From Myxococcota bacterium (lineage in GTDB: Bacteria; Myxococcota_A; SURF-8), in contig OZ223209.1 of NCBI GenBank assembly GCA_965140415.1, forward strand, positions 2,336,001 to 2,400,000: a DNA stretch of 64,000 nucleotides. The letters run 5' to 3'. Both the position numbers and the translations under genes were made by a program. The notes below the pieces were generated by a model. That model saw only the letters and a list, made by a program, of their open reading frames with translations. It was not told the origin of the DNA and searched no databases. Below are positions 1-64,000 of this stretch, piece after piece; the stretch's first letter is position 1; each line of letters starts with the position of its first letter.

Positions 1-719
1 CCGGCTTCTTCCAATATGCGCCGTGCTTGTGCTACGGTAAACACGCCTTCCTCACAGAATACGTCACAAAACTTCGCGAGGTTTTCCGATGCAACACGAG
101 GTAGCATGCCGTTGACGATCAGATCGACGTAGTCCTCACGACGGTCTTTGTATTCCGGGGGGAACTCGTGCGCCCCGAGAAAGGTCGCAACCAGATCGAC
201 TGAATGCGTTTCGTTCAGTTTACGAATGACGCGCAGCTGTTTCAATTCGCTTTCCGTATCCAACCCATACCCGCTTTTCGCTTCGATGGTCGTAACACCC
301 CAGCGCAGAAATTCGTCCAGCCAGTGCATGGAACGCGTGGCAAGCTGTTCTTCACTCGCTTCGCGTGTGGCGCGTACGGTGGCGTTGATACCTCCGCCCT
401 GTTGTGCGATTTCCATATAGGGAACTCCGGCGATGCGCTGGGCGAACTCTTGTTCGCGGGTACCGCCGAATACCGGGTGCGTGTGGGAGTCGATCAATCC
501 TGCAATGGCACTGGCTCCACGCGCCGAAATGATTTTCCTTGCCGTTTCCTGTGCTTGTGGGGGGAGCTCGCTCTGCTTACCTACAAAACAAAAATCCGTT
601 CCCCGGATGCCGATGGCCCCATCGGTGATGCGACCCAATACATCCTGTGCGTTTTCTCGTTTCGGATCGCAGGTGACGATTTCTCCGATGTCAACGATAA
701 GCATATCAAAGGGTTGCAT
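1..719 (-). CDS. hutI: Imidazolonepropionase, 5' part (runs off the window start; not in the ORF track)
   Basis: Manual translation from ATG at 719 (GGAG upstream): MQPFDMLIVDIGEIVT...GLIDSHTHPVFGG...GGGINATVRATR...GVTTIEAKSGYGL...TFLGAH...FCDVFCEEGVF, which are HutI motifs. Directly downstream of hutU. Confidence 0.95.
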   Translation of the reverse strand, partial: MQPFDMLIVDIGEIVTCDPKRENAQDVLGRITDGAIGIRGTDFCFVGKQSELPPQAQETARKIISARGASAIAGLIDSHTHPVFGGTREQEFAQRIAGVPYMEIAQQGGGINATVRATREASEEQLATRSMHWLDEFLRWGVTTIEAKSGYGLDTESELKQLRVIRKLNETHSVDLVATFLGAHEFPPEYKDRREDYVDLIVNGMLPRVASENLAKFCDVFCEEGVFTVAQARRILEEA

Positions 720-742
720 GTGCACTCTCCTGCCAAGCAGAA

Positions 743-765
743 GGGGGACCAGGTTGTGGTCCCCC
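743..765 (-). terminator. GC-rich hairpin between hutU and hutI (weak terminator or mRNA stabiliser)
   Basis: Perfect 9-bp stem GGGGGACCA/TGGTCCCCC with a 5-nt loop; only a short T tract on the minus strand. Confidence 0.4.
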
Positions 766-795
766 GATGGGAAATCATGAAATGGATTTATCGCC

Positions 796-2451
796 CTACC
801 AGGTAATGCGCGGGATCTTTACTCCACGTTCTTTGGCGACTTCTACCGCGCGTTCGTAGCCTGCATCGGCGTGTCGGATGATGCCGGTGGCCGGGTCGCC
901 GGTCAGTACGCGCTGCAAACGCTGCTCGGCCTCGGGGGTGCCGTCTGCAACGATAACCACGCCTGCGTGCAGTGAATAGCCGATGCCGGTGCCGCCTCCG
1001 TGATGGTAGCTGACCCAACTCGCGCCGTTGACGGCATTACTCAGCAGGTTTAACACCGGCCAGTCCGCCACCGTGTCCGAGCCGTCTTTCATGCCTTCCG
1101 TTTCGCGATTGGGTGAGGCGACCGAGCCGGAATCCAAATGATCGCGCCCAATGACGATGGGTGCCTTAACTCGTCCGCTTTTCACCAGATCGTTGAACAG
1201 CTTACCCGCTTTGGCGCGTTCTCCGTATCCAAGCCAGCAAATACGCGAGGGCAGCCCCTGGAAGTGTACTCGTTCCTTGGCCATTTTGAGCCAGCGGTGC
1301 AGGCTCTTATCTTCCGGGAAGAGCTTCATCAGTTCTTCATCGGTGGTGTAGATGTCCTCCGGGTCGCCGGAGAGCGCCACCCAACGGAAAGGGCCTTTGC
1401 CTTCGCAGAACAGTTCGCGAATGTAGGCTGGTACGAAGCCGGGGAAATCAAAGGCATTCTCCACGCCGCCTTCCAGTGCGACCTGCCGGATGTTGTTTCC
1501 ATAATCGAAAGTGACGGCGCCCGCTTTCATTAAGTCCAGCATCGCCAGAACGTGGCGGATGACGGATTGCTTGGCCAGCTCGGTGTATCGGGCCGGATCC
1601 TGCTTGCGCAGGGTGAGCGCGGCTTCATAGCTCATCTCACCGGGGACATAGCCGTTTAAGAGGTCGTGCGCGCTGGTCTGGTCGGTGAGCACGTCGGGGA
1701 TAAAGCCCTGCTTCACCATTTCCGGCAGAAGGTCCGCCGCATTGCCCAATAGCCCGATGGAATACGCTTCGCCCGCTGCCGCCTTTTCTTTCGCCTTGGC
1801 GATGGCGTCCGGCAGCGAGTCCGTCCACCAGTCGAGATAGTGATGTTCGATGCGCCGCAGGATGCGATCCTTGTCCACTTCTATGCATAAGGCAACGCCC
1901 TCGGCCATCGTAACGGCCAAAGGTTGCGCGCCTCCCATACCACCTAGACCGGCGGTCAAAACGATTTTACCTTTCAGGCTGCTGTTGTAGTGTTGTCGGG
2001 CCAATTCAACGAAGGTTTCGTAGGTGCCCTGCAAAATACCTTGCGTGCCGATGTAGATCCAACTTCCCGCCGTCATCTGCCCGAACATGATCAGGCCCTT
2101 CTTGTCCAACTCCCAGAAGTGGTCCCAGGTGGCCCAATGAGGGACAATATTGGCGTTGGCGATTAGAACACGGGGAGCGTTGGGGTGAGTCTGGATCACG
2201 CCGACCGGCTTACCCGACTGCACGAGCAGGGTCTCGTCGTTTTCCAGTTTGAGCAAAGAATCCAGAATTGCCTGCAAGGCTTCCGGGTTGCGGGCGGCTT
2301 TGCCACAACCGCCGTAAACGATCAGTTCTTCCGGTTTTTCGGCGACTTCGGCGTCCAGGTTGTTTTGAATCATGCGGTAGGCGGCTTCCTGTAGCCAGCC
2401 TTTGCAGTGCAGCATAGTGCCTCGTGGAGCCTTAATGGAAGTAAGGTCCAT
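796..2451 (-). CDS. hutU: Urocanate hydratase
   Basis: 551 aa with [68 protein letters not shown]. Confidence 0.98.
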
Positions 2452-2496
2452 AACATCCTCCTGTAGAAAAAGAGCGAATCGGACGATGAGTTTGGA

Positions 2497-5001
2497 TTAC
2501 AGAATCAAGTCGATGACCAGATCGGTCTGGGGATCGACGACATAGACGATCTCTTCTGAACTGTCTACGATGTACAGGCGCGGGAAGTCAGGATACAGAT
2601 CAAGGAAAACCGCGTCTTCCAACAGCGAGCCGACCGGAGCGCCTTCCACATCCGTGCTGGAAGCTCTGATCACTCCCACTCCGCTGGTGCTTTTAAAATT
2701 GTAATTGTAGGCGCTTGCACGCTTCTCTGCGATGAACGGTGCGTCTTCATCCTGACAGATGCTGAATGAAATCAGATCGTTGGAGAAACTGAGCGGCGCA
2801 TCCGTGCCATCATCCCAGGGATTTTGGCAGCGCATGCCGCTTACGGTCTGTTCGCCGCCGCCAAGCGTCAGGTCTTTTTGGAAGGTATAGATGTCCACAT
2901 CGTCGCCTTCAGCCGTTTCTTCTGTCGCAACGCATACATAGTCCTGCCAGTCGGTCTGTTCGAATTGGAGTTGTTGGAATTGATCCTCTCCGGTAATGAC
3001 GTCCCCCTGCTTGAAAGGTACGTTTACGGCCCGACCTTGATACTCTGTGGGGAAAAGACGAGCCCCTTCCGAGTTTTGCTCGGTCATGTACACCAGGTAG
3101 TTGTCGTTGGCGCGAACGTGGTATTCCACGGCGGATTGGAAGCAGTTGGACAAAGTCAATTCACCCGGATCGAACTCGATGTATTCGCTGGTGACGTTGA
3201 TAATTTCCAGTTCCACCTGATCGACAACGATCAGAATCGGCTGTCCGTCCGCATCGGTACCTTGCTTCACGCAGCCGGTGCGTTCGTCGTTGGCTGCCAT
3301 CGGAGTGGTGTCGATCACCAAAAGATCGCCTTTCAGGCTGGTGGGATCGTCGGGATCGTAATCTGAAGGGCGCACAAGAATATCACTCAATGTAGAGAAA
3401 TCCATTGCGTCGTCGTAGAGTCGGTTCGCGCTGTAATCGAAGCGACCCGAAACGGTCTGGTCGCTGCCATCGATCACGCCGTTATACTGCAACTCCCACA
3501 ATCCATTTGGGGTGCGACCTTTATAGACACGATAATCGATGTCGGCGACGCAGTCGTTTCGATCTTTGGTGAAGTCGTTGCCGCTGATAAACGACAGGTC
3601 CGCCCCGTAGTCCGGGGTAGTGTCGTATAATTCGTGCAGGTCGTTGTACAGGTCGATCACATCGATCAGACCATCATAGCCGATGGAATAAGCGAACAGC
3701 TTTGCTTCTGGATCTTCCTCATCATCAGTGGAGGTGGATTCGCTTGATTCCTGCTCACTGTCTTCGGCGGACTCGGTTTCGCTTTCATCCATGATTCGAG
3801 CGCGCCAGTCCCGCTTTCGCGAGGTGGTTTCCGCATCTTCACTGTCTTCCACCGCTTCTTGATCGTCCTCGAGTTCGCCATCCAATTCGGCTTCTTCGAA
3901 ATCCAGATCGCCATCTTCTACACTGTCGGCCAGTTCGATGTCGCCGTCTACCACTTCGGCGTCTCCATCGACGTCTTCCGGTTCGGTATCCTTGGTCGTT
4001 TTTACAAACACGACCGTGCGTGGTGTGGTCGAAATGGGGATATCGTAGTCGAATTGCTCTGTCGGAGGAGGTGAGTTGCGGTGGCTGGGCAATTCCTCAT
4101 TGGTATCGACATAGCGATCGTTCAGCAGGTCATAGACCGCTAGACGGCGCACGTCCAATTTGGAAAGATAGAGCCAGCGACCATCCGGGCTGATGGAGCA
4201 GTCGCGCTGCGCGGCATACACGTTTCGAGTTTGAGCCGGATATTCAGGATGCGCCAGATCGACGATGTGGAAATAGGTAGCGGACATGTCCGCGATGTAA
4301 AGGTACCGGCCTTCCGGATCAACCGCCATTCCAGCGGGTACAGGGTCAGGAGTTTCCGTGCCTTTAAGATCGACCAGCAGATCCTCCCGCCAGCGTTCTT
4401 CACCATCCTGATCGTACTTGCGTACGCGAGCCAGTTTTCCCAAGTAGGGCAGGGCGGCATAGACATCGCCGATTTCATTCTCGGTTGAAGGGGTAACGGT
4501 CAACCGTGATGGACGAGAGGACAGATCCGCTTTGTATTCCAGCGGGCGAGCCTCTTTGGATTGAATGATAGAGAGTGAGTTCTCGCCTCCATTGGCCACA
4601 AACACTCGTGATTGAGCCTGGTCCACCGACACTTCTACATCGACCGGGAAAGAGCCGACTTGGATGTTGCTGAGAACAAAGGGATTGCCCTTGATATTGG
4701 AATTCTCGATGTCGCCGGTGCACAGGTCGATCCGTGCAACAGAATTGTTGCCGCTGTTGGCGACGAAGGCATAGGGACGCCGATCCAAACCGAGACATTG
4801 TTCCCATAAACCTTCGAATTGATCGTAAAACGCTTCTTCCGCTGCCGTGGCTTCATAAGGAACGACGGCAATGGTCATGGCCGTCGGGCGACTTAAAGTA
4901 GAGACCTGCAAGGTGTTTTCGTCGTTGTCGTCGCAGCCAACAAACTGTAGCGCCATGATCGGAAGTAGCAGCAGGCCGACGTAAAGGGGCAAGCGTCCCA
5001 T
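2497..5001 (-). CDS. Large lipoprotein with YVTN/YncE-like beta-propeller repeats and an acidic linker
   Basis: Start moved to ATG 5001 (MGRLPLYVGLLLLPIMALQFVG-C-DDNDE lipobox). Propeller-like blades (AFVANSGNNSVARIDL, RVFVANGGENSLSII, SISPDGRWLYLS) and a D/E-rich tract containing DGD motifs. Confidence 0.7.
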   Translation of the reverse strand: MGRLPLYVGLLLLPIMALQFVGCDDNDENTLQVSTLSRPTAMTIAVVPYEATAAEEAFYDQFEGLWEQCLGLDRRPYAFVANSGNNSVARIDLCTGDIENSNIKGNPFVLSNIQVGSFPVDVEVSVDQAQSRVFVANGGENSLSIIQSKEARPLEYKADLSSRPSRLTVTPSTENEIGDVYAALPYLGKLARVRKYDQDGEERWREDLLVDLKGTETPDPVPAGMAVDPEGRYLYIADMSATYFHIVDLAHPEYPAQTRNVYAAQRDCSISPDGRWLYLSKLDVRRLAVYDLLNDRYVDTNEELPSHRNSPPPTEQFDYDIPISTTPRTVVFVKTTKDTEPEDVDGDAEVVDGDIELADSVEDGDLDFEEAELDGELEDDQEAVEDSEDAETTSRKRDWRARIMDESETESAEDSEQESSESTSTDDEEDPEAKLFAYSIGYDGLIDVIDLYNDLHELYDTTPDYGADLSFISGNDFTKDRNDCVADIDYRVYKGRTPNGLWELQYNGVIDGSDQTVSGRFDYSANRLYDDAMDFSTLSDILVRPSDYDPDDPTSLKGDLLVIDTTPMAANDERTGCVKQGTDADGQPILIVVDQVELEIINVTSEYIEFDPGELTLSNCFQSAVEYHVRANDNYLVYMTEQNSEGARLFPTEYQGRAVNVPFKQGDVITGEDQFQQLQFEQTDWQDYVCVATEETAEGDDVDIYTFQKDLTLGGGEQTVSGMRCQNPWDDGTDAPLSFSNDLISFSICQDEDAPFIAEKRASAYNYNFKSTSGVGVIRASSTDVEGAPVGSLLEDAVFLDLYPDFPRLYIVDSSEEIVYVVDPQTDLVIDLIL

Positions 5002-5002
5002 T

Positions 5003-6640
5003 TTAGAATTGATCTTGTTCATAAAGTTTGGCTCTGTTTTCGATTTTGCGAACAACGCGGTTGATGAAGTTTCCGTGTTGGTCGAGCAGGTGTACAACGG
5101 CGATTTCGTGCGCCATGAAATTGCTCACCAGAGCAAAAAGCCCGGCTTCGGTTTCATATGTGGTCAGATCGTAAGGGCGCGCATGTTCGCGGAAAATGCC
5201 CGGTTCCTCGATAAAGGCTTCCGGAGCCAGGTCGATGACTTCGATCACCTGGCGCGAAAGGATGTCGATCACGTACAGTTCATCGTTGCCGAATGCCGCA
5301 ACATACAGCGTATCGCCATGGACGACGAGATTAGCCGGTTCCTGCGCCATTTCAATGACATCTAGAATGTCGTTCTTTTCGCAGCTATTGCCGCCATTGA
5401 CGTATTGTTCCGGCTCGCATTCGTTGAACGTCAACTCAGTATCCAGAATCAGGATGCTGGGAACTTCCGTTTCACTTTCACGTACACCGCGTGATGCAAC
5501 GAACAGTTTGCTACCATCGCTGCTAAAACCGAGGCCGCGCAAGTCATAGCCGTCCCCGACATTCAACTGTTCCGTCTGCGCCTGAAAACCGATGCCTTCG
5601 ATGTAGGAAGGACGCAACACGCCCAACACATTGGCGTCACGATGGGTAACATAAACAGTGCCGGAAAGGGGAGAGATCGCGACCTGGTTTCCACCACGAG
5701 AGAACTTTCGTTCGGTGACAAGATGCAGCGGGGCGATGATTTCACAGCGGTAGCCTTCCTCACAACCCAGCCGCTGAATGCATTCGCCCGTTTCCTCATC
5801 TTCAAGAATCTGTGTGCGATTCACTTCGCAGGCTGTGGCGCAGAAGTTACGTTCCGGCGAACGCGGATTGGTCAGGCAGAGGTTATCCAGCTTTTCCGAA
5901 ATGCCACCCCGTCCATCGTCTGCACAGAACACGACTTCCTGCTGGCCGCAGTCGCTATTGGCTTCACATGGGCCGCATAATTCACTGCTGGCCACTGTGG
6001 AGGGGCATTGCAGATTTTCCGGTACGCAGCGCCGGATCAGGCTTCCATCTTCAGCCGATTGTCGGTTCGTTTCATCGGTGAAACGGGCGATTTCATCCTC
6101 AATAATGCTCATTTCGCCATCGGTGATGTGGCTTACGTAGATGTAGCGGTCATTGGCGTCGACAGCGATTCCGAACGGATCTTCGGCCAGTTGAATACTG
6201 GCGCGGGTTTCACGAAGGAAAAAGGGTTTGTCCGCCGGAGGGGCGGAAGCAACCTCTGGGTCGACATCGATTGCCATCAGTACATCCGCCGGCAGGTCAG
6301 GAAAGTCATCCTGTTCCATGAAGGGACCGCGGGCGGTAACATACAAACGAGTCCCGGCGTGATTGAATGCTACCTCGCCACCGAATGAGCCGATAGGCAT
6401 TGTCCAATCCGAGACTATACTATAGGTGGAAAGGTCGATTACCACTACCGATCCATTCTTGTATGCCTGATTGAAGTTGGCGTTGACCACAGCCGCATAT
6501 CGTCCTGCCGGGTGAACGGCGACACCGATTGGGTAGTGGATGATGTCGCTGGGCGCATCGACGCCGGGTTGATCGCTGATACAACCGGTAATTCCAATGG
6601 CCAACAACAGGAAAATTGTCAAAAACGCTCGTATTCTCAT
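5003..6640 (-). CDS. Lipoprotein with YVTN/YncE-like beta-propeller and a Cys-rich insertion
   Basis: Start moved to ATG 6640 (MRIRAFLTIFLLLAIGITG-C). Blades VAVHPAGRYAAVVN, VAFNHAGTRLYVT, PFGIAVDANDRYIYVS, FSSDGSKLFVA; central Cys-rich segment; abuts the next gene. Confidence 0.75.
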   Translation of the reverse strand: MRIRAFLTIFLLLAIGITGCISDQPGVDAPSDIIHYPIGVAVHPAGRYAAVVNANFNQAYKNGSVVVIDLSTYSIVSDWTMPIGSFGGEVAFNHAGTRLYVTARGPFMEQDDFPDLPADVLMAIDVDPEVASAPPADKPFFLRETRASIQLAEDPFGIAVDANDRYIYVSHITDGEMSIIEDEIARFTDETNRQSAEDGSLIRRCVPENLQCPSTVASSELCGPCEANSDCGQQEVVFCADDGRGGISEKLDNLCLTNPRSPERNFCATACEVNRTQILEDEETGECIQRLGCEEGYRCEIIAPLHLVTERKFSRGGNQVAISPLSGTVYVTHRDANVLGVLRPSYIEGIGFQAQTEQLNVGDGYDLRGLGFSSDGSKLFVASRGVRESETEVPSILILDTELTFNECEPEQYVNGGNSCEKNDILDVIEMAQEPANLVVHGDTLYVAAFGNDELYVIDILSRQVIEVIDLAPEAFIEEPGIFREHARPYDLTTYETEAGLFALVSNFMAHEIAVVHLLDQHGNFINRVVRKIENRAKLYEQDQF

Positions 6641-6910
6641 TACTTGCAGCTCTATTCCATAAGCCTTATCTAATTGAGACAAGCTATCTTACCCAATACC
6701 TACTGTCAATTATTTTCCATGCCTTTTCCTGTAAGTAGATCGCACAGGAAGTGGGAGAGCGATTTTGTACCCCTTCTGATTTTATGATTTTCTTCCTGAA
6801 TATGCCTAGAAAAATCAAACGGCTGTTCCCCTGCAAATTTCTTGCGTTCCATTTGTACTGGTTGTAGAGTAACGGATCTTCAGAAGATGGATTTCCAGCA
6901 GGAGTGCGAG

Positions 6911-8218
6911 ATGGGTCACATTGTGAATCCGGATAAAGACTATCTACTTTTACAGCAGCGATTGGATGCGACCGTAACAGGGGCTCCCAACTCTCCAACA
7001 TTTATGAAAATTCTAAAGCTTCTGTTCAGTCCGGAGCATGCCAAGCTGGCAGGACAGTTGCCTCTGGCGCTGAAGTCGATTGGTTCGATCAGTCGGCAGG
7101 TGGGCATTCCCAAGGACGAACTTAGCGGAATGATTACCGACATGGCTCGTCGCGGGCTAGTGATCGATATGGAATTCAAAGGGCGTCGCATGGTTATGCT
7201 GGCTCCTGTGATTATCGGCTTTTTCGAGTTCACCTTCATGCGCACACGCGATGACCTGCCGATGAAGGAACTCTCGGAATTGTTCGAGATTTACATGAAG
7301 CAGGAAAGCGAACTGGCCCATTCGGTATTTCAGGGACAGACCCAGATCGGGCGTTCGCTGGTAAACGAACAGGCGCTTACGGATGGCACCTTTACCGAAA
7401 TCATGGATTGGGAACGAGCCAGCCGCATTCTCGAAGAAGCAACCGTAGCCGCTGTCTCATTGTGTGCCTGTCGGCACCATCATTCCCATCTGGGGGATGC
7501 CTGTGATCGCCCGACACGCACCTGCCTGTCGTTGAACTATGGTGCAGAGCCTTTGATCAGCGCCGGTATTGCCCAGCGCATCAGCAACAAGGAAGCGTTG
7601 CAGGTTCTGGAAGAAGCACGTAAAGCCGGATTGGCGCAGACCGGGGACAATGTTCAGCAGCGCTTGACCTATATGTGCAACTGCTGCGGCTGCTGCTGTG
7701 GAATGATGCAGGCGATCAAGACTTTCAACATCAAGAATGCCATCGTCTCTTCCAACTGGATCATGGAAGTGGATACGGATAAATGCAAGGGCTGTGGTCT
7801 GTGCGTGAAAGCCTGCCCGGTGGATGCAATCGAAATCCGGGAGAAGATCGTAGATGGTAAGAAGAAACGCTGGGCGGTGCGCGATGAGAGCCTGTGTCTG
7901 GGATGCGGTGTGTGCTATACCGCCTGCAAGACCGGCGGCATTACGATGAAGCCGCGCGAAAAACGAGTATTTACTCCGGAATCCGTTTTCGACAAAACAG
8001 TGGCCATGGCTATCGAGCGCGGCAAACTAGCCCCGTTGATCTTCGACAATCCGGAAAAATTCAGCCATCGTGCGATGGCGCGCATTCTGGGAGTGTTGGA
8101 ACGCTCCGCGCCGTATAAAGCCGCCATGGCCATCGAACCATTGAAATCGACCTTCTTGTCCGGAGTCACCAAAGGTGCGAAAGCCATGATGGGCTCGGCA
8201 AGCAAGGATATGAGTTAG
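6911..8218 (+). CDS. Multi-Fe-S protein with a C-terminal 2x[4Fe-4S] ferredoxin domain, function unknown
   Basis: ATG 6911 after AGGAG. Motifs CACR...C...C, CNCCGCCC, CKGCGLCVKACP, CLGCGVCYTAC. Confidence 0.85.
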   Translation: MGHIVNPDKDYLLLQQRLDATVTGAPNSPTFMKILKLLFSPEHAKLAGQLPLALKSIGSISRQVGIPKDELSGMITDMARRGLVIDMEFKGRRMVMLAPVIIGFFEFTFMRTRDDLPMKELSELFEIYMKQESELAHSVFQGQTQIGRSLVNEQALTDGTFTEIMDWERASRILEEATVAAVSLCACRHHHSHLGDACDRPTRTCLSLNYGAEPLISAGIAQRISNKEALQVLEEARKAGLAQTGDNVQQRLTYMCNCCGCCCGMMQAIKTFNIKNAIVSSNWIMEVDTDKCKGCGLCVKACPVDAIEIREKIVDGKKKRWAVRDESLCLGCGVCYTACKTGGITMKPREKRVFTPESVFDKTVAMAIERGKLAPLIFDNPEKFSHRAMARILGVLERSAPYKAAMAIEPLKSTFLSGVTKGAKAMMGSASKDMS

Positions 8219-8335
8219 CGAAATCGTTTTTTACAGCCGCTTCTCGGCTGATCAGACAACCAGAGGGGGGAGTGATCGGTACCCGAACGAAAATCGGAAA
8301 AATGCCGGTTTGCCTGTTGATTTGCTTGAAAAGCA

Positions 8336-8363
8336 TTGACATACCTGCCTGTTTTGTTAAGAT
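8336..8363 (+). promoter_or_regulatory. Candidate sigma70 promoter of ppdK
   Basis: TTGACA-N16-TAAGAT with an extended TGn -10. Confidence 0.55.
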
Positions 8364-8489
8364 GACCTCGCATTGTTCGACTGGATGCAGACTGTGACAA
8401 ACTAAATGCTTTCCACTTTATAAAGGGTCGTGGTCTTCTGCCCGCTTCGGGCGAAATGTATCAAGAAAATTTAGGAGGAGGTCGCTAGT

Positions 8490-11240
8490 ATGACAAAGAT
8501 GGTGTACTCGTTTGGTGATGGCAAGGCCGATGGTCGCGCCGACATGAAGAACCTGTTGGGCGGCAAAGGTGCCAACCTGGCAGAGATGAGCAACCTGGGC
8601 ATTCCGGTTCCGGCTGGTTTCACGATTACAACCGAAGTCTGCACGCACTACTCCAGCACGGGTGGGAAATACCCCAAGGGTCTGGACGCCGCTGTAAGCA
8701 AGGCGCTCAAGCAAATCGAAAAAATCATGGGCGCGAAGTTCGGTGACAAGGAAAATCCCCTGTTGCTGTCCGTGCGCTCGGGTGCGCGTGTCTCCATGCC
8801 GGGCATGATGGACACCGTGCTGAACATCGGTTTGAACGACACGACCATTCAAGGTCTGATCGCGAAAACCGGTGATGAACGTTTCGCCTACGATTCTTAC
8901 CGGCGTTTCGTTCAGATGTACTCCAATGTTGTGATGGGCATGGAAGGCCGCATCCTGGAGGACATCCTTGAGAAAGTGAAAGAGAAAAAGGGTGTGGAGC
9001 TGGATACCGATTTGACCGCCGATGACTGGCGCGTCATGGTTAACGCCTTCAAAAAGGAAGTCAAGAAACACACCAAAACCGCCTTCCCGGAAGATCCGGA
9101 AAAGCAGATGTGGGGCGCGATCGGTGCGGTCTTCGAGAGTTGGGACGTCCCACGCGCGATAACCTATCGCAAGTTGAACGGCATTCCCAGTGATTGGGGC
9201 ACGGCGGTCAACGTCATGGCGATGGTTTTCGGTAACATGGGCGATGACAGCGCTACCGGCGTTGCTTTTACCCGCGATCCCGCCACCGGTGAGAAAGTTT
9301 TCTTCGGTGAATACCTGATCAACGCGCAGGGCGAAGATGTCGTTGCCGGTATTCGTACGCCGCAGCAGGTTACACTGTCCGGTTCAAAGAACTGGGCCAA
9401 GAAAGCCGGCGTGAAAGAAGCGCAGCGTAAAAAAGATTTCCCGTCTCTGGAAGAGGCGATGCCGGTCGTTTACAAGCAACTGGTTCGCATTTACCAGGGC
9501 CTGGAAAAGCATTACCGTGAAATGCAGGACATCGAGTTCACCATCCAGCAGGGCAAACTGTGGATGCTGCAAACTCGTACCGGCAAGCGCACCGCAGCGG
9601 CAGCGGTCAAGATCGCTGTCGACATGGTCAAAGAGAAATTGATCTCCAAGAAAGAAGCGGTTCTGCGTGTCGAGCCCAAGAGCCTGGATCAATTGCTGCA
9701 CCCGACCTTCGATCCCAAGGCCAAAACGGTCACGATCGCTCGCGGTCTGCCGGCTTCCCCTGGCGCGGCTTCGGGGCGCGTCGTCTTTACCGCCGATCAA
9801 GCGGTGGAATGGTCCGAGAAGAAAGAAAAAGTCATCCTGGTGCGTTTGGAAACGTCGCCGGAAGACATTCATGGTATGGATGTCGCCCAGGGCGTTCTGA
9901 CTGCACGTGGTGGTATGACCTCTCACGCTGCCGTCGTGGCGCGCGGCATGGGCAAATGCTGTGTTGCCGGTTGCGGCGAATTGAAGATCGACGAGAAGAA
10001 GAAGACCTTCATCGTTAAGGGCAAGACCTACAAAATGGGTGACTGGATCAGCCTGAACGGCTCCAGCGGTGAAGTGCTGGAAGGTTCCGTGCCGACGGTC
10101 GATCCGTCGCTTTCCGGTTCTTTCGGTATCTTGATGAAATGGGCGGACGAATTCCGTCGTTTGAACGTGCGCACCAACGCGGACACTCCAAAAGATTCTG
10201 CGGTAGCGCGTAACTTCGGAGCGGAAGGTATCGGCCTGACCCGCACCGAGCATATGTTCTTCGAAGGCGATCGCATCGACGCCGTGCGCGAAATGATTCT
10301 GGCCGATGACGAAGCCGGTCGTCGCAAAGCCCTGGAAAAACTGCTGCCCATGCAGCAGGGCGACTTCGAAGGTATTTTCAAGGCCATGAACGGCCTGCCG
10401 GTAACGATTCGCGCCCTGGACCCGCCGTTGCATGAGTTTTTGCCGCACACCAAAAAGGACATCGACGATCTGGCAAAAAAACTGGGTGTGAAGCCCAAGA
10501 CCATCAAGGAGAAGGTCGATAGTCTGCACGAATTCAACCCGATGCTGGGGCATCGTGGTTGCCGTCTGGGTATCGCGTATCCGGAAATCACCGAAATGCA
10601 GGCTCGCGCCATTTTCCGCGCAGCCAAGGCCATGAGCAAGAAGAAGGTCAAGGTGTTGCCGGAAATCATGATCCCGCTGGTGGGACATATCAACGAGTTG
10701 AAACTGCAGGAAGCCATCGTACGTCGCGTGGCCGGTGAAGAACTCAAAGGCACCAAGATCAACTACATGGTTGGAACCATGATCGAGTTGCCGCGTGCCG
10801 CACTGACGGCGGATGAGATTGCCGAGAGCGCCGAATTCTTCAGCTTCGGAACCAACGATCTGACTCAGACCACATTCGGTCTGTCGCGCGACGATGCGGG
10901 TAAATTCCTGCCGTTGTATGTCGATAAAAAAGTGTTGCCGCATGATCCCTTCCAGTCCATCGATCAGACCGGTGTCGGCAAACTGATGCAGATCGGTGTC
11001 GAGTTGGGACGTGGAACGCGCTCCAATCTGAAGATCGGTATCTGCGGCGAGCATGGCGGTGAGCCTGCATCCGTGGAATTCTGCCACAAGATCGGTTTGA
11101 ACTACGTTTCCTGTAGTCCTTACCGCGTACCGATCGCACGTTTGGCGGCGGCGCATGCTGCGCTAAAGGATGGAGCGGCTGCTCCGAAAAAGGCTGCAAA
11201 ACCCAAAGCCAAAGCGAAGGCGAAAGCCAAAAAGAAGTAA
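8490..11240 (+). CDS. ppdK: Pyruvate, phosphate dikinase
   Basis: [34 protein letters not shown] (phospho-His), [28 protein letters not shown]. Confidence 0.98.
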
Positions 11241-11263
11241 TTCGCGCTGAGGCGAATTAGAGC

Positions 11264-11300
11264 AAAAAGGGCGGATCGGGTTTTTCTCGATCCGCTCTTT
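11264..11300 (+). terminator. Rho-independent terminator after ppdK
   Basis: AAAAAGGGCGGATCGGG-tttt-CTCGATCCGCTCTTT stem-loop with A and T flanks. Confidence 0.75.
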
Positions 11301-11501
11301 CTGTTGTGGGCAGTAGTGGTTATTTTGTGAGAGGCATGGGATAAGAATTCGGGTACCATTGGCGAAACATGTTGGCAATCCTACTGTTATTAAAGGATTC
11401 AGTATTGGTAGGATTCCAAAATAGACCGCAAAAATCACATAAACATCCTAATAAATGTGCTAATATAACAGCAAACAAACATTCAGCAGAAATGAGCAAA
11501 A

Positions 11502-12947
11502 ATGAATGCGTCATGGAATGTTACTGCTGTTTTAAAACTGCTCACTGTATCGATGCTTACTTCCTGCCTGTTATGCGGGGCGGCTGTCGCAGCAGAAGAG
11601 GTTGTTTCTCCTAAGGGCGAGGATGGCATAATAGAACAGCAAGAGGAGCCGTCGTCGGGATGGAATCTGCATGTGTTTTCCAGGCAGGAATATCGCCTGC
11701 GAACGTCCACCGATCCAAGCGAACGCGATCAGGATATCCGGCTTTCTCTTGATTTCTCTGCAATCGATCCTTCCGACCGTTTCGGAGCGGAGCTTTCCAT
11801 GGGTTTTGCTTACGATCTGGACGGCGTCCCGCAAAAACCTTCGAGTATCGGATTCAATTCTATTTACGATGAAAACGATCCGGGCTGGTGGTTCGATATC
11901 TATACTCTGGCGCTGGATTATCACTCGTCGGGAATTGTGCAACTCGCCCGTGCGGGACGACAGGTAGCCCCGTACGGACATCCGGCAGTATTTGATGGCG
12001 TCAGCTTTGTTTTGCGTCCGGCTCGGAAATATCTGGATCTGTATTTACTGGGAGGTCGCAGCGTTCACTTTTTTGATTTGGACAGCGATATCTTCGAAGA
12101 CTGGCTGGCGGCGGGAGGCGTGGTCATTCGACCGATGCAGGATTTGCACTTCGAGTTGGAGTATCGCTTCAATCTGGAAAAGAAGCAGACTCCTAGTAAC
12201 AATGGCTGGCCGCAATACGATAAAACGGATGTCACGGATCATGCATTCAGCTTTACCGGTTATTATCGCTATGAAGACTGGTTGTATGCGAAAGCGAAAG
12301 TACGAACCGTAAACAGCGATGTTGCAGAAGCATCCGGTTCGTTGCACATGAACTGGACCCGATACGAACTCGGTTTCCAAGTGGATGTGAAAGCACAGCC
12401 TTCAACGTTGAATGAAATTAGTGAAGCGGAAGACCCTTACTTTTTCGTTTTGGGAACGAGTTTGCCATACATTGCTTACTCTGCCGAATTGAATAAAGCA
12501 TTCAGCAGCACCAAAGGAATCTACGCTCTTAACCTTGGTTACGAAGGGCGGCAGTTACTGAAGGACAACGAACAAACTTTCAATCGAAATTACAACCGGG
12601 CATATTTGCTGTTTAGTGCTGTGGATATTGTGGTCAAAGGACCGTTTCTGAGTTTCGTTTTCGAGCGCTGGGCAGACGGTGCAATTTTGGATGGCAATGG
12701 CTTGTGGACGGTTGGGGGCTCGCTGGGTCATGATTGTCGCTATCTGCGTGCGGAAGTTGGCAGTTTCTATCAGCGATACAAGTACACCTATTACAGCGAT
12801 GTTGATGAAATCGATAGCGTGCGTACGGTCTATGCTGATTTGAAGGGGAAGCCTTTGGATTGGCTGGCAATTACGGCGCGTTACGAGTTGGAAATATTCG
12901 ATCGTTACGTGCATGTCGTCACGGTCGGCCTGATACAGAATTACTGA
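11502..12947 (+). CDS. Putative outer-membrane beta-barrel (cytochrome-associated porin)
   Basis: Signal peptide ending AVA-AEE; many amphipathic, aromatic-rich beta strands; C-terminal VTVGLIQNY ending in an aromatic residue; directly upstream of multiheme cytochromes. Confidence 0.7.
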   Translation: MNASWNVTAVLKLLTVSMLTSCLLCGAAVAAEEVVSPKGEDGIIEQQEEPSSGWNLHVFSRQEYRLRTSTDPSERDQDIRLSLDFSAIDPSDRFGAELSMGFAYDLDGVPQKPSSIGFNSIYDENDPGWWFDIYTLALDYHSSGIVQLARAGRQVAPYGHPAVFDGVSFVLRPARKYLDLYLLGGRSVHFFDLDSDIFEDWLAAGGVVIRPMQDLHFELEYRFNLEKKQTPSNNGWPQYDKTDVTDHAFSFTGYYRYEDWLYAKAKVRTVNSDVAEASGSLHMNWTRYELGFQVDVKAQPSTLNEISEAEDPYFFVLGTSLPYIAYSAELNKAFSSTKGIYALNLGYEGRQLLKDNEQTFNRNYNRAYLLFSAVDIVVKGPFLSFVFERWADGAILDGNGLWTVGGSLGHDCRYLRAEVGSFYQRYKYTYYSDVDEIDSVRTVYADLKGKPLDWLAITARYELEIFDRYVHVVTVGLIQNY

Positions 12948-12955
12948 GGAACACC

Positions 12956-13816
12956 ATGAACACCGGGCAAAAAAATAAACGCGGTTCCATCTTGTTGCTA
13001 GCGGTATGTTTTCTTGTGGTGATTATCGGTACGGTAGCGCTTGCACAAACCGCTAAAAGCTTTAGCCATCAACTGCATTTGTCTGAGGATATCGGAGCGC
13101 AATGTTCCGACTGTCATGGCTCCGGCGCAAAAACCGAACTCGCGCCGACTGAAGAACGTTGTGGACAATGCCATGAAAGCGCGATGCTGCCTTTGTTGGC
13201 AAAAAGTTCTTCTGCGCGTCCTCTTCGATTGGAGTTTTCCCATGAACTTCATGCGCAGTCTTTTTCCTGCGAGGAATGCCACAAAGGCGTAAATGAAGAT
13301 CTTCCTCCCGTTTCCGGTATGCCCACCATGAATTTCAGCGATTGCTCGGCCTGTCACAGGGAAAACGGAATCGAAGTAGATGAGAAAAACTGTACCGCCT
13401 GCCATGGCAAGGATCGTCGCAAGCTGAAACCGGAAGACCACAAAGCGAGTTGGCTGGCACGTCATGGTGTGGAGTCGCAGTGGCGCGTTTTCGACGATCA
13501 CGGGCAGCAGTGCACACTCTGCCATCGTTCTCAGGCTTGTGTAGCCTGTCATCGTCAGCGAAAACCGGCGGATCATAATGGCTTGTGGCGTATGCGCCTA
13601 CATGGGCGTCAGGCGGACTGGGATCGTGAACGCTGCAAAACCTGTCATGAGTCAGGGACTTGCATTCGCTGTCATAAAGATACCAAGCCCAGCAATCATA
13701 TCGGTAGCTGGCGCTATCTGCACGGCAAAGCCGCGCCGTCAGGGCTCTCGGCTAACTGTCGGGTTTGCCACCAGCCGGGCTATTGTGCGAGCTGTCACGC
13801 GACGGGAGGGAAATGA
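12956..13816 (+). CDS. Secreted multiheme cytochrome c, 11 CxxCH
   Basis: ATG 12956 after GAGG; signal peptide ending ALA-Q; c3/c7-like FSH motifs; 11 CxxCH counted (CSDCH to CASCH). Confidence 0.92.
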   Translation: MNTGQKNKRGSILLLAVCFLVVIIGTVALAQTAKSFSHQLHLSEDIGAQCSDCHGSGAKTELAPTEERCGQCHESAMLPLLAKSSSARPLRLEFSHELHAQSFSCEECHKGVNEDLPPVSGMPTMNFSDCSACHRENGIEVDEKNCTACHGKDRRKLKPEDHKASWLARHGVESQWRVFDDHGQQCTLCHRSQACVACHRQRKPADHNGLWRMRLHGRQADWDRERCKTCHESGTCIRCHKDTKPSNHIGSWRYLHGKAAPSGLSANCRVCHQPGYCASCHATGGK

Positions 13817-15474
13817 TGCAAAGGTTGCTTTCCCTTTTATCAAAAGCGTTGTTCCTTTCATTGCTTCTTTTATTGTTAGGCGTAGTTCTTTTCGGTTGCG
13901 CTGATAAAACATTACCAGATGGCTTGCCGGGTGACTATGAATTGGAAAGCCCCGTACATCCTACGGATTATGTAAAATCGGAGCGGCACGGTTTAGAATA
14001 TTTGCAGGATTACACCCGTTGTTCGTTCTGTCATGGACAGCAGCGTCAGGGTGGTATAAGCGGTGTCGTTTGCGATGAATGCCATCAAAGTATGACAGGA
14101 CGTCGCATGGATAGCGATTGCGGGTTCTGTCATTCCGCTCCTTCATTTTCCAAGCAGCAAGACGCCCGCTTCGAAGATGTCTATGGAAACAAGGATAAGG
14201 CGCTCGCAGCGGTCGGGGCGCATGACGCGCATGCGCTGGAAACGGAAATCCATACCGCATATGCTTGTAGCGTATGCCATCCTGTCTATGCAAGTTTGGA
14301 TGATTCCGGGCATTTAGACGAGACTCCCGCTGCGGATGTGGTCTTTACCGGGTTGGCCGGTAGCCGGGCTGCGTATGATTCCGGTGAATGTTCTTCCATC
14401 CTATGTCACGGCGATGGCGTTGTGACCGCAGATGCACCAGCCTGGACGGATGAAAACCCGCTTGGTTGCAACTCTTGTCACGATGACGGTGAACACCCGG
14501 AGAGCATGTACGGCAGTCACGAAGTGCACGTGCTGGCGGGGTTGACCTGCGCGGGCTGTCACATGGATGTGGTGGATGGGCAAAACACCATTATAGACAA
14601 GCAGTTGCATGTAAATGGAGAGAAAGACATCCTTCTGGCATTGGGACAGTACGATCCCGCCACTAGAACCTGTACCAACACCTGTCACGCCGATGCCGAA
14701 TGGGGCGGCGAGTATCACCCGAGCGGTTTTGTTGCAAAGGAGCGGCACGGGCGCGCATTCATTCTGCACGAGCAGGATTGCACTCGCTGCCATGGCGAGG
14801 ATCTGCAAGGTGGCGGTAGCGGTGTTTCCTGCGATGGCTGCCATCTGAAAAATGCAGATGCGACATTGGCCGGAAACTGCACGTTCTGTCATGGTGGCGT
14901 GGACAACGAAAGCGGCGCTCCGCCGGAGGGCGTTTTTGGAGAGAGCGAGCGAAGCGATCCGCAAGTCGGGGCGCATAGCCGACATGTAAGCACTACGGAG
15001 CACCATGGCGCATTTGATTGCAGCGAATGCCACACTAAACCGGCGAGCTTTACCGATGCCGGTCACTTGGACGGCGACGGCCAGGCGGAAGTTGCATTGA
15101 AGTCAGGATCGTATGATTCCGAAAGCGGCGTTTGCTCGGCGAATGAGTGTCACGGTAATGGCAGAACGAGCGGTTCTTCTCCGACATGGACTTCCGTGCA
15201 AGCGCTGACTTGCACTGGTTGTCACGATGATGGCAGCCGACAGGCGAGCAGTCGTTTGTCTGGAATGCACGACAAGCATGTTCGAGATCTTCGCCTGGAT
15301 TGCACGAACTGCCACAAGGCCGTACTCGATGCTCAGGAAAACTTCGTAAACGTCGGCTTGCACGTCAACGGACAGGCGGATGTCGAGTTGTCCATTGGCA
15401 CCTACAATGCACAAAACAAAAGCTGTTCCACCTCCTGCCATGAAGAAATCGAATCCTGGTACGAAGATCGCTGA
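13813..15474 (+). CDS. Multiheme cytochrome c lipoprotein, CxxxxCH/CxxCH type (12 CX2CH + 2 CX4CH + 2 CX3CH)
   Basis: ATGA overlap with the upstream gene; lipobox VLFG-C; heme motifs counted directly; two homologous halves. Confidence 0.92.
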   Translation: MMQRLLSLLSKALFLSLLLLLLGVVLFGCADKTLPDGLPGDYELESPVHPTDYVKSERHGLEYLQDYTRCSFCHGQQRQGGISGVVCDECHQSMTGRRMDSDCGFCHSAPSFSKQQDARFEDVYGNKDKALAAVGAHDAHALETEIHTAYACSVCHPVYASLDDSGHLDETPAADVVFTGLAGSRAAYDSGECSSILCHGDGVVTADAPAWTDENPLGCNSCHDDGEHPESMYGSHEVHVLAGLTCAGCHMDVVDGQNTIIDKQLHVNGEKDILLALGQYDPATRTCTNTCHADAEWGGEYHPSGFVAKERHGRAFILHEQDCTRCHGEDLQGGGSGVSCDGCHLKNADATLAGNCTFCHGGVDNESGAPPEGVFGESERSDPQVGAHSRHVSTTEHHGAFDCSECHTKPASFTDAGHLDGDGQAEVALKSGSYDSESGVCSANECHGNGRTSGSSPTWTSVQALTCTGCHDDGSRQASSRLSGMHDKHVRDLRLDCTNCHKAVLDAQENFVNVGLHVNGQADVELSIGTYNAQNKSCSTSCHEEIESWYEDR

Positions 15475-15510
15475 ATCAACACTTGTTGTCCAGTCTTCGC
15501 AGGCTTCTAC

Positions 15511-15539
15511 TTGAATCCTCCAATCAAAAGCTGTAGGAT
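15511..15539 (+). promoter_or_regulatory. Candidate sigma70 promoter of the HAO-like gene
   Basis: TTGAAT-N17-TAGGAT in the 123-bp intergenic gap. Confidence 0.4.
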
Positions 15540-15597
15540 CAATTTGTTTTTCAGATCATGTGGCGGTGCATCTTTAGACTCAAAATAAGGAAATGGC

Positions 15598-17115
15598 ATG
15601 TTGCAATTTGTACCTAGAGTTACCTTGTGTACCTTCATGTTCTATGCTGCGCTGGGGGGTGGCTTTCAGAGCCGCGCGTTTTGTGAAGAAGCTGCGAAAG
15701 CAACGATCAGTAGCGAAACGGAAGAATGCCTGGACTGTCACCGGCGTGTGACACCGGGTATTGTGGCGGATTGGCAGAAAAGCCGACATGCCGTAACGAC
15801 TCCCAATCAAACGAAGAACCTACCGGAAAACGAGCGGAGAATGTCCAGCCTGAAAACTGTTCCCGAAGCACTTCGCAATTCGGCGGTCGGTTGCTACGAG
15901 TGTCACTCGCTTAACCCCACGAAGCATCGGGATAATTTCGAGCATATGGGGTACCAGATCAATGTCGTTGTTACTCCTGATGATTGCAAAAGCTGTCACG
16001 AAACGGAAGCAAAGCAATATGCCGACAGTAAAAAAGCTCATGCGTTAGCTAACCTGCGGGATAACCCCATTTTCCAGGCTTTGGTGGAAGAATCCATTGC
16101 CATTCCAGCGTCTCATCGTGGTCAATTGCCGGACAGTTCCGGGCGGATTTCGGCGCAGCATGAAGCCTGCTATTCCTGCCATGGAACGGAAGTCAAGGTG
16201 GTTGGAAAGCTGAGCCTTGAAGATGAAGAGGCAGGGGAGTTCGAAGTTCCCAAACTGAGCAACTGGCCCAATCAGGGCGTTGGAAGAAAAAATCCCGACG
16301 GCAGTTTGGGTTCTTGCACGGCTTGTCATGCACGGCATGCCTTTTCGATTTCGGTGGCCAGAAAACCCGAGACCTGCTCGCAGTGCCACGCGGGACCGGA
16401 CGCGCCTGCTTATAAAGTTTTCATCGAAAGCAAGCATGGCAACCTGGTGAAATCGGATTCCGCTTCGATCGACTGGCAGGGGATGCCCTGGAAAGTCGGA
16501 ACGGATTTCCAGGCGCCGTCTTGCAGTGTGTGCCATAGCAGCGCGCTTGTGACGCCGGATGGCAATGTGATAGCCAAGCGTACGCACGATTTCGGGGCGC
16601 GTTTGTGGACGCGCATTTTCGGCCTGCCCACGTCGCATCCTCAGCCGGTGCATGGCAATACCGCGACTCTTAGAAATAAAGACGGGCAACCGCTACCGAC
16701 TTCGTATGATGGAACGCTTGCCAGTGAAGGATTGCTGAAAAAGGATGAAATTAAAAAACGGCAGCAGCAGATGCAGGCAATCTGCAAGAGCTGTCATTCA
16801 ACCGGCTGGGTGCAGGGGCATTTCGAGAAGTTCGAAAATACGGTAGATGAGGCGGACAAGATGGTGCTGGCCGCTACTGCGTTAATGCAGCAAGCCTGGA
16901 AAGAGAAACGCTGCGATGCGAAAAATATGTTTGACGAAGAACTGGAGCGGCTGTGGGTGAAACAGTGGCTCTACTATGCCAATGCGCTGCGGCTGGGTTC
17001 GGCTATGAGCGGCTTTGATTATTCGAGCTTTCAGCTTGGCTGGTTCGATCTCACCGGCAACATGGCCGTCATGCAGAAACGATTTGAAGAGTTGGAGAAG
17101 GGGGAGAGGAAGTAA
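15598..17115 (+). CDS. Octaheme cytochrome c of the hydroxylamine oxidoreductase (HAO)-like family
   Basis: Signal peptide; 8 CxxCH; HAO-like segments TPGIVADWQKSRH, NPDGSLGSCTACHARHAFS, ARKPETCSQCHAGPDAP...ESKHG, APSCSVCH, MQAICKSCHS; helical C-terminus. Confidence 0.88.
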   Translation: MLQFVPRVTLCTFMFYAALGGGFQSRAFCEEAAKATISSETEECLDCHRRVTPGIVADWQKSRHAVTTPNQTKNLPENERRMSSLKTVPEALRNSAVGCYECHSLNPTKHRDNFEHMGYQINVVVTPDDCKSCHETEAKQYADSKKAHALANLRDNPIFQALVEESIAIPASHRGQLPDSSGRISAQHEACYSCHGTEVKVVGKLSLEDEEAGEFEVPKLSNWPNQGVGRKNPDGSLGSCTACHARHAFSISVARKPETCSQCHAGPDAPAYKVFIESKHGNLVKSDSASIDWQGMPWKVGTDFQAPSCSVCHSSALVTPDGNVIAKRTHDFGARLWTRIFGLPTSHPQPVHGNTATLRNKDGQPLPTSYDGTLASEGLLKKDEIKKRQQQMQAICKSCHSTGWVQGHFEKFENTVDEADKMVLAATALMQQAWKEKRCDAKNMFDEELERLWVKQWLYYANALRLGSAMSGFDYSSFQLGWFDLTGNMAVMQKRFEELEKGERK

Positions 17116-17187
17116 CGACTTAGGACAACTAATTAATATTATGTCTGAGAAACGAAGTTCCAGTTAATCTAAGAATAAGGCAAAAAA

Positions 17188-17415
17188 ATGGCAATTGTAA
17201 GAAGACTAGAAAAAATAAATATCGATAAAGAGCACAAGCACACCGAAGTGAATGCGAGCTATTCATTTGTCGAGCATGATGGGCAGAAATATTTACAGAT
17301 AGACACTTATGGCTCAGAGACCCGCAAAATCCAGGGGAAGAAAAGCCAATCCATTCGGTTTTCAGTCGAGGCTATCGAACAGTTGAAAGCAATTATTGAT
17401 AAGGAGTATGAATAG
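17188..17415 (+). CDS. Small hypothetical protein (75 aa) in an AT-rich patch
   Basis: AAGG upstream; compact sequence with YLQIDTYGS...GKKSQSIRF and a C-terminal helix; occupies an otherwise empty gap. Confidence 0.7.
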   Translation: MAIVRRLEKINIDKEHKHTEVNASYSFVEHDGQKYLQIDTYGSETRKIQGKKSQSIRFSVEAIEQLKAIIDKEYE

Positions 17416-17494
17416 CTGGGTAGCTTGTCTGATTCATCCTGATATTTTGCGTTTGTTGTCAAATACACTGCATTTGAGCTAAGGTTTTGTATCC

Positions 17495-17636
17495 AGCTTG
17501 AGTAGGATGGGTATTTGCAATTCCCATAACATGGGAAAGAATGAATTGATGGGCAAAGCTTGAGTAGGATGGGCATTTGCCATGCCCATCACATTGGAAT
17601 GAAGATTAAGATGGGCAAAACAATTACCCATTCTAC
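17495..17636. repeat. GTAG-type REP-like palindrome cluster (REPIN-like)
   Basis: GTAGGATGGGTA...TTCCCAT at 17502, GTAGGATGGGCA-TTTGCCA-TGCCCATC at 17564, and an inverted copy GATGGGCAAAACAATTACCCATTCTAC ending at 17636. Confidence 0.65.
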
Positions 17637-17671
17637 ATCTGAAGACTGAAGACTACTGAAATCCCCCCCTC

Positions 17672-19444
17672 CTACATATCCGCGCCGAAGAACTCCGGGA
17701 AGCGGTTGGACATTTCGGCGTGCAAGAGTAATTCGGTTTCGGAGACGTTGTCGAACTGCATGGCTTCGCGTGTCAGCCACAGCGCCTGCTCCATCGTCGA
17801 ACGGCGTATGATCTCCTTGACGTAGGGAATAGACGACGGCGGCATACCCAACTCGGTAATACCCAGACCCACCAACAGCAGGGTGTAAATCATTTCGGAA
17901 GCCATTTCACCGCACAGCGCCACGTCGATGCCGGCCTGATGCGCGTTATCGCAGGTGCTGCGCAACAGCCTAAGAATGGCCGGATGCAGCGGCGTGAACA
18001 TGTGGGCGAGCTGTTCGGAGTCGCGGTCTACCGCAAGGGTATATTGAATCAGGTCGTTGGTGCCGATCGAGAAGAACTGTACCCGCTTCGCCAGTGAATC
18101 GCTGACAATGGCGGCGCTGGGCAACTCGATCATGACACCTAACGGCACATCGGGATTGAAGACGACCTTCTCCCGGTCCAGCTCCTTCTTGATGTTATCC
18201 AAAATACCCATAAGCCATTCCAATTCGGCCACACCGGAGATGAACGGCAACAGCAGCTTGATCTCGCCATGCGCTGCCGCTCGATAGATGGCGCGTACCT
18301 GCGCCCGGAAGTAGGCGTCGTTCTGGTGAATCGCCCGGATGGCGCGGCTGCCGAGCGCCGGATTGGTTTCCTTGGGAAAGGCCCAGTAGGAGGGGCGCTT
18401 GTCGCCGCCGATATCGTGAGTGCGAATCGTAACGGGGCCGACGTCCGCAAGCCGTACCAGGCGACGATAATACTGGTAGTGCTCCTCTTCCGTGGGCGGT
18501 TCGGAGCGTCCCATGTACATGAACTCCGTGCGGAACAGGCCGATGCCTTCCGCCCCGTATTTAAACAGCGCCGGAATTTCCTCCAGCGATTCGATATTGC
18601 CTTTCAGTGTGATGCGCGGACCATCGAGCAGCAGGGCCGGTTCCGCTTTCTGCGAAAGCAGCAGCGACTCCATCTGCTCGTGCTTCTTTTCCTTCTTGCG
18701 GTAGTCGTCGTATTGACGCTGAGTGGGGTTGATAAAAAACAGCCCCCGCGTACCGTCCAGGATGACCTCGTCGCCGTCTTGAATGGAGGACATCAAACCT
18801 TCAAGACCTAAGACCGCCGGGATGTTCATCGAACGGGAAATGATGGCGATATGACTGGCCTTGCCGCCTACTTCCAGCGCCAGCGCACCCACCTGCTGCG
18901 TGTAGAAATTGCTCGCGTCTCCTGGGGAAAGATAGCGCGTGACGATGATCGCACCGCTTTCGATATCATCGAAACTTTTATGCTCAACGCCCATCAGGGC
19001 TTCGAACACACGAAAGTTGACATCCAGCAAATCCGCCTTGCGCTTGCGGATATGCTCGTCGTCGATCTTGTCGAATTCGCTGATGAACTGTTCCACCGTA
19101 AGCTTTAACGCCCACTCCGCATTGAATAAATGCTTGCGGATAAAGCGCTCCACAGTAGTGTTCAAGAGGTTGTCTTGCAGCATCAACTCGTGGGCTTCGA
19201 GGATATAGTAGTGGTTTTCCGCTGTCTGGCGGTCTATGCGATTCTTTTGATTGCGAATCTGTTTGATGGCGACATCCACGGCAGAGGCAAAACGCTCCAT
19301 TTCGTTTTCAACTTGAACCGCTTCGATGCCTTGCATCGGCACGGACAGGTTGGGAGAGTCGATAAGCTGCGCCCTTCCGATGCGAATGCCGGGTGAAACG
19401 CCGATGCCTTGCAGCACGATTCCTTTCTTTTTCTTCGCTTCCAT
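17672..19444 (-). CDS. ptsI: Phosphoenolpyruvate-protein phosphotransferase (PTS enzyme I)
   Basis: Start moved to 19444. GIGVSPGI, GGKASHIAIISR, GIGLFRTEF, ETNPALGSRAIR, FFSIGTNDLIQY, LCGEMA. Confidence 0.95.
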   Translation of the reverse strand: MEAKKKKGIVLQGIGVSPGIRIGRAQLIDSPNLSVPMQGIEAVQVENEMERFASAVDVAIKQIRNQKNRIDRQTAENHYYILEAHELMLQDNLLNTTVERFIRKHLFNAEWALKLTVEQFISEFDKIDDEHIRKRKADLLDVNFRVFEALMGVEHKSFDDIESGAIIVTRYLSPGDASNFYTQQVGALALEVGGKASHIAIISRSMNIPAVLGLEGLMSSIQDGDEVILDGTRGLFFINPTQRQYDDYRKKEKKHEQMESLLLSQKAEPALLLDGPRITLKGNIESLEEIPALFKYGAEGIGLFRTEFMYMGRSEPPTEEEHYQYYRRLVRLADVGPVTIRTHDIGGDKRPSYWAFPKETNPALGSRAIRAIHQNDAYFRAQVRAIYRAAAHGEIKLLLPFISGVAELEWLMGILDNIKKELDREKVVFNPDVPLGVMIELPSAAIVSDSLAKRVQFFSIGTNDLIQYTLAVDRDSEQLAHMFTPLHPAILRLLRSTCDNAHQAGIDVALCGEMASEMIYTLLLVGLGITELGMPPSSIPYVKEIIRRSTMEQALWLTREAMQFDNVSETELLLHAEMSNRFPEFFGADM

Positions 19445-19451
19445 CCCGCGT

Positions 19452-20174
19452 TCAATCCTCATCGAATTTCGAATTGAATAACTGCACGATCGTTTCCACT
19501 GCAAGTCTGGCGTCATCGCCGACGGCGTGGACGCCTAAATCGGTTCCTTGCGCGGCGCCGAGCATCAAAACACCCATAATGGATTTAGTATCCACGGTCA
19601 GATCGTCCTTGGTCAGGGTGATCGTACTTTGAAAGCGGCTCATCGACTTGACCAGCTTGGCGCTTGTACTTGCATGTAATCCCAATTTATTCAATACGGT
19701 CACGGTTGCCCGTGCTTCGTGATGGTTACCCATAACCTGTGCGTCATCGCTTTCTATGTGTGGTTCATCCTGCGAGGTAAGCGGCTTGGAGAAATGCGGA
19801 CGGATGCTGTTTTTGGCCGAACGCTCGGCAATCAAAGCCAGTTCCTGCAAGGGAATGCTGTTACGATTCGCTTCCAGCACTTTTAACAGCATCGCCAAGT
19901 TCAATCCGGTGACCACCGCCACAGGGTGACTTTCCAGAAACGAAAGGGCAACATTACTGGGCGTTCCCCCGTAGATATCAACCAGGATCAACACGCCGGA
20001 ACCGTTATCCTGTTCCTGTAGGATGTTGGACAGCTGATTTTCAAGCAGTTGGTAACTGATACCCGGTTGCTGGGAAAGAGTGGCGACGTTTGGCTGCTCG
20101 CCGACAATGCCACGCGCATTCTGTAACAGCGCTTCACCTAAATTCGCATGTGTCATCAATACGACACCGATCAT
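19452..20174 (-). CDS. Fusion of PTS EIIA (mannose-type) and HPr
   Basis: N-terminal IGVVLMTH...GVLILVDIYGGTPSN...VTGLNLAML (EIIA-Man); C-terminal NKLGLHA...VDTKSIMGVLMLGAAQG...F (HPr); one continuous ORF. Confidence 0.9.
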   Translation of the reverse strand: MIGVVLMTHANLGEALLQNARGIVGEQPNVATLSQQPGISYQLLENQLSNILQEQDNGSGVLILVDIYGGTPSNVALSFLESHPVAVVTGLNLAMLLKVLEANRNSIPLQELALIAERSAKNSIRPHFSKPLTSQDEPHIESDDAQVMGNHHEARATVTVLNKLGLHASTSAKLVKSMSRFQSTITLTKDDLTVDTKSIMGVLMLGAAQGTDLGVHAVGDDARLAVETIVQLFNSKFDED

Positions 20175-20197
20175 AGTCGTTTTCCGATCCTCTACGT

Positions 20198-21055
20198 TTA
20201 TTTTTCAATATCCCGATGCCGAACCGCGACATGGTATTCCGGCATCTTCGTTTGTAAAAACTTTTCCAATGCGCGCACAAGCGATACCGAACGGTGTTTG
20301 CCGCCGGTACATCCGATCGCGATGGTGAGATAGCTCTTGCCCTCGTAATCGAAAAGAGGGATGCTGAAACCGAGCAGTCCCTCGATGTGATTCAGCAAGA
20401 CCTGGGTGTGTTCGCAAGAGGTTACGTAGTCGAAGACCTCCTGATCGTTACCTGTTTTGCGCTTCAATTCCGCCACGAAATAGGGATTTGGCAGAAAGCG
20501 GGCGTCGAACATCAGATCCGCTTCTAAGGGAACGCCGTACTTGTAGCCGAACGACAGTAGAATGACGTTCAATGTTTCAGAAGAATGCGCCTGATCGATA
20601 TAGCCTTGTATCTGGCGCTTGAGTTCGTGGACGGTCAATGCGGAGGTGTCGATCATTCGAGTGGCCGCAATACGCAAGGGTTCCAACAGGCGTTTTTCCG
20701 ATTCCAGTGCGTCCACGATACTGATATTTCCTAAAGGATGCTTTCTGCGCGTTTCACTGAAGCGTCGAATCAGGGCTTGATCGTTGGTGTCCAGGTAGAT
20801 CACCTCGACCTGGTGCCCCGCTTCCGACATCTGCCGGGTGGCCGCATCGAACCCGTCTAAAAAGGTACGCTCGCGTGAATCGATTCCCAATACAACCGCA
20901 TCCAGTTCCTGCCCGGAGTTGGACAATGAATCGACAAGAGTCGGAATGAGTGTGGAGGGGAGGTTGTCTACGCAGAAAAAGCCTCGATCTTCAAATGCTC
21001 GGATCGCCGTGGATTTTCCCGACCCGGACAGTCCTGTTACTACGATGATGCGCAT
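20198..21055 (-). CDS. rapZ: RNase adapter / P-loop nucleotide-binding protein RapZ (YvcJ)
   Basis: VTGLSGSGKS, GFFCVDNLP, RRFSETRRKHP, SFGYKYGVP, IGCTGGKHRSV. Confidence 0.96.
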   Translation of the reverse strand: MRIIVVTGLSGSGKSTAIRAFEDRGFFCVDNLPSTLIPTLVDSLSNSGQELDAVVLGIDSRERTFLDGFDAATRQMSEAGHQVEVIYLDTNDQALIRRFSETRRKHPLGNISIVDALESEKRLLEPLRIAATRMIDTSALTVHELKRQIQGYIDQAHSSETLNVILLSFGYKYGVPLEADLMFDARFLPNPYFVAELKRKTGNDQEVFDYVTSCEHTQVLLNHIEGLLGFSIPLFDYEGKSYLTIAIGCTGGKHRSVSLVRALEKFLQTKMPEYHVAVRHRDIEK

Positions 21056-21074
21056 GGATACTCCAATCGAATGC

Positions 21075-22061
21075 TTATTCGATTTCTTTATTGATTTTTG
21101 CTTCGAACACAGGGCGTTCCCCCGTCATCCGTTCGCGGATCATGTTTGCGTCCAATCGTTTCTGGAATGCAAGCGCCGAATCGATCCCGCGTTCCTGTAG
21201 CAGGTAGTTGCGTGCGGCGACTTCTACGATAGCCGCCATGTTGCGACCGTGAGTGACCGGAATCGTGATCAGCGGGAGTTCATTGTCCAGAATCGGGTAG
21301 GTTTTGTGTTCCAAACCCAGACGGTCGATTTCCACGTTGCCATCCCATTGAACCAGTTCCAACACAAGGTCGATGCGCTTGCGGTCGCGAACGGCGGTGA
21401 CGCCGAATAGTTCTGCAACATTCAGAATGCCCAAGCCTCGGATTTCCATATGATGCTGGGTCAGGGCCGAGCAGGAACCCCACAATGTCGCAGGATAGGC
21501 TTTCTTGACCTGCACGACATCATCGGCTACCAGACGGTGTCCCTTCAGCAGCAGTTCCAAGGCGCATTCGCTTTTACCCACGCCCGATTTCCCGATGATC
21601 AACACTCCCACACCGATGACATCGAGTAAGACTCCGTGAATGGTGGTGGAGCTTGAAAGGTTGTTTTCCAGAAAGCGTGTAAGTTGCAGAATGAATGTGG
21701 AGGTGATCGTATAGGTGCCTAAAACCGGGATATCGTTTTCCTCTGAAACCGCGAGAATAGAGGGCAGGGCGGGTAGTCCGCGCGTAACGATCAGGCACGG
21801 AATGTCCTGCTGTACCAATTTGGTCAGTACCTCGTGCTGGGTTTCTTCCGGAATAGAAGCCAAGTAGCTCAGTTCATTTTGACCCAGAATCTGGATGCGC
21901 TGTTTATGAACGTTTTCGAACAGACCGGTCAATACCAGTCCCGACTTCTGGATGCGGTACCGGGTGATGCGCCGCCCCAAACCGTTTGCTCCGCCCAGCA
22001 GTTTCAAGCCGAGAGCGTCTTCCTTGGTTTCGAGCAAATCGTTTACCGTCAATTGAATCAT
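21075..22061 (-). CDS. hprK: HPr(Ser) kinase/phosphorylase
   Basis: HGVLLDVIGVGVLIIGKSGVGKSECALEL, LVADD, MEIRGLGI, GRNMAAIVEVAA. Confidence 0.96.
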   Translation of the reverse strand: MIQLTVNDLLETKEDALGLKLLGGANGLGRRITRYRIQKSGLVLTGLFENVHKQRIQILGQNELSYLASIPEETQHEVLTKLVQQDIPCLIVTRGLPALPSILAVSEENDIPVLGTYTITSTFILQLTRFLENNLSSSTTIHGVLLDVIGVGVLIIGKSGVGKSECALELLLKGHRLVADDVVQVKKAYPATLWGSCSALTQHHMEIRGLGILNVAELFGVTAVRDRKRIDLVLELVQWDGNVEIDRLGLEHKTYPILDNELPLITIPVTHGRNMAAIVEVAARNYLLQERGIDSALAFQKRLDANMIRERMTGERPVFEAKINKEIE

Positions 22062-22079
22062 GAACGGCTCCCGCCCGGA

Positions 22080-22538
22080 TTATTGATGTTTCTGAATGAG
22101 TTCGAAGATTTCCTCTGCGGTTTCGCAGGTTAACACGTTTTCCCTGAAGCTTTCGTTCTGGCAGAGTCTGGAAATCAGTGAAAGCGCTTGCAAATGGATT
22201 CCCGCCGCGTTTTCCGGAGCAATGAGAAGAAAGAAAATATGTGCCGGCTGATCGTCCATCGAGTCGAAATTGACCCCCTTCTTGCTCAAACCGAATACAC
22301 ACAGCAAGTTGTCCAGTCCGGGCATTTTGCAGTGAGGAATGGCGACGCCATGGCCAATACCGGTGCTGCCCAGCTTTTCTCTCGCTGTGATGGCTGTTGC
22401 GACCTTCTGCTCATCGACGAACGGATACACGTTTTTTACCCATTCGCTCAGTTCTTTGATGACTGCAACTTTATCTGTCGAAACAAGCGCAGGCTGAATC
22501 GCTTCGACAGCGAGAAAATCATTCATCGTCAATGCCAT
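22080..22538 (-). CDS. ptsN: PTS EIIA, nitrogen-regulatory type
   Basis: REKLGSTGIGHGVAIPH, FDSMDDQPAHIFFLL; directly downstream of rpoN. Confidence 0.9.
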   Translation of the reverse strand: MALTMNDFLAVEAIQPALVSTDKVAVIKELSEWVKNVYPFVDEQKVATAITAREKLGSTGIGHGVAIPHCKMPGLDNLLCVFGLSKKGVNFDSMDDQPAHIFFLLIAPENAAGIHLQALSLISRLCQNESFRENVLTCETAEEIFELIQKHQ

Positions 22539-22556
22539 AAAACGTAGCCTCGTTTT

Positions 22557-24092
22557 CTAATAGGTTTTACGTCGTCCGGATGAAGAAAGAATTCCCAGCA
22601 TCTCGCGATATTTCGCAACGGTGCGACGAGCCACATTGACCCCTTCCTCTTTCAGAATCTGTGCGAGTTTCTGATCCGAAAGGGGTTTGCTTGGATTTTC
22701 TTCATCGACAAGCTGACGGATGCGATCCTTGATGGATTCACTTGAGACGCCTTCGCCTTCGGTATTGGTTACACCGCTGGTAAAGAAGTATTTCAGCTCG
22801 AAAATGCCCTGGGGAGTGTGAACGTACTTGTTTGTCGTAACGCGACTTACGGTGCATTCGTGCATCCCGATATCTTCCGCGATATCCCGAAGCACCATCG
22901 GTCTCAAATCGCTTACACCGTTATCAAGGAAGTCCCGCTGCTGAGTGACAATGGATTCCGTTACTTTATAAATGGTTCGCTGACGCTGCTGAATGGAGCG
23001 AATCAGCCAGGCTGCGGAACGAAGTTTTCCTCTGAGATAATCTTTGGTATCGCGCGTGTTGCTTTTATCGTGCAGAGCACGCTGATAATACCCACTCAAC
23101 CTCAATTTAGGTAAGCCATCGTCGTTGAGTTGGATATGGTATTCATCCCCGACTTTGTACACATAGATATCCGGCGTGATGTATTCCGCCTGCTCACCGA
23201 CGTATTGTGATCCCGGTTTGGGGTCTAGGCTTGTGATCGCGCGCATGGCTTCTTCGATATCAGCCTTGCTGACTTTCAACGCCTTGGCAAGTTTCGGAAT
23301 GTTGCGCTTACGCACCAGATCCCAATGCTCTTCAAGAACCCGAGAGGCCAGTGCATGTCGCTTTTCGCTGAATTTTGCCTGTGCCATCAAGCATTCACGC
23401 AGATCGCGAGCGGCTACTCCGATTGGATCGAAACGGAGAATGAACGAATGTACTTTCTGAACCGATTCAAGCGGAACTTCCAATTGCTCGGCGATGTTTT
23501 CCAGGCTGATGTCAGACAAGTATCCGTCATCATTAAGGTTTCCGATAATTTCTTCCCCAATGGGATGCAAGTCCTGGTCCAAGCTGGAAAAGCGGAGTTG
23601 CCAAAGCAGGTAGTCTCCCAGGGTCGTTTCCTTGGTGAGGAACTGTTCGAAGCCTGCTTTGTCTTCATCTCCCGTGTCACGCGGGAGGATGTCGGATGGA
23701 CCATCCATGTAGGAGTCGAAATAGCTATCCCAATCCATGTCCGGTTCGCTGGATTGGCTTTGCTCTTCCATTGCTTTCTGGAGATCGCTGGCGACTTGCG
23801 AATCGGGATCGGCCTGGTCGGCTCCGGCTAATGTTGGGGTTTCATTTCCTTGAGTCGGCTGCTCGGGAGTGACGGCATCTTCCTGCATGCCAAGATCGGA
23901 GCTGTCTTGGTTGGTTTCTTCGTTGGGTTCCAGATCTGACATTTCCAGAGTTGGGTTCTGTTCCAGCTCCTCGTGGATCATTTGCTCCATTTCCAGTCGA
24001 GTCATTTGCAGCAATTTGATTGCCATCTGCAACTGGGGAGTCAATATCAGTTGTTGGCTGAGCTTTTGTGTAAGCTCAAGCTTCAATGCCAT
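22557..24092 (-). CDS. rpoN: RNA polymerase sigma-54 factor
   Basis: LTPQLQMAIKLLQ, DPIGVAARDLRECL, HECTVSRVT, RpoN box ARRTVAKYRE. Confidence 0.98.
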   Translation of the reverse strand: MALKLELTQKLSQQLILTPQLQMAIKLLQMTRLEMEQMIHEELEQNPTLEMSDLEPNEETNQDSSDLGMQEDAVTPEQPTQGNETPTLAGADQADPDSQVASDLQKAMEEQSQSSEPDMDWDSYFDSYMDGPSDILPRDTGDEDKAGFEQFLTKETTLGDYLLWQLRFSSLDQDLHPIGEEIIGNLNDDGYLSDISLENIAEQLEVPLESVQKVHSFILRFDPIGVAARDLRECLMAQAKFSEKRHALASRVLEEHWDLVRKRNIPKLAKALKVSKADIEEAMRAITSLDPKPGSQYVGEQAEYITPDIYVYKVGDEYHIQLNDDGLPKLRLSGYYQRALHDKSNTRDTKDYLRGKLRSAAWLIRSIQQRQRTIYKVTESIVTQQRDFLDNGVSDLRPMVLRDIAEDIGMHECTVSRVTTNKYVHTPQGIFELKYFFTSGVTNTEGEGVSSESIKDRIRQLVDEENPSKPLSDQKLAQILKEEGVNVARRTVAKYREMLGILSSSGRRKTY

Positions 24093-24165
24093 GTTTTCAC
24101 CCTACTCGATCAGTTTCCGGTACGTGTTTACAACCGCGAATCTTTAAAACGATCACGTTGGCATC

Positions 24166-24194
24166 ATATTAGCATACAGCTTTCAGTCATCCAA
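24166..24194 (-). promoter_or_regulatory. Candidate internal sigma70 promoter for rpoN
   Basis: Minus strand TTGGAT-N17-TAATAT with TGn extension. Confidence 0.45.
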
Positions 24195-24944
24195 ATGAAA
24201 TTCATGTCCCAGGTAGCGTTCTCGCACAATTTCAGAGGCTGCAACGGTTTCCGGCGAACCGCTACAAATGACTTTTCCCTCGTTCAATACAATGGCTCTG
24301 TTACAAATGCGCAGTGTTTCCCTTACGTTATGGTCAGTGATCAAGATTCCCAATCCTTCCTTGGCCAGATCGAGCAATGAAGATTGAATCCGTTGCACCG
24401 TAATCGGATCTACACCTGCTAGGGGTTCGTCGCAAAGAAGCACTCGCGGATTCAAGCAGAGCAGGCGAGCGATTTCCAGGCGGCGACGTTCTCCACCGGA
24501 AAGTGACTCCGCTTTGTCAAAACGATGGGCTTGCAGTTCGAAGCGTTGCAGTAATTCCTGGATGATGGCAAGAGCCTGCTGCTTTGGAACACCGTTTTCT
24601 TCCAGTGGCAGTTCCAGATTCTCTTGAACGTTCAAACGCCTGAACAGAGCAGGTTCTTGGGGTAAGTATCCCAGTCCTTGCTTGGCTCTCCTACTTAAAG
24701 GTAAGTCGCTGACTGTTTTTCCGTTTAAGTGTACAGAGCCGGTCTTCAAGGGTAATAGTCCTGCCAATAAGCGGATGCAAGTGGTTTTACCCGCTCCGTT
24801 GGATCCGAGCAGGCCGACCACTTCTCCCGGATACACTTCCAGCGACACATCACAAAGCACTTCTTTTTTACGGTAGCGATGGGTCAGGTTGCTCCCTTTT
24901 ATGACCGGAGAGCGTGCTGATGAAGGTTTGTCTTGTGGATTCAT
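24183..24944 (-). CDS. lptB: LPS export ABC ATPase
   Basis: GLLGSNGAGKTT, GLGYLPQE, LSGGERRRLEIAR, DEPLAGVDPI, GILITDHNVRETL; lptA-lptB-rpoN synteny. Confidence 0.93.
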   Translation of the reverse strand: MNPQDKPSSARSPVIKGSNLTHRYRKKEVLCDVSLEVYPGEVVGLLGSNGAGKTTCIRLLAGLLPLKTGSVHLNGKTVSDLPLSRRAKQGLGYLPQEPALFRRLNVQENLELPLEENGVPKQQALAIIQELLQRFELQAHRFDKAESLSGGERRRLEIARLLCLNPRVLLCDEPLAGVDPITVQRIQSSLLDLAKEGLGILITDHNVRETLRICNRAIVLNEGKVICSGSPETVAASEIVRERYLGHEFHLDD

Positions 24945-25504
24945 GGGTTGTTTTCCGGCATCGGCTTGGGAAGTTGAATTTTAGCTGCGGCGCTATCGAC
25001 CTCGATTTTGCCACTGTTTAAAAAGAAGCGAATGTGTTTCCCGGTAATATGTTGAGCGCCGTTTTGCACTGCCGGAGAATCCGAGAATACCAACAACTGA
25101 GAACTCGACTCGTACGTCAGCTTGCCTGCGGTGGCGTTCCAGACTTGATGCTGAAGGCGGACGTTTCCCCGTGCGAGCATGGATTGAATCTGTCCGGCAT
25201 CGTTGCACACCAGGCTCAGTTCATCCGACTGCAACCGGATGTTTTTTTGGGAAACCGTGACCTTGCCACGGAAAAGAATCGCGCCTTGCTTGTCAGTCGG
25301 GTTGAATTCCAATTGGTCGCTCGTAATTTCAATCGGTTGATCCTGCGAAAAGAGACTTTCCGGTCCCTGCCATGGAAAGAGGGAACGATCGGCTAAAAGC
25401 GGGGTCGTTAACAGGAGCACAAAAAATGCGATGGCGATCCCTATCCTTGCCGGGCGTGGGACCGGATTCGCTTTCAGCAATGACACTAAAGAGGGGACGT
25501 TCAT
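24941..25504 (-). CDS. lptA: LptA/OstA-family periplasmic LPS transport protein
   Basis: PIEITSDQL...FRGKVTVSQ...ARGNVRL beta-jellyroll pattern; overlaps the lptB start. Confidence 0.8.
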   Translation of the reverse strand: MNVPSLVSLLKANPVPRPARIGIAIAFFVLLLTTPLLADRSLFPWQGPESLFSQDQPIEITSDQLEFNPTDKQGAILFRGKVTVSQKNIRLQSDELSLVCNDAGQIQSMLARGNVRLQHQVWNATAGKLTYESSSQLLVFSDSPAVQNGAQHITGKHIRFFLNSGKIEVDSAAAKIQLPKPMPENNP

Positions 25505-25522
25505 ACTAGCGCTGTCCTTTTT

Positions 25523-26137
25523 CTAAAATCGGGTGAAGTGTGACGGAAACGTCTTCAAGCGAAGTCGGGACGAATTTTCAAACGAGCCTGCTGCTTTCGA
25601 TGCCGCACAGGAAAGTCCATCCCATCGCACGCGAAGGTTTCCTTCTGCACTCCATGTTTTGTGATCAATGTCAACCATCATTAGTTCGCTTTCCATGCGA
25701 CTCGACGTTCCCCATTCGAACTGGACGCCTTTGTCTAGTAGCAGCTCATTCGTTTTTTGATTCCATTTGCCACGGTTAGCCTTCAAGAGCCATGACGGAG
25801 AGGAGTGTAAGCCGTCTGCGAAAGATGGGGACAGTTTCAAGTCATAGAGCTGAAATGCATCCATTGCGGCATTGGAACTCAAGGTTTCTGCTTGAAATAG
25901 GATGAACCCATTGTCCAGCGGGATTTTCCACAGCAAACCTTCCGCGCTGATTGCCGGGCGCTGATCGCCTTTCTGAGAAGCATGTATGGTTTCAGAAGAC
26001 GATGAAGCTTCTTGGATCTCCTGGCTGACGGGAATGGACGGGGAGCAGGCATATGGCAGAAACAGCAGTCCCATTCCCAATAACAAGGTCGCTAACCGGA
26101 ATTGCCGGAATCGTTTGTGAGTACTTGGAGCGATCAT
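25523..26137 (-). CDS. lptC: Probable LptC-like protein (divergent)
   Basis: N-terminal hydrophobic anchor; LKANRGKWNQKTNELLLDKGV-type jellyroll; position upstream of lptA. Confidence 0.55.
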   Translation of the reverse strand: MIAPSTHKRFRQFRLATLLLGMGLLFLPYACSPSIPVSQEIQEASSSSETIHASQKGDQRPAISAEGLLWKIPLDNGFILFQAETLSSNAAMDAFQLYDLKLSPSFADGLHSSPSWLLKANRGKWNQKTNELLLDKGVQFEWGTSSRMESELMMVDIDHKTWSAEGNLRVRWDGLSCAASKAAGSFENSSRLRLKTFPSHFTRF

Positions 26138-26224
26138 GCGACCATTGTAATTGCAAACGAAAGGCTGGCAAGAATAAAGAGGGGGAAGATTGGCTGTTAC
26201 AGAAAAAGACGAAAGGACTTCCTG

Positions 26225-26671
26225 CTAAAGCTGGCGCATACGAATGATGAGAATCAGGACTCCCTTCTCGTGACGCGGACCTCCCAGGATGATCGTTCCT
26301 CCGTCTTTCAGGCGGAAGTCGGTTTCGATCAGGCCGGGTATGGAAAGTTGCACTTTGATGCGTTGTTCCGAATCTTTTTCCAGCGGAGTCAATTTGAGAG
26401 CGCGTCCGCCGGGGAGCGTCATGTCGACAGGTTGCTTGTAGGTGCTGGCCTTTTTGTGGTTGGCTTCCAACCGATACAGTGTGAAGTCGAACAGACCGGC
26501 CAGGCGTTCATGTAGGTTTTCAAGTTTCGGATCGACCCATTTTCCCGTTTTGGAGGCGTAGACTACCGTGACTTCGCTTTCGATATCTCCGGCATAAACC
26601 GGTCCGGCCAACGCGCACAGCAGCGCGGTTATGGCGATCAGAAAGCAAAAGTAGCGGGTCGTACAAGTCAT
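26225..26671 (-). CDS. Secreted hypothetical protein, third gene of the ECF locus
   Basis: Signal peptide ending VYA-G; co-oriented after the anti-sigma gene. Confidence 0.7.
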   Translation of the reverse strand: MTCTTRYFCFLIAITALLCALAGPVYAGDIESEVTVVYASKTGKWVDPKLENLHERLAGLFDFTLYRLEANHKKASTYKQPVDMTLPGGRALKLTPLEKDSEQRIKVQLSIPGLIETDFRLKDGGTIILGGPRHEKGVLILIIRMRQL

Positions 26672-26714
26672 CTGGTTAGTTCTGTCTCATTTCCGATTGA
26701 AATTGTGTTCCTTT

Positions 26715-27236
26715 TCAATTCACACTGCGTTCCTGGTTTTCTTCCTCGAATACCCAGATCACGGTAACGGGTTCTTCCTTTTCCTGTTTGGGTTCGGCCT
26801 CGAATACAATGGCGGTGCTGTTGGTGTTTTCAAGTCGCTCAACGACGCAATCGCTTCCTAATAGGGAGATTGATTCGTCCCGATCAATTCCTCCTGGATA
26901 AAACTGTAGACCGAGTACCACAACTGCCAGACCGGCAAGCCCCAGCGCCAGGTTGTAACGTTGTTTTATGAGGTTCCATACGGACGGCTTCGGCTGGGTG
27001 TCTGTCTCGATTTGTTGCATGACGGATGCCGCAAAGTTGGGGAAATGTACGGCATCACAAGCCTTTTCTGTGTCTTTCCTCACACCCGACTGAAGGCTTT
27101 CCATAAAGACCAACTCTTCGTTGAGGGCGTCGTTTTCCTTAAGCTGTTGCTCGAGATATGCAACTTCCTCCGGCGAGAGTTCTCCATTTCTGGAACGATC
27201 CAAAAGGGTTAGAATGTCGATGGGACGATCAGACAT
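26715..27236 (-). CDS. Putative anti-sigma factor (single TM)
   Basis: N-terminal GELSPEEVAYLEQQL helix, one hydrophobic segment, starts 1 nt after the ECF sigma stop. Confidence 0.7.
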   Translation of the reverse strand: MSDRPIDILTLLDRSRNGELSPEEVAYLEQQLKENDALNEELVFMESLQSGVRKDTEKACDAVHFPNFAASVMQQIETDTQPKPSVWNLIKQRYNLALGLAGLAVVVLGLQFYPGGIDRDESISLLGSDCVVERLENTNSTAIVFEAEPKQEKEEPVTVIWVFEEENQERSVN

Positions 27237-27237
27237 G

Positions 27238-27837
27238 TTATTCGTCCTCTCCATGTAAGTAGACGCGCATCAGCCGCTTCATTTTCTGGCGTGCATGAAA
27301 GAGCCGTGACATTACCGTGCCAATGTTGCAATTCATCGCTTCCGCCATTTCGTCATAGCTCAATCCTTCCAATTCTCGTAGCACCAACGCTGTGCGATGA
27401 ATCTCCGATAGGCGCTCCATGCAGGCATTGATGCAAGTCGCCAACTCTTTGTTTTCCAGGTCTCGGGCAGGATTTCCGCCTGTTTGCTGGAAGGTGCTCC
27501 ACTCGCAATCGCTGTCGTCGAGTTGACGTGTATCATCGTGCGGCGCGGCAGCATGTTTCTTTCGCTGATTGACCGAATCGATCGCCAAATTGACGGTGAT
27601 TCGGTAAATCCAGGTATAAAACGTCGAATCGCCTTTAAAGCCAGGCAGACTTTTATAGGCCCGTAAAAAAGCTTCCTGGCTGATATCCAACGCATCTTGC
27701 TGGTTCCGCACGATACCGTACGCGATGCCAAAGACCTTTCGCTGGTATTGTTTTACCAGCGTTTCAAAAGCCCGCTTATCACCGTTTTGACAGCGGACGA
27801 TGAGTTGTGACTCGGTCGAATCCATGGACCTCGCCAA
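27238..27837 (-). CDS. ECF RNA polymerase sigma-70 factor (RpoE-like)
   Basis: DISQEAFLRAY, FYTWIYRITVN, LVLRELEGLSYDEMA, GTVMSRLFHAR. Confidence 0.93.
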   Translation of the reverse strand: MARSMDSTESQLIVRCQNGDKRAFETLVKQYQRKVFGIAYGIVRNQQDALDISQEAFLRAYKSLPGFKGDSTFYTWIYRITVNLAIDSVNQRKKHAAAPHDDTRQLDDSDCEWSTFQQTGGNPARDLENKELATCINACMERLSEIHRTALVLRELEGLSYDEMAEAMNCNIGTVMSRLFHARQKMKRLMRVYLHGEDE

Positions 27838-27935
27838 TCAATCAGTAAATATGACCCTAAACTACCAAGAATATTCACACTGCACAGATAAAAAAAGTGA
27901 AAGCGTTTTCACAAGATAGCAAGGATACCTTCAAA

Positions 27936-27960
27936 AACGAACACTTTTTATCCCGGTTGC
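27936..27960 (-). promoter_or_regulatory. Candidate ECF-type autoregulatory promoter
   Basis: Minus strand GCAAC-N16-CGTT about 100 nt upstream of the ECF sigma gene. Confidence 0.35.
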
Positions 27961-28047
27961 TGTTCCAAGATTGCAACAAACTACCATTTCCCCCTCCGAT
28001 TACCGGAAAGTCGGAAACACAAAAGCTATCTTATCAAAATCAAACCT

Positions 28048-28076
28048 TTGACTGCAAGAGAAGGAATCATTATAAT
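28048..28076 (+). promoter_or_regulatory. Sigma70 promoter of cysK
   Basis: TTGACT-N17-TATAAT, near consensus. Confidence 0.7.
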
Positions 28077-28189
28077 TCTGCCGTCAAGCAGGGAACACAC
28101 AGATGGTGTTGCTCATGGAACTTATAAAAGCATTCGCCGATGTTTGCTGGCGAAATGACCTCGTGGTGTACGAGGGAATGGAGACTTAA

Positions 28190-29101
28190 ATGAAGACGAT
28201 GAATGTACTTGATTTAATTGGGAATACTCCGATGATCGAGATTCCCAGTTTACTTTCTTCGACGATTTATGCCAAGGCGGAGTTTTTGAATCCGGGCGGA
28301 TCGGTCAAGGACCGCATTGCATTGCACCTGATCAATAAGGCCATCGAGGATGGTTCTTTGAAACCCGGTGATATCATTGTGGAAGCGACCAGTGGTAATA
28401 CCGGAATCGGCGTGGCGCTGGTAGGAATTCGAAAGGGCTTCAAAGTGGTGATCGTGATGCCCGAATCGATGAGTGAAGAGCGCAAGAAGATTATTCGTGC
28501 GTTGGGTGCGGAACTGGTCCCGACTCCGGCAGGCAAAAGCATTCAGGGTGCAGTCGATAAAGCTCAGGAAATCAAAGAACGCAATAAAAACGTTTGGATT
28601 ATGAACCAGTTCGGGAATCCCTACAATCCCGAAGCTCATTATGTTGGGACCGGACCGGAAATCTGGGAGCAGATGGAAGGTCGCGTGGATGCCTTCGTGG
28701 CAGGTGTCGGCAGCGGTGGCTCGTTGCAAGGCGTTGGTAAGTTCCTGAAAGAGAAGAACCCGGACTTGCGGATCATCGCGGTGGAGCCGGAAGGCGCAAG
28801 CGCCTTATTGGGAGAAGAGCCGGGTTTGCACCGTATTCATCAGATTCAGGGAATCGGGGATGGTTTTATTCCGGATGTGCTCGACACCAAGATGATCGAT
28901 CAGGTGGTTTGCGTGACGGATGATGACGCCATTTACACCACGCGCATGCTGGCGCGTCGCGAAGGTGTATTGGTAGGGACTTCATCTGGTGCGAACATGT
29001 GGGCCGCGCGAAAAGTGGCCGAAGAGATGGGGAACGGAGCGCGGGTTGCTACGATTTTACCGGATCGCGCCGAGCGCTACTTCAGCACTGCATTGATTTA
29101 G
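28190..29101 (+). CDS. cysK: Cysteine synthase A
   Basis: KAEFLNPGGSVKDRIA (PLP lysine), EATSGNTG, GVGSGG, IQGIGDG, PDRAERYFST. Confidence 0.95.
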   Translation: MKTMNVLDLIGNTPMIEIPSLLSSTIYAKAEFLNPGGSVKDRIALHLINKAIEDGSLKPGDIIVEATSGNTGIGVALVGIRKGFKVVIVMPESMSEERKKIIRALGAELVPTPAGKSIQGAVDKAQEIKERNKNVWIMNQFGNPYNPEAHYVGTGPEIWEQMEGRVDAFVAGVGSGGSLQGVGKFLKEKNPDLRIIAVEPEGASALLGEEPGLHRIHQIQGIGDGFIPDVLDTKMIDQVVCVTDDDAIYTTRMLARREGVLVGTSSGANMWAARKVAEEMGNGARVATILPDRAERYFSTALI

Positions 29102-29105
29102 GGGA

Positions 29106-29603
29106 GTGATGACTATCAACATACGACCAGCTACCCCTTCGGATTGGGCGATCATCGTTGAATATAATTGTGCGTTGGCGTTTGAAACCGAAGATAAGGT
29201 GTTGAATAAACAGCTGATTATCCCTGGCGTGAAAGCCTTGCTGGCCGATGCGGGTAAAGGTTTGTATCGTCTGGCGGAAACGAATGGGCAAGTTGTCGGT
29301 CAATTGATGCTGACCTACGAATGGAGCGACTGGCGTAACGGTTGGTTCTGGTGGATTCAGTCGGTGTACGTGCATCCCGATTTTCGGCGTAAAGGCGTGT
29401 ATCGTTCGTTGTATGAAGCTCTGCACGAGGAAGCCACCCGCCGGGAGGATGTCTGTGGCATTCGCTTGTATGTCGATCAGGAAAATCATCGTGCCCAGAA
29501 AACCTATCGAGCTTTGGCAATGCAGGCCGCTCATTACGACCTGTATGAAGTCGATTTCCATTTTAACGATCACGAGTCCGTCAGCGACAATCGGGAAGAG
29601 TGA
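29106..29603 (+). CDS. GNAT-family N-acetyltransferase
   Basis: TYEWSDWRNG, IQSVYVHPDFRRKGVYRSL, N..AQKTY. Confidence 0.9.
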   Translation: MMTINIRPATPSDWAIIVEYNCALAFETEDKVLNKQLIIPGVKALLADAGKGLYRLAETNGQVVGQLMLTYEWSDWRNGWFWWIQSVYVHPDFRRKGVYRSLYEALHEEATRREDVCGIRLYVDQENHRAQKTYRALAMQAAHYDLYEVDFHFNDHESVSDNREE

Positions 29604-29661
29604 CGATTCTTTTTCGGGCGATTCGGTTCGAAATAAACCTGAATAATGAACGGGTGGTGTC

Positions 29662-30453
29662 ATGATTGAATTGACCTGGTATGGAAATGCAACCATTCTC
29701 TTTCGTGCTGGTGAAACCAGTTTGATCAGCGATCCGTTCTTTACGCGAAATCCCGATCTGCCTCCGATCACAATGGAGGAAATCGCTCAGGCGGATGGCA
29801 TTCTGGTTACGCACGGGCATTTCGATCATGTAGCGGATTTTCCGGCCATTCTGGATGAACTTCCGCATCCGGTGCTGGCACCGCCCGCTGTTGCGCCTCG
29901 TTTGCAGCATTGGACGGATGCGCTGGCCAAACATACGGTTCCGATGCCGACCAACATGGAAAGTCCATTTCAAGATGTAACCTTGACCGCTTTGGATGCC
30001 AAGCATGTCACCTTCGATCTGCCATTGATTGTCAGTACGGTATCCGCCTTTTTCAAAGGCGATGTCGGCCTGAACTGGACACGCCTCAAACGGAATCTTT
30101 ACGATCACCGGCATTGCCCCATGGGACAATGTGTCGCCTGGTTGCTGGAATATCAGGGCAGCAAAGCGCTTCATATCGGGAGTCTGGCTCTAGACCCCGG
30201 GCAGGTGTATCCCACTGGGGTGGATGTTCTTTGCCTGCCTTTGCAGGGAAACAGCAAGGTGCATGAACTGGCGGCGGATATCGTTGAAAAACTGCAACCC
30301 AAGGCCGTGTATATCCATCATATTGACGATGCCTTTCCGCCGATCAGTCAGAATGTCGATACTGCACCGTTTGTTGAATTGATGGCTGCCCGCTACCCGG
30401 AAATTCCGGTCACGATACCCGAGTACCGGTTGCCGGTTACTTTTGGCAACTAG
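29662..30453 (+). CDS. MBL-fold metal-dependent hydrolase
   Basis: LTWYGNA, DPF, THGHFDH. Confidence 0.88.
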   Translation: MIELTWYGNATILFRAGETSLISDPFFTRNPDLPPITMEEIAQADGILVTHGHFDHVADFPAILDELPHPVLAPPAVAPRLQHWTDALAKHTVPMPTNMESPFQDVTLTALDAKHVTFDLPLIVSTVSAFFKGDVGLNWTRLKRNLYDHRHCPMGQCVAWLLEYQGSKALHIGSLALDPGQVYPTGVDVLCLPLQGNSKVHELAADIVEKLQPKAVYIHHIDDAFPPISQNVDTAPFVELMAARYPEIPVTIPEYRLPVTFGN

Positions 30454-30538
30454 CCGTTCTGCATGCCATTTATCTGATTGCTACATAGTCATGCCTGTTA
30501 GATTAAACGAAAAGCTGCGTTGAGTTTCTGGAGGAGAT

Positions 30539-31051
30539 GTGATGCCTACAGCAGAAGAAATCATCCGTAAATTCGGTTTGGAACCCTTGCCGGGGGAAGG
30601 GGGATATTACTATGAGACGTACCGCAGCAAATTGGAGCTGTCCTCGGAATGCCTGCCGGATGACTATTCTGGGTCGAGAGCAATGTCGACCGCGATCTAT
30701 TATTTACTGACCCCTGATGGCGTTTCAAGCATGCATCGTGTGCCGGGCGATGAAATCTTTCACTTTTACCTCGGAGATCCCGTAGATCAGCTTATGCTTT
30801 ATCCGGATGGGCATAGCCAGATTGTAACTCTTGGTTCCGATTTCGAGCGAGGACAGCAGTTTCAATCGGTGGTACCGGGTGGTGTCTGGCAGGGGGCTTG
30901 GTTGAAAGATGGGGGACAATTCGCTCTGCTGGGCACGACCATGGCGCCTGGTTTCGAGTTTTCTGACTATGAATCCGGGAATCGGGAGCAATTGATTTCA
31001 GAGTATCCCTCTGCCCGACAATTCATTGAAAGACTTACGCAGAATCCATAG
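30539..31051 (+). CDS. Cupin domain protein (DUF985-like)
   Basis: LEPLPGEGGYYYETYRS, TAIYYLL, DEIFHFYLGDP, APGFEFSD. Confidence 0.88.
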   Translation: MMPTAEEIIRKFGLEPLPGEGGYYYETYRSKLELSSECLPDDYSGSRAMSTAIYYLLTPDGVSSMHRVPGDEIFHFYLGDPVDQLMLYPDGHSQIVTLGSDFERGQQFQSVVPGGVWQGAWLKDGGQFALLGTTMAPGFEFSDYESGNREQLISEYPSARQFIERLTQNP

Positions 31052-31182
31052 CTGCGATTGTTAAAAAACCAACAAGTCGGCCAAATTTATTGGCAATTCC
31101 TAGCAAAGTGATATACTAGCTCATGTTTCCGGGTGTCCACTTTGCTTAGAATGCCGAATAAATACAATGCATTGGAGATTGT

Positions 31183-32526
31183 ATGATGCGAAGGATTACG
31201 CTTTTGGTCCTGTTGGGAATGATGTTTTTCATCGTGATTTCAGGATGTTCCGATGAGGATGATCCTATAGCGGATGGCGATGTCGCGGATGGTGATGCGA
31301 CAGACGGCGATCAGTCGGCTGATGGCGATTCTTCCTCCGATGGGGATCAATCGACGGATGGTGATATCTCGCCAGATGGTGATGTCGCTCCCGATGGTGA
31401 TCAATCTGCGGATGGTGATTTTTCCGAAAGCGAACAGGTGGATGGCGATCAAAGCGAAAGCGAAGCCGATGCCGAAGCCGTTCAGGATCTGCACCCTCCG
31501 ACAATTGAATTCTCCGATTTGCAACTGTATCAGGGAGTCAAAAGAAATCAAGAGGTTACTGTAACCGTTACCGACGATGTGGCGGTCAGCAAAGTCGAGC
31601 TTTTTGTCAATTCAAATCCCGATCCCGTTGCGGCGAGTTATTCGGAACCGTTTACACTCACCTGGGTAACAGATGCTTACTTCAACGGTATTGCCTCGAT
31701 TCGTGCGGTTGCCACTGATGGCAGTGGCAAGCAGGGTGAAACGGAGCGATTGCCTGTGGTGATTATCAATGGTGGATTGGAAGCGACGTTAGTTGAAGGC
31801 AATGCGGGTTTCCTTTCCATTCCTGAAGACTATGACGGCACCCAGGAAGTAGATGTCAAACATCATTGGAACAACCCGGAAAACGTGTGGCGCATCATGG
31901 GACTGTTGGCCTTCTGGCCGCCTACAAGAGAGGCTGACTGGGATCTGGAACTGACGATGGGAACGGGCTATTGTCCACATTCCGGAATGGCGTATCCGGA
32001 ATCGTTGATTATTGATTCGCAAAGTCCCATGTGGGTGGATGTCTCCTTCCTTGACGAAATGCCTACGGGACAAAACTTCATACACATCAGTCCACTCAAT
32101 GCCGTCGAGCATAAAGGCGAGTACCTTACGCTGGTGCTTCGGGTCTTTCTCTTTCATGATCCGCTGATTGTCGATGGTGATATCGACAATGATGGCACGG
32201 ACGGCGATTGGGTCGATAGCGAATGGGTTGAGGCGGATGCTGTAGATGGCGATGTTGAACAATACGTTCCGGTGGGACATTCGGAAAATCTCAATGGCGT
32301 TCGGCATCGTCCGAATTATGCCGATCCGTTGAATAACTGTATCGTCTGTCATAGTGCGACATTGGATGGTGGTGTGCGAAGTTGCTATGACTGCCACAAT
32401 GCAGATGATCACACGCTGAGTATACAGGGAAAAATGCACAAGATCGGGACAAGTTCAACCTGCACGGCTTGTCATGGTCCGAATAACAGCGGAGGACTTG
32501 GCCCGGCGTGTTCCAAGTGCCACTAG
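31183..32526 (+). CDS. Lipoprotein: DGD-repeat tether, Ig-like domain(s), C-terminal tetraheme cytochrome c
   Basis: Lipobox ISG-C; 10 plus 3 DGD; Ig-like TDDVAVSKVELFVN...PFTLTW...AVATDGSG; CIVCH, CYDCH, CTACH, CSKCH. Confidence 0.85.
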   Translation: MMRRITLLVLLGMMFFIVISGCSDEDDPIADGDVADGDATDGDQSADGDSSSDGDQSTDGDISPDGDVAPDGDQSADGDFSESEQVDGDQSESEADAEAVQDLHPPTIEFSDLQLYQGVKRNQEVTVTVTDDVAVSKVELFVNSNPDPVAASYSEPFTLTWVTDAYFNGIASIRAVATDGSGKQGETERLPVVIINGGLEATLVEGNAGFLSIPEDYDGTQEVDVKHHWNNPENVWRIMGLLAFWPPTREADWDLELTMGTGYCPHSGMAYPESLIIDSQSPMWVDVSFLDEMPTGQNFIHISPLNAVEHKGEYLTLVLRVFLFHDPLIVDGDIDNDGTDGDWVDSEWVEADAVDGDVEQYVPVGHSENLNGVRHRPNYADPLNNCIVCHSATLDGGVRSCYDCHNADDHTLSIQGKMHKIGTSSTCTACHGPNNSGGLGPACSKCH

Positions 32527-32584
32527 CTGATGATTTCGAAGGCGCATCTAAGAACAATTACATCATTGATAAGAGGAATTGGAA

Positions 32585-33136
32585 ATGAAAAGGGTATTTT
32601 CGGTCGTACTTACAGGAGTTTTATTTTTCACGTTGATCGTGGGATGCAATGAAAGCGATGATCCCACTTCGGACGGAGATATGACGACAGACGGGGATAC
32701 GACCGTTGATGGTGATTCTTCTACTGACGGTGATGTTTCTGTGGATGGAGACACCACGACAGACGGTGACACAACGACTGATGGTGATGTGGCCGTGGAT
32801 GGGGACACCACGACAGACGGGGACACAACGATTGATGGTGATGTGACCATCGATGGTGATGAGGATGCCAGCTCTGCGCCGGATGGTCATACGGAAAATT
32901 TGGATGGAACGTGGCATAAGCCGGGGAAAGAAAATCCTCTGAGTAATTGCACGGCTTGTCATGGTGCTAATCTGGATGGCGGTGTGGGCAGTTGCTATGC
33001 CTGTCACAATTCAAGTGACCATACCCGAAGTCAGCATGGCGTACTGCACAAAATTGGTACGAGCAATAGCTGCACGGTTTGTCACGGTCCGAGTAATACT
33101 GGTGGACTTGGTCCGGCCTGTAACGATTGTCATTAG
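32585..33136 (+). CDS. Lipoprotein: 11 DGD hexapeptide repeats and a tetraheme cytochrome c domain
   Basis: Lipobox IVG-C; CTACH, CYACH, CTVCH, CNDCH. Confidence 0.88.
   Translation: MKRVFSVVLTGVLFFTLIVGCNESDDPTSDGDMTTDGDTTVDGDSSTDGDVSVDGDTTTDGDTTTDGDVAVDGDTTTDGDTTIDGDVTIDGDEDASSAPDGHTENLDGTWHKPGKENPLSNCTACHGANLDGGVGSCYACHNSSDHTRSQHGVLHKIGTSNSCTVCHGPSNTGGLGPACNDCH
32672..32860 (+). repeat. 18-bp degenerate coding tandem repeat (DGDxxx x11)
   Basis: Strict 6-residue periodicity: DGDMTT DGDTTV DGDSST DGDVSV DGDTTT... Confidence 0.9.
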
Positions 33137-33185
33137 GCTTTCAAGCCGACAAAGTGCGATAGCCGTGAACAAGAGGGAGGGATTA

Positions 33186-33593
33186 ATGAAACCGCTATTT
33201 TCATCCTTGCTCGTAATGCTATGTATGCTGTTATTCATGTGTGGATGCGACGAAGACAATTCTCCAAATCCGGATGGTGATGGAACGACAGATGGTGATG
33301 CCGTCACGGATGGGGATGTGGATATGACCGATGTGCCGGATGGCCATACGGAAAATTTGGATGGAACGTGGCATAAGCCGGGAAAAGAAGATCCGCTGAG
33401 TAATTGCACGGCTTGTCATGGCGCTAATCTGGATGGCGGTGTGGGCAGTTGCTATGCCTGTCATAATTCAAGTGACCACAATAAAAACCGGAGTGGTGTC
33501 AAGCATCAGGATGGTTCGAGTAGTAGCTGTTCGACCTGCCACGGTCCCAATAACGGCGGGGGATTGGGACCGGCCTGTAACGAATGTCACTGA
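33186..33593 (+). CDS. Lipoprotein: 3 DGD repeats and a tetraheme cytochrome c domain
   Basis: Start moved to ATG 33186 after GGAGG; lipobox MCG-C; CTACH, CYACH, CSTCH, CNECH. Confidence 0.88.
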   Translation: MKPLFSSLLVMLCMLLFMCGCDEDNSPNPDGDGTTDGDAVTDGDVDMTDVPDGHTENLDGTWHKPGKEDPLSNCTACHGANLDGGVGSCYACHNSSDHNKNRSGVKHQDGSSSSCSTCHGPNNGGGLGPACNECH

Positions 33594-33679
33594 ATGTTCG
33601 TGCTTTTATAAAAAATCGCTTTCGGTGATCAGGTATTGGCGAGGTTTTTCGGAAAAATTACGGTGATGTGAAAGTTTAC

Positions 33680-33716
33680 TTGAGAAAACGGGCAAGTTCT
33701 TGTAATATCGCGCGCC
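33680..33716 (+). promoter_or_regulatory. tRNA promoter with GC-rich discriminator
   Basis: TTGAGA-N17-TAATAT followed by CGCGCGCC. Confidence 0.65.
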
Positions 33717-33718
33717 GT

Positions 33719-33805
33719 GGGGCCGTGGTGGAACTGGTAGACACAAGGGACTTAAAATCCCTCGCCTTCACGGGTGTACGGGTTCGATTCCCGTCGGCCC
33801 TACCA
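33719..33805 (+). tRNA. tRNA-Leu(TAA)
   Basis: Acceptor stem GGGGCCG/CGGCCCT-A-CCA; D loop TGGTAGAC; anticodon arm AGGGA-CTTAAAA-TCCCT; long variable arm; GGTTCGATTCC T loop. Confidence 0.96.
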
Positions 33806-33843
33806 TTTTTTCTTTCCGAATAATTTCAAAGCAAGCTCGGATA

Positions 33844-33880
33844 AAGCTTCTCCCCGTCCTTGGACGGGGAGAAGTTGTTT
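33844..33880. terminator. Hairpin terminator between the convergent tRNA and lysAC genes
   Basis: CTTCTCCCCGTC-cttg-GACGGGGAGAAG perfect stem followed by TTGTTT. Confidence 0.75.
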
Positions 33881-36478
33881 CTACACCAGGAAAATTTCTT
33901 TCGCCGGTGGGCGAATATTGTATTCGCTGCTCATGGTTCGGCCATAGGCACCGGCAGTGGCGAGAAGCAAAATATCGCCTTCTTGAGTGGGCGGCAGGTG
34001 GCGACTGTAACCGAAGGTGTCGCCGGATTCGCAGATGGGTCCGACCACGTTGGCTACCCACGTTGCCGGTTCTTCGATTCGGGATAGGTTGACGATTTCA
34101 TGATAGGCACCATACAACGCAGGACGGATCAAGGTATTCATTCCGGCGTTGGTTCCAACATAGTTGATGGTGCCCTTTTTCTTTAATTGGGTAACCTCTG
34201 CCAATAAGACTCCGGCTTCGGCCACCAAATATCGACCCGGTTCCAGCCATAACTCGAATTGCGGGTAGGCGGCTTTGATCTTTTTCAGGCTTTCATCGAC
34301 TGCTTCCAGATTCAACGGCTTTTGTCCCGGCTTTTCAGGGATACCCAAGCCGCCGCCCAGGTCCAGAATTTTCGCATCCGGGAAGTATTCCGACATGTTG
34401 ATCAGGAACAGGGCGGTATCGCTCCAGTTGTCCGAAGTGCGGATGCCGCTGCCTGTGTGAGCGTGCAAGCCGACGATCCGAGTCTTATTCTGTACCGCCA
34501 GATTGGCGAAATGTTCGATCTGTTCTTCATAAATGCCGAACTTGGCTTTGGCTCCTGCCGTTTTGACGTGCTTGTGATGGCCACGACCATGACCCGGATC
34601 GAGTCGAACCATCACATCTCGATCCTGGAAGATTTCCGGCCAGGCTTCCAAGGGGAACAGGTTGTCCAACGTAACCCGAACGTTTTTATCCAGTCCTTGT
34701 TCATATTCCTTACGTGGGGCAAAATTCGGTGTAAAGACAATGCGTTTTGGGTCCAGATCGGGGAAAAGAGAGAAGACGTGGTCGATTTCTCCCGGCGAAA
34801 CGCACTCGAATCCAAGCCCGGATTGATACACGGTTTTCAGAATGTCAGGCTGATTGTTGGCCTTGATTGCATAGAAAGCCTTGTCGATTGCGCCCATCGA
34901 CTGAATATTGCCAATCATTTCTCCGAGCCGCTTATTGCTGTAAACGTACAGGGGCGACTCGTTTTTCGCTAACGAAATCAGCTCTTCCCGTCGCTCCGTC
35001 CACCAGGTTGTCGGACGGGATACTTTGGTTCTTTTGCGTTTATCGAAGAGTTGCCGCCAAGTGGGACCGAATTTTCTGGCCTGATAATTATCGGAAATCA
35101 GTTGGCTGTGCAGATTGCGTACCAGGCGCTCGCTCTGATCTTCATCGACGACAAACGAAAGGTTCAAGTCGCTGGCTGCTTGAGAGACGAGGTAAATGCG
35201 TTTTTCCTCGAACACGTCGAAAGCCGAACCGATTTGCCCCAGAATGGAGCGAATGTCCCGACCAACCAAGGACACGCAACCGCATGGTCCGATAATCTCA
35301 ACCTGGCAGAATTCCTCCAAGTCGCGGCGAACGGCTTCCAGTGTTGCCTGATCCAGCGCTTCACTGGACATGTCCAGTGTGACCGATACGTTGGTCTCAG
35401 CAGTGGAAACGAGGTCGATGGACAAACCATACTTTTTGAAACAGGCAAAGGCGTCGGCCAGAAAGCCCGGCTTGCGCCACATGTCCTGGGCTTCCATCGC
35501 GATCAGGATCACTCCTTTTTTGGAAGAAATCGCCTTCAGTTGCTCCGAACTGGGTGGAGTGTCCGAGGAAATGATGGTGCCATCCATTTTGGGATGATGC
35601 GTACAGCGGATATGCAATGGAATATCATGCTTTTTCAGTGGTCCCAGGCAACGAGGATGGAGCACCCCGGCACCGGCGGAGGTGATTTCCTGTGCTTCTT
35701 CGTAATCCAGGGATTGAATCAGGCGTGCAACGGGAATCAGACGCGGATCGCTGGTGAAGATACCGGGAACATCCGTCCAGATTTCGCAGCGAACGGCCTG
35801 AAGCTTGGCTGCGAAATACGCTGCCGACGTATCCGATCCACCTCGTCCCAGCAGGACAGTCTTGTCTTTACAATCCGAAGCAATAAAGCCCTGGGAAATG
35901 ATGATTTGTGCCGGATCTTGGCTGTATTCTGTTTGTAATGCAGTATTGCTATCATAGTTGCAGTTGGAGGAGAGGAATTTCCGCTGATCGGAAAGTCGAA
36001 TATCTTCCACGCAGTGCAATGCCTCACGGGCATCTTTCCAACTGGTTGAAAGTCCTTTCGAATTGAGATACGCTGCCCCCAGTTTTGTGGAAAGCAACTC
36101 GCCGTGGGCCAGTACGCGTGCATGCAGGCGGGGGCTGACTTCCGCCGTCAAGGATGCGCCCAATAACAGGCGGGACAGGTTTTCCAGATCTTCGCCCAGC
36201 AGGGCTTCCGAATTCAGTCCCAATTCTTCTGCGAGCTGTTGATGTTTGGCGATCAACGCGCCAAGTAATTGTTGATGCTCGTTATTTTTAGCGGCAACGA
36301 GCAGGGCTTCCAATTGATTGGATACGCCGCTTAACGCCGAACAGATCAAGATCGGTTTCAGATCCTCTTCCAATCGATGACGTAGGACTTCGGCGATGGT
36401 ATCCCAGCTTTTTTGGGAGGAAACACTGGTTCCACCAAACTTCAATACAACAAACGGAGTGGAAACTTCTTCTTCCAT
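33881..36478 (-). CDS. lysAC: Bifunctional aspartate kinase / diaminopimelate decarboxylase
   Basis: Start moved to 36478. VVLKFGGTSV, LGRGGSDTSA, ACT-like domains, then FYAIKAN (PLP lysine), DLGGGLG, LEPGRYLV, GPICESGD. Confidence 0.93.
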   Translation of the reverse strand: MEEEVSTPFVVLKFGGTSVSSQKSWDTIAEVLRHRLEEDLKPILICSALSGVSNQLEALLVAAKNNEHQQLLGALIAKHQQLAEELGLNSEALLGEDLENLSRLLLGASLTAEVSPRLHARVLAHGELLSTKLGAAYLNSKGLSTSWKDAREALHCVEDIRLSDQRKFLSSNCNYDSNTALQTEYSQDPAQIIISQGFIASDCKDKTVLLGRGGSDTSAAYFAAKLQAVRCEIWTDVPGIFTSDPRLIPVARLIQSLDYEEAQEITSAGAGVLHPRCLGPLKKHDIPLHIRCTHHPKMDGTIISSDTPPSSEQLKAISSKKGVILIAMEAQDMWRKPGFLADAFACFKKYGLSIDLVSTAETNVSVTLDMSSEALDQATLEAVRRDLEEFCQVEIIGPCGCVSLVGRDIRSILGQIGSAFDVFEEKRIYLVSQAASDLNLSFVVDEDQSERLVRNLHSQLISDNYQARKFGPTWRQLFDKRKRTKVSRPTTWWTERREELISLAKNESPLYVYSNKRLGEMIGNIQSMGAIDKAFYAIKANNQPDILKTVYQSGLGFECVSPGEIDHVFSLFPDLDPKRIVFTPNFAPRKEYEQGLDKNVRVTLDNLFPLEAWPEIFQDRDVMVRLDPGHGRGHHKHVKTAGAKAKFGIYEEQIEHFANLAVQNKTRIVGLHAHTGSGIRTSDNWSDTALFLINMSEYFPDAKILDLGGGLGIPEKPGQKPLNLEAVDESLKKIKAAYPQFELWLEPGRYLVAEAGVLLAEVTQLKKKGTINYVGTNAGMNTLIRPALYGAYHEIVNLSRIEEPATWVANVVGPICESGDTFGYSRHLPPTQEGDILLLATAGAYGRTMSSEYNIRPPAKEIFLV

Positions 36479-36664
36479 AACTCTTCCCCTTTGGGTTTTT
36501 CCAAATAATCTTATGATGACGAGCTGAACATGATATAAGGTATACGGTGAGAATACAAGAAATATCTTGGATTGAATGGATTCAAAAGAGTTGCCCGAGT
36601 CGTACCTGCTCTGATAAGATATTGCCTTCTGTTGCAGAAACGTAAATTTGATTGAGGAATTCCG

Positions 36665-39211
36665 ATGTTCGCAAAATCGTATCGTCCACATGGACTGTTG
36701 ATAGCTACACTTATACTGCTCGCAGGTTCCTTTGTCGCTTGTTCAAGTACCGGTGACACGGTTGTCGATGGCGATTTGGAAGGCGATAGTATTTTCGAGT
36801 GCTATACGTTGATCGATTGTCCCCCGGGTGAAATTTGTGAAGCGCATCGTTGTGTGGCGGTTGGACCGCAGGGCGATGAAGACGAAGTTTCCGATGGTGA
36901 TGTGGAATTGGATGCCGATCCGGATCTGGAGCCTGTCGATCCCTGCGGAGGCTGTCTGGATGGACAGATCTGCAATGAGCAGAGCGGCAAATGCGAAACT
37001 CCGATCGATGGGGATGAGGAAATCGAAGAAATGGAAGGGGGGGAAGATGAAGAGATGGATGACGAAACTCCCCCGGTTATTTCCGTGCGTTTCGTGCAAC
37101 CGGAAGCGGATGCCGTTGTGGATTCTGCGGTATTGATCCGCTTGGCAATCGACACATTGGAGCAATACGATACAATCCGTTTGCATGCGGCTGGTTCACT
37201 GTTGCAAGAATTCACCGAACCACCTTATGAAACCCTATGGGACACTTCTGCAATCGAGGAAGGTGAGGCGCTGCTCGTGGTTGAAGTGCTGGGAAACGAG
37301 CGCTTGCTTGCAACCGCCACTCGCTTGGTTTACGTGGATCATAGCGACCCGACGCTAACGCTGACTTCACCGGAGTCCGGTGATGAATTCGGCTATGATC
37401 AACAGATCCAGGTGGAAGCGGATGTACAGGATCATTTGCAGCAAGTGGAATTTTACATCGATGATGAACTGCAAACCACCATCACCGAGTTCGATGCATC
37501 CGGGAAGGTGACGATCAATACCCCGGCGCAAGATCTGTTGCCTGGCGATCATGTGTTGATGCTGCGCGCAAAAGATCGTGTGGATGGGCATCGTCAGGTC
37601 GAAGACGACGTGATCATCCATATCGATACCGAAGCGCCGCAGTTGGTGCTTGGGGGCGTGGCCTGGTCCGAAGAAGATCCTGATGAGGGTGTGATTTTTG
37701 CAGAAACCCCAATGGAAATTCGTTTTGAAGACCTTTCCAACTTGAAACAGGCATACTTTGAGTTAAAGGATAACTTTAACCATACGCTGATAAAGCTTAC
37801 TTCGACGGATGAATTCCCGTATACGATTACGGATTTCGATGTCTTGTTGCCCAGTGGTTCACAGATCTATCCGTTTGAAGTTCACGTCATTGCCAATGCT
37901 ACGGATCAGTATGATCATCAGCAGGGATTCAATCGCCAACTGACGATCAAGCGCGAAAAAATGGTATTCGATACCGAGGTGGAACCGCCTCTCGGTTACG
38001 AGCAGACCTATGCATTGGCTGCGAGTGAAACCAATGGCGCGATCTATGCCACGGTCTACGATCAACTCATTTCAATTACGACCGAAGGAGTGGAGCGTTG
38101 GCGCTGTCAGGCGGAAACGTTGACCTCGTTTGTCTCTGCTCCCATTGTCGTGGAAGGGGGCAATCAGCGCTTGATGGTACTGACTGTTGGCAGTGACGGT
38201 AGCTTGTATGTCAGGCACGACGGGCAATTGGAAGCGGAATGTCTGCGTTTCGATTTCGATCTCGGGTTGTCTGAAGCAGGTGCGCCTGCTGTGGGTGAAT
38301 TGGAAGAGATCGAAGGGGGAGTTCGTCTGCCGGTGTATTCCTGTGCAACAGCCGGAACAAGGACCAAATGTTTTCGTACCTATTACACTCACTTGGACGA
38401 TGCCGAAGCGCAGAATCGGGATTCATTCGACATCGATTGGACCTTCATCGGTGATGTGGATGAAACGGGACCGACGGCGATTGTCCTTCCGAAAGGTGGA
38501 AGTTATACCTGGTTGACGGTGGGTATGGGGCGTCAGGTCGTTTCACTGGATAGTGAAACCGGAATTCGTAAGAATGTGGATCGATTCAATATCGGGCAGA
38601 AAGTCAGCATGATCACGGCCAATCCGTTAGGCAAAGGGTTGATGGCTGCATCTGCGAAAGAATTTCACCTGTATAACTGGTTGTTGACGGAGTTGAATGT
38701 GGTTAACTTCGGTTCGCAAACCCTGGATGAATTCATGCCGTATCAGATCGTTTCGGACTCCGAGGGCAGTATTATGCTTTGTTCGAAAAAGGATTTCGGT
38801 ACGGTAGGGAGTCCCAATGTCAAAGGTGTGGTTACACCGATCCGTATCAGTAACGGTGATTTGGATGAGAACCTGCCGGATATGGTGCTGGAGGGAAAAG
38901 TCGGGGCGACTCCGGTTATCGGTCAGGAAAATATCGTGTATGTAGGTGGTGAGAATGCCAACGGAAATTTGTGGGCGTTCGATTACTATGCCGATACCGA
39001 CAACGATGAGCGTCAGTTGCGTTGGCGTATGCGCTTGCAAACCCGTTTACTTGCTCCATTGGTGATTTCACCCGCCGGGGATCTGCTTCTTATCGACAAC
39101 GAATTGAAGATCCGTCTGATCGATGCAAAAGGAGATTCTGTCGACGCGGAGGCATCCTGGCCGATGTATCAGGCGACCCCTCAACATGGTGGAAATTACC
39201 TGCCGCAATAG
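36665..39211 (+). CDS. Large lipoprotein: Cys-rich/DGD N-terminus, tandem Ig-like domains, C-terminal PQQ-like beta-propeller
   Basis: Lipobox FVA-C; DGD motifs; PPYETLWDT, VDHSDPTLTLTSP and IDTEAPQL Ig-like repeats; GVERWR and QLRWR blades; WPMYQATPQHGG closure. Confidence 0.75.
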   Translation: MFAKSYRPHGLLIATLILLAGSFVACSSTGDTVVDGDLEGDSIFECYTLIDCPPGEICEAHRCVAVGPQGDEDEVSDGDVELDADPDLEPVDPCGGCLDGQICNEQSGKCETPIDGDEEIEEMEGGEDEEMDDETPPVISVRFVQPEADAVVDSAVLIRLAIDTLEQYDTIRLHAAGSLLQEFTEPPYETLWDTSAIEEGEALLVVEVLGNERLLATATRLVYVDHSDPTLTLTSPESGDEFGYDQQIQVEADVQDHLQQVEFYIDDELQTTITEFDASGKVTINTPAQDLLPGDHVLMLRAKDRVDGHRQVEDDVIIHIDTEAPQLVLGGVAWSEEDPDEGVIFAETPMEIRFEDLSNLKQAYFELKDNFNHTLIKLTSTDEFPYTITDFDVLLPSGSQIYPFEVHVIANATDQYDHQQGFNRQLTIKREKMVFDTEVEPPLGYEQTYALAASETNGAIYATVYDQLISITTEGVERWRCQAETLTSFVSAPIVVEGGNQRLMVLTVGSDGSLYVRHDGQLEAECLRFDFDLGLSEAGAPAVGELEEIEGGVRLPVYSCATAGTRTKCFRTYYTHLDDAEAQNRDSFDIDWTFIGDVDETGPTAIVLPKGGSYTWLTVGMGRQVVSLDSETGIRKNVDRFNIGQKVSMITANPLGKGLMAASAKEFHLYNWLLTELNVVNFGSQTLDEFMPYQIVSDSEGSIMLCSKKDFGTVGSPNVKGVVTPIRISNGDLDENLPDMVLEGKVGATPVIGQENIVYVGGENANGNLWAFDYYADTDNDERQLRWRMRLQTRLLAPLVISPAGDLLLIDNELKIRLIDAKGDSVDAEASWPMYQATPQHGGNYLPQ

Positions 39212-39377
39212 AAGATGCGTGAAAATCCTGCAAGAGCCTGAATTTCTCTTGACCCTATCGACCTTTTGAATTACACCGTCACTAGGTGTTTGGTACGACG
39301 AAGAATGCCTTGAAAACAAGCTCTGATAGCGACAAGTAAAGAGTCGATTTCCTAAAATATATGAAAAGGAGACCGCA

Positions 39378-39767
39378 ATGCGTATTCCGGGTGATTTGCT
39401 GTATACGAAGGAACATGAGTGGGTAAAGAAAGAGGGTAACGTGGTTGCTCTTGGAATCACCGATCACGCGCAAGAACAGCTTGGGGATGTGGTGTTTCTA
39501 GAGTTACCCGAAGTAGAAGATGAAGTGTCTCAAGACGATACGATCGGTTCCGTTGAATCCACCAAGGCGGTTTCGGATATTTTCACCCCGGTAAGCGGGA
39601 AAGTGGTTGAGATCAACGAAGATATTTTAGACAGCCCGGAAGTTGTCAACCAGGATCCCTACGGTCAGGGCTGGATGGTGAAAATCGAGTTGTCTTCGCC
39701 GGATGAACTGGACGATCTGCTTTCCGCTGAAGACTACGAAAAATTCGTCGCCGAACAGGACGAGTAA
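39378..39767 (+). CDS. gcvH: Glycine cleavage system H protein
   Basis: YTKEHEWV, GITDHAQEQLGDVVF, VESTKAVSD (lipoyl lysine), DPYGQGW. Confidence 0.97.
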   Translation: MRIPGDLLYTKEHEWVKKEGNVVALGITDHAQEQLGDVVFLELPEVEDEVSQDDTIGSVESTKAVSDIFTPVSGKVVEINEDILDSPEVVNQDPYGQGWMVKIELSSPDELDDLLSAEDYEKFVAEQDE

Positions 39768-39805
39768 CCTCTCCTTGTAAGTACAAGCACAAAAGAGGTT
39801 TGATC

Positions 39806-41152
39806 ATGAGATATCTACCGCACACGGAAGAAGATATCCGGGAGATGCTTGCCCAGATCGGTATCGATTCTCTTGCCGATCTGTTTCGCTCCATTCCGGA
39901 TGATTTAAAACTTTCTAACACATTGGATCTGCCCGAGGCGCTTTCCGAACCGGAATTGATCGCCGAACTTCGGGAATTGTCCGAAAAGAATCTGGTTCGA
40001 GGTTTTTCAAGCTTCGTCGGTGCCGGGATCTACTCTCACCTGGCTCCCTCGGCTGTGGACCATATTTTGCGCCGTTCCGAATTTTACACGGCGTATACGC
40101 CCTACCAGCCGGAAGTCAGCCAGGGAACGTTGCAGGCGATTTTCGAGTACCAGACGTTGATCTCGCTGTTGTTGGAAGCCGAAGTGACCAATGCGTCGAT
40201 GTACGACGGCGCGACCGGCTGTGCCGAAGCGGCCTTGATGGCTCGCCGCATTCAGCGCAAGCGTTCCAAAGTGTTGATCGCCAGAAACGTGCACCCGGAA
40301 TTCCGGCGTGTGACCCAGACCTACATGGTCAATACTCCCGAGGATCTGGTTGAAGTTGCATTCGACGATCAGGGCCGCATCGATCGTGCGGACCTGCAAA
40401 GCAAGCTGACCGACGATGTCGCCTGCTTGATCGTGGGGCATCCGAATTACTTCGGTGTGCTGGAATCTCTCGACGAGCTTTCCCAGATCGTGCACGACGC
40501 CAAAGCCCTGTTGGTGGTCACGTTCAGCGAACCGCTGGCTTACGGTATTCTACCCGGACCGGGAAGAGCCGGAGCGGACATCATCGCAGGCGAGGGACAG
40601 TCGTTTTTGGGTGCAATGAACTTCGGCGGTCCTTCGTTGGGGATTTTCTCCACGCGCGATAAATTCGTGCGCCAGATGCCGGGGCGCGTTTGCGGCATGA
40701 CAAAGGATGTGGAAGGACGGCGCGGATTCGTGCTGACGCTTTCCACTCGCGAGCAGCACATCCGGCGAGAAAAGGCGACCAGCAATATCTGCACCAACCA
40801 GGGACTGTGTGCGCTTTCTGCGGCGATCTTCCTTTCCCTGATGGGTAAAGGCGGGTTGCGTCGGCTGGCGGAAATCAATCTGGCCAAGAGCGAATACCTC
40901 AAGAAACGCATTGATGCGCTAGAGGGTTACAAAGTCGCTTTTGCTGCTCCGAGTTTCAATGAATTCGTCATTCATTGTGCCCGAAAGAATGCCGACGACG
41001 TTCGCTGCGATCTGTACGGCAAAAACATACTGGCGGGTGTGGATCTTAAAGACGATTACCCCGAACTGGATTCTCACCTGTTGTTGAATGTCACCGAAAT
41101 GCACCGGCGGGCCGACATCGATGCGTTGATCGATGCATTGGACGCGGAATAA
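39806..41152 (+). CDS. gcvPA: Glycine dehydrogenase subunit 1
   Basis: RSEFYTAYTPYQPEVSQG, NASMYDG, TREQHIRREKATSNICTNQ. Confidence 0.96.
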   Translation: MRYLPHTEEDIREMLAQIGIDSLADLFRSIPDDLKLSNTLDLPEALSEPELIAELRELSEKNLVRGFSSFVGAGIYSHLAPSAVDHILRRSEFYTAYTPYQPEVSQGTLQAIFEYQTLISLLLEAEVTNASMYDGATGCAEAALMARRIQRKRSKVLIARNVHPEFRRVTQTYMVNTPEDLVEVAFDDQGRIDRADLQSKLTDDVACLIVGHPNYFGVLESLDELSQIVHDAKALLVVTFSEPLAYGILPGPGRAGADIIAGEGQSFLGAMNFGGPSLGIFSTRDKFVRQMPGRVCGMTKDVEGRRGFVLTLSTREQHIRREKATSNICTNQGLCALSAAIFLSLMGKGGLRRLAEINLAKSEYLKKRIDALEGYKVAFAAPSFNEFVIHCARKNADDVRCDLYGKNILAGVDLKDDYPELDSHLLLNVTEMHRRADIDALIDALDAE

Positions 41153-41168
41153 GAAAGGGGAGTGCAAC

Positions 41169-42677
41169 ATGAGTGCGGATCTCAATAAGCAAAGCACGCA
41201 CGCTCCTGGAACCACCGGGTTGGCGATGGAAGAGCCGCTTGTTTTCGAGCGCGGCAGCCAGGGGCGTATCGGATACAGTCTCCCGAAACTCGACGTACCG
41301 GAAGTCGATCCGGCGCAGGTGTTGGGAAGCGAATTCGATCGCAAGGAAATCGTCGATTTCCCGGAGATTTCCGAAGTGGAAGTCATGCGTCATTTCGTGC
41401 GGATGAGCCAGTGGAATTACGGTGTGGATACCGGATTTTATCCGCTGGGTTCCTGTACGATGAAATATAATCCCAAAATCAATGAGGATACCTGCCGCTA
41501 CGAAGGGTTCACCCAAAGTCACCCGGCCTATCCCGAGCACATGGTGCAGGGATCGCTGGAGTTGATGTATCGGCTGGAAAACATGCTGGCTGAAATTGCA
41601 GGCATGGATGCCACCACCTTGCAGCCCAGCGCGGGTGCGCATGGCGAATTGACTGGTTTGATGCTCATTCGTGCGTATCACATGGATCGCGGTGACAAGC
41701 GCAGCAAGATTCTGGTTCCCGATAGCGCACATGGCACCAATCCGGCGTCTTCTGCATTATGCGGGTTCGATGTTGTGGAAGTGAAGTCCGGTCCCGATGG
41801 TTACCTGCTACCCGAGGCTGTTAAAGAAGCCATGGACGATCAGGTGGCGGCGCTGATGGTCACCAATCCCAATACGGCGGGAATTTTCGAGCGCCACATT
41901 GCGGAAATCGCCCAGATCGTACATGAGGGCGGCGGTTTGATGTACAACGACGGCGCCAATATGAATGCGCTGATGGGCGTTGCACGTCCCGGCGATATGG
42001 GATTTGACGTCATTCAGTACAATCTTCACAAAACCATGTCTACGCCTCACGGCGGCGGCGGCCCCGGTTCCGGTCCAGTGAGTGTCAAAGAAATCCTGCG
42101 ACCTTACTTGCCGGCTCCGCATATTCATCAGACCGAAGAAGGCTTTCGATGGAACTGGGATCTCCCGAAAAGCATCGGTAAAATAAAAGGCTTTTACGGA
42201 AACTTCGGTGTAATGGTGCGTGCTTATACCTACATCCGTGAGATGGGGCCGGAAAATATCAGAAAAGCGGCACAGTACGCGGTTTTAAATGCCAACTACG
42301 TGCGCGCCGGATTGAAAGATCGTTTCCATCTACCGTATGAAACCGACAGCATGCACGAAGTTGTCTTTACCGACAAACTCCAGGCCGCTCGTGGCGTGAC
42401 AACCATGGATATGGCCAAGAAGCTGTTGGATCTCGGTTTTCATGCACCGACGGTGTATTTCCCGTTGATCGTCCATGCCGCGATGATGATCGAACCGACG
42501 GAAACAGAAAGCCGTTTTTCCTGCGATCAGTTCATCGAAGCCATGCGTCTGATCGATGAGGAGAGCAAGACTGAACCGGAAGGCTTCCACGATTATCCGA
42601 AACACACCTTCCGGCGCAGGCTTGATGAAGTCCAGGCGGCAAGAAAGCCTGTTTTACGCTGGCGTAAAGAGGATTAA
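41169..42677 (+). CDS. gcvPB: Glycine dehydrogenase subunit 2
   Basis: YPLGSCTMKYNP, SAHGTNPAS, NLHKTMSTPHGGGGPG, MIEPTETES. Confidence 0.96.
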   Translation: MSADLNKQSTHAPGTTGLAMEEPLVFERGSQGRIGYSLPKLDVPEVDPAQVLGSEFDRKEIVDFPEISEVEVMRHFVRMSQWNYGVDTGFYPLGSCTMKYNPKINEDTCRYEGFTQSHPAYPEHMVQGSLELMYRLENMLAEIAGMDATTLQPSAGAHGELTGLMLIRAYHMDRGDKRSKILVPDSAHGTNPASSALCGFDVVEVKSGPDGYLLPEAVKEAMDDQVAALMVTNPNTAGIFERHIAEIAQIVHEGGGLMYNDGANMNALMGVARPGDMGFDVIQYNLHKTMSTPHGGGGPGSGPVSVKEILRPYLPAPHIHQTEEGFRWNWDLPKSIGKIKGFYGNFGVMVRAYTYIREMGPENIRKAAQYAVLNANYVRAGLKDRFHLPYETDSMHEVVFTDKLQAARGVTTMDMAKKLLDLGFHAPTVYFPLIVHAAMMIEPTETESRFSCDQFIEAMRLIDEESKTEPEGFHDYPKHTFRRRLDEVQAARKPVLRWRKED

Positions 42678-42967
42678 TGGCCGATTTCAAGCCGAACTGT
42701 CCCATAAATAATGCCGCTTCCGTAAAAACGGGAGCGGCATCGTTTCTTCAAATCATGTGCAAAGTGTTGATGGTCGGTTCCGCTATGGTTTTGCTACTAT
42801 GGTTTACGGCTTTCATGCTGCTGTTTTTCCTCTTCCTGCCGGTCTTTTTCGTGATCGACTGGGCGCGCACCGGTCGACGTCAGAACCCCGCACGATTACT
42901 ACGCTTTATGTGGATCAATCGTCCCAGATTGGGCGTTCAAACCTCTTCTCGTCCCCCGGATTGTTAA
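42677..42967 (+). CDS. Small putative membrane protein
   Basis: TAATG stop/start overlap with gcvPB; long hydrophobic stretch followed by an Arg-rich tail. Confidence 0.5.
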   Translation: MADFKPNCPINNAASVKTGAASFLQIMCKVLMVGSAMVLLLWFTAFMLLFFLFLPVFFVIDWARTGRRQNPARLLRFMWINRPRLGVQTSSRPPDC

Positions 42968-42982
42968 CGATTTAGCACTCGA

Positions 42983-43753
42983 TCAGGGCGTTTTCCAGCC
43001 GAAGCCGCCCGAAACGGCAAGGTTCGTCCCGGTAATTTGCGAAGCTTGTTCCGAAAGCAGGAATTGCACCGCCTGGTAAACGTCTTCTGCGCGGGTAAGG
43101 CGACCGGAGGGAATATGCTTTCTCAGTCCCAGTTGATCGTCGTCAACCGTGGCTGTCAATCCCGGTGCAATGGCGTTGACAGTGATGCCCATGGGAGCGA
43201 GTTCTACAGAAAAGGATCGAATAAGTGAAAGCAAGCCACTTTTACAGGCGGCATAGGCTCCTATCGTTTTGTAGGCGGATTGTTTTTCGACCCCGGCGAA
43301 AGTGAACTGAACAATCGCTCCGCCTCGATTGCGCTGAAGCAGAGGCACGGATTGTTGAATGGCAATAAAGGCTTGCAGCAGGTTGCCTTCGAACAGCGCC
43401 TCAAAGGTTTCTGGGCTGGTTTCCATCAACGATCGTCTATGAAAGGGACCGATGGTATTGACGACACCTGCCAGGCTTTCCGTCGTTTCGTAGATGCGCT
43501 CGAAAAAGCGCAGCACGGAAGATGGCGTGCGTGCATCAAGCGGAAAACAGCCACGTACCAATTCAGGTTTTTTAACTTGCAGATCGATAACCGCTTCCGG
43601 GTCGCTGCGATAGGAAAGCAACACCGGGCGGTTTTCTTCGACTAATCGCCGGGCGATGTGCAACCCGAGGTTCTGACCGGCTCCCAGTACCAATACGGGA
43701 GCGGGACTTTTCTGAGTTTGTTCAACTTCAGGATCGTTCGAAGATTGCGTCAT
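42983..43753 (-). CDS. Short-chain dehydrogenase/reductase
   Basis: VLGAGQNLG, YAACK, GITVNAIAPG, ITGTNLAVSGG. Confidence 0.9.
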   Translation of the reverse strand: MTQSSNDPEVEQTQKSPAPVLVLGAGQNLGLHIARRLVEENRPVLLSYRSDPEAVIDLQVKKPELVRGCFPLDARTPSSVLRFFERIYETTESLAGVVNTIGPFHRRSLMETSPETFEALFEGNLLQAFIAIQQSVPLLQRNRGGAIVQFTFAGVEKQSAYKTIGAYAACKSGLLSLIRSFSVELAPMGITVNAIAPGLTATVDDDQLGLRKHIPSGRLTRAEDVYQAVQFLLSEQASQITGTNLAVSGGFGWKTP

Positions 43754-43892
43754 GTAGTCGCCTTTCCTAGAGAACTCGCCATAGCGTATGCAAATCGAAA
43801 GGAAGTGTATCGCAAAAACCGTGAAGAAGGCAAGAAGGTGACGATATAGAGTTTTGCTATAGAAGTTCTTAATAATTGCTAGTTACGGATAC

Positions 43893-44028
43893 GAAGATTT
43901 TGTGCCATAGTCTTACGCGATCAGAGATCGTGGAAGGCTGTGTATCTTCAATAGGTTAGACACGGCCTCCCGGGATTTCCATTCCGTGAAACCATGGCAC
44001 ATCCCAATTACTCGATGGTCAGGAATGA
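43893..44028 (-). repeat. 136-bp structured dispersed repeat, copy 1
   Basis: Reverse complement of 56037-56172 with about 17 mismatches and no gaps (manual alignment). Confidence 0.9.
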
Positions 44029-44063
44029 ATGATAGAGGATCTAGAAAGAGAGAGACTCAGATA

Positions 44064-45008
44064 TCAACGGAGGCAGGTGTTTTTATAGGCGCTCTGCAAT
44101 CGCGACGCGCTTTCTCTCAACCCCAGTAGTTCCCGTTCGGATAGGTTCAATTCAAGTGCTTTTTCAACGCCTTTGGCACTGATGAGCGTCGGCAGGCCCA
44201 GGCAGACATCGTTTAAGCCATATTGACCGCGAGTGGGAGTGGAAACCGTCAATACCCGACGCTCGTCTTCCAGGATAGCTCGAATGATGCGCGCGACTGC
44301 CATACTGACACCGTAGTTCGTAACCCCCTTGGCGCGAATGATATTTTCGGCGGAGGTTCGTACGCGCTCGGTGATGGACTCTCGGATCGCTTCGGTAAAG
44401 CTTACGCCGGCATGTTGGCAATAAAGCTCCAATGACATGCCACCAACCTGGGCGGAACTCCACAACGGCGTTTCGCTGTCGCCATGCTCACCCACGATAT
44501 AAGCGTGAACGTTATGCGGGTCGACGTCCAACCATTCACTGAGCATGAAGCGGAAACGGGCCGTATCCAGAACCGTACCGGAGCCTAAAACCCGTCCCGG
44601 CGGCAGGTCGGATTCCTCCAGGCAGAGCCGGGTCAGAACGTCGACCGGATTGGATACGATCAGCAGAATGCCATCGAATGGCTTTTCTAATAGCGATCCA
44701 AGAACATTACGTGTGATTTCGACATTTCGTTTCAGTAAATCCAGGCGGCTTTCTCCCGCTTTCTGCTTGGCTCCGGCAGTAAGCACTACAATGTCTGCAT
44801 CCCGGATATCGTCGTAATCTCCGGTATTTATCGCCACGCGGGGAGAGAAGGGCAGACCGTGATTCAGATCCATCACTTCACCGATCAGGCGCTGCTGGTT
44901 TTTGTCGAGCAACACGATCTCTCTTGCAATTCCAGATACTTCCAGTGTGTACGCCAGTGTCACGCCGACTGCTCCTGCACCGATGATTCCGATTTTCTGT
45001 CTTTTCAT
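44064..45008 (-). CDS. ldh: L-lactate dehydrogenase
   Basis: IIGAGAVG, TAGAKQKAGESRLDL, SNPVD, GSGTVLDTARF, GEHGDS, KGVTNYG. Confidence 0.92.
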   Translation of the reverse strand: MKRQKIGIIGAGAVGVTLAYTLEVSGIAREIVLLDKNQQRLIGEVMDLNHGLPFSPRVAINTGDYDDIRDADIVVLTAGAKQKAGESRLDLLKRNVEITRNVLGSLLEKPFDGILLIVSNPVDVLTRLCLEESDLPPGRVLGSGTVLDTARFRFMLSEWLDVDPHNVHAYIVGEHGDSETPLWSSAQVGGMSLELYCQHAGVSFTEAIRESITERVRTSAENIIRAKGVTNYGVSMAVARIIRAILEDERRVLTVSTPTRGQYGLNDVCLGLPTLISAKGVEKALELNLSERELLGLRESASRLQSAYKNTCLR

Positions 45009-45304
45009 TAGCATTAGCAAGCTCCCCGAATCGTTTTGATATGACCAGGCCCAATATATGGAGGGATCAGGATATCCAAGCTATTCCAAACAATCATTAT
45101 TCTCTGTGGCGATGGAAAGATAAATGAGTCGCACTGAATAAAAAACGATTGCGTTTAAACGAGGAGAATGACAGTATAGTTGCGCTTTTTCTGCGCCCCC
45201 GCGAAACGTCTATTACGCGGTTGTGTCTCTTTAAGTCGACGATCTTCTGTGAATTATTGAATACTGTGAATGATCGACGCAGCTAGTTTCGGAAGTGGTA
45301 AATC

Positions 45305-46693
45305 ATGTCAGATTCCGTTCTTGTACAACCGGATGAAACGACGTCGAGTTCTGTCGTAAATCAACGTTCGGGTACGTCTATCGAGTTGATCGTACTCGCA
45401 TTCCCGATGATGATCTCCTTTCTCTCGCACACCCTGATGAGTGTTGCGGATACGTATATTATCGGCAGGGTTGGAACCACCGAACAGGCGGCTGTCGGAT
45501 TGGGTGGCTTTTTAACCTGGGCCGTCATCAGTTTGTTTGCCGGAACGATGACCGCCGTAACTACGTTTGTGGCTCAAAGTTATGGCGCAGGACGAGTTCG
45601 CGAACTGCGCAAATGGGTAGTGGCCGGATTTCTGTTGATCGTGCCGTTTTCATTGACGATTGCGGCTGTCTATCCTTTTCTCGATGATCTGATCTCCGTG
45701 GTTGGAACGGCTGCCGAGGTACAACCTCTTTCCGTGACGTACATTCGCATTCTTCTATTGGGCGCACCATTGATCATGATGCAGTTCAACCTGACTTCGT
45801 TTCTGCGGGGGTTGGGAGATACCGTAACGCCCATGGTGGTTACGATCATTGCCAATGTAATCAACATCCTGCTGGATATCATTCTTATTTTCGGTTACGG
45901 ACCGATTCCGGCAATGGGTGTTGCCGGGGCGGCGGTTGCTTCCGTAACTGCGGGTGTGTTGGGGACGCTGATTTACTTTCGAATTTATTTCGGCAAGAAA
46001 AATCATGAGTTATACGACACTCGGACGTTTTCCGGATTGCACTGGGAAGAACTTGTTTCCTTTGTGCGTATCGGACTGCCGATAGGTGGAGCCTGGTTCA
46101 TCGAAAATCTCGCCTGGAATGTCATGGTGGTATACATCAGTACGTTGTCAGCGGTAACGTTAGCGGCTCATACCATCGTTTTCCAATTGATCAGTTTTTC
46201 CTTCATGCCCACCATTGCGCTGTCGGTCTCTGCCTCGACGCTTGTCGGTCAATATCTGGGGGCGCAACGACCCGATCTGGCCAAGCGGTCAGCCAAACTT
46301 ACCATAATCTGGGGAATGGTGCTGATGGGAACGGTCGGCTTGATCTTTGCCCTGCTTCGAGGCCGATTGATTGCACTGTTCAACGATGATCCGGCGGTGG
46401 TTGCCACAGGTGGCGGCATATTGCTGATTGCCGCCGCTTTTCAGATCTTCGATGCAATGGGCTTGACGATTGATGGTGTGTTGCGCGGAGCGGGCGATAC
46501 GCGCTTTCCTTTATTGGCTCGGTTGACGATTGGCTGGGCGCTGTTTGTGCCCGGTGTATTCGTACTGGGCGACTGGGTCGGATGGGGAGTGTATGGCGCC
46601 TGGGCGGCGAGCCTGTTGTTTGTCGTCGTACTGGGTGTAGTGATGTTCCGGCGTTATCAGAAAGGCCGTTGGTTGGAAATGAAAGTGACTTAA
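45305..46693 (+). CDS. MATE-family efflux transporter
   Basis: Many TM segments; FLRGLGDTVTPM, LVGQYLGA, VLRGAGDT. Confidence 0.93.
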   Translation: MSDSVLVQPDETTSSSVVNQRSGTSIELIVLAFPMMISFLSHTLMSVADTYIIGRVGTTEQAAVGLGGFLTWAVISLFAGTMTAVTTFVAQSYGAGRVRELRKWVVAGFLLIVPFSLTIAAVYPFLDDLISVVGTAAEVQPLSVTYIRILLLGAPLIMMQFNLTSFLRGLGDTVTPMVVTIIANVINILLDIILIFGYGPIPAMGVAGAAVASVTAGVLGTLIYFRIYFGKKNHELYDTRTFSGLHWEELVSFVRIGLPIGGAWFIENLAWNVMVVYISTLSAVTLAAHTIVFQLISFSFMPTIALSVSASTLVGQYLGAQRPDLAKRSAKLTIIWGMVLMGTVGLIFALLRGRLIALFNDDPAVVATGGGILLIAAAFQIFDAMGLTIDGVLRGAGDTRFPLLARLTIGWALFVPGVFVLGDWVGWGVYGAWAASLLFVVVLGVVMFRRYQKGRWLEMKVT

Positions 46694-46853
46694 ATCAAAG
46701 TGATGTCACATTTTTCTTTGACCTGAGGCGCGATCTATACCAATACTAGAGCAACTTGCCGAATGAGAATGAATGACAGGCAAAGCAAACGCCAGTTCCA
46801 AACAATTTGAACCTGTAGATGCTTGAACAAGCAGAATTGGAGAGAATGCGACG

Positions 46854-47954
46854 ATGCGAAACGCCTACATAGCCAAACAGAAACAGGAGAATGGGCGGAA
46901 AGTGCTGGCCGTACTTCCGATCAGCTATCCCAAGGAAATTCTTACTGCAATGAATATTCTGGCGGTGGAAATCTGGGGGCCTCCCGGACCGCCTCGCAGC
47001 GCCGAAGCAGGACGCATTCAGACTTATGTCTGTCCGATCGTGCGTAACGCTCTGGGATTCATGGCGGGTGGTGGTATCCAGGCTGTTGACGGCGTTCTTT
47101 TTCCGCATACCTGCGATAGCATACAGGGCTTGGCGACTCAGTTGCCCGATCTGGGTGAATGGCCGCTGCCGGTCTTCAATTTCATTCATCCCAAGGGTGA
47201 TGATCGCCCCAGCATGCGGCGTTACTTGAAACAGGAGCTATTAAGCTTTGCCGGCGATCTGCAACAACTGACGGGAACCGTTCTCGATCCTGCCAAACTT
47301 GCCGACGCCATCCGGCTACATCGGGAAATCGATGCGTTACGCATGGAGTTGATTGGCAGACGCCGATATGTACCGCAAAGCGACAAGGAGTTCTATGGTG
47401 CTCTACGAAAGGGTGAATATCTGTGGCCGGAAGAGTACCTGGCTGAGTTGCAGGAACTGAAGAAAGGGCTTTCCGATCAACCGGTGCAAACGGGTACGCC
47501 GATCATGATCAGCGGGATCGTTCCGGAACCCATGAGCATATACGACAATCTCAACGAAGCGGGCGCGGTTGTTGTTGCCGATGATTATGCCGCCATCGGA
47601 CGCCGCATTACGGCATTCCAGCCTGTTCAAGTTGCAAATGATCCCTTCGATACGCTGGTTGAGTTGTATTTCAAGCAGCCTCCCTGTTCCACGCGCGAAG
47701 GCCTGATCGATCCAAGGCGCGATTACCTGATGATGCGCTTCCGCGAATCGGAAGCACAAGGCGTCATTTTGCATAACATCAAATTCTGCGAGCCTGAACT
47801 GTTCGATGTTCCGCATCTTCGCAAGCGTTTCGCCGAAGAGAATATCCCCCTGCTTTACATGGAAGGCGAATTGGAGACGGAATTGTCCGGTCAGGCGATT
47901 ACAAGGTTGGAAGCGTTTGTGGAGATGGCGTCCAACGGCAGGAGGCAGTCATGA
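46854..47954 (+). CDS. 2-hydroxyacyl-CoA dehydratase subunit (beta-like)
   Basis: CPIVR, HTCDS, VVADD, KFCEPE, TRLEAFVEM. Confidence 0.88.
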   Translation: MRNAYIAKQKQENGRKVLAVLPISYPKEILTAMNILAVEIWGPPGPPRSAEAGRIQTYVCPIVRNALGFMAGGGIQAVDGVLFPHTCDSIQGLATQLPDLGEWPLPVFNFIHPKGDDRPSMRRYLKQELLSFAGDLQQLTGTVLDPAKLADAIRLHREIDALRMELIGRRRYVPQSDKEFYGALRKGEYLWPEEYLAELQELKKGLSDQPVQTGTPIMISGIVPEPMSIYDNLNEAGAVVVADDYAAIGRRITAFQPVQVANDPFDTLVELYFKQPPCSTREGLIDPRRDYLMMRFRESEAQGVILHNIKFCEPELFDVPHLRKRFAEENIPLLYMEGELETELSGQAITRLEAFVEMASNGRRQS

Positions 47955-49270
47955 TTAAGCGGAGGTTGCAGTATGAGTTGGTAGGGCGGGTCGTCGGTCC
48001 GGCCATGATGAAATTCAACCAGTGGCAGACGGAACAAAAACGCAAGAAGCGCAAGCCGAAGGAAAATGCGTTCGGACCGCCATTGCAATGCAACGACAAG
48101 CTCCGTGAAATCATGACCATGCACTATTTCCAGGGGCGTTACGCCGATGGCGCGGTGCCTGTGGCCTGGGTGACGAGCGGGTTTCCGTCCGAAGTGCTGC
48201 GCCTTTTAGGCTATTATGTCATTTATCCGGAAAATCATGCCGCATTGTGCGGTGCGCGAAAGATGACGCCGGAAATTTCCGATGTGGCCGAGCAGGAAGG
48301 CTATGCACGCGACGTGTGCAGCTATGCCCGCACCGACATCGGAAACGTGCTGAAGACCAATACGCCGGTTGGACGTTTACCCAAGCCGGATCTGGTGGCT
48401 TGTTGCACCAATATCTGTCAGACCGTTCTGTATTGGTATCGTGCGCTGGCCGAATATTTCCAGGTGCCGCTGGTGCTGATCGATACACCGTTTATCTACG
48501 GTGAGATGAAAGATCATCACGTATTGTACGTCAAGGAACAGTTGGAAGAACTGATCCAGGTGGCGGAGAAAGTCGCTGGAAGAAAGGTGGATGAGGAGAA
48601 GTACGTCGAGATCCTGTACAAATCCCTGGAAGGCAGCAACTTGTGGGGTGAATGTTTGGAAATCGCGCGCGCCAAGCCTTCTCCCTGGACCGGTTTCGAC
48701 ACCTTTTTCCATATTGCACCGATTGTCAGCATTCGAGGCACGGACGAATGCAACGCCTACTATCGGATGCTCAAAGACGAGTTGGAAGACCGCGTAAAGA
48801 AGGGGATTGGCGGGATTAAGGACGAGAAAGTCCGGTTGTTGTGGGACAATCTCCCGATCTGGTTCAACGTGCGCGAACTTGCAACGATGTTTGCCGAGCG
48901 CGGGTTTAACTTTGTCTGTGCAACCTACTCGAATGCCTGGGCGGAGGCGGGGCGTCTGATCGTTCCCGACGATCCATACGTTTCCACCGCCAAAGCCTAT
49001 TTGATGGTCTATCTCAACCGGGATCTTGCCAATCGGCTGGAGACCATGAAGCAATTGGCCCGGGATTACAAGGTGGATGGCGCGGTATTGCATAGCGACC
49101 GCTCCTGCAAACCGTATTCGGTCGGCCAGATCGACGTCAAACGACGTTTTGCCGAAGATATGGGATTGAAAGCCTTGGTGCTGGAGGCGGATCACAACGA
49201 CCAGCGCCTGTACTCGACCGAGCAGGGTGAAACGCGCTTGCATGCCTTCATGGAGAGTTTCGATGTCTGA
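47951..49270 (+). CDS. 2-hydroxyacyl-CoA dehydratase subunit (alpha-like)
   Basis: YPENHAA, DVCSYAR, LPKPD...NIC, RSCKP, TRLHAFME; ATGA overlap with the upstream gene. Confidence 0.88.
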   Translation: MIKRRLQYELVGRVVGPAMMKFNQWQTEQKRKKRKPKENAFGPPLQCNDKLREIMTMHYFQGRYADGAVPVAWVTSGFPSEVLRLLGYYVIYPENHAALCGARKMTPEISDVAEQEGYARDVCSYARTDIGNVLKTNTPVGRLPKPDLVACCTNICQTVLYWYRALAEYFQVPLVLIDTPFIYGEMKDHHVLYVKEQLEELIQVAEKVAGRKVDEEKYVEILYKSLEGSNLWGECLEIARAKPSPWTGFDTFFHIAPIVSIRGTDECNAYYRMLKDELEDRVKKGIGGIKDEKVRLLWDNLPIWFNVRELATMFAERGFNFVCATYSNAWAEAGRLIVPDDPYVSTAKAYLMVYLNRDLANRLETMKQLARDYKVDGAVLHSDRSCKPYSVGQIDVKRRFAEDMGLKALVLEADHNDQRLYSTEQGETRLHAFMESFDV

Positions 49271-50027
49271 TGCAGTAGCAATCGGGGTCGATATCGGATC
49301 GACGACCTGGAAAGCCGTGGTGATTGACGGAAAAGGCGACATCCTGTACCACCGGGTGGAATCGACCGATCCTTTGATCGCGCAGCAGACGGAAACGATC
49401 TTGAAGGAAATGCGTGAGCAGGCCGGATTGGATGCCTCCATTCCGGTCGGGGCGACGGGATACGGGCGCAAACGTGTGCAGGCAACGCGCATTCTGACAG
49501 AAATCACCTGCCATGCCAAGGGCGCATTCCATCACGCGAAGCAGCCTGGGGTACTCATCGATATCGGCGGGCAGGACACCAAGGTCATCCATATCGGTAC
49601 TAGCGGCGAAGTGGTCGATTTTCATATGAACGACAAGTGCGCGGCGGGTACGGGGCGCTTTTTGGAAGTGATTCTTTCCCGTCTTCACGTTCCGCTTGAA
49701 GATATTGCCGAGCGCGTTTCCAACGCGCAGAAAGCGATTGTCGTATCCAATACCTGTACGGTCTTTGCTGAAAGCGAAGTCGTGTCGCTGGTCGCCCAAG
49801 GTGAGGACGTCAACGACATCGTCAACGGCCTGTTGCAGTCCTTGGCGGGTCGTGTGGCGGCGTTGGCGGGTTCGTTACCAAGTGCGGTTCCGATCTGGAT
49901 GAGCGGCGGTGTGGCGTTGAATCCGGCGATGGTTTCTTCGTTAAGCCAACGACTGGAGCGCCCGGTAAAGGTGCTGCCGCATCCGCAATTGATCGGTGCT
50001 CTGGGGGCGGCTCTTTCCGTACGATAA
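49263..50027 (+). CDS. Acyl-CoA dehydratase activase (HgdC/BadF-type ATPase)
   Basis: GVDIGSTTWK, ATGYGR, DIGGQDTK, MNDKCAAGTGRFLE, CTVFAESEV. Confidence 0.93.
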   Translation: MSDAVAIGVDIGSTTWKAVVIDGKGDILYHRVESTDPLIAQQTETILKEMREQAGLDASIPVGATGYGRKRVQATRILTEITCHAKGAFHHAKQPGVLIDIGGQDTKVIHIGTSGEVVDFHMNDKCAAGTGRFLEVILSRLHVPLEDIAERVSNAQKAIVVSNTCTVFAESEVVSLVAQGEDVNDIVNGLLQSLAGRVAALAGSLPSAVPIWMSGGVALNPAMVSSLSQRLERPVKVLPHPQLIGALGAALSVR

Positions 50028-50112
50028 CTCTATATATTTGATTTGTTTTTCTGGTTCCCGTGGTTTGTAGTTCGAGTTGTTTTGTAGAACTCATGCGTGA
50101 AAGGTAGTAACG

Positions 50113-51507
50113 ATGGAAAACATGTTCAGGTGTTTCCTGTTGGTGCAGGTATGTGTGATTCTCCTGCTGTGTTCGTGTTCTGAGGATGAACAGATCGACG
50201 GCGATATGGATTTCACTGATGGAGATTCCGAAATCGAAAGCGTGGATGGCGATTTCTCCACAGATGGCGATTCGGAAGGGGATGCTGAAATCGATACTGC
50301 ACCGCTGGCGTGCAGGGAGGAAGTCTCGGAGCGAACGCTGGATTGGCAGCCGGATGAAACATTCGAGATGGGCCCGTACTTGATGAGTCCGTCTCCGACC
50401 GGTATCACGATCATGTGGTATACGCTGGATGAGGCCGATGGTGAAGTGCTGTTTGGCGAGGGCGACGACTTGAATCTCTCTGCAACTCAAGAAGGTAGCG
50501 TGAAGATTCATGAGGTTGTATTGAGCGATCTGAAACCCAATACACGCTATGGATACAAGGTGCGTTCTGGAGAGACGACTTCGGAGCTTCATCATTTCTA
50601 CACGGCGGTGGAAGAAAATCAGGGATTCAATTTCGCCGTGTGGGGCGATAATCAAAACGGTCCCGATGTTTTCCGGACGGTAGTGGATGGCATCGCCGCA
50701 GAGAAACCCTATTTGCTGGTTGGTGTTGGCGACCATACCCAGGATGGTACCGATTTCAGCTTGTGGAAAGAGCAGCTATTCGGACCGGCACGAGGGCTCT
50801 TTCATGAAGTGGCTTTGTATGCCGCGATGGGAAATCATAATTACTACAGCGAGAACTACAACGATCTGTTTGCATTTCCCTATCCGCCGGATCACCCGGA
50901 GCAGGAATCGACTTATTCCTTTACCTACGGCAATGCCTTTTTCCTGGTCATCGATACGAACCAGATTTTCTATCCGTTCGGTGCCGTAGAAACCGATCTG
51001 TCCACCTACATACGCGAGCAACTGGATTCCGAAGCCGCACAGCAGGCTACCTGGCGTTTTGCACTGGGGCATGAACCCGGTTATGCCGAAGGCTGGGGAG
51101 ATGGCTCCTGCCACTACGACGGCTACGATCCGGTGCGTGGTTGGTTGTTGCCGCTGCTGGCCGAAAAGAAGTTTCACGCTTATTTCAGTGGCCACATGCA
51201 CGGCTACGAGCGTGGCGCGGTGGATGGACTCGTTCAAATCATCACTGGTGGCGGTGGTGGTGGTCTGGATGCCTGGTGCAAAGACTGGCCGCAAACGAGC
51301 GTCGCTCATTACGAGCATAACTTCTTGAGAATCGAAGCCGGTTGCGATCAATTGCGCATTGAAGCGAAGTATCCGGATGGCGAAGTGTTCGACTGGATCG
51401 TGCTGGATGCCGAAACCTATGGTGAGGTTGTAGAACAGGGGCCGGTTGCGGATCTGCCTTCGCCGACGATCAATTCCGACTCCCAGGAAACTCCACCTAC
51501 TCGATAA
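50113..51507 (+). CDS. Purple-acid-phosphatase-like metallophosphoesterase lipoprotein (FN3-like plus calcineurin-like domain)
   Basis: Lipobox LCS-C; DGD tract; HEVVLSDLKPNTRYGYKV; WGD, GD, GNH, H-E-P and SGHMH metal motifs. Confidence 0.88.
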   Translation: MENMFRCFLLVQVCVILLLCSCSEDEQIDGDMDFTDGDSEIESVDGDFSTDGDSEGDAEIDTAPLACREEVSERTLDWQPDETFEMGPYLMSPSPTGITIMWYTLDEADGEVLFGEGDDLNLSATQEGSVKIHEVVLSDLKPNTRYGYKVRSGETTSELHHFYTAVEENQGFNFAVWGDNQNGPDVFRTVVDGIAAEKPYLLVGVGDHTQDGTDFSLWKEQLFGPARGLFHEVALYAAMGNHNYYSENYNDLFAFPYPPDHPEQESTYSFTYGNAFFLVIDTNQIFYPFGAVETDLSTYIREQLDSEAAQQATWRFALGHEPGYAEGWGDGSCHYDGYDPVRGWLLPLLAEKKFHAYFSGHMHGYERGAVDGLVQIITGGGGGGLDAWCKDWPQTSVAHYEHNFLRIEAGCDQLRIEAKYPDGEVFDWIVLDAETYGEVVEQGPVADLPSPTINSDSQETPPTR

Positions 51508-51600
51508 CAAAACGCGAGGAGCATGGCCATGGACTTTCATCTCGAAGATGCTGCCTGGAACACAAAAATCCGAGTATTCGATGAGATGAAAGTGCCACGG

Positions 51601-53304
51601 ATGGCCAGATGCTATCTGTTGTTTGCGGTTATGCTGCTTCTGCTGCTATCTGCTTGTGGCGATGACGAGTCGCAGGATTGGCCGGATGGGGACTGGGAGT
51701 CTCCCGTTTCTCCTTCGGATTCCGATACGGTGGATGAGCCAATGCCGCCGCAGGGGGATACGGACATTATCCCCAGTGATGCAGATCCGATCGTAGATGG
51801 TGATTCAGAAACTGATCAGCTAGAGGATGGGGATGGTATTTCCGATGGCGATTCAGACTTGGAAATGGATGCCGATCCGCTTGAGGATAAGGATGGCATT
51901 TCCGATGGCGATCAGGATGAGGATGTTGAGTTGGTGCCGGATGGGGATGTGTACGAGCAAGCCGATGGTGACAGTGCTTTCCCGACTAGTTGTCATTTCA
52001 ATTACGACTTTCAGTATGACGAGGTGACCCGTTCGTTTCGTTCGCCCATTTCCGCTGAAAACGCGTTCAAAAAGACTGATCCCGGCATCGATCGAATCGC
52101 CCACGCCGAGCCGCCGCCAAAAGGAACGTATGCCGTGCCACTGGCGGGCAAAAGCAGCCGCTCGCTTGTATTTCCCGATTATACGGACGATATGCCTCCC
52201 TTTGAGAGAGGGCAACAGTGGAGTGGGGAGCGTTGCTATGAATATTCAGACAGAGCCTGGTACTTGAGCGAATCCGCCGCCTATGAGTTGTATGCCGGTA
52301 TCATCAAGGAAACCTTGTGGTACGAAATAGACCGAAGTGTGGATGTTCGAAGCGTCGTCGGGTTGCGTGGTGCTTATCCGGGCACTTTCAAGTGGCATGA
52401 GAACCTTCCAAACCGCTTTAATGATACTATCGTGCTGCTTTGGATCGATGCCGCAGGCCGAAAACATGTCCGCGAATTTCCGGTCAACACCGATACCGGA
52501 GCGTATAATTTTGGAACGGACAGCAGTTCCTCTTTGCGTGCCAATCGATTGTATGACTACGCCAACGGTTGGCATCGTGGTTACAATGCCTTGCAGATCC
52601 AGATGTGGAGCTATCCCGTTTGTGACGATACGAATCATAACGGTCATTGGGACAGTGACCGCAATGGCTGGTTGCCGCCATACTATGGCGAAGACCACGA
52701 GCGCGATGGCAGCGCCCATAATATCCATCTGGCCAGCGTCTATGCGCCGCTGGAAACGGCGGAAGTGAACAACTGGTCGGCGGGATGCCAGACGATTCCC
52801 GGAAGTGAGAACTGGCTTGAATTTATCACCAATGCCTGGACGGAAGAGGGCGCTCCGGTCGATTATTTTCTGATCGATGTGCGCGACATCGCTTCATCGG
52901 TTTGGACTGACTGTTCCGAGGATGATGGCAGCTACGATTGTCCCTACAAAATTCGCGAATTTCCATATCAGCACAACGGTGATACCTCATCCGCTATCGA
53001 AGATCGATTCGACGTGTACAATTGTTCCGACGCCGATGAAAGCGGACCGGAAGTCGTCTACGTGATGAATATTCGAGAACGGGGGACATTGTCTGCTTCT
53101 GTTAGTGTCAGTGACGAGGATCGCTTCGATCCGGATATTTACATCCTTGATGGCGCGGATTCAAATGCCTGCCGGGAGCGCAGCCATATTTCGCTGGACC
53201 ATGCAATTACGCCTGGACGCTACCTGCTGGTCGTTGATACCTGGGTGGATGAGAATGGACAGGAAAAAGCGGGTCCGTACCAACTGAATGTAAGCTTTCA
53301 ATAA
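51601..53304 (+). CDS. Lipoprotein with DGD tether, putative YkuD-like (L,D-transpeptidase fold) domain and C-terminal PPC-like domain
   Basis: Start moved to 51601 (lipobox LSA-C); NIH-x16-SAGCQ motif; C-terminal ESGPEVVY...DPDIYIL...PGRYLLVVDT...GPYQLNV. Confidence 0.65.
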   Translation: MARCYLLFAVMLLLLLSACGDDESQDWPDGDWESPVSPSDSDTVDEPMPPQGDTDIIPSDADPIVDGDSETDQLEDGDGISDGDSDLEMDADPLEDKDGISDGDQDEDVELVPDGDVYEQADGDSAFPTSCHFNYDFQYDEVTRSFRSPISAENAFKKTDPGIDRIAHAEPPPKGTYAVPLAGKSSRSLVFPDYTDDMPPFERGQQWSGERCYEYSDRAWYLSESAAYELYAGIIKETLWYEIDRSVDVRSVVGLRGAYPGTFKWHENLPNRFNDTIVLLWIDAAGRKHVREFPVNTDTGAYNFGTDSSSSLRANRLYDYANGWHRGYNALQIQMWSYPVCDDTNHNGHWDSDRNGWLPPYYGEDHERDGSAHNIHLASVYAPLETAEVNNWSAGCQTIPGSENWLEFITNAWTEEGAPVDYFLIDVRDIASSVWTDCSEDDGSYDCPYKIREFPYQHNGDTSSAIEDRFDVYNCSDADESGPEVVYVMNIRERGTLSASVSVSDEDRFDPDIYILDGADSNACRERSHISLDHAITPGRYLLVVDTWVDENGQEKAGPYQLNVSFQ

Positions 53305-53454
53305 ATTCCTTTCGAATCGTTTTTACCTGCTTTTAATCGAATTTGATCGTACATTCGTCCACATTTGATTGAATTTGACGAAAAATCGGATACAATCAAT
53401 GCATACATGATTGTAGTTGTCACAACATTCAGTCCATTTTAAGTGGGAGGCGAG

Positions 53455-54285
53455 ATGGCCAAGATCGTTGTGTATAAGGGGCGTGATGCTGCGCAGGAAG
53501 TTGGTCTTGAAAAAGAACATTACCTGATCGGTCGCCTGGAGCAAGCGGATATTCGACTGGATAATGTCATGGTTTCTCGCAAGCACGCCATGCTCGTTCG
53601 AGAACCGCAGGGGTGGACGATCCAGGATATTTCCGGGAAAAACGGGGTGTTTATCAATGGTAAGCAGACCGGACAAGGTATTCTTGCGGATAATGACCGC
53701 ATCGAAATCGGAAAATTTCTGCTGATATTTCAACAACAGGATCAATCCGTTGATGAACCGGCAAAAAAAGGCAGAATTTCCGGCAATAAACGTGAAGATA
53801 TTCTAAACGCCCTCGCTGCGTTAGCGGATGAGGATGAAACTTCCAAAGCGAAACCGAAGCCGGCACCGGAGCCTATTGTCACAAAAACGCCAACTCCGGT
53901 TCATTCTGCCGTGTCCGTAGATGCCACGATGCGGCTGGATGCAAACCAACTGAATGCCATTCGAAATGAAATGAGTTCCAAAAGACAGGCGCATCTGAAA
54001 GCGTTGACACCATTACGGCAAAGCGTCTACGTTCTTCAATCATCGGAAATCACAATCGGAAAATCCAACGACGCGACCATTCAACTTCCTTCCGGTTTAA
54101 CCGTCGGCAAAGTTCATGCGATGGTAAAAAAGTACGGCGACCACTGGTTTATTGAACATCTTTCCGGTTTTGCGGGGACGCGCGTTAACGGTGAAAAAAT
54201 TTCACAACCGAAACGACTTTCCGAAGGCGATAAAATCCAGATCGGTGACCATCTACTGCAACTCGTGTTGGATATGAAAGCCTAG
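53455..54285 (+). CDS. Double FHA-domain protein
   Basis: IGR...VSRKHA...GKNGVFING...DRIEIG, and a second degenerate copy IGK...VGKVHA...GTRVNG...GDKIQIG. Confidence 0.88.
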   Translation: MAKIVVYKGRDAAQEVGLEKEHYLIGRLEQADIRLDNVMVSRKHAMLVREPQGWTIQDISGKNGVFINGKQTGQGILADNDRIEIGKFLLIFQQQDQSVDEPAKKGRISGNKREDILNALAALADEDETSKAKPKPAPEPIVTKTPTPVHSAVSVDATMRLDANQLNAIRNEMSSKRQAHLKALTPLRQSVYVLQSSEITIGKSNDATIQLPSGLTVGKVHAMVKKYGDHWFIEHLSGFAGTRVNGEKISQPKRLSEGDKIQIGDHLLQLVLDMKA

Positions 54286-54432
54286 TTCGTACTTGAAACA
54301 ATGCATTAAAGGATGCTGGAAACTCGAAAAGGGTTGCTTCCGCCTTTCTTTCCGTTACAATACAAAACCATACAACCTATATAAATTAAATTGATCACCT
54401 TCCTTGGTGTAGCTTTTTAGAAGGGGAATGCA

Positions 54433-56001
54433 ATGAAATGGATCAATCTAAAAGTCGTACTTTCGATCTGTATCTTTTTCCTGGCAGTGGCCTGTGAGCA
54501 GGAAAGCGGCTTGCAGGGGGATGTGGATTTTCCATGGCCGCAGACCGATGGCGATGAGGAAGTCGTTTTAGGGATTTCCACCTGTAATCAGCTTGAATTC
54601 AATTTCATGCCGGAAGGAGAGGGGAAAGTCTCGGCTTGTGGAATTTCGTTGTATGGAGAGGGCACCCTTGTAAAGGCAGTCGCTTTTACAGAAGATACGC
54701 CGCCACAGTTCGTCATAACCAGCTACAAGGACGGTCAGGGAACGGAGTACTGGCCTTGGACTGAAGGGACTGAAATTCCATTAAACGATGGCGACTCTCA
54801 TACGCTATCGGTTCGTTATACATCCACGGGAAGTTGTCGAGTCGAGGGTGAAATCCAGATCACAACTGATTTGGAGCTTGTTAAGATTCCAATTGTCGCA
54901 GCGCCGGAAGCTGAGAGTAGCTTGTCTGTTACCCCTTCCTACATCGATTTCGGTGTTGTGTCTTTTAATGCTGCCGATCCTGAGAGCTCGACGAAGCAGG
55001 CGAGCCTTACGTTCAGTAATAGCGCCCAAGCTGGAGCAGGTTCGTTTACGATTTCGGCTCTGGCTTTGGATAGCGGCTCAAAAACACACTTTACATTCGA
55101 TTCCGCTTCTTCCTGCGCTGCGCCGTTCGAACTGGCTCCGGGCGACCAAAAGGAATGTGGTATCGAGTTCACCCCGACTGCGGCTGGGGAACACAATGGG
55201 TTGCTCGCATTAAGTACGGAAGGAGAGGCCTCTTCCTGTAACACCAAGGTTCATCTGTACGGTAATGCTTGCGTACCGGATTGCCAAGGTAAGGAATGTG
55301 GAGACGATGGCTGCGAAGGCAGTTGCGGCGGCTGTCCGGAAGGGGAGGTTTGTTACGAGTTTGCATGCTGTCAGCCAGATTGCGATGGTAAGGAATGTGG
55401 TGACGACGGCTGCGGCGGCAGTTGTGGAGATTGCCCCGATGGAAACTGGGAATGCGTCGATTTCGTTTGTGAATGTATTCCGTATTGCGAGAATCGGGAA
55501 TGTGGAGACGATGGCTGCGGTGGAAGCTGTGGTGGTTGTTATGGATCGCAGGTTTGTGTTGCCGGAAACTGTTGCGATTGCAAAAGTGGTAAGTGCTGCG
55601 ATGGCTGCAACATCAAAGAGAGCGGTTCGGTATGCGATCGTTCCGTGGAAGTGTCTTATTCCTGTAGCGGTGGTTGTGGCGGTGAAGCCTTGCGCAGAAC
55701 GGCGGATCGTGTGTGCACCGGCTATTCAACGGAATGCAATGGTCCCCTTGTGTATGATGAATGGGAGACCCGCGACAATTGCCGGGAAAGCGAACATTGC
55801 GAAACCGATTATGAAAGCTACGCCCGTTGCGAATTCATCTCCTATTGCTGCAATAACGAATGTTCCGAGTATGGTGACAGCACATGTGTGGGAATGACAC
55901 AATATAAAACCTGCACCAAAGATAGCCAGGGCTGCCTGGTTTGGAGCCGCACGATGGATTGTCCCGTCAATTCAAACTGTTATAGTGGTCAATGTCAATA
56001 A
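54433..56001 (+). CDS. Cys-rich lipoprotein with Ig-like domains and CxPxCxxxECGDDGCxGSCG repeats
   Basis: Lipobox AVA-C; LSVTPSYIDFG...PFELAPGDQKECGIEFTP Ig-like domain; three Cys-rich repeats. Confidence 0.8.
   Translation: MKWINLKVVLSICIFFLAVACEQESGLQGDVDFPWPQTDGDEEVVLGISTCNQLEFNFMPEGEGKVSACGISLYGEGTLVKAVAFTEDTPPQFVITSYKDGQGTEYWPWTEGTEIPLNDGDSHTLSVRYTSTGSCRVEGEIQITTDLELVKIPIVAAPEAESSLSVTPSYIDFGVVSFNAADPESSTKQASLTFSNSAQAGAGSFTISALALDSGSKTHFTFDSASSCAAPFELAPGDQKECGIEFTPTAAGEHNGLLALSTEGEASSCNTKVHLYGNACVPDCQGKECGDDGCEGSCGGCPEGEVCYEFACCQPDCDGKECGDDGCGGSCGDCPDGNWECVDFVCECIPYCENRECGDDGCGGSCGGCYGSQVCVAGNCCDCKSGKCCDGCNIKESGSVCDRSVEVSYSCSGGCGGEALRRTADRVCTGYSTECNGPLVYDEWETRDNCRESEHCETDYESYARCEFISYCCNNECSEYGDSTCVGMTQYKTCTKDSQGCLVWSRTMDCPVNSNCYSGQCQ
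55270..55539 (+). repeat. Three coding Cys-rich repeats (about 33-34 aa period)
   Basis: CVPDCQGKECGDDGCEGSCG / CQPDCDGKECGDDGCGGSCG / CIPYCENRECGDDGCGGSCG. Confidence 0.9.
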
Positions 56002-56036
56002 AGACGATTCACTAGCCTATTAGAGTTAGGTGTTAC

Positions 56037-56172
56037 TCATTTCTGGCCATCGAGAACTCACGATGTGCCATGGTCTCACGGAATGGAAATTCCGGGAGGC
56101 CGTGTGTAACGTATTGAAGACACACAGCCTTCCACGATCTTCGATCGCGTAAGACTATGCCACACATTCTTC
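56037..56172 (+). repeat. 136-bp structured dispersed repeat, copy 2
   Basis: About 87% identical to the reverse complement of 43893-44028. Confidence 0.9.
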
Positions 56173-56219
56173 AAGTTAGTGGCTAAAAATGATTAAGAAC
56201 CGCTCTAAAACTCCAATAG

Positions 56220-56245
56220 AAAAGCGGCGGGCAAAGGCCCGCCGC
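56220..56245 (-). terminator. Rho-independent terminator for the minus-strand lipoprotein gene
   Basis: GCGGCGGGC-aaag-GCCCGCCGC perfect stem, followed by TTTT on the minus strand. Confidence 0.7.
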
Positions 56246-56272
56246 CGGGGAGAGGGGAACAAGGGGGAGAGT

Positions 56273-58849
56273 TTAGTTCCCGTACAAGGAAGAACAGGTG
56301 TCGGTGGCGTTGTACAAGTCCGCCGGGTCATCGCACCAGATCGAGCGAGGATTGGTGTCGCTATTGGGGTCGAATTTTCCCGTTCGCAATGTATAGAACG
56401 GGTTGGCGTAAGGATCGTTATCAAAATCGGGAGCTTCCATGTTGTCATCATCACCGCAGCGACAGAAATTCTGGCTGAAGGACTGGCAGGTTCCAGTGGA
56501 ACAATCCGCATCCGTGCTGCACGCATCGCCCAATACACAGTTGTAGGGGTTGCTGTCGGTACAGGTGCTACAGTACTTCTGGTCGTTCCAGGTGCGCGTG
56601 TCGCAGACGAAGTCATTGCCGAAGTACTGTTGACATTCACTGGTTTGTTCGCAGGTGGTCATCGTCCAGCCCGCACACAGCGGTTCAACTGTGATGTTGC
56701 CCGAGTTGTCGACTATGATGTCGGCCACTTTCCAGTACGTTGTAGTCTCGCTGAACTCATTGCTTATCTGCGTATTGTTGAACAGCAGGCCGTTGTTGTA
56801 AATATTCACGTACGCCTTGATCGTTTCGTTTGGCGAACTGCCTGTAATATCTTGAGGATCAGCGTACATGCGTGCAACGACGCGATAGCGCCCACTAGAA
56901 GGTTGCGAGATGGAGATGAGTTCAGGTCCCCAGCCATCTACGTCATCGATCTGGAGGAAGGGATCGTCGTTTGTGTCGTTCAAGTCGCAAACTTCCGCTT
57001 CCGTACAGAGCGATTGGTTGCTGTAGGCCTGGCATTCGGTGCTGCTTTCACAACCGATGTCACAAAAACCGATTCCGGTGTCGCAGGTGAAATCGGCTCC
57101 GAACTCGCCTTGGCAGTCCTGGTCCGAGGTGCAGGCGACTTCAAGGGTGTTGCGCGGCCCCCAAGAGGCTGTTGCCGTCATATAGTAACAGGTGTCGTTA
57201 TGGGCTTCAGTGGGGTGCTCGGTGCACATCAGTTGGTATTCACCTCTGAGTCCCAATCGCCCAAGAGAACAGTAGCCTTCCGCGCAATCCGAGTCGGTTT
57301 CACAGGGAATGTAGCTCAATTCGGTGTCAATCACGCATTCCTGGTTGCAGAGGTAGTAGGACTGGATCTGCTGGCATTCGTTGTCCGAATTGCATTGGTT
57401 GTTACAGGTGCTCGTGCCTGTATCGCAGGTCATCGTTCCGGGACAGTCGCTGTCCGACGTGCAGGACGGCATGGTGACAGTTCCGGATGGCTCGATGCGA
57501 TCAAAATAGGCCGACGCCATGCCGAAGGTGCCGTCGTCGCGGTAGCGCACCAGGAAAAGATCCAGATCGGTATCCTCGCCATGATCCCAGATCAATTCAA
57601 CGGACAAGTCTTCGAAAGGAAGGACTTCGAAACAGGATTCGACGTAATCGGTGCATTCCGTGCCCGTGCAATCCGGATCCGTAGTGTAGGGGACGCCGGC
57701 GCTGTCTTTGAGCCAGACACGGATGCAGTACTCGCCGGCCACGGGCAGGTAGGCCTTGGGATGGCAATCGTTTACCCATTGCCCTGCGATACCTGGGGTC
57801 TCATCATCCATACTGCTGGAAAACAGCATAATTTTGGGTTCTTGTATGGATGCAGGGATTCGACCCTCTACCCAGTCCCATTTGAAGGAAAACGGCTTGC
57901 GTTCGTCGCCAAGGGGGGAAGAGGAAGAGCAGGCGTCGAAATGGAGAATGTTCAATCCATGGAGGAGTTCGGACAGAGGTTGCTCCAACACAAGCTGCGG
58001 ACCGTTCAGCAGGGTCTCGGTGGCTTCGCTGCGGGTTGGGTCGCCGGTTCCTGTTTGATTCTGGGCGTCTTCCTCGTTGGAATCCACTTCGCCGTTGCCG
58101 TTCATATCGGAGTAAAGAGCAGCCGCGTCGATGATGGCGTCTTGGATATCTTCCAATACATCACTGTTGTTTTCACTGTCGATGCGCACGATATCATCGT
58201 CGGATACGGTCAATTGACTGATAATCTGTTCCGGGATAAGTTGATCCAAATCGAAAGCCAGAACCCATTCTTCCTCCTGATCCGGTTCCCATTTATAAGC
58301 GGAGCCTTCCGGAGGTGTGAAGCCGATACGGCCATTTAAGTGAGTTTGAATGATAATGGTTTTCCCATCCGGGGTCTGTCCTTGTGCGCGGAAGCCGGGA
58401 GCGCCAGCCGTATCGGTGGTCAGCCGGAAGTCAATGGCACAGAATTCCTGATTGGAAGGAACTTCCAATTGCAGTTTAGCCATGCTGCTTTTCAAGAAGG
58501 AAATGTTGATCTGGCCATCGCCATGACCCAGCACTTCGCCGTCTTTCAAATTGCAGGTGGCTTCGTCCGACATGAACACGTCTTTAATGTTCAATTGAAG
58601 GTTTTCCCAGGAGATGTCATTTGCGTTTTTAATGTCGGCTTTGATTGTTGAAAAGGAAACGGTAATGTTGGAAGGATTGCCCTCGCCGGTGCTGCCTCCT
58701 TTAAGGATAAAGACATCCGGTTCGGTGTTTTCCAAGTCGGCGAGATCGTCATCCCCTTGGAACTGAACATCACCGTTGTCGCCGCAGCTGACTGCAAACA
58801 GGAGCATCAGCATTGACAACAACACTACTAAACGCTGGTTACTCTTCAT
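56273..58849 (-). CDS. Large Cys-rich lipoprotein with PKD-like and YfaP-like segments
   Basis: Lipobox AVS-C; GGSTGEGNP; VELIWDHGEDTDLDL...DDVDGWGPELISI split by CxxDxDC repeats; GGAGG RBS inside the upstream gene. Confidence 0.75.
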   Translation of the reverse strand: MKSNQRLVVLLSMLMLLFAVSCGDNGDVQFQGDDDLADLENTEPDVFILKGGSTGEGNPSNITVSFSTIKADIKNANDISWENLQLNIKDVFMSDEATCNLKDGEVLGHGDGQINISFLKSSMAKLQLEVPSNQEFCAIDFRLTTDTAGAPGFRAQGQTPDGKTIIIQTHLNGRIGFTPPEGSAYKWEPDQEEEWVLAFDLDQLIPEQIISQLTVSDDDIVRIDSENNSDVLEDIQDAIIDAAALYSDMNGNGEVDSNEEDAQNQTGTGDPTRSEATETLLNGPQLVLEQPLSELLHGLNILHFDACSSSSPLGDERKPFSFKWDWVEGRIPASIQEPKIMLFSSSMDDETPGIAGQWVNDCHPKAYLPVAGEYCIRVWLKDSAGVPYTTDPDCTGTECTDYVESCFEVLPFEDLSVELIWDHGEDTDLDLFLVRYRDDGTFGMASAYFDRIEPSGTVTMPSCTSDSDCPGTMTCDTGTSTCNNQCNSDNECQQIQSYYLCNQECVIDTELSYIPCETDSDCAEGYCSLGRLGLRGEYQLMCTEHPTEAHNDTCYYMTATASWGPRNTLEVACTSDQDCQGEFGADFTCDTGIGFCDIGCESSTECQAYSNQSLCTEAEVCDLNDTNDDPFLQIDDVDGWGPELISISQPSSGRYRVVARMYADPQDITGSSPNETIKAYVNIYNNGLLFNNTQISNEFSETTTYWKVADIIVDNSGNITVEPLCAGWTMTTCEQTSECQQYFGNDFVCDTRTWNDQKYCSTCTDSNPYNCVLGDACSTDADCSTGTCQSFSQNFCRCGDDDNMEAPDFDNDPYANPFYTLRTGKFDPNSDTNPRSIWCDDPADLYNATDTCSSLYGN

Positions 58850-59714
58850 GGGAAACCTCCTCTTTCATTCCATCCTTGACATCGGATGGTAGCTTCGTCA
58901 ATGGGAAAAGACCCATCACGAGTTGATACACTTGGTTTGATTCATTGTCTTCATCTACAATGCTGCGAACATCGGTGATGAATTCTTGGTAAAGATCCAC
59001 AATCTTCTCGTAGGAATTTTTGGAAATCGCCATGGTCAATCCACCGAGATACCGCTCATCGGCAGGTTGGGTTAAGGACTGTGCGGCCTGGCGAAAGGCA
59101 TTCTGATAGAACAACTTCAAGGCGGTCGAACGGAAGTCGTCTCCAGTGTGCTGATGCTTTTCTGCAACAGCCAATGAACCGTCCTGCTGCCGAAAAAGTA
59201 ATCCGATACGAAGCAATTTGTCGATAGCGTCCTGGATCTTCTTTTTAGAGACCTTTTTCGGCAGTCTTTTTTGAATCCAGTCCGGGTTCTCCTGGAAGTC
59301 TGCGAACGTGATCATTTCTCGCAGAGCCAGGGTTAGCGGATCGCTGAGATAGTCGAAACGATCCAGTTTAAGTTGATGAACTGCAAGGAAGCGGCGCCTC
59401 TTCCTAAGTTCTGCCAGTGCGTCCTGTTGCTCGGAAAGGCTCTTGGCTTGACCGAAACGGATCAGGACAAGAAAGAAACCGGTTTCCTGTTCGTTCAGCC
59501 CGAACACAATGGCCATTTGCTCCGCCAGTTCGGGGGACAGGTTCCGGGCGCCATCCGCGACCATTTTCAAATGGCTCTTGCTTGAAAGACCCATTTTATT
59601 GGACAGGTAGCGGAGGGAGTACTTCTTGTCCTGCTCTTTCATCTCGCCAAGGCGATCGCGCAGGAAGCATCTGAAGTCCGTGTAGTCGAATATGTTTAGT
59701 TTGCTCCGTTTCAT
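58839..59714 (-). CDS. TIGR02147/DUF4423-family protein (putative HTH regulator)
   Basis: IFDYTDFRCFLRD...YSLRYLS..MG.SS.SHL.MV.DG.RNLS, GLNEQETGFF..LI.F.QA, VYQLVMGLFPLT match the family pattern as I recall it. Confidence 0.8.
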   Translation of the reverse strand: MKRSKLNIFDYTDFRCFLRDRLGEMKEQDKKYSLRYLSNKMGLSSKSHLKMVADGARNLSPELAEQMAIVFGLNEQETGFFLVLIRFGQAKSLSEQQDALAELRKRRRFLAVHQLKLDRFDYLSDPLTLALREMITFADFQENPDWIQKRLPKKVSKKKIQDAIDKLLRIGLLFRQQDGSLAVAEKHQHTGDDFRSTALKLFYQNAFRQAAQSLTQPADERYLGGLTMAISKNSYEKIVDLYQEFITDVRSIVDEDNESNQVYQLVMGLFPLTKLPSDVKDGMKEEVSHEE

Positions 59715-60071
59715 GGCTTCAGTGTGGCAAAGCTTGGTTTGCAAGGCAAGCGAAAAACACTACCAAAGTCCACAAAACGTTCACGAGTAGTGAACGACAT
59801 ATGGATGTGTCATGTGAAAAACACTAAAAAAACAAGGAGATAGGAGTGTTATGAAAATTATTATAGAAACAGGGTCTAGAATATAGTGAACGTTAGGGGC
59901 GCGTTGATGTGACAACAATCGAGAGTTTTTTCCTGCTGAATGGGATCGGTGGAATCGATTCCTTGACGGAAATGGTGAGATAAAGCAGACTGATGCCATT
60001 AGTGCCCGTGAGTGTGAAGCGAAAAAGCGATTTGGAATTCCATATCGTTCCACAAATGGATTTATGGCTCA

Positions 60072-61655
60072 ATGCAGGGAAGAAAAATGAAAATGCTACG
60101 CTTGGTTTGTGGGTTGCACGTGATCCTGTTTGCTCTGATGATCTGCGGATGTGATTCGAATGATGATACGAATGCCGTGGATGGCGACTTGGAACTCGAT
60201 GGGATCGATCAGGTTGAAGATGACGTTGAAATGGATTCGGTTAACACGGGGTTGATTCCAAGTGTTATGGATGGACGTTTATATGCTGCTGCTGCCTGGC
60301 GAGTAATTACGCCCACAGATGAAAATCACCCCTGCCCAAAATACATGGGAGGTACCGCCAGTAATCGGATGGCGGAGGGAACCAATGATGATCTGGAAGC
60401 ACGTGTGATCGTACTACAGCAAAACGGCGTACATGCCGTATTGGTGTCGATGGACCTGGTCGGTTGGTTGATTACGGATGTGTCTAGGGTTCAGGATCGA
60501 CTCGAAGAACAGGGCGTTTTGCGGGATCATGTGATCATTTCGAGTACGCATACGCACAATGCCGCCGATACAATCGGAGTATGGGGAGATGGGCTGAATC
60601 AATCCGGGCGTTGTCCGGAATACAGTGCGTTTTTGGTAGATACTGTAATCGAACTGGTTGAGGAGGCTGCCGCAAGGATGGTTCCCGTGCAGGCAAAGGC
60701 TGCGACGATTGAAATCAACGAAACGGCTTCGAATTTTCCGTCATTGATACGGGATTCGAGAATTCCCCATGTTACCAATACAAATTTTGTTGTGGCGCAG
60801 TTCGTCGATGACCAGCAGCTGACCGTTGCCACGATGATCAACTGGCACAGCCACCCGGAAGCGCTGATTGAAAAAGATATTTACAGCGCGGATTTCCCTC
60901 GCTGGACGAGAAAGAAAGTTGAAGAGGAGTTAGGCGGAACCTGTGTCTATTTCAGCGGCACGGTAGGTGGCTTGCTGACGCCAATTGGAGTTGATGTGCC
61001 TCTTAGAACGGAACAAGGAGAACCGGTTCTGGAAAATGGTCAGCCGGAACTGGTGGAGGAAAGTATCCCGGCCAAAGCCTGGAGCATGGGATATATTGTG
61101 GGGGAATATGCGCTGAAGGCGCTGGCTGAACAGGCTGTGCCTCTTGAGGGGGAACTTGCCATCGATACGGAAAATGTCGAATTTCCCTTTGAAAACATCG
61201 TCTTTGTCCTCGGTTTCAACTCCGGAATTCTGGAGGCTTATGATGGAATGATCAAGGATAATCCGGATAAGTGCGGTTTTTACGGTTGTATGCCGATGAC
61301 ATTGGCGCATCTTCAACTCGGTATTTTTCACATCGTAACGATACCCGGTGAACTGTTTTCCGAGCTTTCCATCGGGCGTGAGGCGTCCACCTATGATTGG
61401 AGTGATGAATCCGAAGGTGCATACGGTATTAAAGAGTATCCTGCGATTTCAGGATATCGCGAAAAACTTCCCCAGGGACATCTACTGATGGAATTCGGGC
61501 TGGCGAATAATGAAATCGGGTACATTCTGCCCGAAAGCGATTACACACCAGACAGTCATCCCAGTAACTATGAAGAGTATTTCTCGATTTCCAAACAGAC
61601 CGCAGCTTTGGTGCAGCAAGCTATTGGTGCTTTACTGGAGCGTTCCTATCAGTAG
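60072..61655 (+). CDS. Lipoprotein with a neutral/alkaline ceramidase-like metallohydrolase domain
   Basis: Lipobox ICG-C; DDLEARVIVL, STHTHNAAD, NWHSHPE, SADFP, IPGELF, GLANNEIGYI. Confidence 0.75.
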   Translation: MQGRKMKMLRLVCGLHVILFALMICGCDSNDDTNAVDGDLELDGIDQVEDDVEMDSVNTGLIPSVMDGRLYAAAAWRVITPTDENHPCPKYMGGTASNRMAEGTNDDLEARVIVLQQNGVHAVLVSMDLVGWLITDVSRVQDRLEEQGVLRDHVIISSTHTHNAADTIGVWGDGLNQSGRCPEYSAFLVDTVIELVEEAAARMVPVQAKAATIEINETASNFPSLIRDSRIPHVTNTNFVVAQFVDDQQLTVATMINWHSHPEALIEKDIYSADFPRWTRKKVEEELGGTCVYFSGTVGGLLTPIGVDVPLRTEQGEPVLENGQPELVEESIPAKAWSMGYIVGEYALKALAEQAVPLEGELAIDTENVEFPFENIVFVLGFNSGILEAYDGMIKDNPDKCGFYGCMPMTLAHLQLGIFHIVTIPGELFSELSIGREASTYDWSDESEGAYGIKEYPAISGYREKLPQGHLLMEFGLANNEIGYILPESDYTPDSHPSNYEEYFSISKQTAALVQQAIGALLERSYQ

Positions 61656-63511
61656 TAGTAGAAGATGCTGCTGTAGTCGTCGATATCTTCCCCGATCTGT
61701 TCCAACCGCTTTAAATAAGACAAGATAGGGACGTCTTTGCCGATGTAGGTCTGCTGTTCCGCGATGTTCTTTTCCCAGGGATGGAATTCGTACAGCCTCT
61801 CTCCTGTTGGTAGAATGGCGATCAGATCTCGGTCTTGAGCGGAATTGAGGTAGTTTTTCCCAAGCTTTGGAACGTTGTAAACGGGTTCGTCGGTTCGCTC
61901 CAATCCGGGCAACAGGCGCGCTTCTTCACCGCGCTCCTGAAGCAGACGAGCCAAGGGGACGCGGTAGTTGGCGGTTTCCCCTTTCCCTTTTGGATTGAAG
62001 GTATAGTAGGGATCGATTCCGATCTGTTTCAGCATACGGCGTAGTTTGGCCGCCTCGAAACGCCGCGAAATGTAGAAAGTGAAAACCATCTGGTTGTATA
62101 CGCCAATCCCTGCGTCTCGTAGTTTTTGTACTGCTGTAACCATGTCCGGGTTGATTTCGTATGGGTGCTGGACGTGTGTAACCAGATCCAGGGAACGAAC
62201 GCCGGGAATGGTGAATTCCTTCAGAACATTTACTAGTTCGTCTGTAATGCGCATGGGGACTGTGACCGGCATGCGCGAGCCGATTCGTACTCGCGAAACG
62301 TGGGAAATTTCCGATAAACGGGTCAAGATATCCCGAATGCGCCCATCACCCATCACCAATGGATCGCCACCGGTAATCAGTACTTCATGGATGGTATCGT
62401 GTTGAGCAATCCACTCGATGGCTTCTGTTAACTGATCGGGAGTGGCCATCGCTTCCGGTGCCATGGCTTCGTCGATTTCCCAGTTACGCTGGCAATATAC
62501 ACAAATCTGGGGACAGCTGTTGTAGGGTTTCAAAATCAGGATATTGGCGTAGCGCCGCGTAATCAGATTTTTAGGGGATGTGTCGTGTTCTCCCATGAAA
62601 TCAAAGGCATATTCCAGGTCGTCTCGATTCTCACGCATGGCGGCTATGTAGTTTTGCGGCGGGAAAATCTGAGCACGTAAAGACCTGTCATCATTGCCGA
62701 AATCATTTAAAAGTGAAAGGTAGAATGGAGTGGCGCCAAATGGAAGGCGAAGTTCTTTTGCCTGTCGAATTGCATGCTTTTCGTTATCGGTAAGCTGAAC
62801 GAGGACCTGTAGCCTTTCTGTGTCCTTGATGACATGTCGGGTTTGCCAGATCCAGTTGTTCCAGTCTTCTTCAGTTGCTGAGAAATAGTTTAGGATTCGT
62901 TGCTTATATTTTTCTCTGACACGAATGGTTTCTTTGCTCAGCCCATCAGGATAGCGATTCATTGTTGATTCTGCATGAGTGGCAAGTTCATCCAGTTGCT
63001 TAGATCGGCGTATCGCTGCCTGGCGTCCCTTAAGTAGCTCGATATTATGGAAGTTTCTAACTGTGTTGCGATCACCTTGGCCGTGTAAGCCAAGAAACAG
63101 GTAATACGTTTCCGCCAGGAAATCCGGCTTCAAATCCGAGCGGTTGATTTGGTTTGAAATGTCCCACAACGCACGGACAAAGCTGAATTTGGCTTCCTTT
63201 TCGTTGTGTGGATCGAGTAAGTTTAGAAAAACCCGTACTGCGTTACGGATACGGAAACGATTCGTGAACGATTGTGAACGGTCGAATGCATTTCGCTGAT
63301 GTTCGCTTACGTAATTGTAGAGATTTTCTCGTGCTTCTTCCAGGTCGTTGCAATCTGCAAGATTGGATAGAAGGGGAGTGGCGATTTGTAGCAATAGGGA
63401 ACGATAGTCCTCTACAATGTCAATCGTGTGGCGTTCAGATTCCAGGTCACACGGGATTGTCATGTAGTGAGAAGCTCTTTCGTTGGGCATAAAATCGCGC
63501 ATGTCTGTCAT
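61649..63511 (-). CDS. KamA-family (lysine 2,3-aminomutase-like) radical SAM protein with a long N-terminal extension
   Basis: WNNWIWQ, ATPFYLSL, CPQICVYCQR, EVLITGGDPL, RIGSRMPV, HPYEI; GAGGAGG RBS before 63511. Confidence 0.88.
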   Translation of the reverse strand: MTDMRDFMPNERASHYMTIPCDLESERHTIDIVEDYRSLLLQIATPLLSNLADCNDLEEARENLYNYVSEHQRNAFDRSQSFTNRFRIRNAVRVFLNLLDPHNEKEAKFSFVRALWDISNQINRSDLKPDFLAETYYLFLGLHGQGDRNTVRNFHNIELLKGRQAAIRRSKQLDELATHAESTMNRYPDGLSKETIRVREKYKQRILNYFSATEEDWNNWIWQTRHVIKDTERLQVLVQLTDNEKHAIRQAKELRLPFGATPFYLSLLNDFGNDDRSLRAQIFPPQNYIAAMRENRDDLEYAFDFMGEHDTSPKNLITRRYANILILKPYNSCPQICVYCQRNWEIDEAMAPEAMATPDQLTEAIEWIAQHDTIHEVLITGGDPLVMGDGRIRDILTRLSEISHVSRVRIGSRMPVTVPMRITDELVNVLKEFTIPGVRSLDLVTHVQHPYEINPDMVTAVQKLRDAGIGVYNQMVFTFYISRRFEAAKLRRMLKQIGIDPYYTFNPKGKGETANYRVPLARLLQERGEEARLLPGLERTDEPVYNVPKLGKNYLNSAQDRDLIAILPTGERLYEFHPWEKNIAEQQTYIGKDVPILSYLKRLEQIGEDIDDYSSIFYYY

Positions 63512-63862
63512 AAGATCCCTCCTCTTCAAAATCGTCCCGGTGCAACGGCGATAATAGCGGTTCCGCAAGAATGCGACAGGTTGTTGGCTAAAGATCCGTA
63601 TCTAATGAAGATCGTAATGATGTTCAACGCAGAATCGATCTCTTGTATGTTTGTATATAGCAGGTTCTAGATGGGATTGCAAGTGCATGCCCGAAATTAG
63701 CGAGAATCACGGTGGAAAAGAGTAAGCAATATTCCATAAAATATTAGAATAGAATGTATAAATTGGTATTTAATGTTGAAGTTATGAGTAATAAACAAAA
63801 CAAGAGGTTTGCTGTGAATAAAGTGAGGGACACTGTAAGTGTATGTTAATACATGAAAAAAC

Positions 63863-64000
63863 CTAGTTTTTGTTTCTTGAGACAAGCAGGAGCCCTGAAG
63901 TCAGAACAAATAGAGCGGCAATCACAAACAAAACGTATGCGACAAGATCCAGGGGCGGAATGTCGCCTACATCGTTCTTGATCGCTTCGCGTAGGTCGCT
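63863..64000 (-). CDS. 3' end of a CDS entering from the window end (C-terminal TM helix)
   Basis: Manual translation SDLREAIKNDVGDIPPLDLVAYVLFVIAALFVLTSGLLLVSRNKN-stop; open frame to the window edge. Confidence 0.5.
   Translation of the reverse strand, partial: SDLREAIKNDVGDIPPLDLVAYVLFVIAALFVLTSGLLLVSRNKN

Follow-up and report, generated by a model that had tools for sequence, protein, structure and literature searches.

Three adjacent genes, designated A, B, and C, probably encode a Pcc-type porin-cytochrome electron conduit that crosses the outer membrane of uncultured Myxococcota, a reading that draws on sequence comparison and structural modeling. The genes lie in a 64,000-nucleotide stretch of DNA from a Myxococcota bacterium, which is referred to below as the window. 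A first-pass annotation had interpreted them as a trans-outer-membrane wire, and the predictions described here support that interpretation. Open reading frames and translations place all three genes on the plus strand at 11502..15474, in the order barrel, 11-heme protein, and 16-motif lipoprotein, and a further cytochrome gene, D, follows:

Gene A, 11502..12947, plus strand: predicted outer-membrane beta-barrel protein of 481 aa with a signal peptide, 0 CxxCH motifs, and no plug domain.
Gene B, 12956..13816, plus strand: predicted secreted, non-lipidated c-type cytochrome of 286 aa with 11 CxxCH motifs.
Gene C, 13813..15474, plus strand: predicted lipoprotein cytochrome of 553 aa with the lipobox LFGC and 16 heme motifs.
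Gene D, 15598..17115, plus strand: predicted secreted HAO/IhOCC-like octaheme cytochrome of 505 aa with 8 CxxCH motifs.

The first ATG of gene B that has a ribosome-binding site (GAGGA) is at 12956, 8 bp past the stop codon of A. B and C are joined by an ATGA overlap, with the ATG of C at 13813 overlapping the TGA of B. The open reading frames and motif counts therefore agree exactly with the earlier description of three tightly coupled genes. The window contains no TetR-type regulator gene adjoining the cluster.

Gene A is present as a single copy in the genome, and searches of Pfam and NCBIfam with its product gave nothing at E ≤ 1. The protein begins with a hydrophobic leader, which appears as a helix at residues 7-27 in the AlphaFold2 model. 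This model, built with 24 homologues (mean pLDDT 81.7, pTM 0.73), is a plug-less barrel of 22 strands extending from residue 55 to residue 480, a fold that bears out the beta-barrel features previously attributed to the first frame. When the model was compared with known structures using VIA-align, the best fits were 22-strand TonB-receptor barrels with Z scores of 16-17, including Cir (Z 17.2, 356 residues aligned) and FyuA (Z 16.6). MtrB (6r2q_B) ranked 43rd among the structural matches with a Z score of 13.1, a generic barrel match. We considered whether A could be a TonB-dependent transporter. The geometry fits, but the part ahead of strand 1 amounts to only some 25 low-confidence residues and Pfam gave no Plug or TonB_dep_Rec match, so this assignment was rejected. 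The lumen of 22-strand TonB-receptor barrels houses a plug of about 150 residues, and the lumen of A could thus accommodate a heme rod.

The 11 CxxCH motifs claimed for the second frame were counted in its translation. All 11, together with 11 further histidine residues, are unchanged in each of the 16 aligned homologues (35-47% identity), and the heme motifs of B are therefore not due to chance. The leader of B resembles a signal peptide and has no lipobox, predicting a periplasmic location. The Pfam matches of B are of the c7/c3 type. The best solved structure for the B-family profile was PDB 3ov0_A (E = 5.8e-26, B residues 41-146), which we take to be the GSU1996-type c7-domain "nanowire" dodecaheme cytochrome. 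Cytochromes of this type have a heme density like that of B, in a chain of approximately 300 residues. However, they are soluble periplasmic proteins with no known barrel partner, and the match spans only the N-terminal part of B. A model of B built without hemes was poor (pLDDT 55.4); heme density and family membership suggest a rod shape.

The translation of the third frame likewise contains what had been reported for it, a lipidated protein with 16 putative heme motifs (12 CxxCH, 2 Cx3CH, and 2 Cx4CH). Its leader ends in LFGC, which puts Cys29 at a lipobox-like position. Over 253 columns, one half of C matches the other at 38% identity (E = 1e-56), and each half carries 6 CxxCH, 1 Cx4CH, and 1 Cx3CH motif in register. 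Because the duplicated halves have kept their motifs in register, these motifs are also not due to chance. C is the sole protein in the genome that carries the CxxxxCH/CxxCH domain TIGR01904 (75.6 bits in 4 stretches, cut-off 27), and it also matched PF09698 (31.6 bits, cut-off 21.7). This domain is named after Geobacter by both NCBIfam and Pfam, and Geobacter OmcB carries it. No match of C to the OmcA/MtrC family was found.

According to excerpts of one study (PMC6148476), Geobacter conduits are recognized by a multiheme cytochrome in the periplasm, a beta protein integral to the outer membrane, and a redox lipoprotein of the outer membrane. All three elements occur here in one translationally coupled unit: B, with its predicted periplasmic location, A, with its 22 strands, and C, with its lipobox and hemes. 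From the observed gene structure, motifs, barrel fold, family relations, and synteny, we infer the localization of the proteins, the insertion of B into A, the surface exposure of C, the direction of flow, and the acceptor as follows. A would act as the sheath, a plug-less 22-strand barrel in the outer membrane. B, exported to the periplasm as a rod of 11 bis-His-ligated hemes, would insert in the lumen of A, allowing its heme chain to bridge the lipid bilayer. C would be lipid-anchored on the outer membrane and docked at the outer mouth of the barrel, where it could serve as the terminal reductase or electron outlet, receiving electrons from B and relaying them along its 16 hemes to an acceptor outside the cell, such as a mineral, humic material, an electrode, or a partner cell. 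The supply to B would come from quinol-oxidizing multiheme membrane proteins and from periplasmic cytochromes whose genes lie elsewhere in the genome.

The first-pass annotation had named co-conservation of the genes as a check on its proposal, and we examined 35 related loci accordingly. A B-type gene is directly downstream of the barrel gene in 25 of them (21 with exactly 11 hemes, 3 with extra N-terminal hemes, and 1 truncated by a contig end), and in 8 more a protein with 12 to 30 hemes whose C-terminal part is a B-like module is encoded 3.2-4.2 kb downstream of the barrel. The remaining 2 loci are interrupted by contig ends; all 33 loci with enough downstream sequence have a B-type gene or module. 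Matches to C were detected by tblastn at 28 of the 35 loci. Pairwise distances of A and B also co-vary across 22 loci (Mantel r = 0.75, a value reached in 0 of 2000 permutations), a correlation that could stem from shared descent alone. The check thus came out in favor of the proposal, and the conserved 11-heme module appears to be the barrel-binding unit.

The A-B relatives come mostly from uncultured Myxococcota genomes, and the literature searched ties Myxococcota to such conduits only via Anaeromyxobacter. Within the phylum the module is patchy, being found with the A1 profile in 16 of 401 genomes, a search that picked out no large family of this sample; it is present in 3 of the 5 other genomes of the window's own family. 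Such a distribution, together with the lack of a dedicated inner-membrane partner adjoining the cluster in this genome, might be expected if the cluster were silent or decaying and no longer served a function in this organism. We regard this as highly improbable, because all three frames are intact, none of the Cys and His residues invariant in their families has been lost, the translational coupling has been kept, and the genome has a gene for cytochrome c assembly.

The association of barrel and cytochrome extends beyond the family of A. A sister barrel family is homologous to A (hhalign probability 100, E = 5.6e-52), and its members adjoin frames with at least 3 CxxCH motifs in 75 of 79 metagenome loci. 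Where at least 1.5 kb was available on both sides, a multiheme neighbor was found in 21 of 21 sister loci. The usual order is barrel, 7-heme protein, and TIGR01904 cytochrome, the partner having 6-7 hemes. Remote barrel matches in the phylum were tied to multiheme cytochromes in 6 of the 8 inspected, and those adjoining 13-heme frames may be of the Anaeromyxobacter two-gene pcc type.

These ties bear on whether A could instead be an ordinary solute or polymer channel, with B and C being periplasmic or membrane-bound carriers or stores that share its operon and form no heme chain across the membrane. The structure matches of A are indeed generic barrels (chitoporin, Occ, AlgE, and TonB receptors), one near ESM-Atlas cluster is automatically named "alginate export domain-containing," and the placement of B inside A is a proposed feature of the model. 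For a general porin, however, a tie to multiheme proteins at three levels of divergence (33 of 33 loci in its own family, 75 of 79 in the sister family, and 6 of 8 among remote barrels) would go unexplained, and no sugar- or polymer-export genes adjoin the barrel gene in the window. A channel of this kind is therefore quite unlikely, and we favor the porin-cytochrome conduit.

Within reach of one barrel profile there are 607 clusters at 50% identity. A broader idea, toward which we remain skeptical, is that the barrel belongs to one large, ancient, and unnamed outer-membrane superfamily that exists only to sheath multiheme cytochromes and that brings together the Myxococcota family, its sister family with 7-heme partners, the remote barrels tied to 13-heme proteins, and perhaps OmbB of Geobacter. 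The 11-heme module would then be a co-evolving insert, extended in some lineages to 18-, 25-, or 30-heme wires. If this were true, one curated barrel model would serve to recognize non-Mtr extracellular electron transfer in metagenomes generally and independently of the cytochromes.

Outer-membrane conduits determine which bacteria respire minerals, humics, electrodes, or partner cells, and to our knowledge the only conduits that have been tested are Mtr and a few Geobacter complexes. The cluster, its 35 related loci, and the sister family reveal a barrel family for which Pfam and NCBIfam gave no matching model and that travels with multiheme cytochromes in Myxococcota and environmental metagenomes. 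They offer a concrete three-gene unit for heterologous testing, including the conserved 11-heme module as the apparent barrel-binding unit, and the A1 and A4 profiles could broaden the marker sets used to detect extracellular electron transfer.

A-B-C is an unstudied relative of the Geobacter-type conduit, and the known principle is unchanged. The OmbB-OmaB-OmcB complex of Geobacter sulfurreducens (and OmbC-OmaC-OmcC) shares its gene order of barrel, periplasmic multiheme cytochrome, and lipoprotein multiheme cytochrome (excerpts of PMC4589669 and PMC4245776). OmaB has 8 hemes compared with 11 in B, and OmcB has 12 compared with the 16 motifs in C, which form two duplicated 8-motif halves. The likeness to the OmbB complex is one of gene order, barrel size class, and lipoprotein domain. 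In the excerpted text of PMC4245776, the porins of Geobacter-type Pcc clusters are predicted to have 18-22 strands, the periplasmic cytochromes carry 5-14 hemes, and the outer cytochrome contains atypical CX3-4CH motifs. With 22 strands, A is in the same size class, and because the A-B-C layout falls within this published range, it is not outside the known kind. The suggestion of an uncharacterized conduit family consequently suits A and B, neither of which has a name or a curated model, but not the layout or the lipoprotein, which belongs to the known CxxxxCH/CxxCH domain family. In Geobacter clusters the periplasmic partner is kept with the barrel and the lipoprotein varies (PMC6148476, in excerpt), and the same trend is seen in the A-B-C relatives.

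The Geobacter ExtABCD and ExtEFG complexes are of the same three-element conduit class as A-B-C. The excerpts of PMC6148476 describe Ext periplasmic cytochromes of approximately 12 hemes, compared with 11 in B, and Ext barrels of 18-21 predicted strands. The Ext complexes differ in carrying either a pair of lipoprotein cytochromes (ExtCD) or a pentaheme lipoprotein in a differently ordered cluster. On B, the Ext-operon models of NCBIfam yielded only sub-threshold noise (E = 0.39-0.48), and on A they yielded nothing.

Shewanella MtrCAB (PDB 6r2q) shares the principle of a barrel-sheathed heme rod capped by a surface lipoprotein cytochrome. In contrast to the 22 strands of A, the MtrB barrel reportedly has 26, and the MtrA-family cytochrome has 10 hemes compared with 11 in B. 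We rejected A-B-C as an MtrCAB, MtoAB, or PioAB system, since A had no MtrB/PioB family match at E ≤ 1 and B scored 15.1 bits against the DmsE/MtrA model TIGR03508, far below its cut-off of 192.2. That the parts do not resemble MtrA, MtrB, and MtrC had been recognized from the DNA alone. The B-family profile reached MtrA (6r2q_A) with an E value of only 1.7e-7, and a PDB sequence search with A and the A1 profile returned no match to 6r2q_B. The Anaeromyxobacter two-gene pcc clusters (group IV of Shi et al. 2014), which also have a Myxococcota host, combine a barrel with a 12-heme periplasmic cytochrome of 338-344 aa. As described in the excerpts of PMC4245776, they have no outer-membrane cytochrome gene, whereas A-B-C has one.

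Gene D begins 123 bp downstream of C on the same strand with no terminator-like site in between, an arrangement suggesting that D is possibly co-transcribed with A-B-C. Its 8 CxxCH motifs and its homology to a solved member (PDB 4qo5_A, E = 1.6e-124, compared with 1e-14 to 6e-18 for HAO entries) place it among the HAO/IhOCC octaheme cytochromes, and its Pfam matches are PF13447 and PF13435. No homologue of D was found at any of the 35 related loci, and D is therefore outside the conserved unit. In two relatives (L021 and L006), the neighboring genes encode a NapC/NirT-type cytochrome and a multiheme-cytochrome b561 fusion. Geobacter conduits are fed by the inner-membrane quinol oxidases ImcH and CbcL, and by analogy these neighbors would be the same kinds of quinol oxidase.

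The architecture of the complex leaves the direction of electron flow unfixed, and excerpts of PMC6148476 report that related Mtr-type conduits support inward flow. The same ABC complex could accordingly draw on a donor outside the cell (Fe(II), a cathode, or a syntrophic partner) and deliver electrons to the periplasm, as in MtoAB/PioAB, where they could feed reductases such as D, a potential periplasmic electron sink. We consider inward flow unlikely: given its absence from the related loci, D is no general partner, and the quinol-oxidase-type neighbors in relatives fit outward respiration. For the outward conduit that we prefer, the inner-membrane feed is a candidate only, since neither a gene of the NapC/NirT family (PF03264) nor a homologue of the relatives' NapC/NirT-type protein was found in the window's genome. 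Elsewhere, this genome encodes a 7-heme cytochrome b561 fusion and an NrfD-multiheme fusion.

Four co-oriented genes, A to D, are located between a pyruvate phosphate dikinase-like gene on the same strand and a PTS enzyme I-like gene on the opposite strand.

Features of the conduit region in the window
8490-11240, + strand: pyruvate phosphate dikinase-like gene, flank before A
11502-12947, + strand: gene A (barrel), 481 aa, hydrophobic leader, no heme motifs
from ATG 12956, 8 bp past the A stop, + strand: gene B, 286 aa, 11 CxxCH, GAGGA site ahead of the start
from ATG 13813, overlapping the B stop as ATGA, + strand: gene C, 553 aa, leader ending in LFGC (Cys29)
15598-17115, 123 bp past C, + strand: gene D, secreted octaheme cytochrome, 8 CxxCH
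17672-19516, - strand: PTS enzyme I-like gene, flank beyond D

The heme motifs of gene C comprise 12 CxxCH, 2 Cx3CH, and 2 Cx4CH. The first-pass annotation had described the 8-bp gap, the ATGA overlap, and the heme-motif counts, and all were exact when ORFs, start sites, and motifs were counted again. Promoter and terminator signals in a scan of 11100-17700 did not exceed shuffle expectation; the scan therefore defines no operon boundary.

To A, no Pfam or NCBIfam model matched at E ≤ 1, and searching PDB chains by sequence with either A or its family profile returned no meaningful match. The same annotation had proposed a beta-barrel for this ORF, and AlphaFold2 modeling on 24 homologues agreed, predicting a plug-less 22-strand barrel that begins at residue 55 and runs to the C-terminus (mean pLDDT 81.7, pTM 0.73). 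The model has no plug because the interval between the leader and strand 1 consists only of a disordered acidic stretch. In an exhaustive structural comparison, 22-strand TonB-receptor barrels came out on top (Cir, Z 17.2 with 356 residues aligned; FyuA, Z 16.6; BtuB, Z 16.2), usher pores ranked after them (FimD, Z 16.3), and MtrB (6r2q_B) ranked 43rd (Z 13.1). Foldseek against the PDB returned generic barrels only, with TM scores of 0.3-0.5. Since the 22-strand barrel of TonB receptors encloses a plug of ~150 residues, the empty barrel modeled for A could plausibly ensheathe a heme rod. A lipobox-like LTSC in the leader raised the alternative that A is a lipoprotein. This was set aside; the leader was read by eye as a signal-peptidase-I substrate, and A is treated as one, with a predicted site at AVA-A.

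In the B family alignment (16 sequences, 35-47% identity to B), all 11 CxxCH motifs and exactly 11 other histidines are invariant, the pattern expected of eleven bis-His hemes in ~255 mature residues. The best PDB match of the family profile was 3ov0, a c7-domain dodecaheme structure (E 5.8e-26), and the match to MtrA (6r2q_A) was weak (E 1.7e-7). On the DmsE/MtrA family model, B reached 15 bits (cut-off 192). Together with the missing Pfam and NCBIfam matches for A and the low rank of MtrB, this score bears out the earlier statement that the parts do not resemble MtrA and MtrB. A heme-free model of B alone had a pLDDT of 55.4 and was therefore judged too poor for a fold search. Co-folding A (residues 31-481, A family alignment) with B (residues 27-286, B family alignment) gave a median score of 0.35, and one control stood at 0.36.

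Scanning a single genome from each species yielded 35 A-related loci, whose record titles name Myxococcota, Myxococcales, Polyangia, Polyangiaceae, or Sandaracinaceae (22 loci), Deltaproteobacteria (9), or other proteobacteria (4). Besides A itself, a word-indexed protein collection held 23 relatives, none with an informative name. Co-conservation of the conduit genes, a point on which the first reading depended, was evident in these loci. A B-type gene directly follows the barrel in 25 of 35; of these genes, 21 have exactly 11 CxxCH, three are N-terminally extended, and one is truncated by a contig end. In a further eight loci, the barrel is followed by a C-like lipoprotein gene, and a cytochrome with a B-like C-terminus (30-38% identity in seven) is found 3.2-4.2 kb downstream. 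This cytochrome has 27-30 hemes in seven loci; in the eighth it has 12, and its B-like match covers only 47 residues. Two loci end at or just past the barrel. Of the 35 loci, 28 contained C-like matches, which may precede or follow the A-B pair and differ widely in size. According to PMC6148476, Geobacter clusters likewise keep the periplasmic partner while the surface lipoprotein is replaced. Pairwise distances of A and B were correlated (r 0.75, 231 pairs), a value reached by none of 2000 permutations; co-inheritance alone could explain this correlation.

The three extended B versions carry the B-like part at the C-terminus.

N-terminally extended B-type genes directly after the barrel, in loci of relatives
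L014, 9400-11244: 25 CxxCH
L020, 3875-5218: 18 CxxCH
L008, 9472-10620: at least 14 CxxCH

The added hemes may represent a built-in periplasmic lengthening of the wire. The barrels of the eight loci with a downstream B-like cytochrome, plus that of one of the truncated loci, form a single clade (support 0.996).

Loci of this clade with a 27-30-heme partner
L024, L027, L029, L035, L036: ~10.5-14.2 kb in each locus
L031, L032

The partner is ~690-880 aa long, and its C-terminal ~210 residues resemble B. Directly after the barrel, this clade has a 10-heme lipoprotein with 2-3 Cx4CH, or a shorter 4-heme one in L031, L032, and L036.

Searching 1.84 billion proteins with the A family profile gave, after clustering at 50% identity, 607 representatives at E ≤ 1e-3, 473 of them at E ≤ 1e-10. 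The best 150 of the 607, combined with the word-index relatives of A, separated into 79 close relatives and a sister group of 68 sequences at 24-30% identity. Profile-profile comparison aligned the two groups over 408 columns (probability 100, E 5.6e-52), which indicates homology. Of 80 sister-group metagenome loci, 79 had 600 nt of flank or more and were counted. A frame with at least three CxxCH lay within 1.5 kb of the barrel in 75 of 79 loci, and in 21/21 of those with 1.5 kb to either side. Typically, the barrel is succeeded by a 6-7-heme protein of ~200 aa and then by a 500-750-aa cytochrome with Cx4CH motifs, which carries TIGR01904 in both examples scanned; a divergent 9-heme gene is often upstream. 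In a further sister branch, the barrel precedes a 12-14-heme protein of 323-345 aa, which equals the Anaeromyxobacter and Kuenenia Pcc (porin-cytochrome complex) partners in size, a resemblance by size only (PMC4245776).

The A profile matched 16 of 401 sampled genomes from the window's phylum, including three of the five others in the window's own family. The broader sister profile matched 49, of which 33 were weak and partial; of eight weak loci inspected, six have a barrel-sized ORF adjoining frames with 13 to 30 CxxCH and two are truncated by contig ends. As judged from gene neighborhoods, the link between barrel and multiheme cytochrome holds at three depths of divergence, which weighs most heavily against the alternative that the barrel is an ordinary porin. 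Names offered little guidance: none of 10 distant barrel representatives had an informative one in a cluster look-up, the 12 matches from searching with the sister-alignment profile were all nameless or "hypothetical", and ESM-Atlas neighbors of A were nameless or auto-named "alginate export" or "PEP-CTERM-associated", which are leads only. Another genome in the window's order (L041 529-6064, - strand) has a sister-type 513-aa barrel and, immediately after it, a 1069-aa lipoprotein carrying 24 CxxCH and 7 Cx4CH, with no separate periplasmic cytochrome in view at that locus.

C matches TIGR01904, a CxxxxCH/CxxCH domain named after Geobacter, over four stretches (75.6 bits, cut-off 27). It is the only carrier in the window's genome, and 14 control genomes gave no match. 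An 8-motif unit is duplicated within the protein (halves 38% identical, E 1e-56), and no solved structure related by sequence was found among PDB chains. Among its 210 database relatives, those that have a name are called CxxxxCH/CxxCH proteins and nothing more; several are in Myxococcales-titled MAGs.

By prediction, the A/B/C cluster shows all three features by which Geobacter conduits are recognized, and it is not an Mtr system. Its 22 strands, 11 hemes, and CX3-4CH motifs in the outer cytochrome lie within the ranges given in PMC4245776, which defines the Pcc class by architecture with members down to 8% identity. Because the class is so defined, the cluster can be placed among the Pcc-type conduits by its architecture and would work as they do. 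Geobacter conduits are themselves reported without homology to one another (PMC6148476), and a preprint (10.64898/2026.05.27.727921) describes four architectures of divergent porin-multiheme clusters in Acidobacteriota and Verrucomicrobiota. Comparative genomics supports the original reading as a putative trans-outer-membrane electron wire. In the open-access text searched, we found no description of the A barrel family. What is new here is this nameless family with its conserved 11-heme partner, the longer-wire variants with 18 to 30 hemes, and the size of the superfamily around the barrel.

ImcH and CbcL are inner-membrane quinol oxidases of Geobacter. Genes alike in kind adjoin the conduit genes in two related loci (L021 3839-7708 and L006 11852-15533); they encode a membrane cytochrome of NapC/NirT type and a fusion of an 11-heme protein with a cytochrome b561 domain. 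The window's genome (G000) has 17 frames with at least three CxxCH, a cytochrome c assembly gene, and two multiheme fusions.

Multiheme fusions in the window's genome
G000:C1:5246115-5248586: 7-heme cytochrome b561 fusion
G000:C1:1966423-1969647: 13-heme NrfD-multiheme fusion

Although no NapC/NirT-family gene was found in this genome, these genes make an inner-membrane electron feed into B plausible.

Gene D is closely related to PDB 4qo5 (E 1.6e-124), the Ignicoccus IhOCC, a reductive HAO-family enzyme, and more distantly to hydroxylamine oxidoreductases. A role as a fourth conserved conduit component was ruled out, as 0/35 related loci have a homologue.

A small second cytochrome cluster lies ~16 kb downstream of the conduit, and large predicted lipoproteins with acidic "DGD"-type repeats follow.

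Further features in the window
31183-32526, 32579-33136, and 32961-33593, + strand: frames with 4 CxxCH each
36665-39211, 50113-51507, 51523-53304, 54433-56001, and 60072-61655, + strand: large predicted lipoproteins
56273-58849, - strand: large predicted lipoprotein

In two of the three tetraheme frames, acidic D-G-D repeats come after a lipobox-like leader. In the large lipoproteins, the repeats start directly past the lipobox Cys, an N-terminal style common to the tetraheme lipoproteins.
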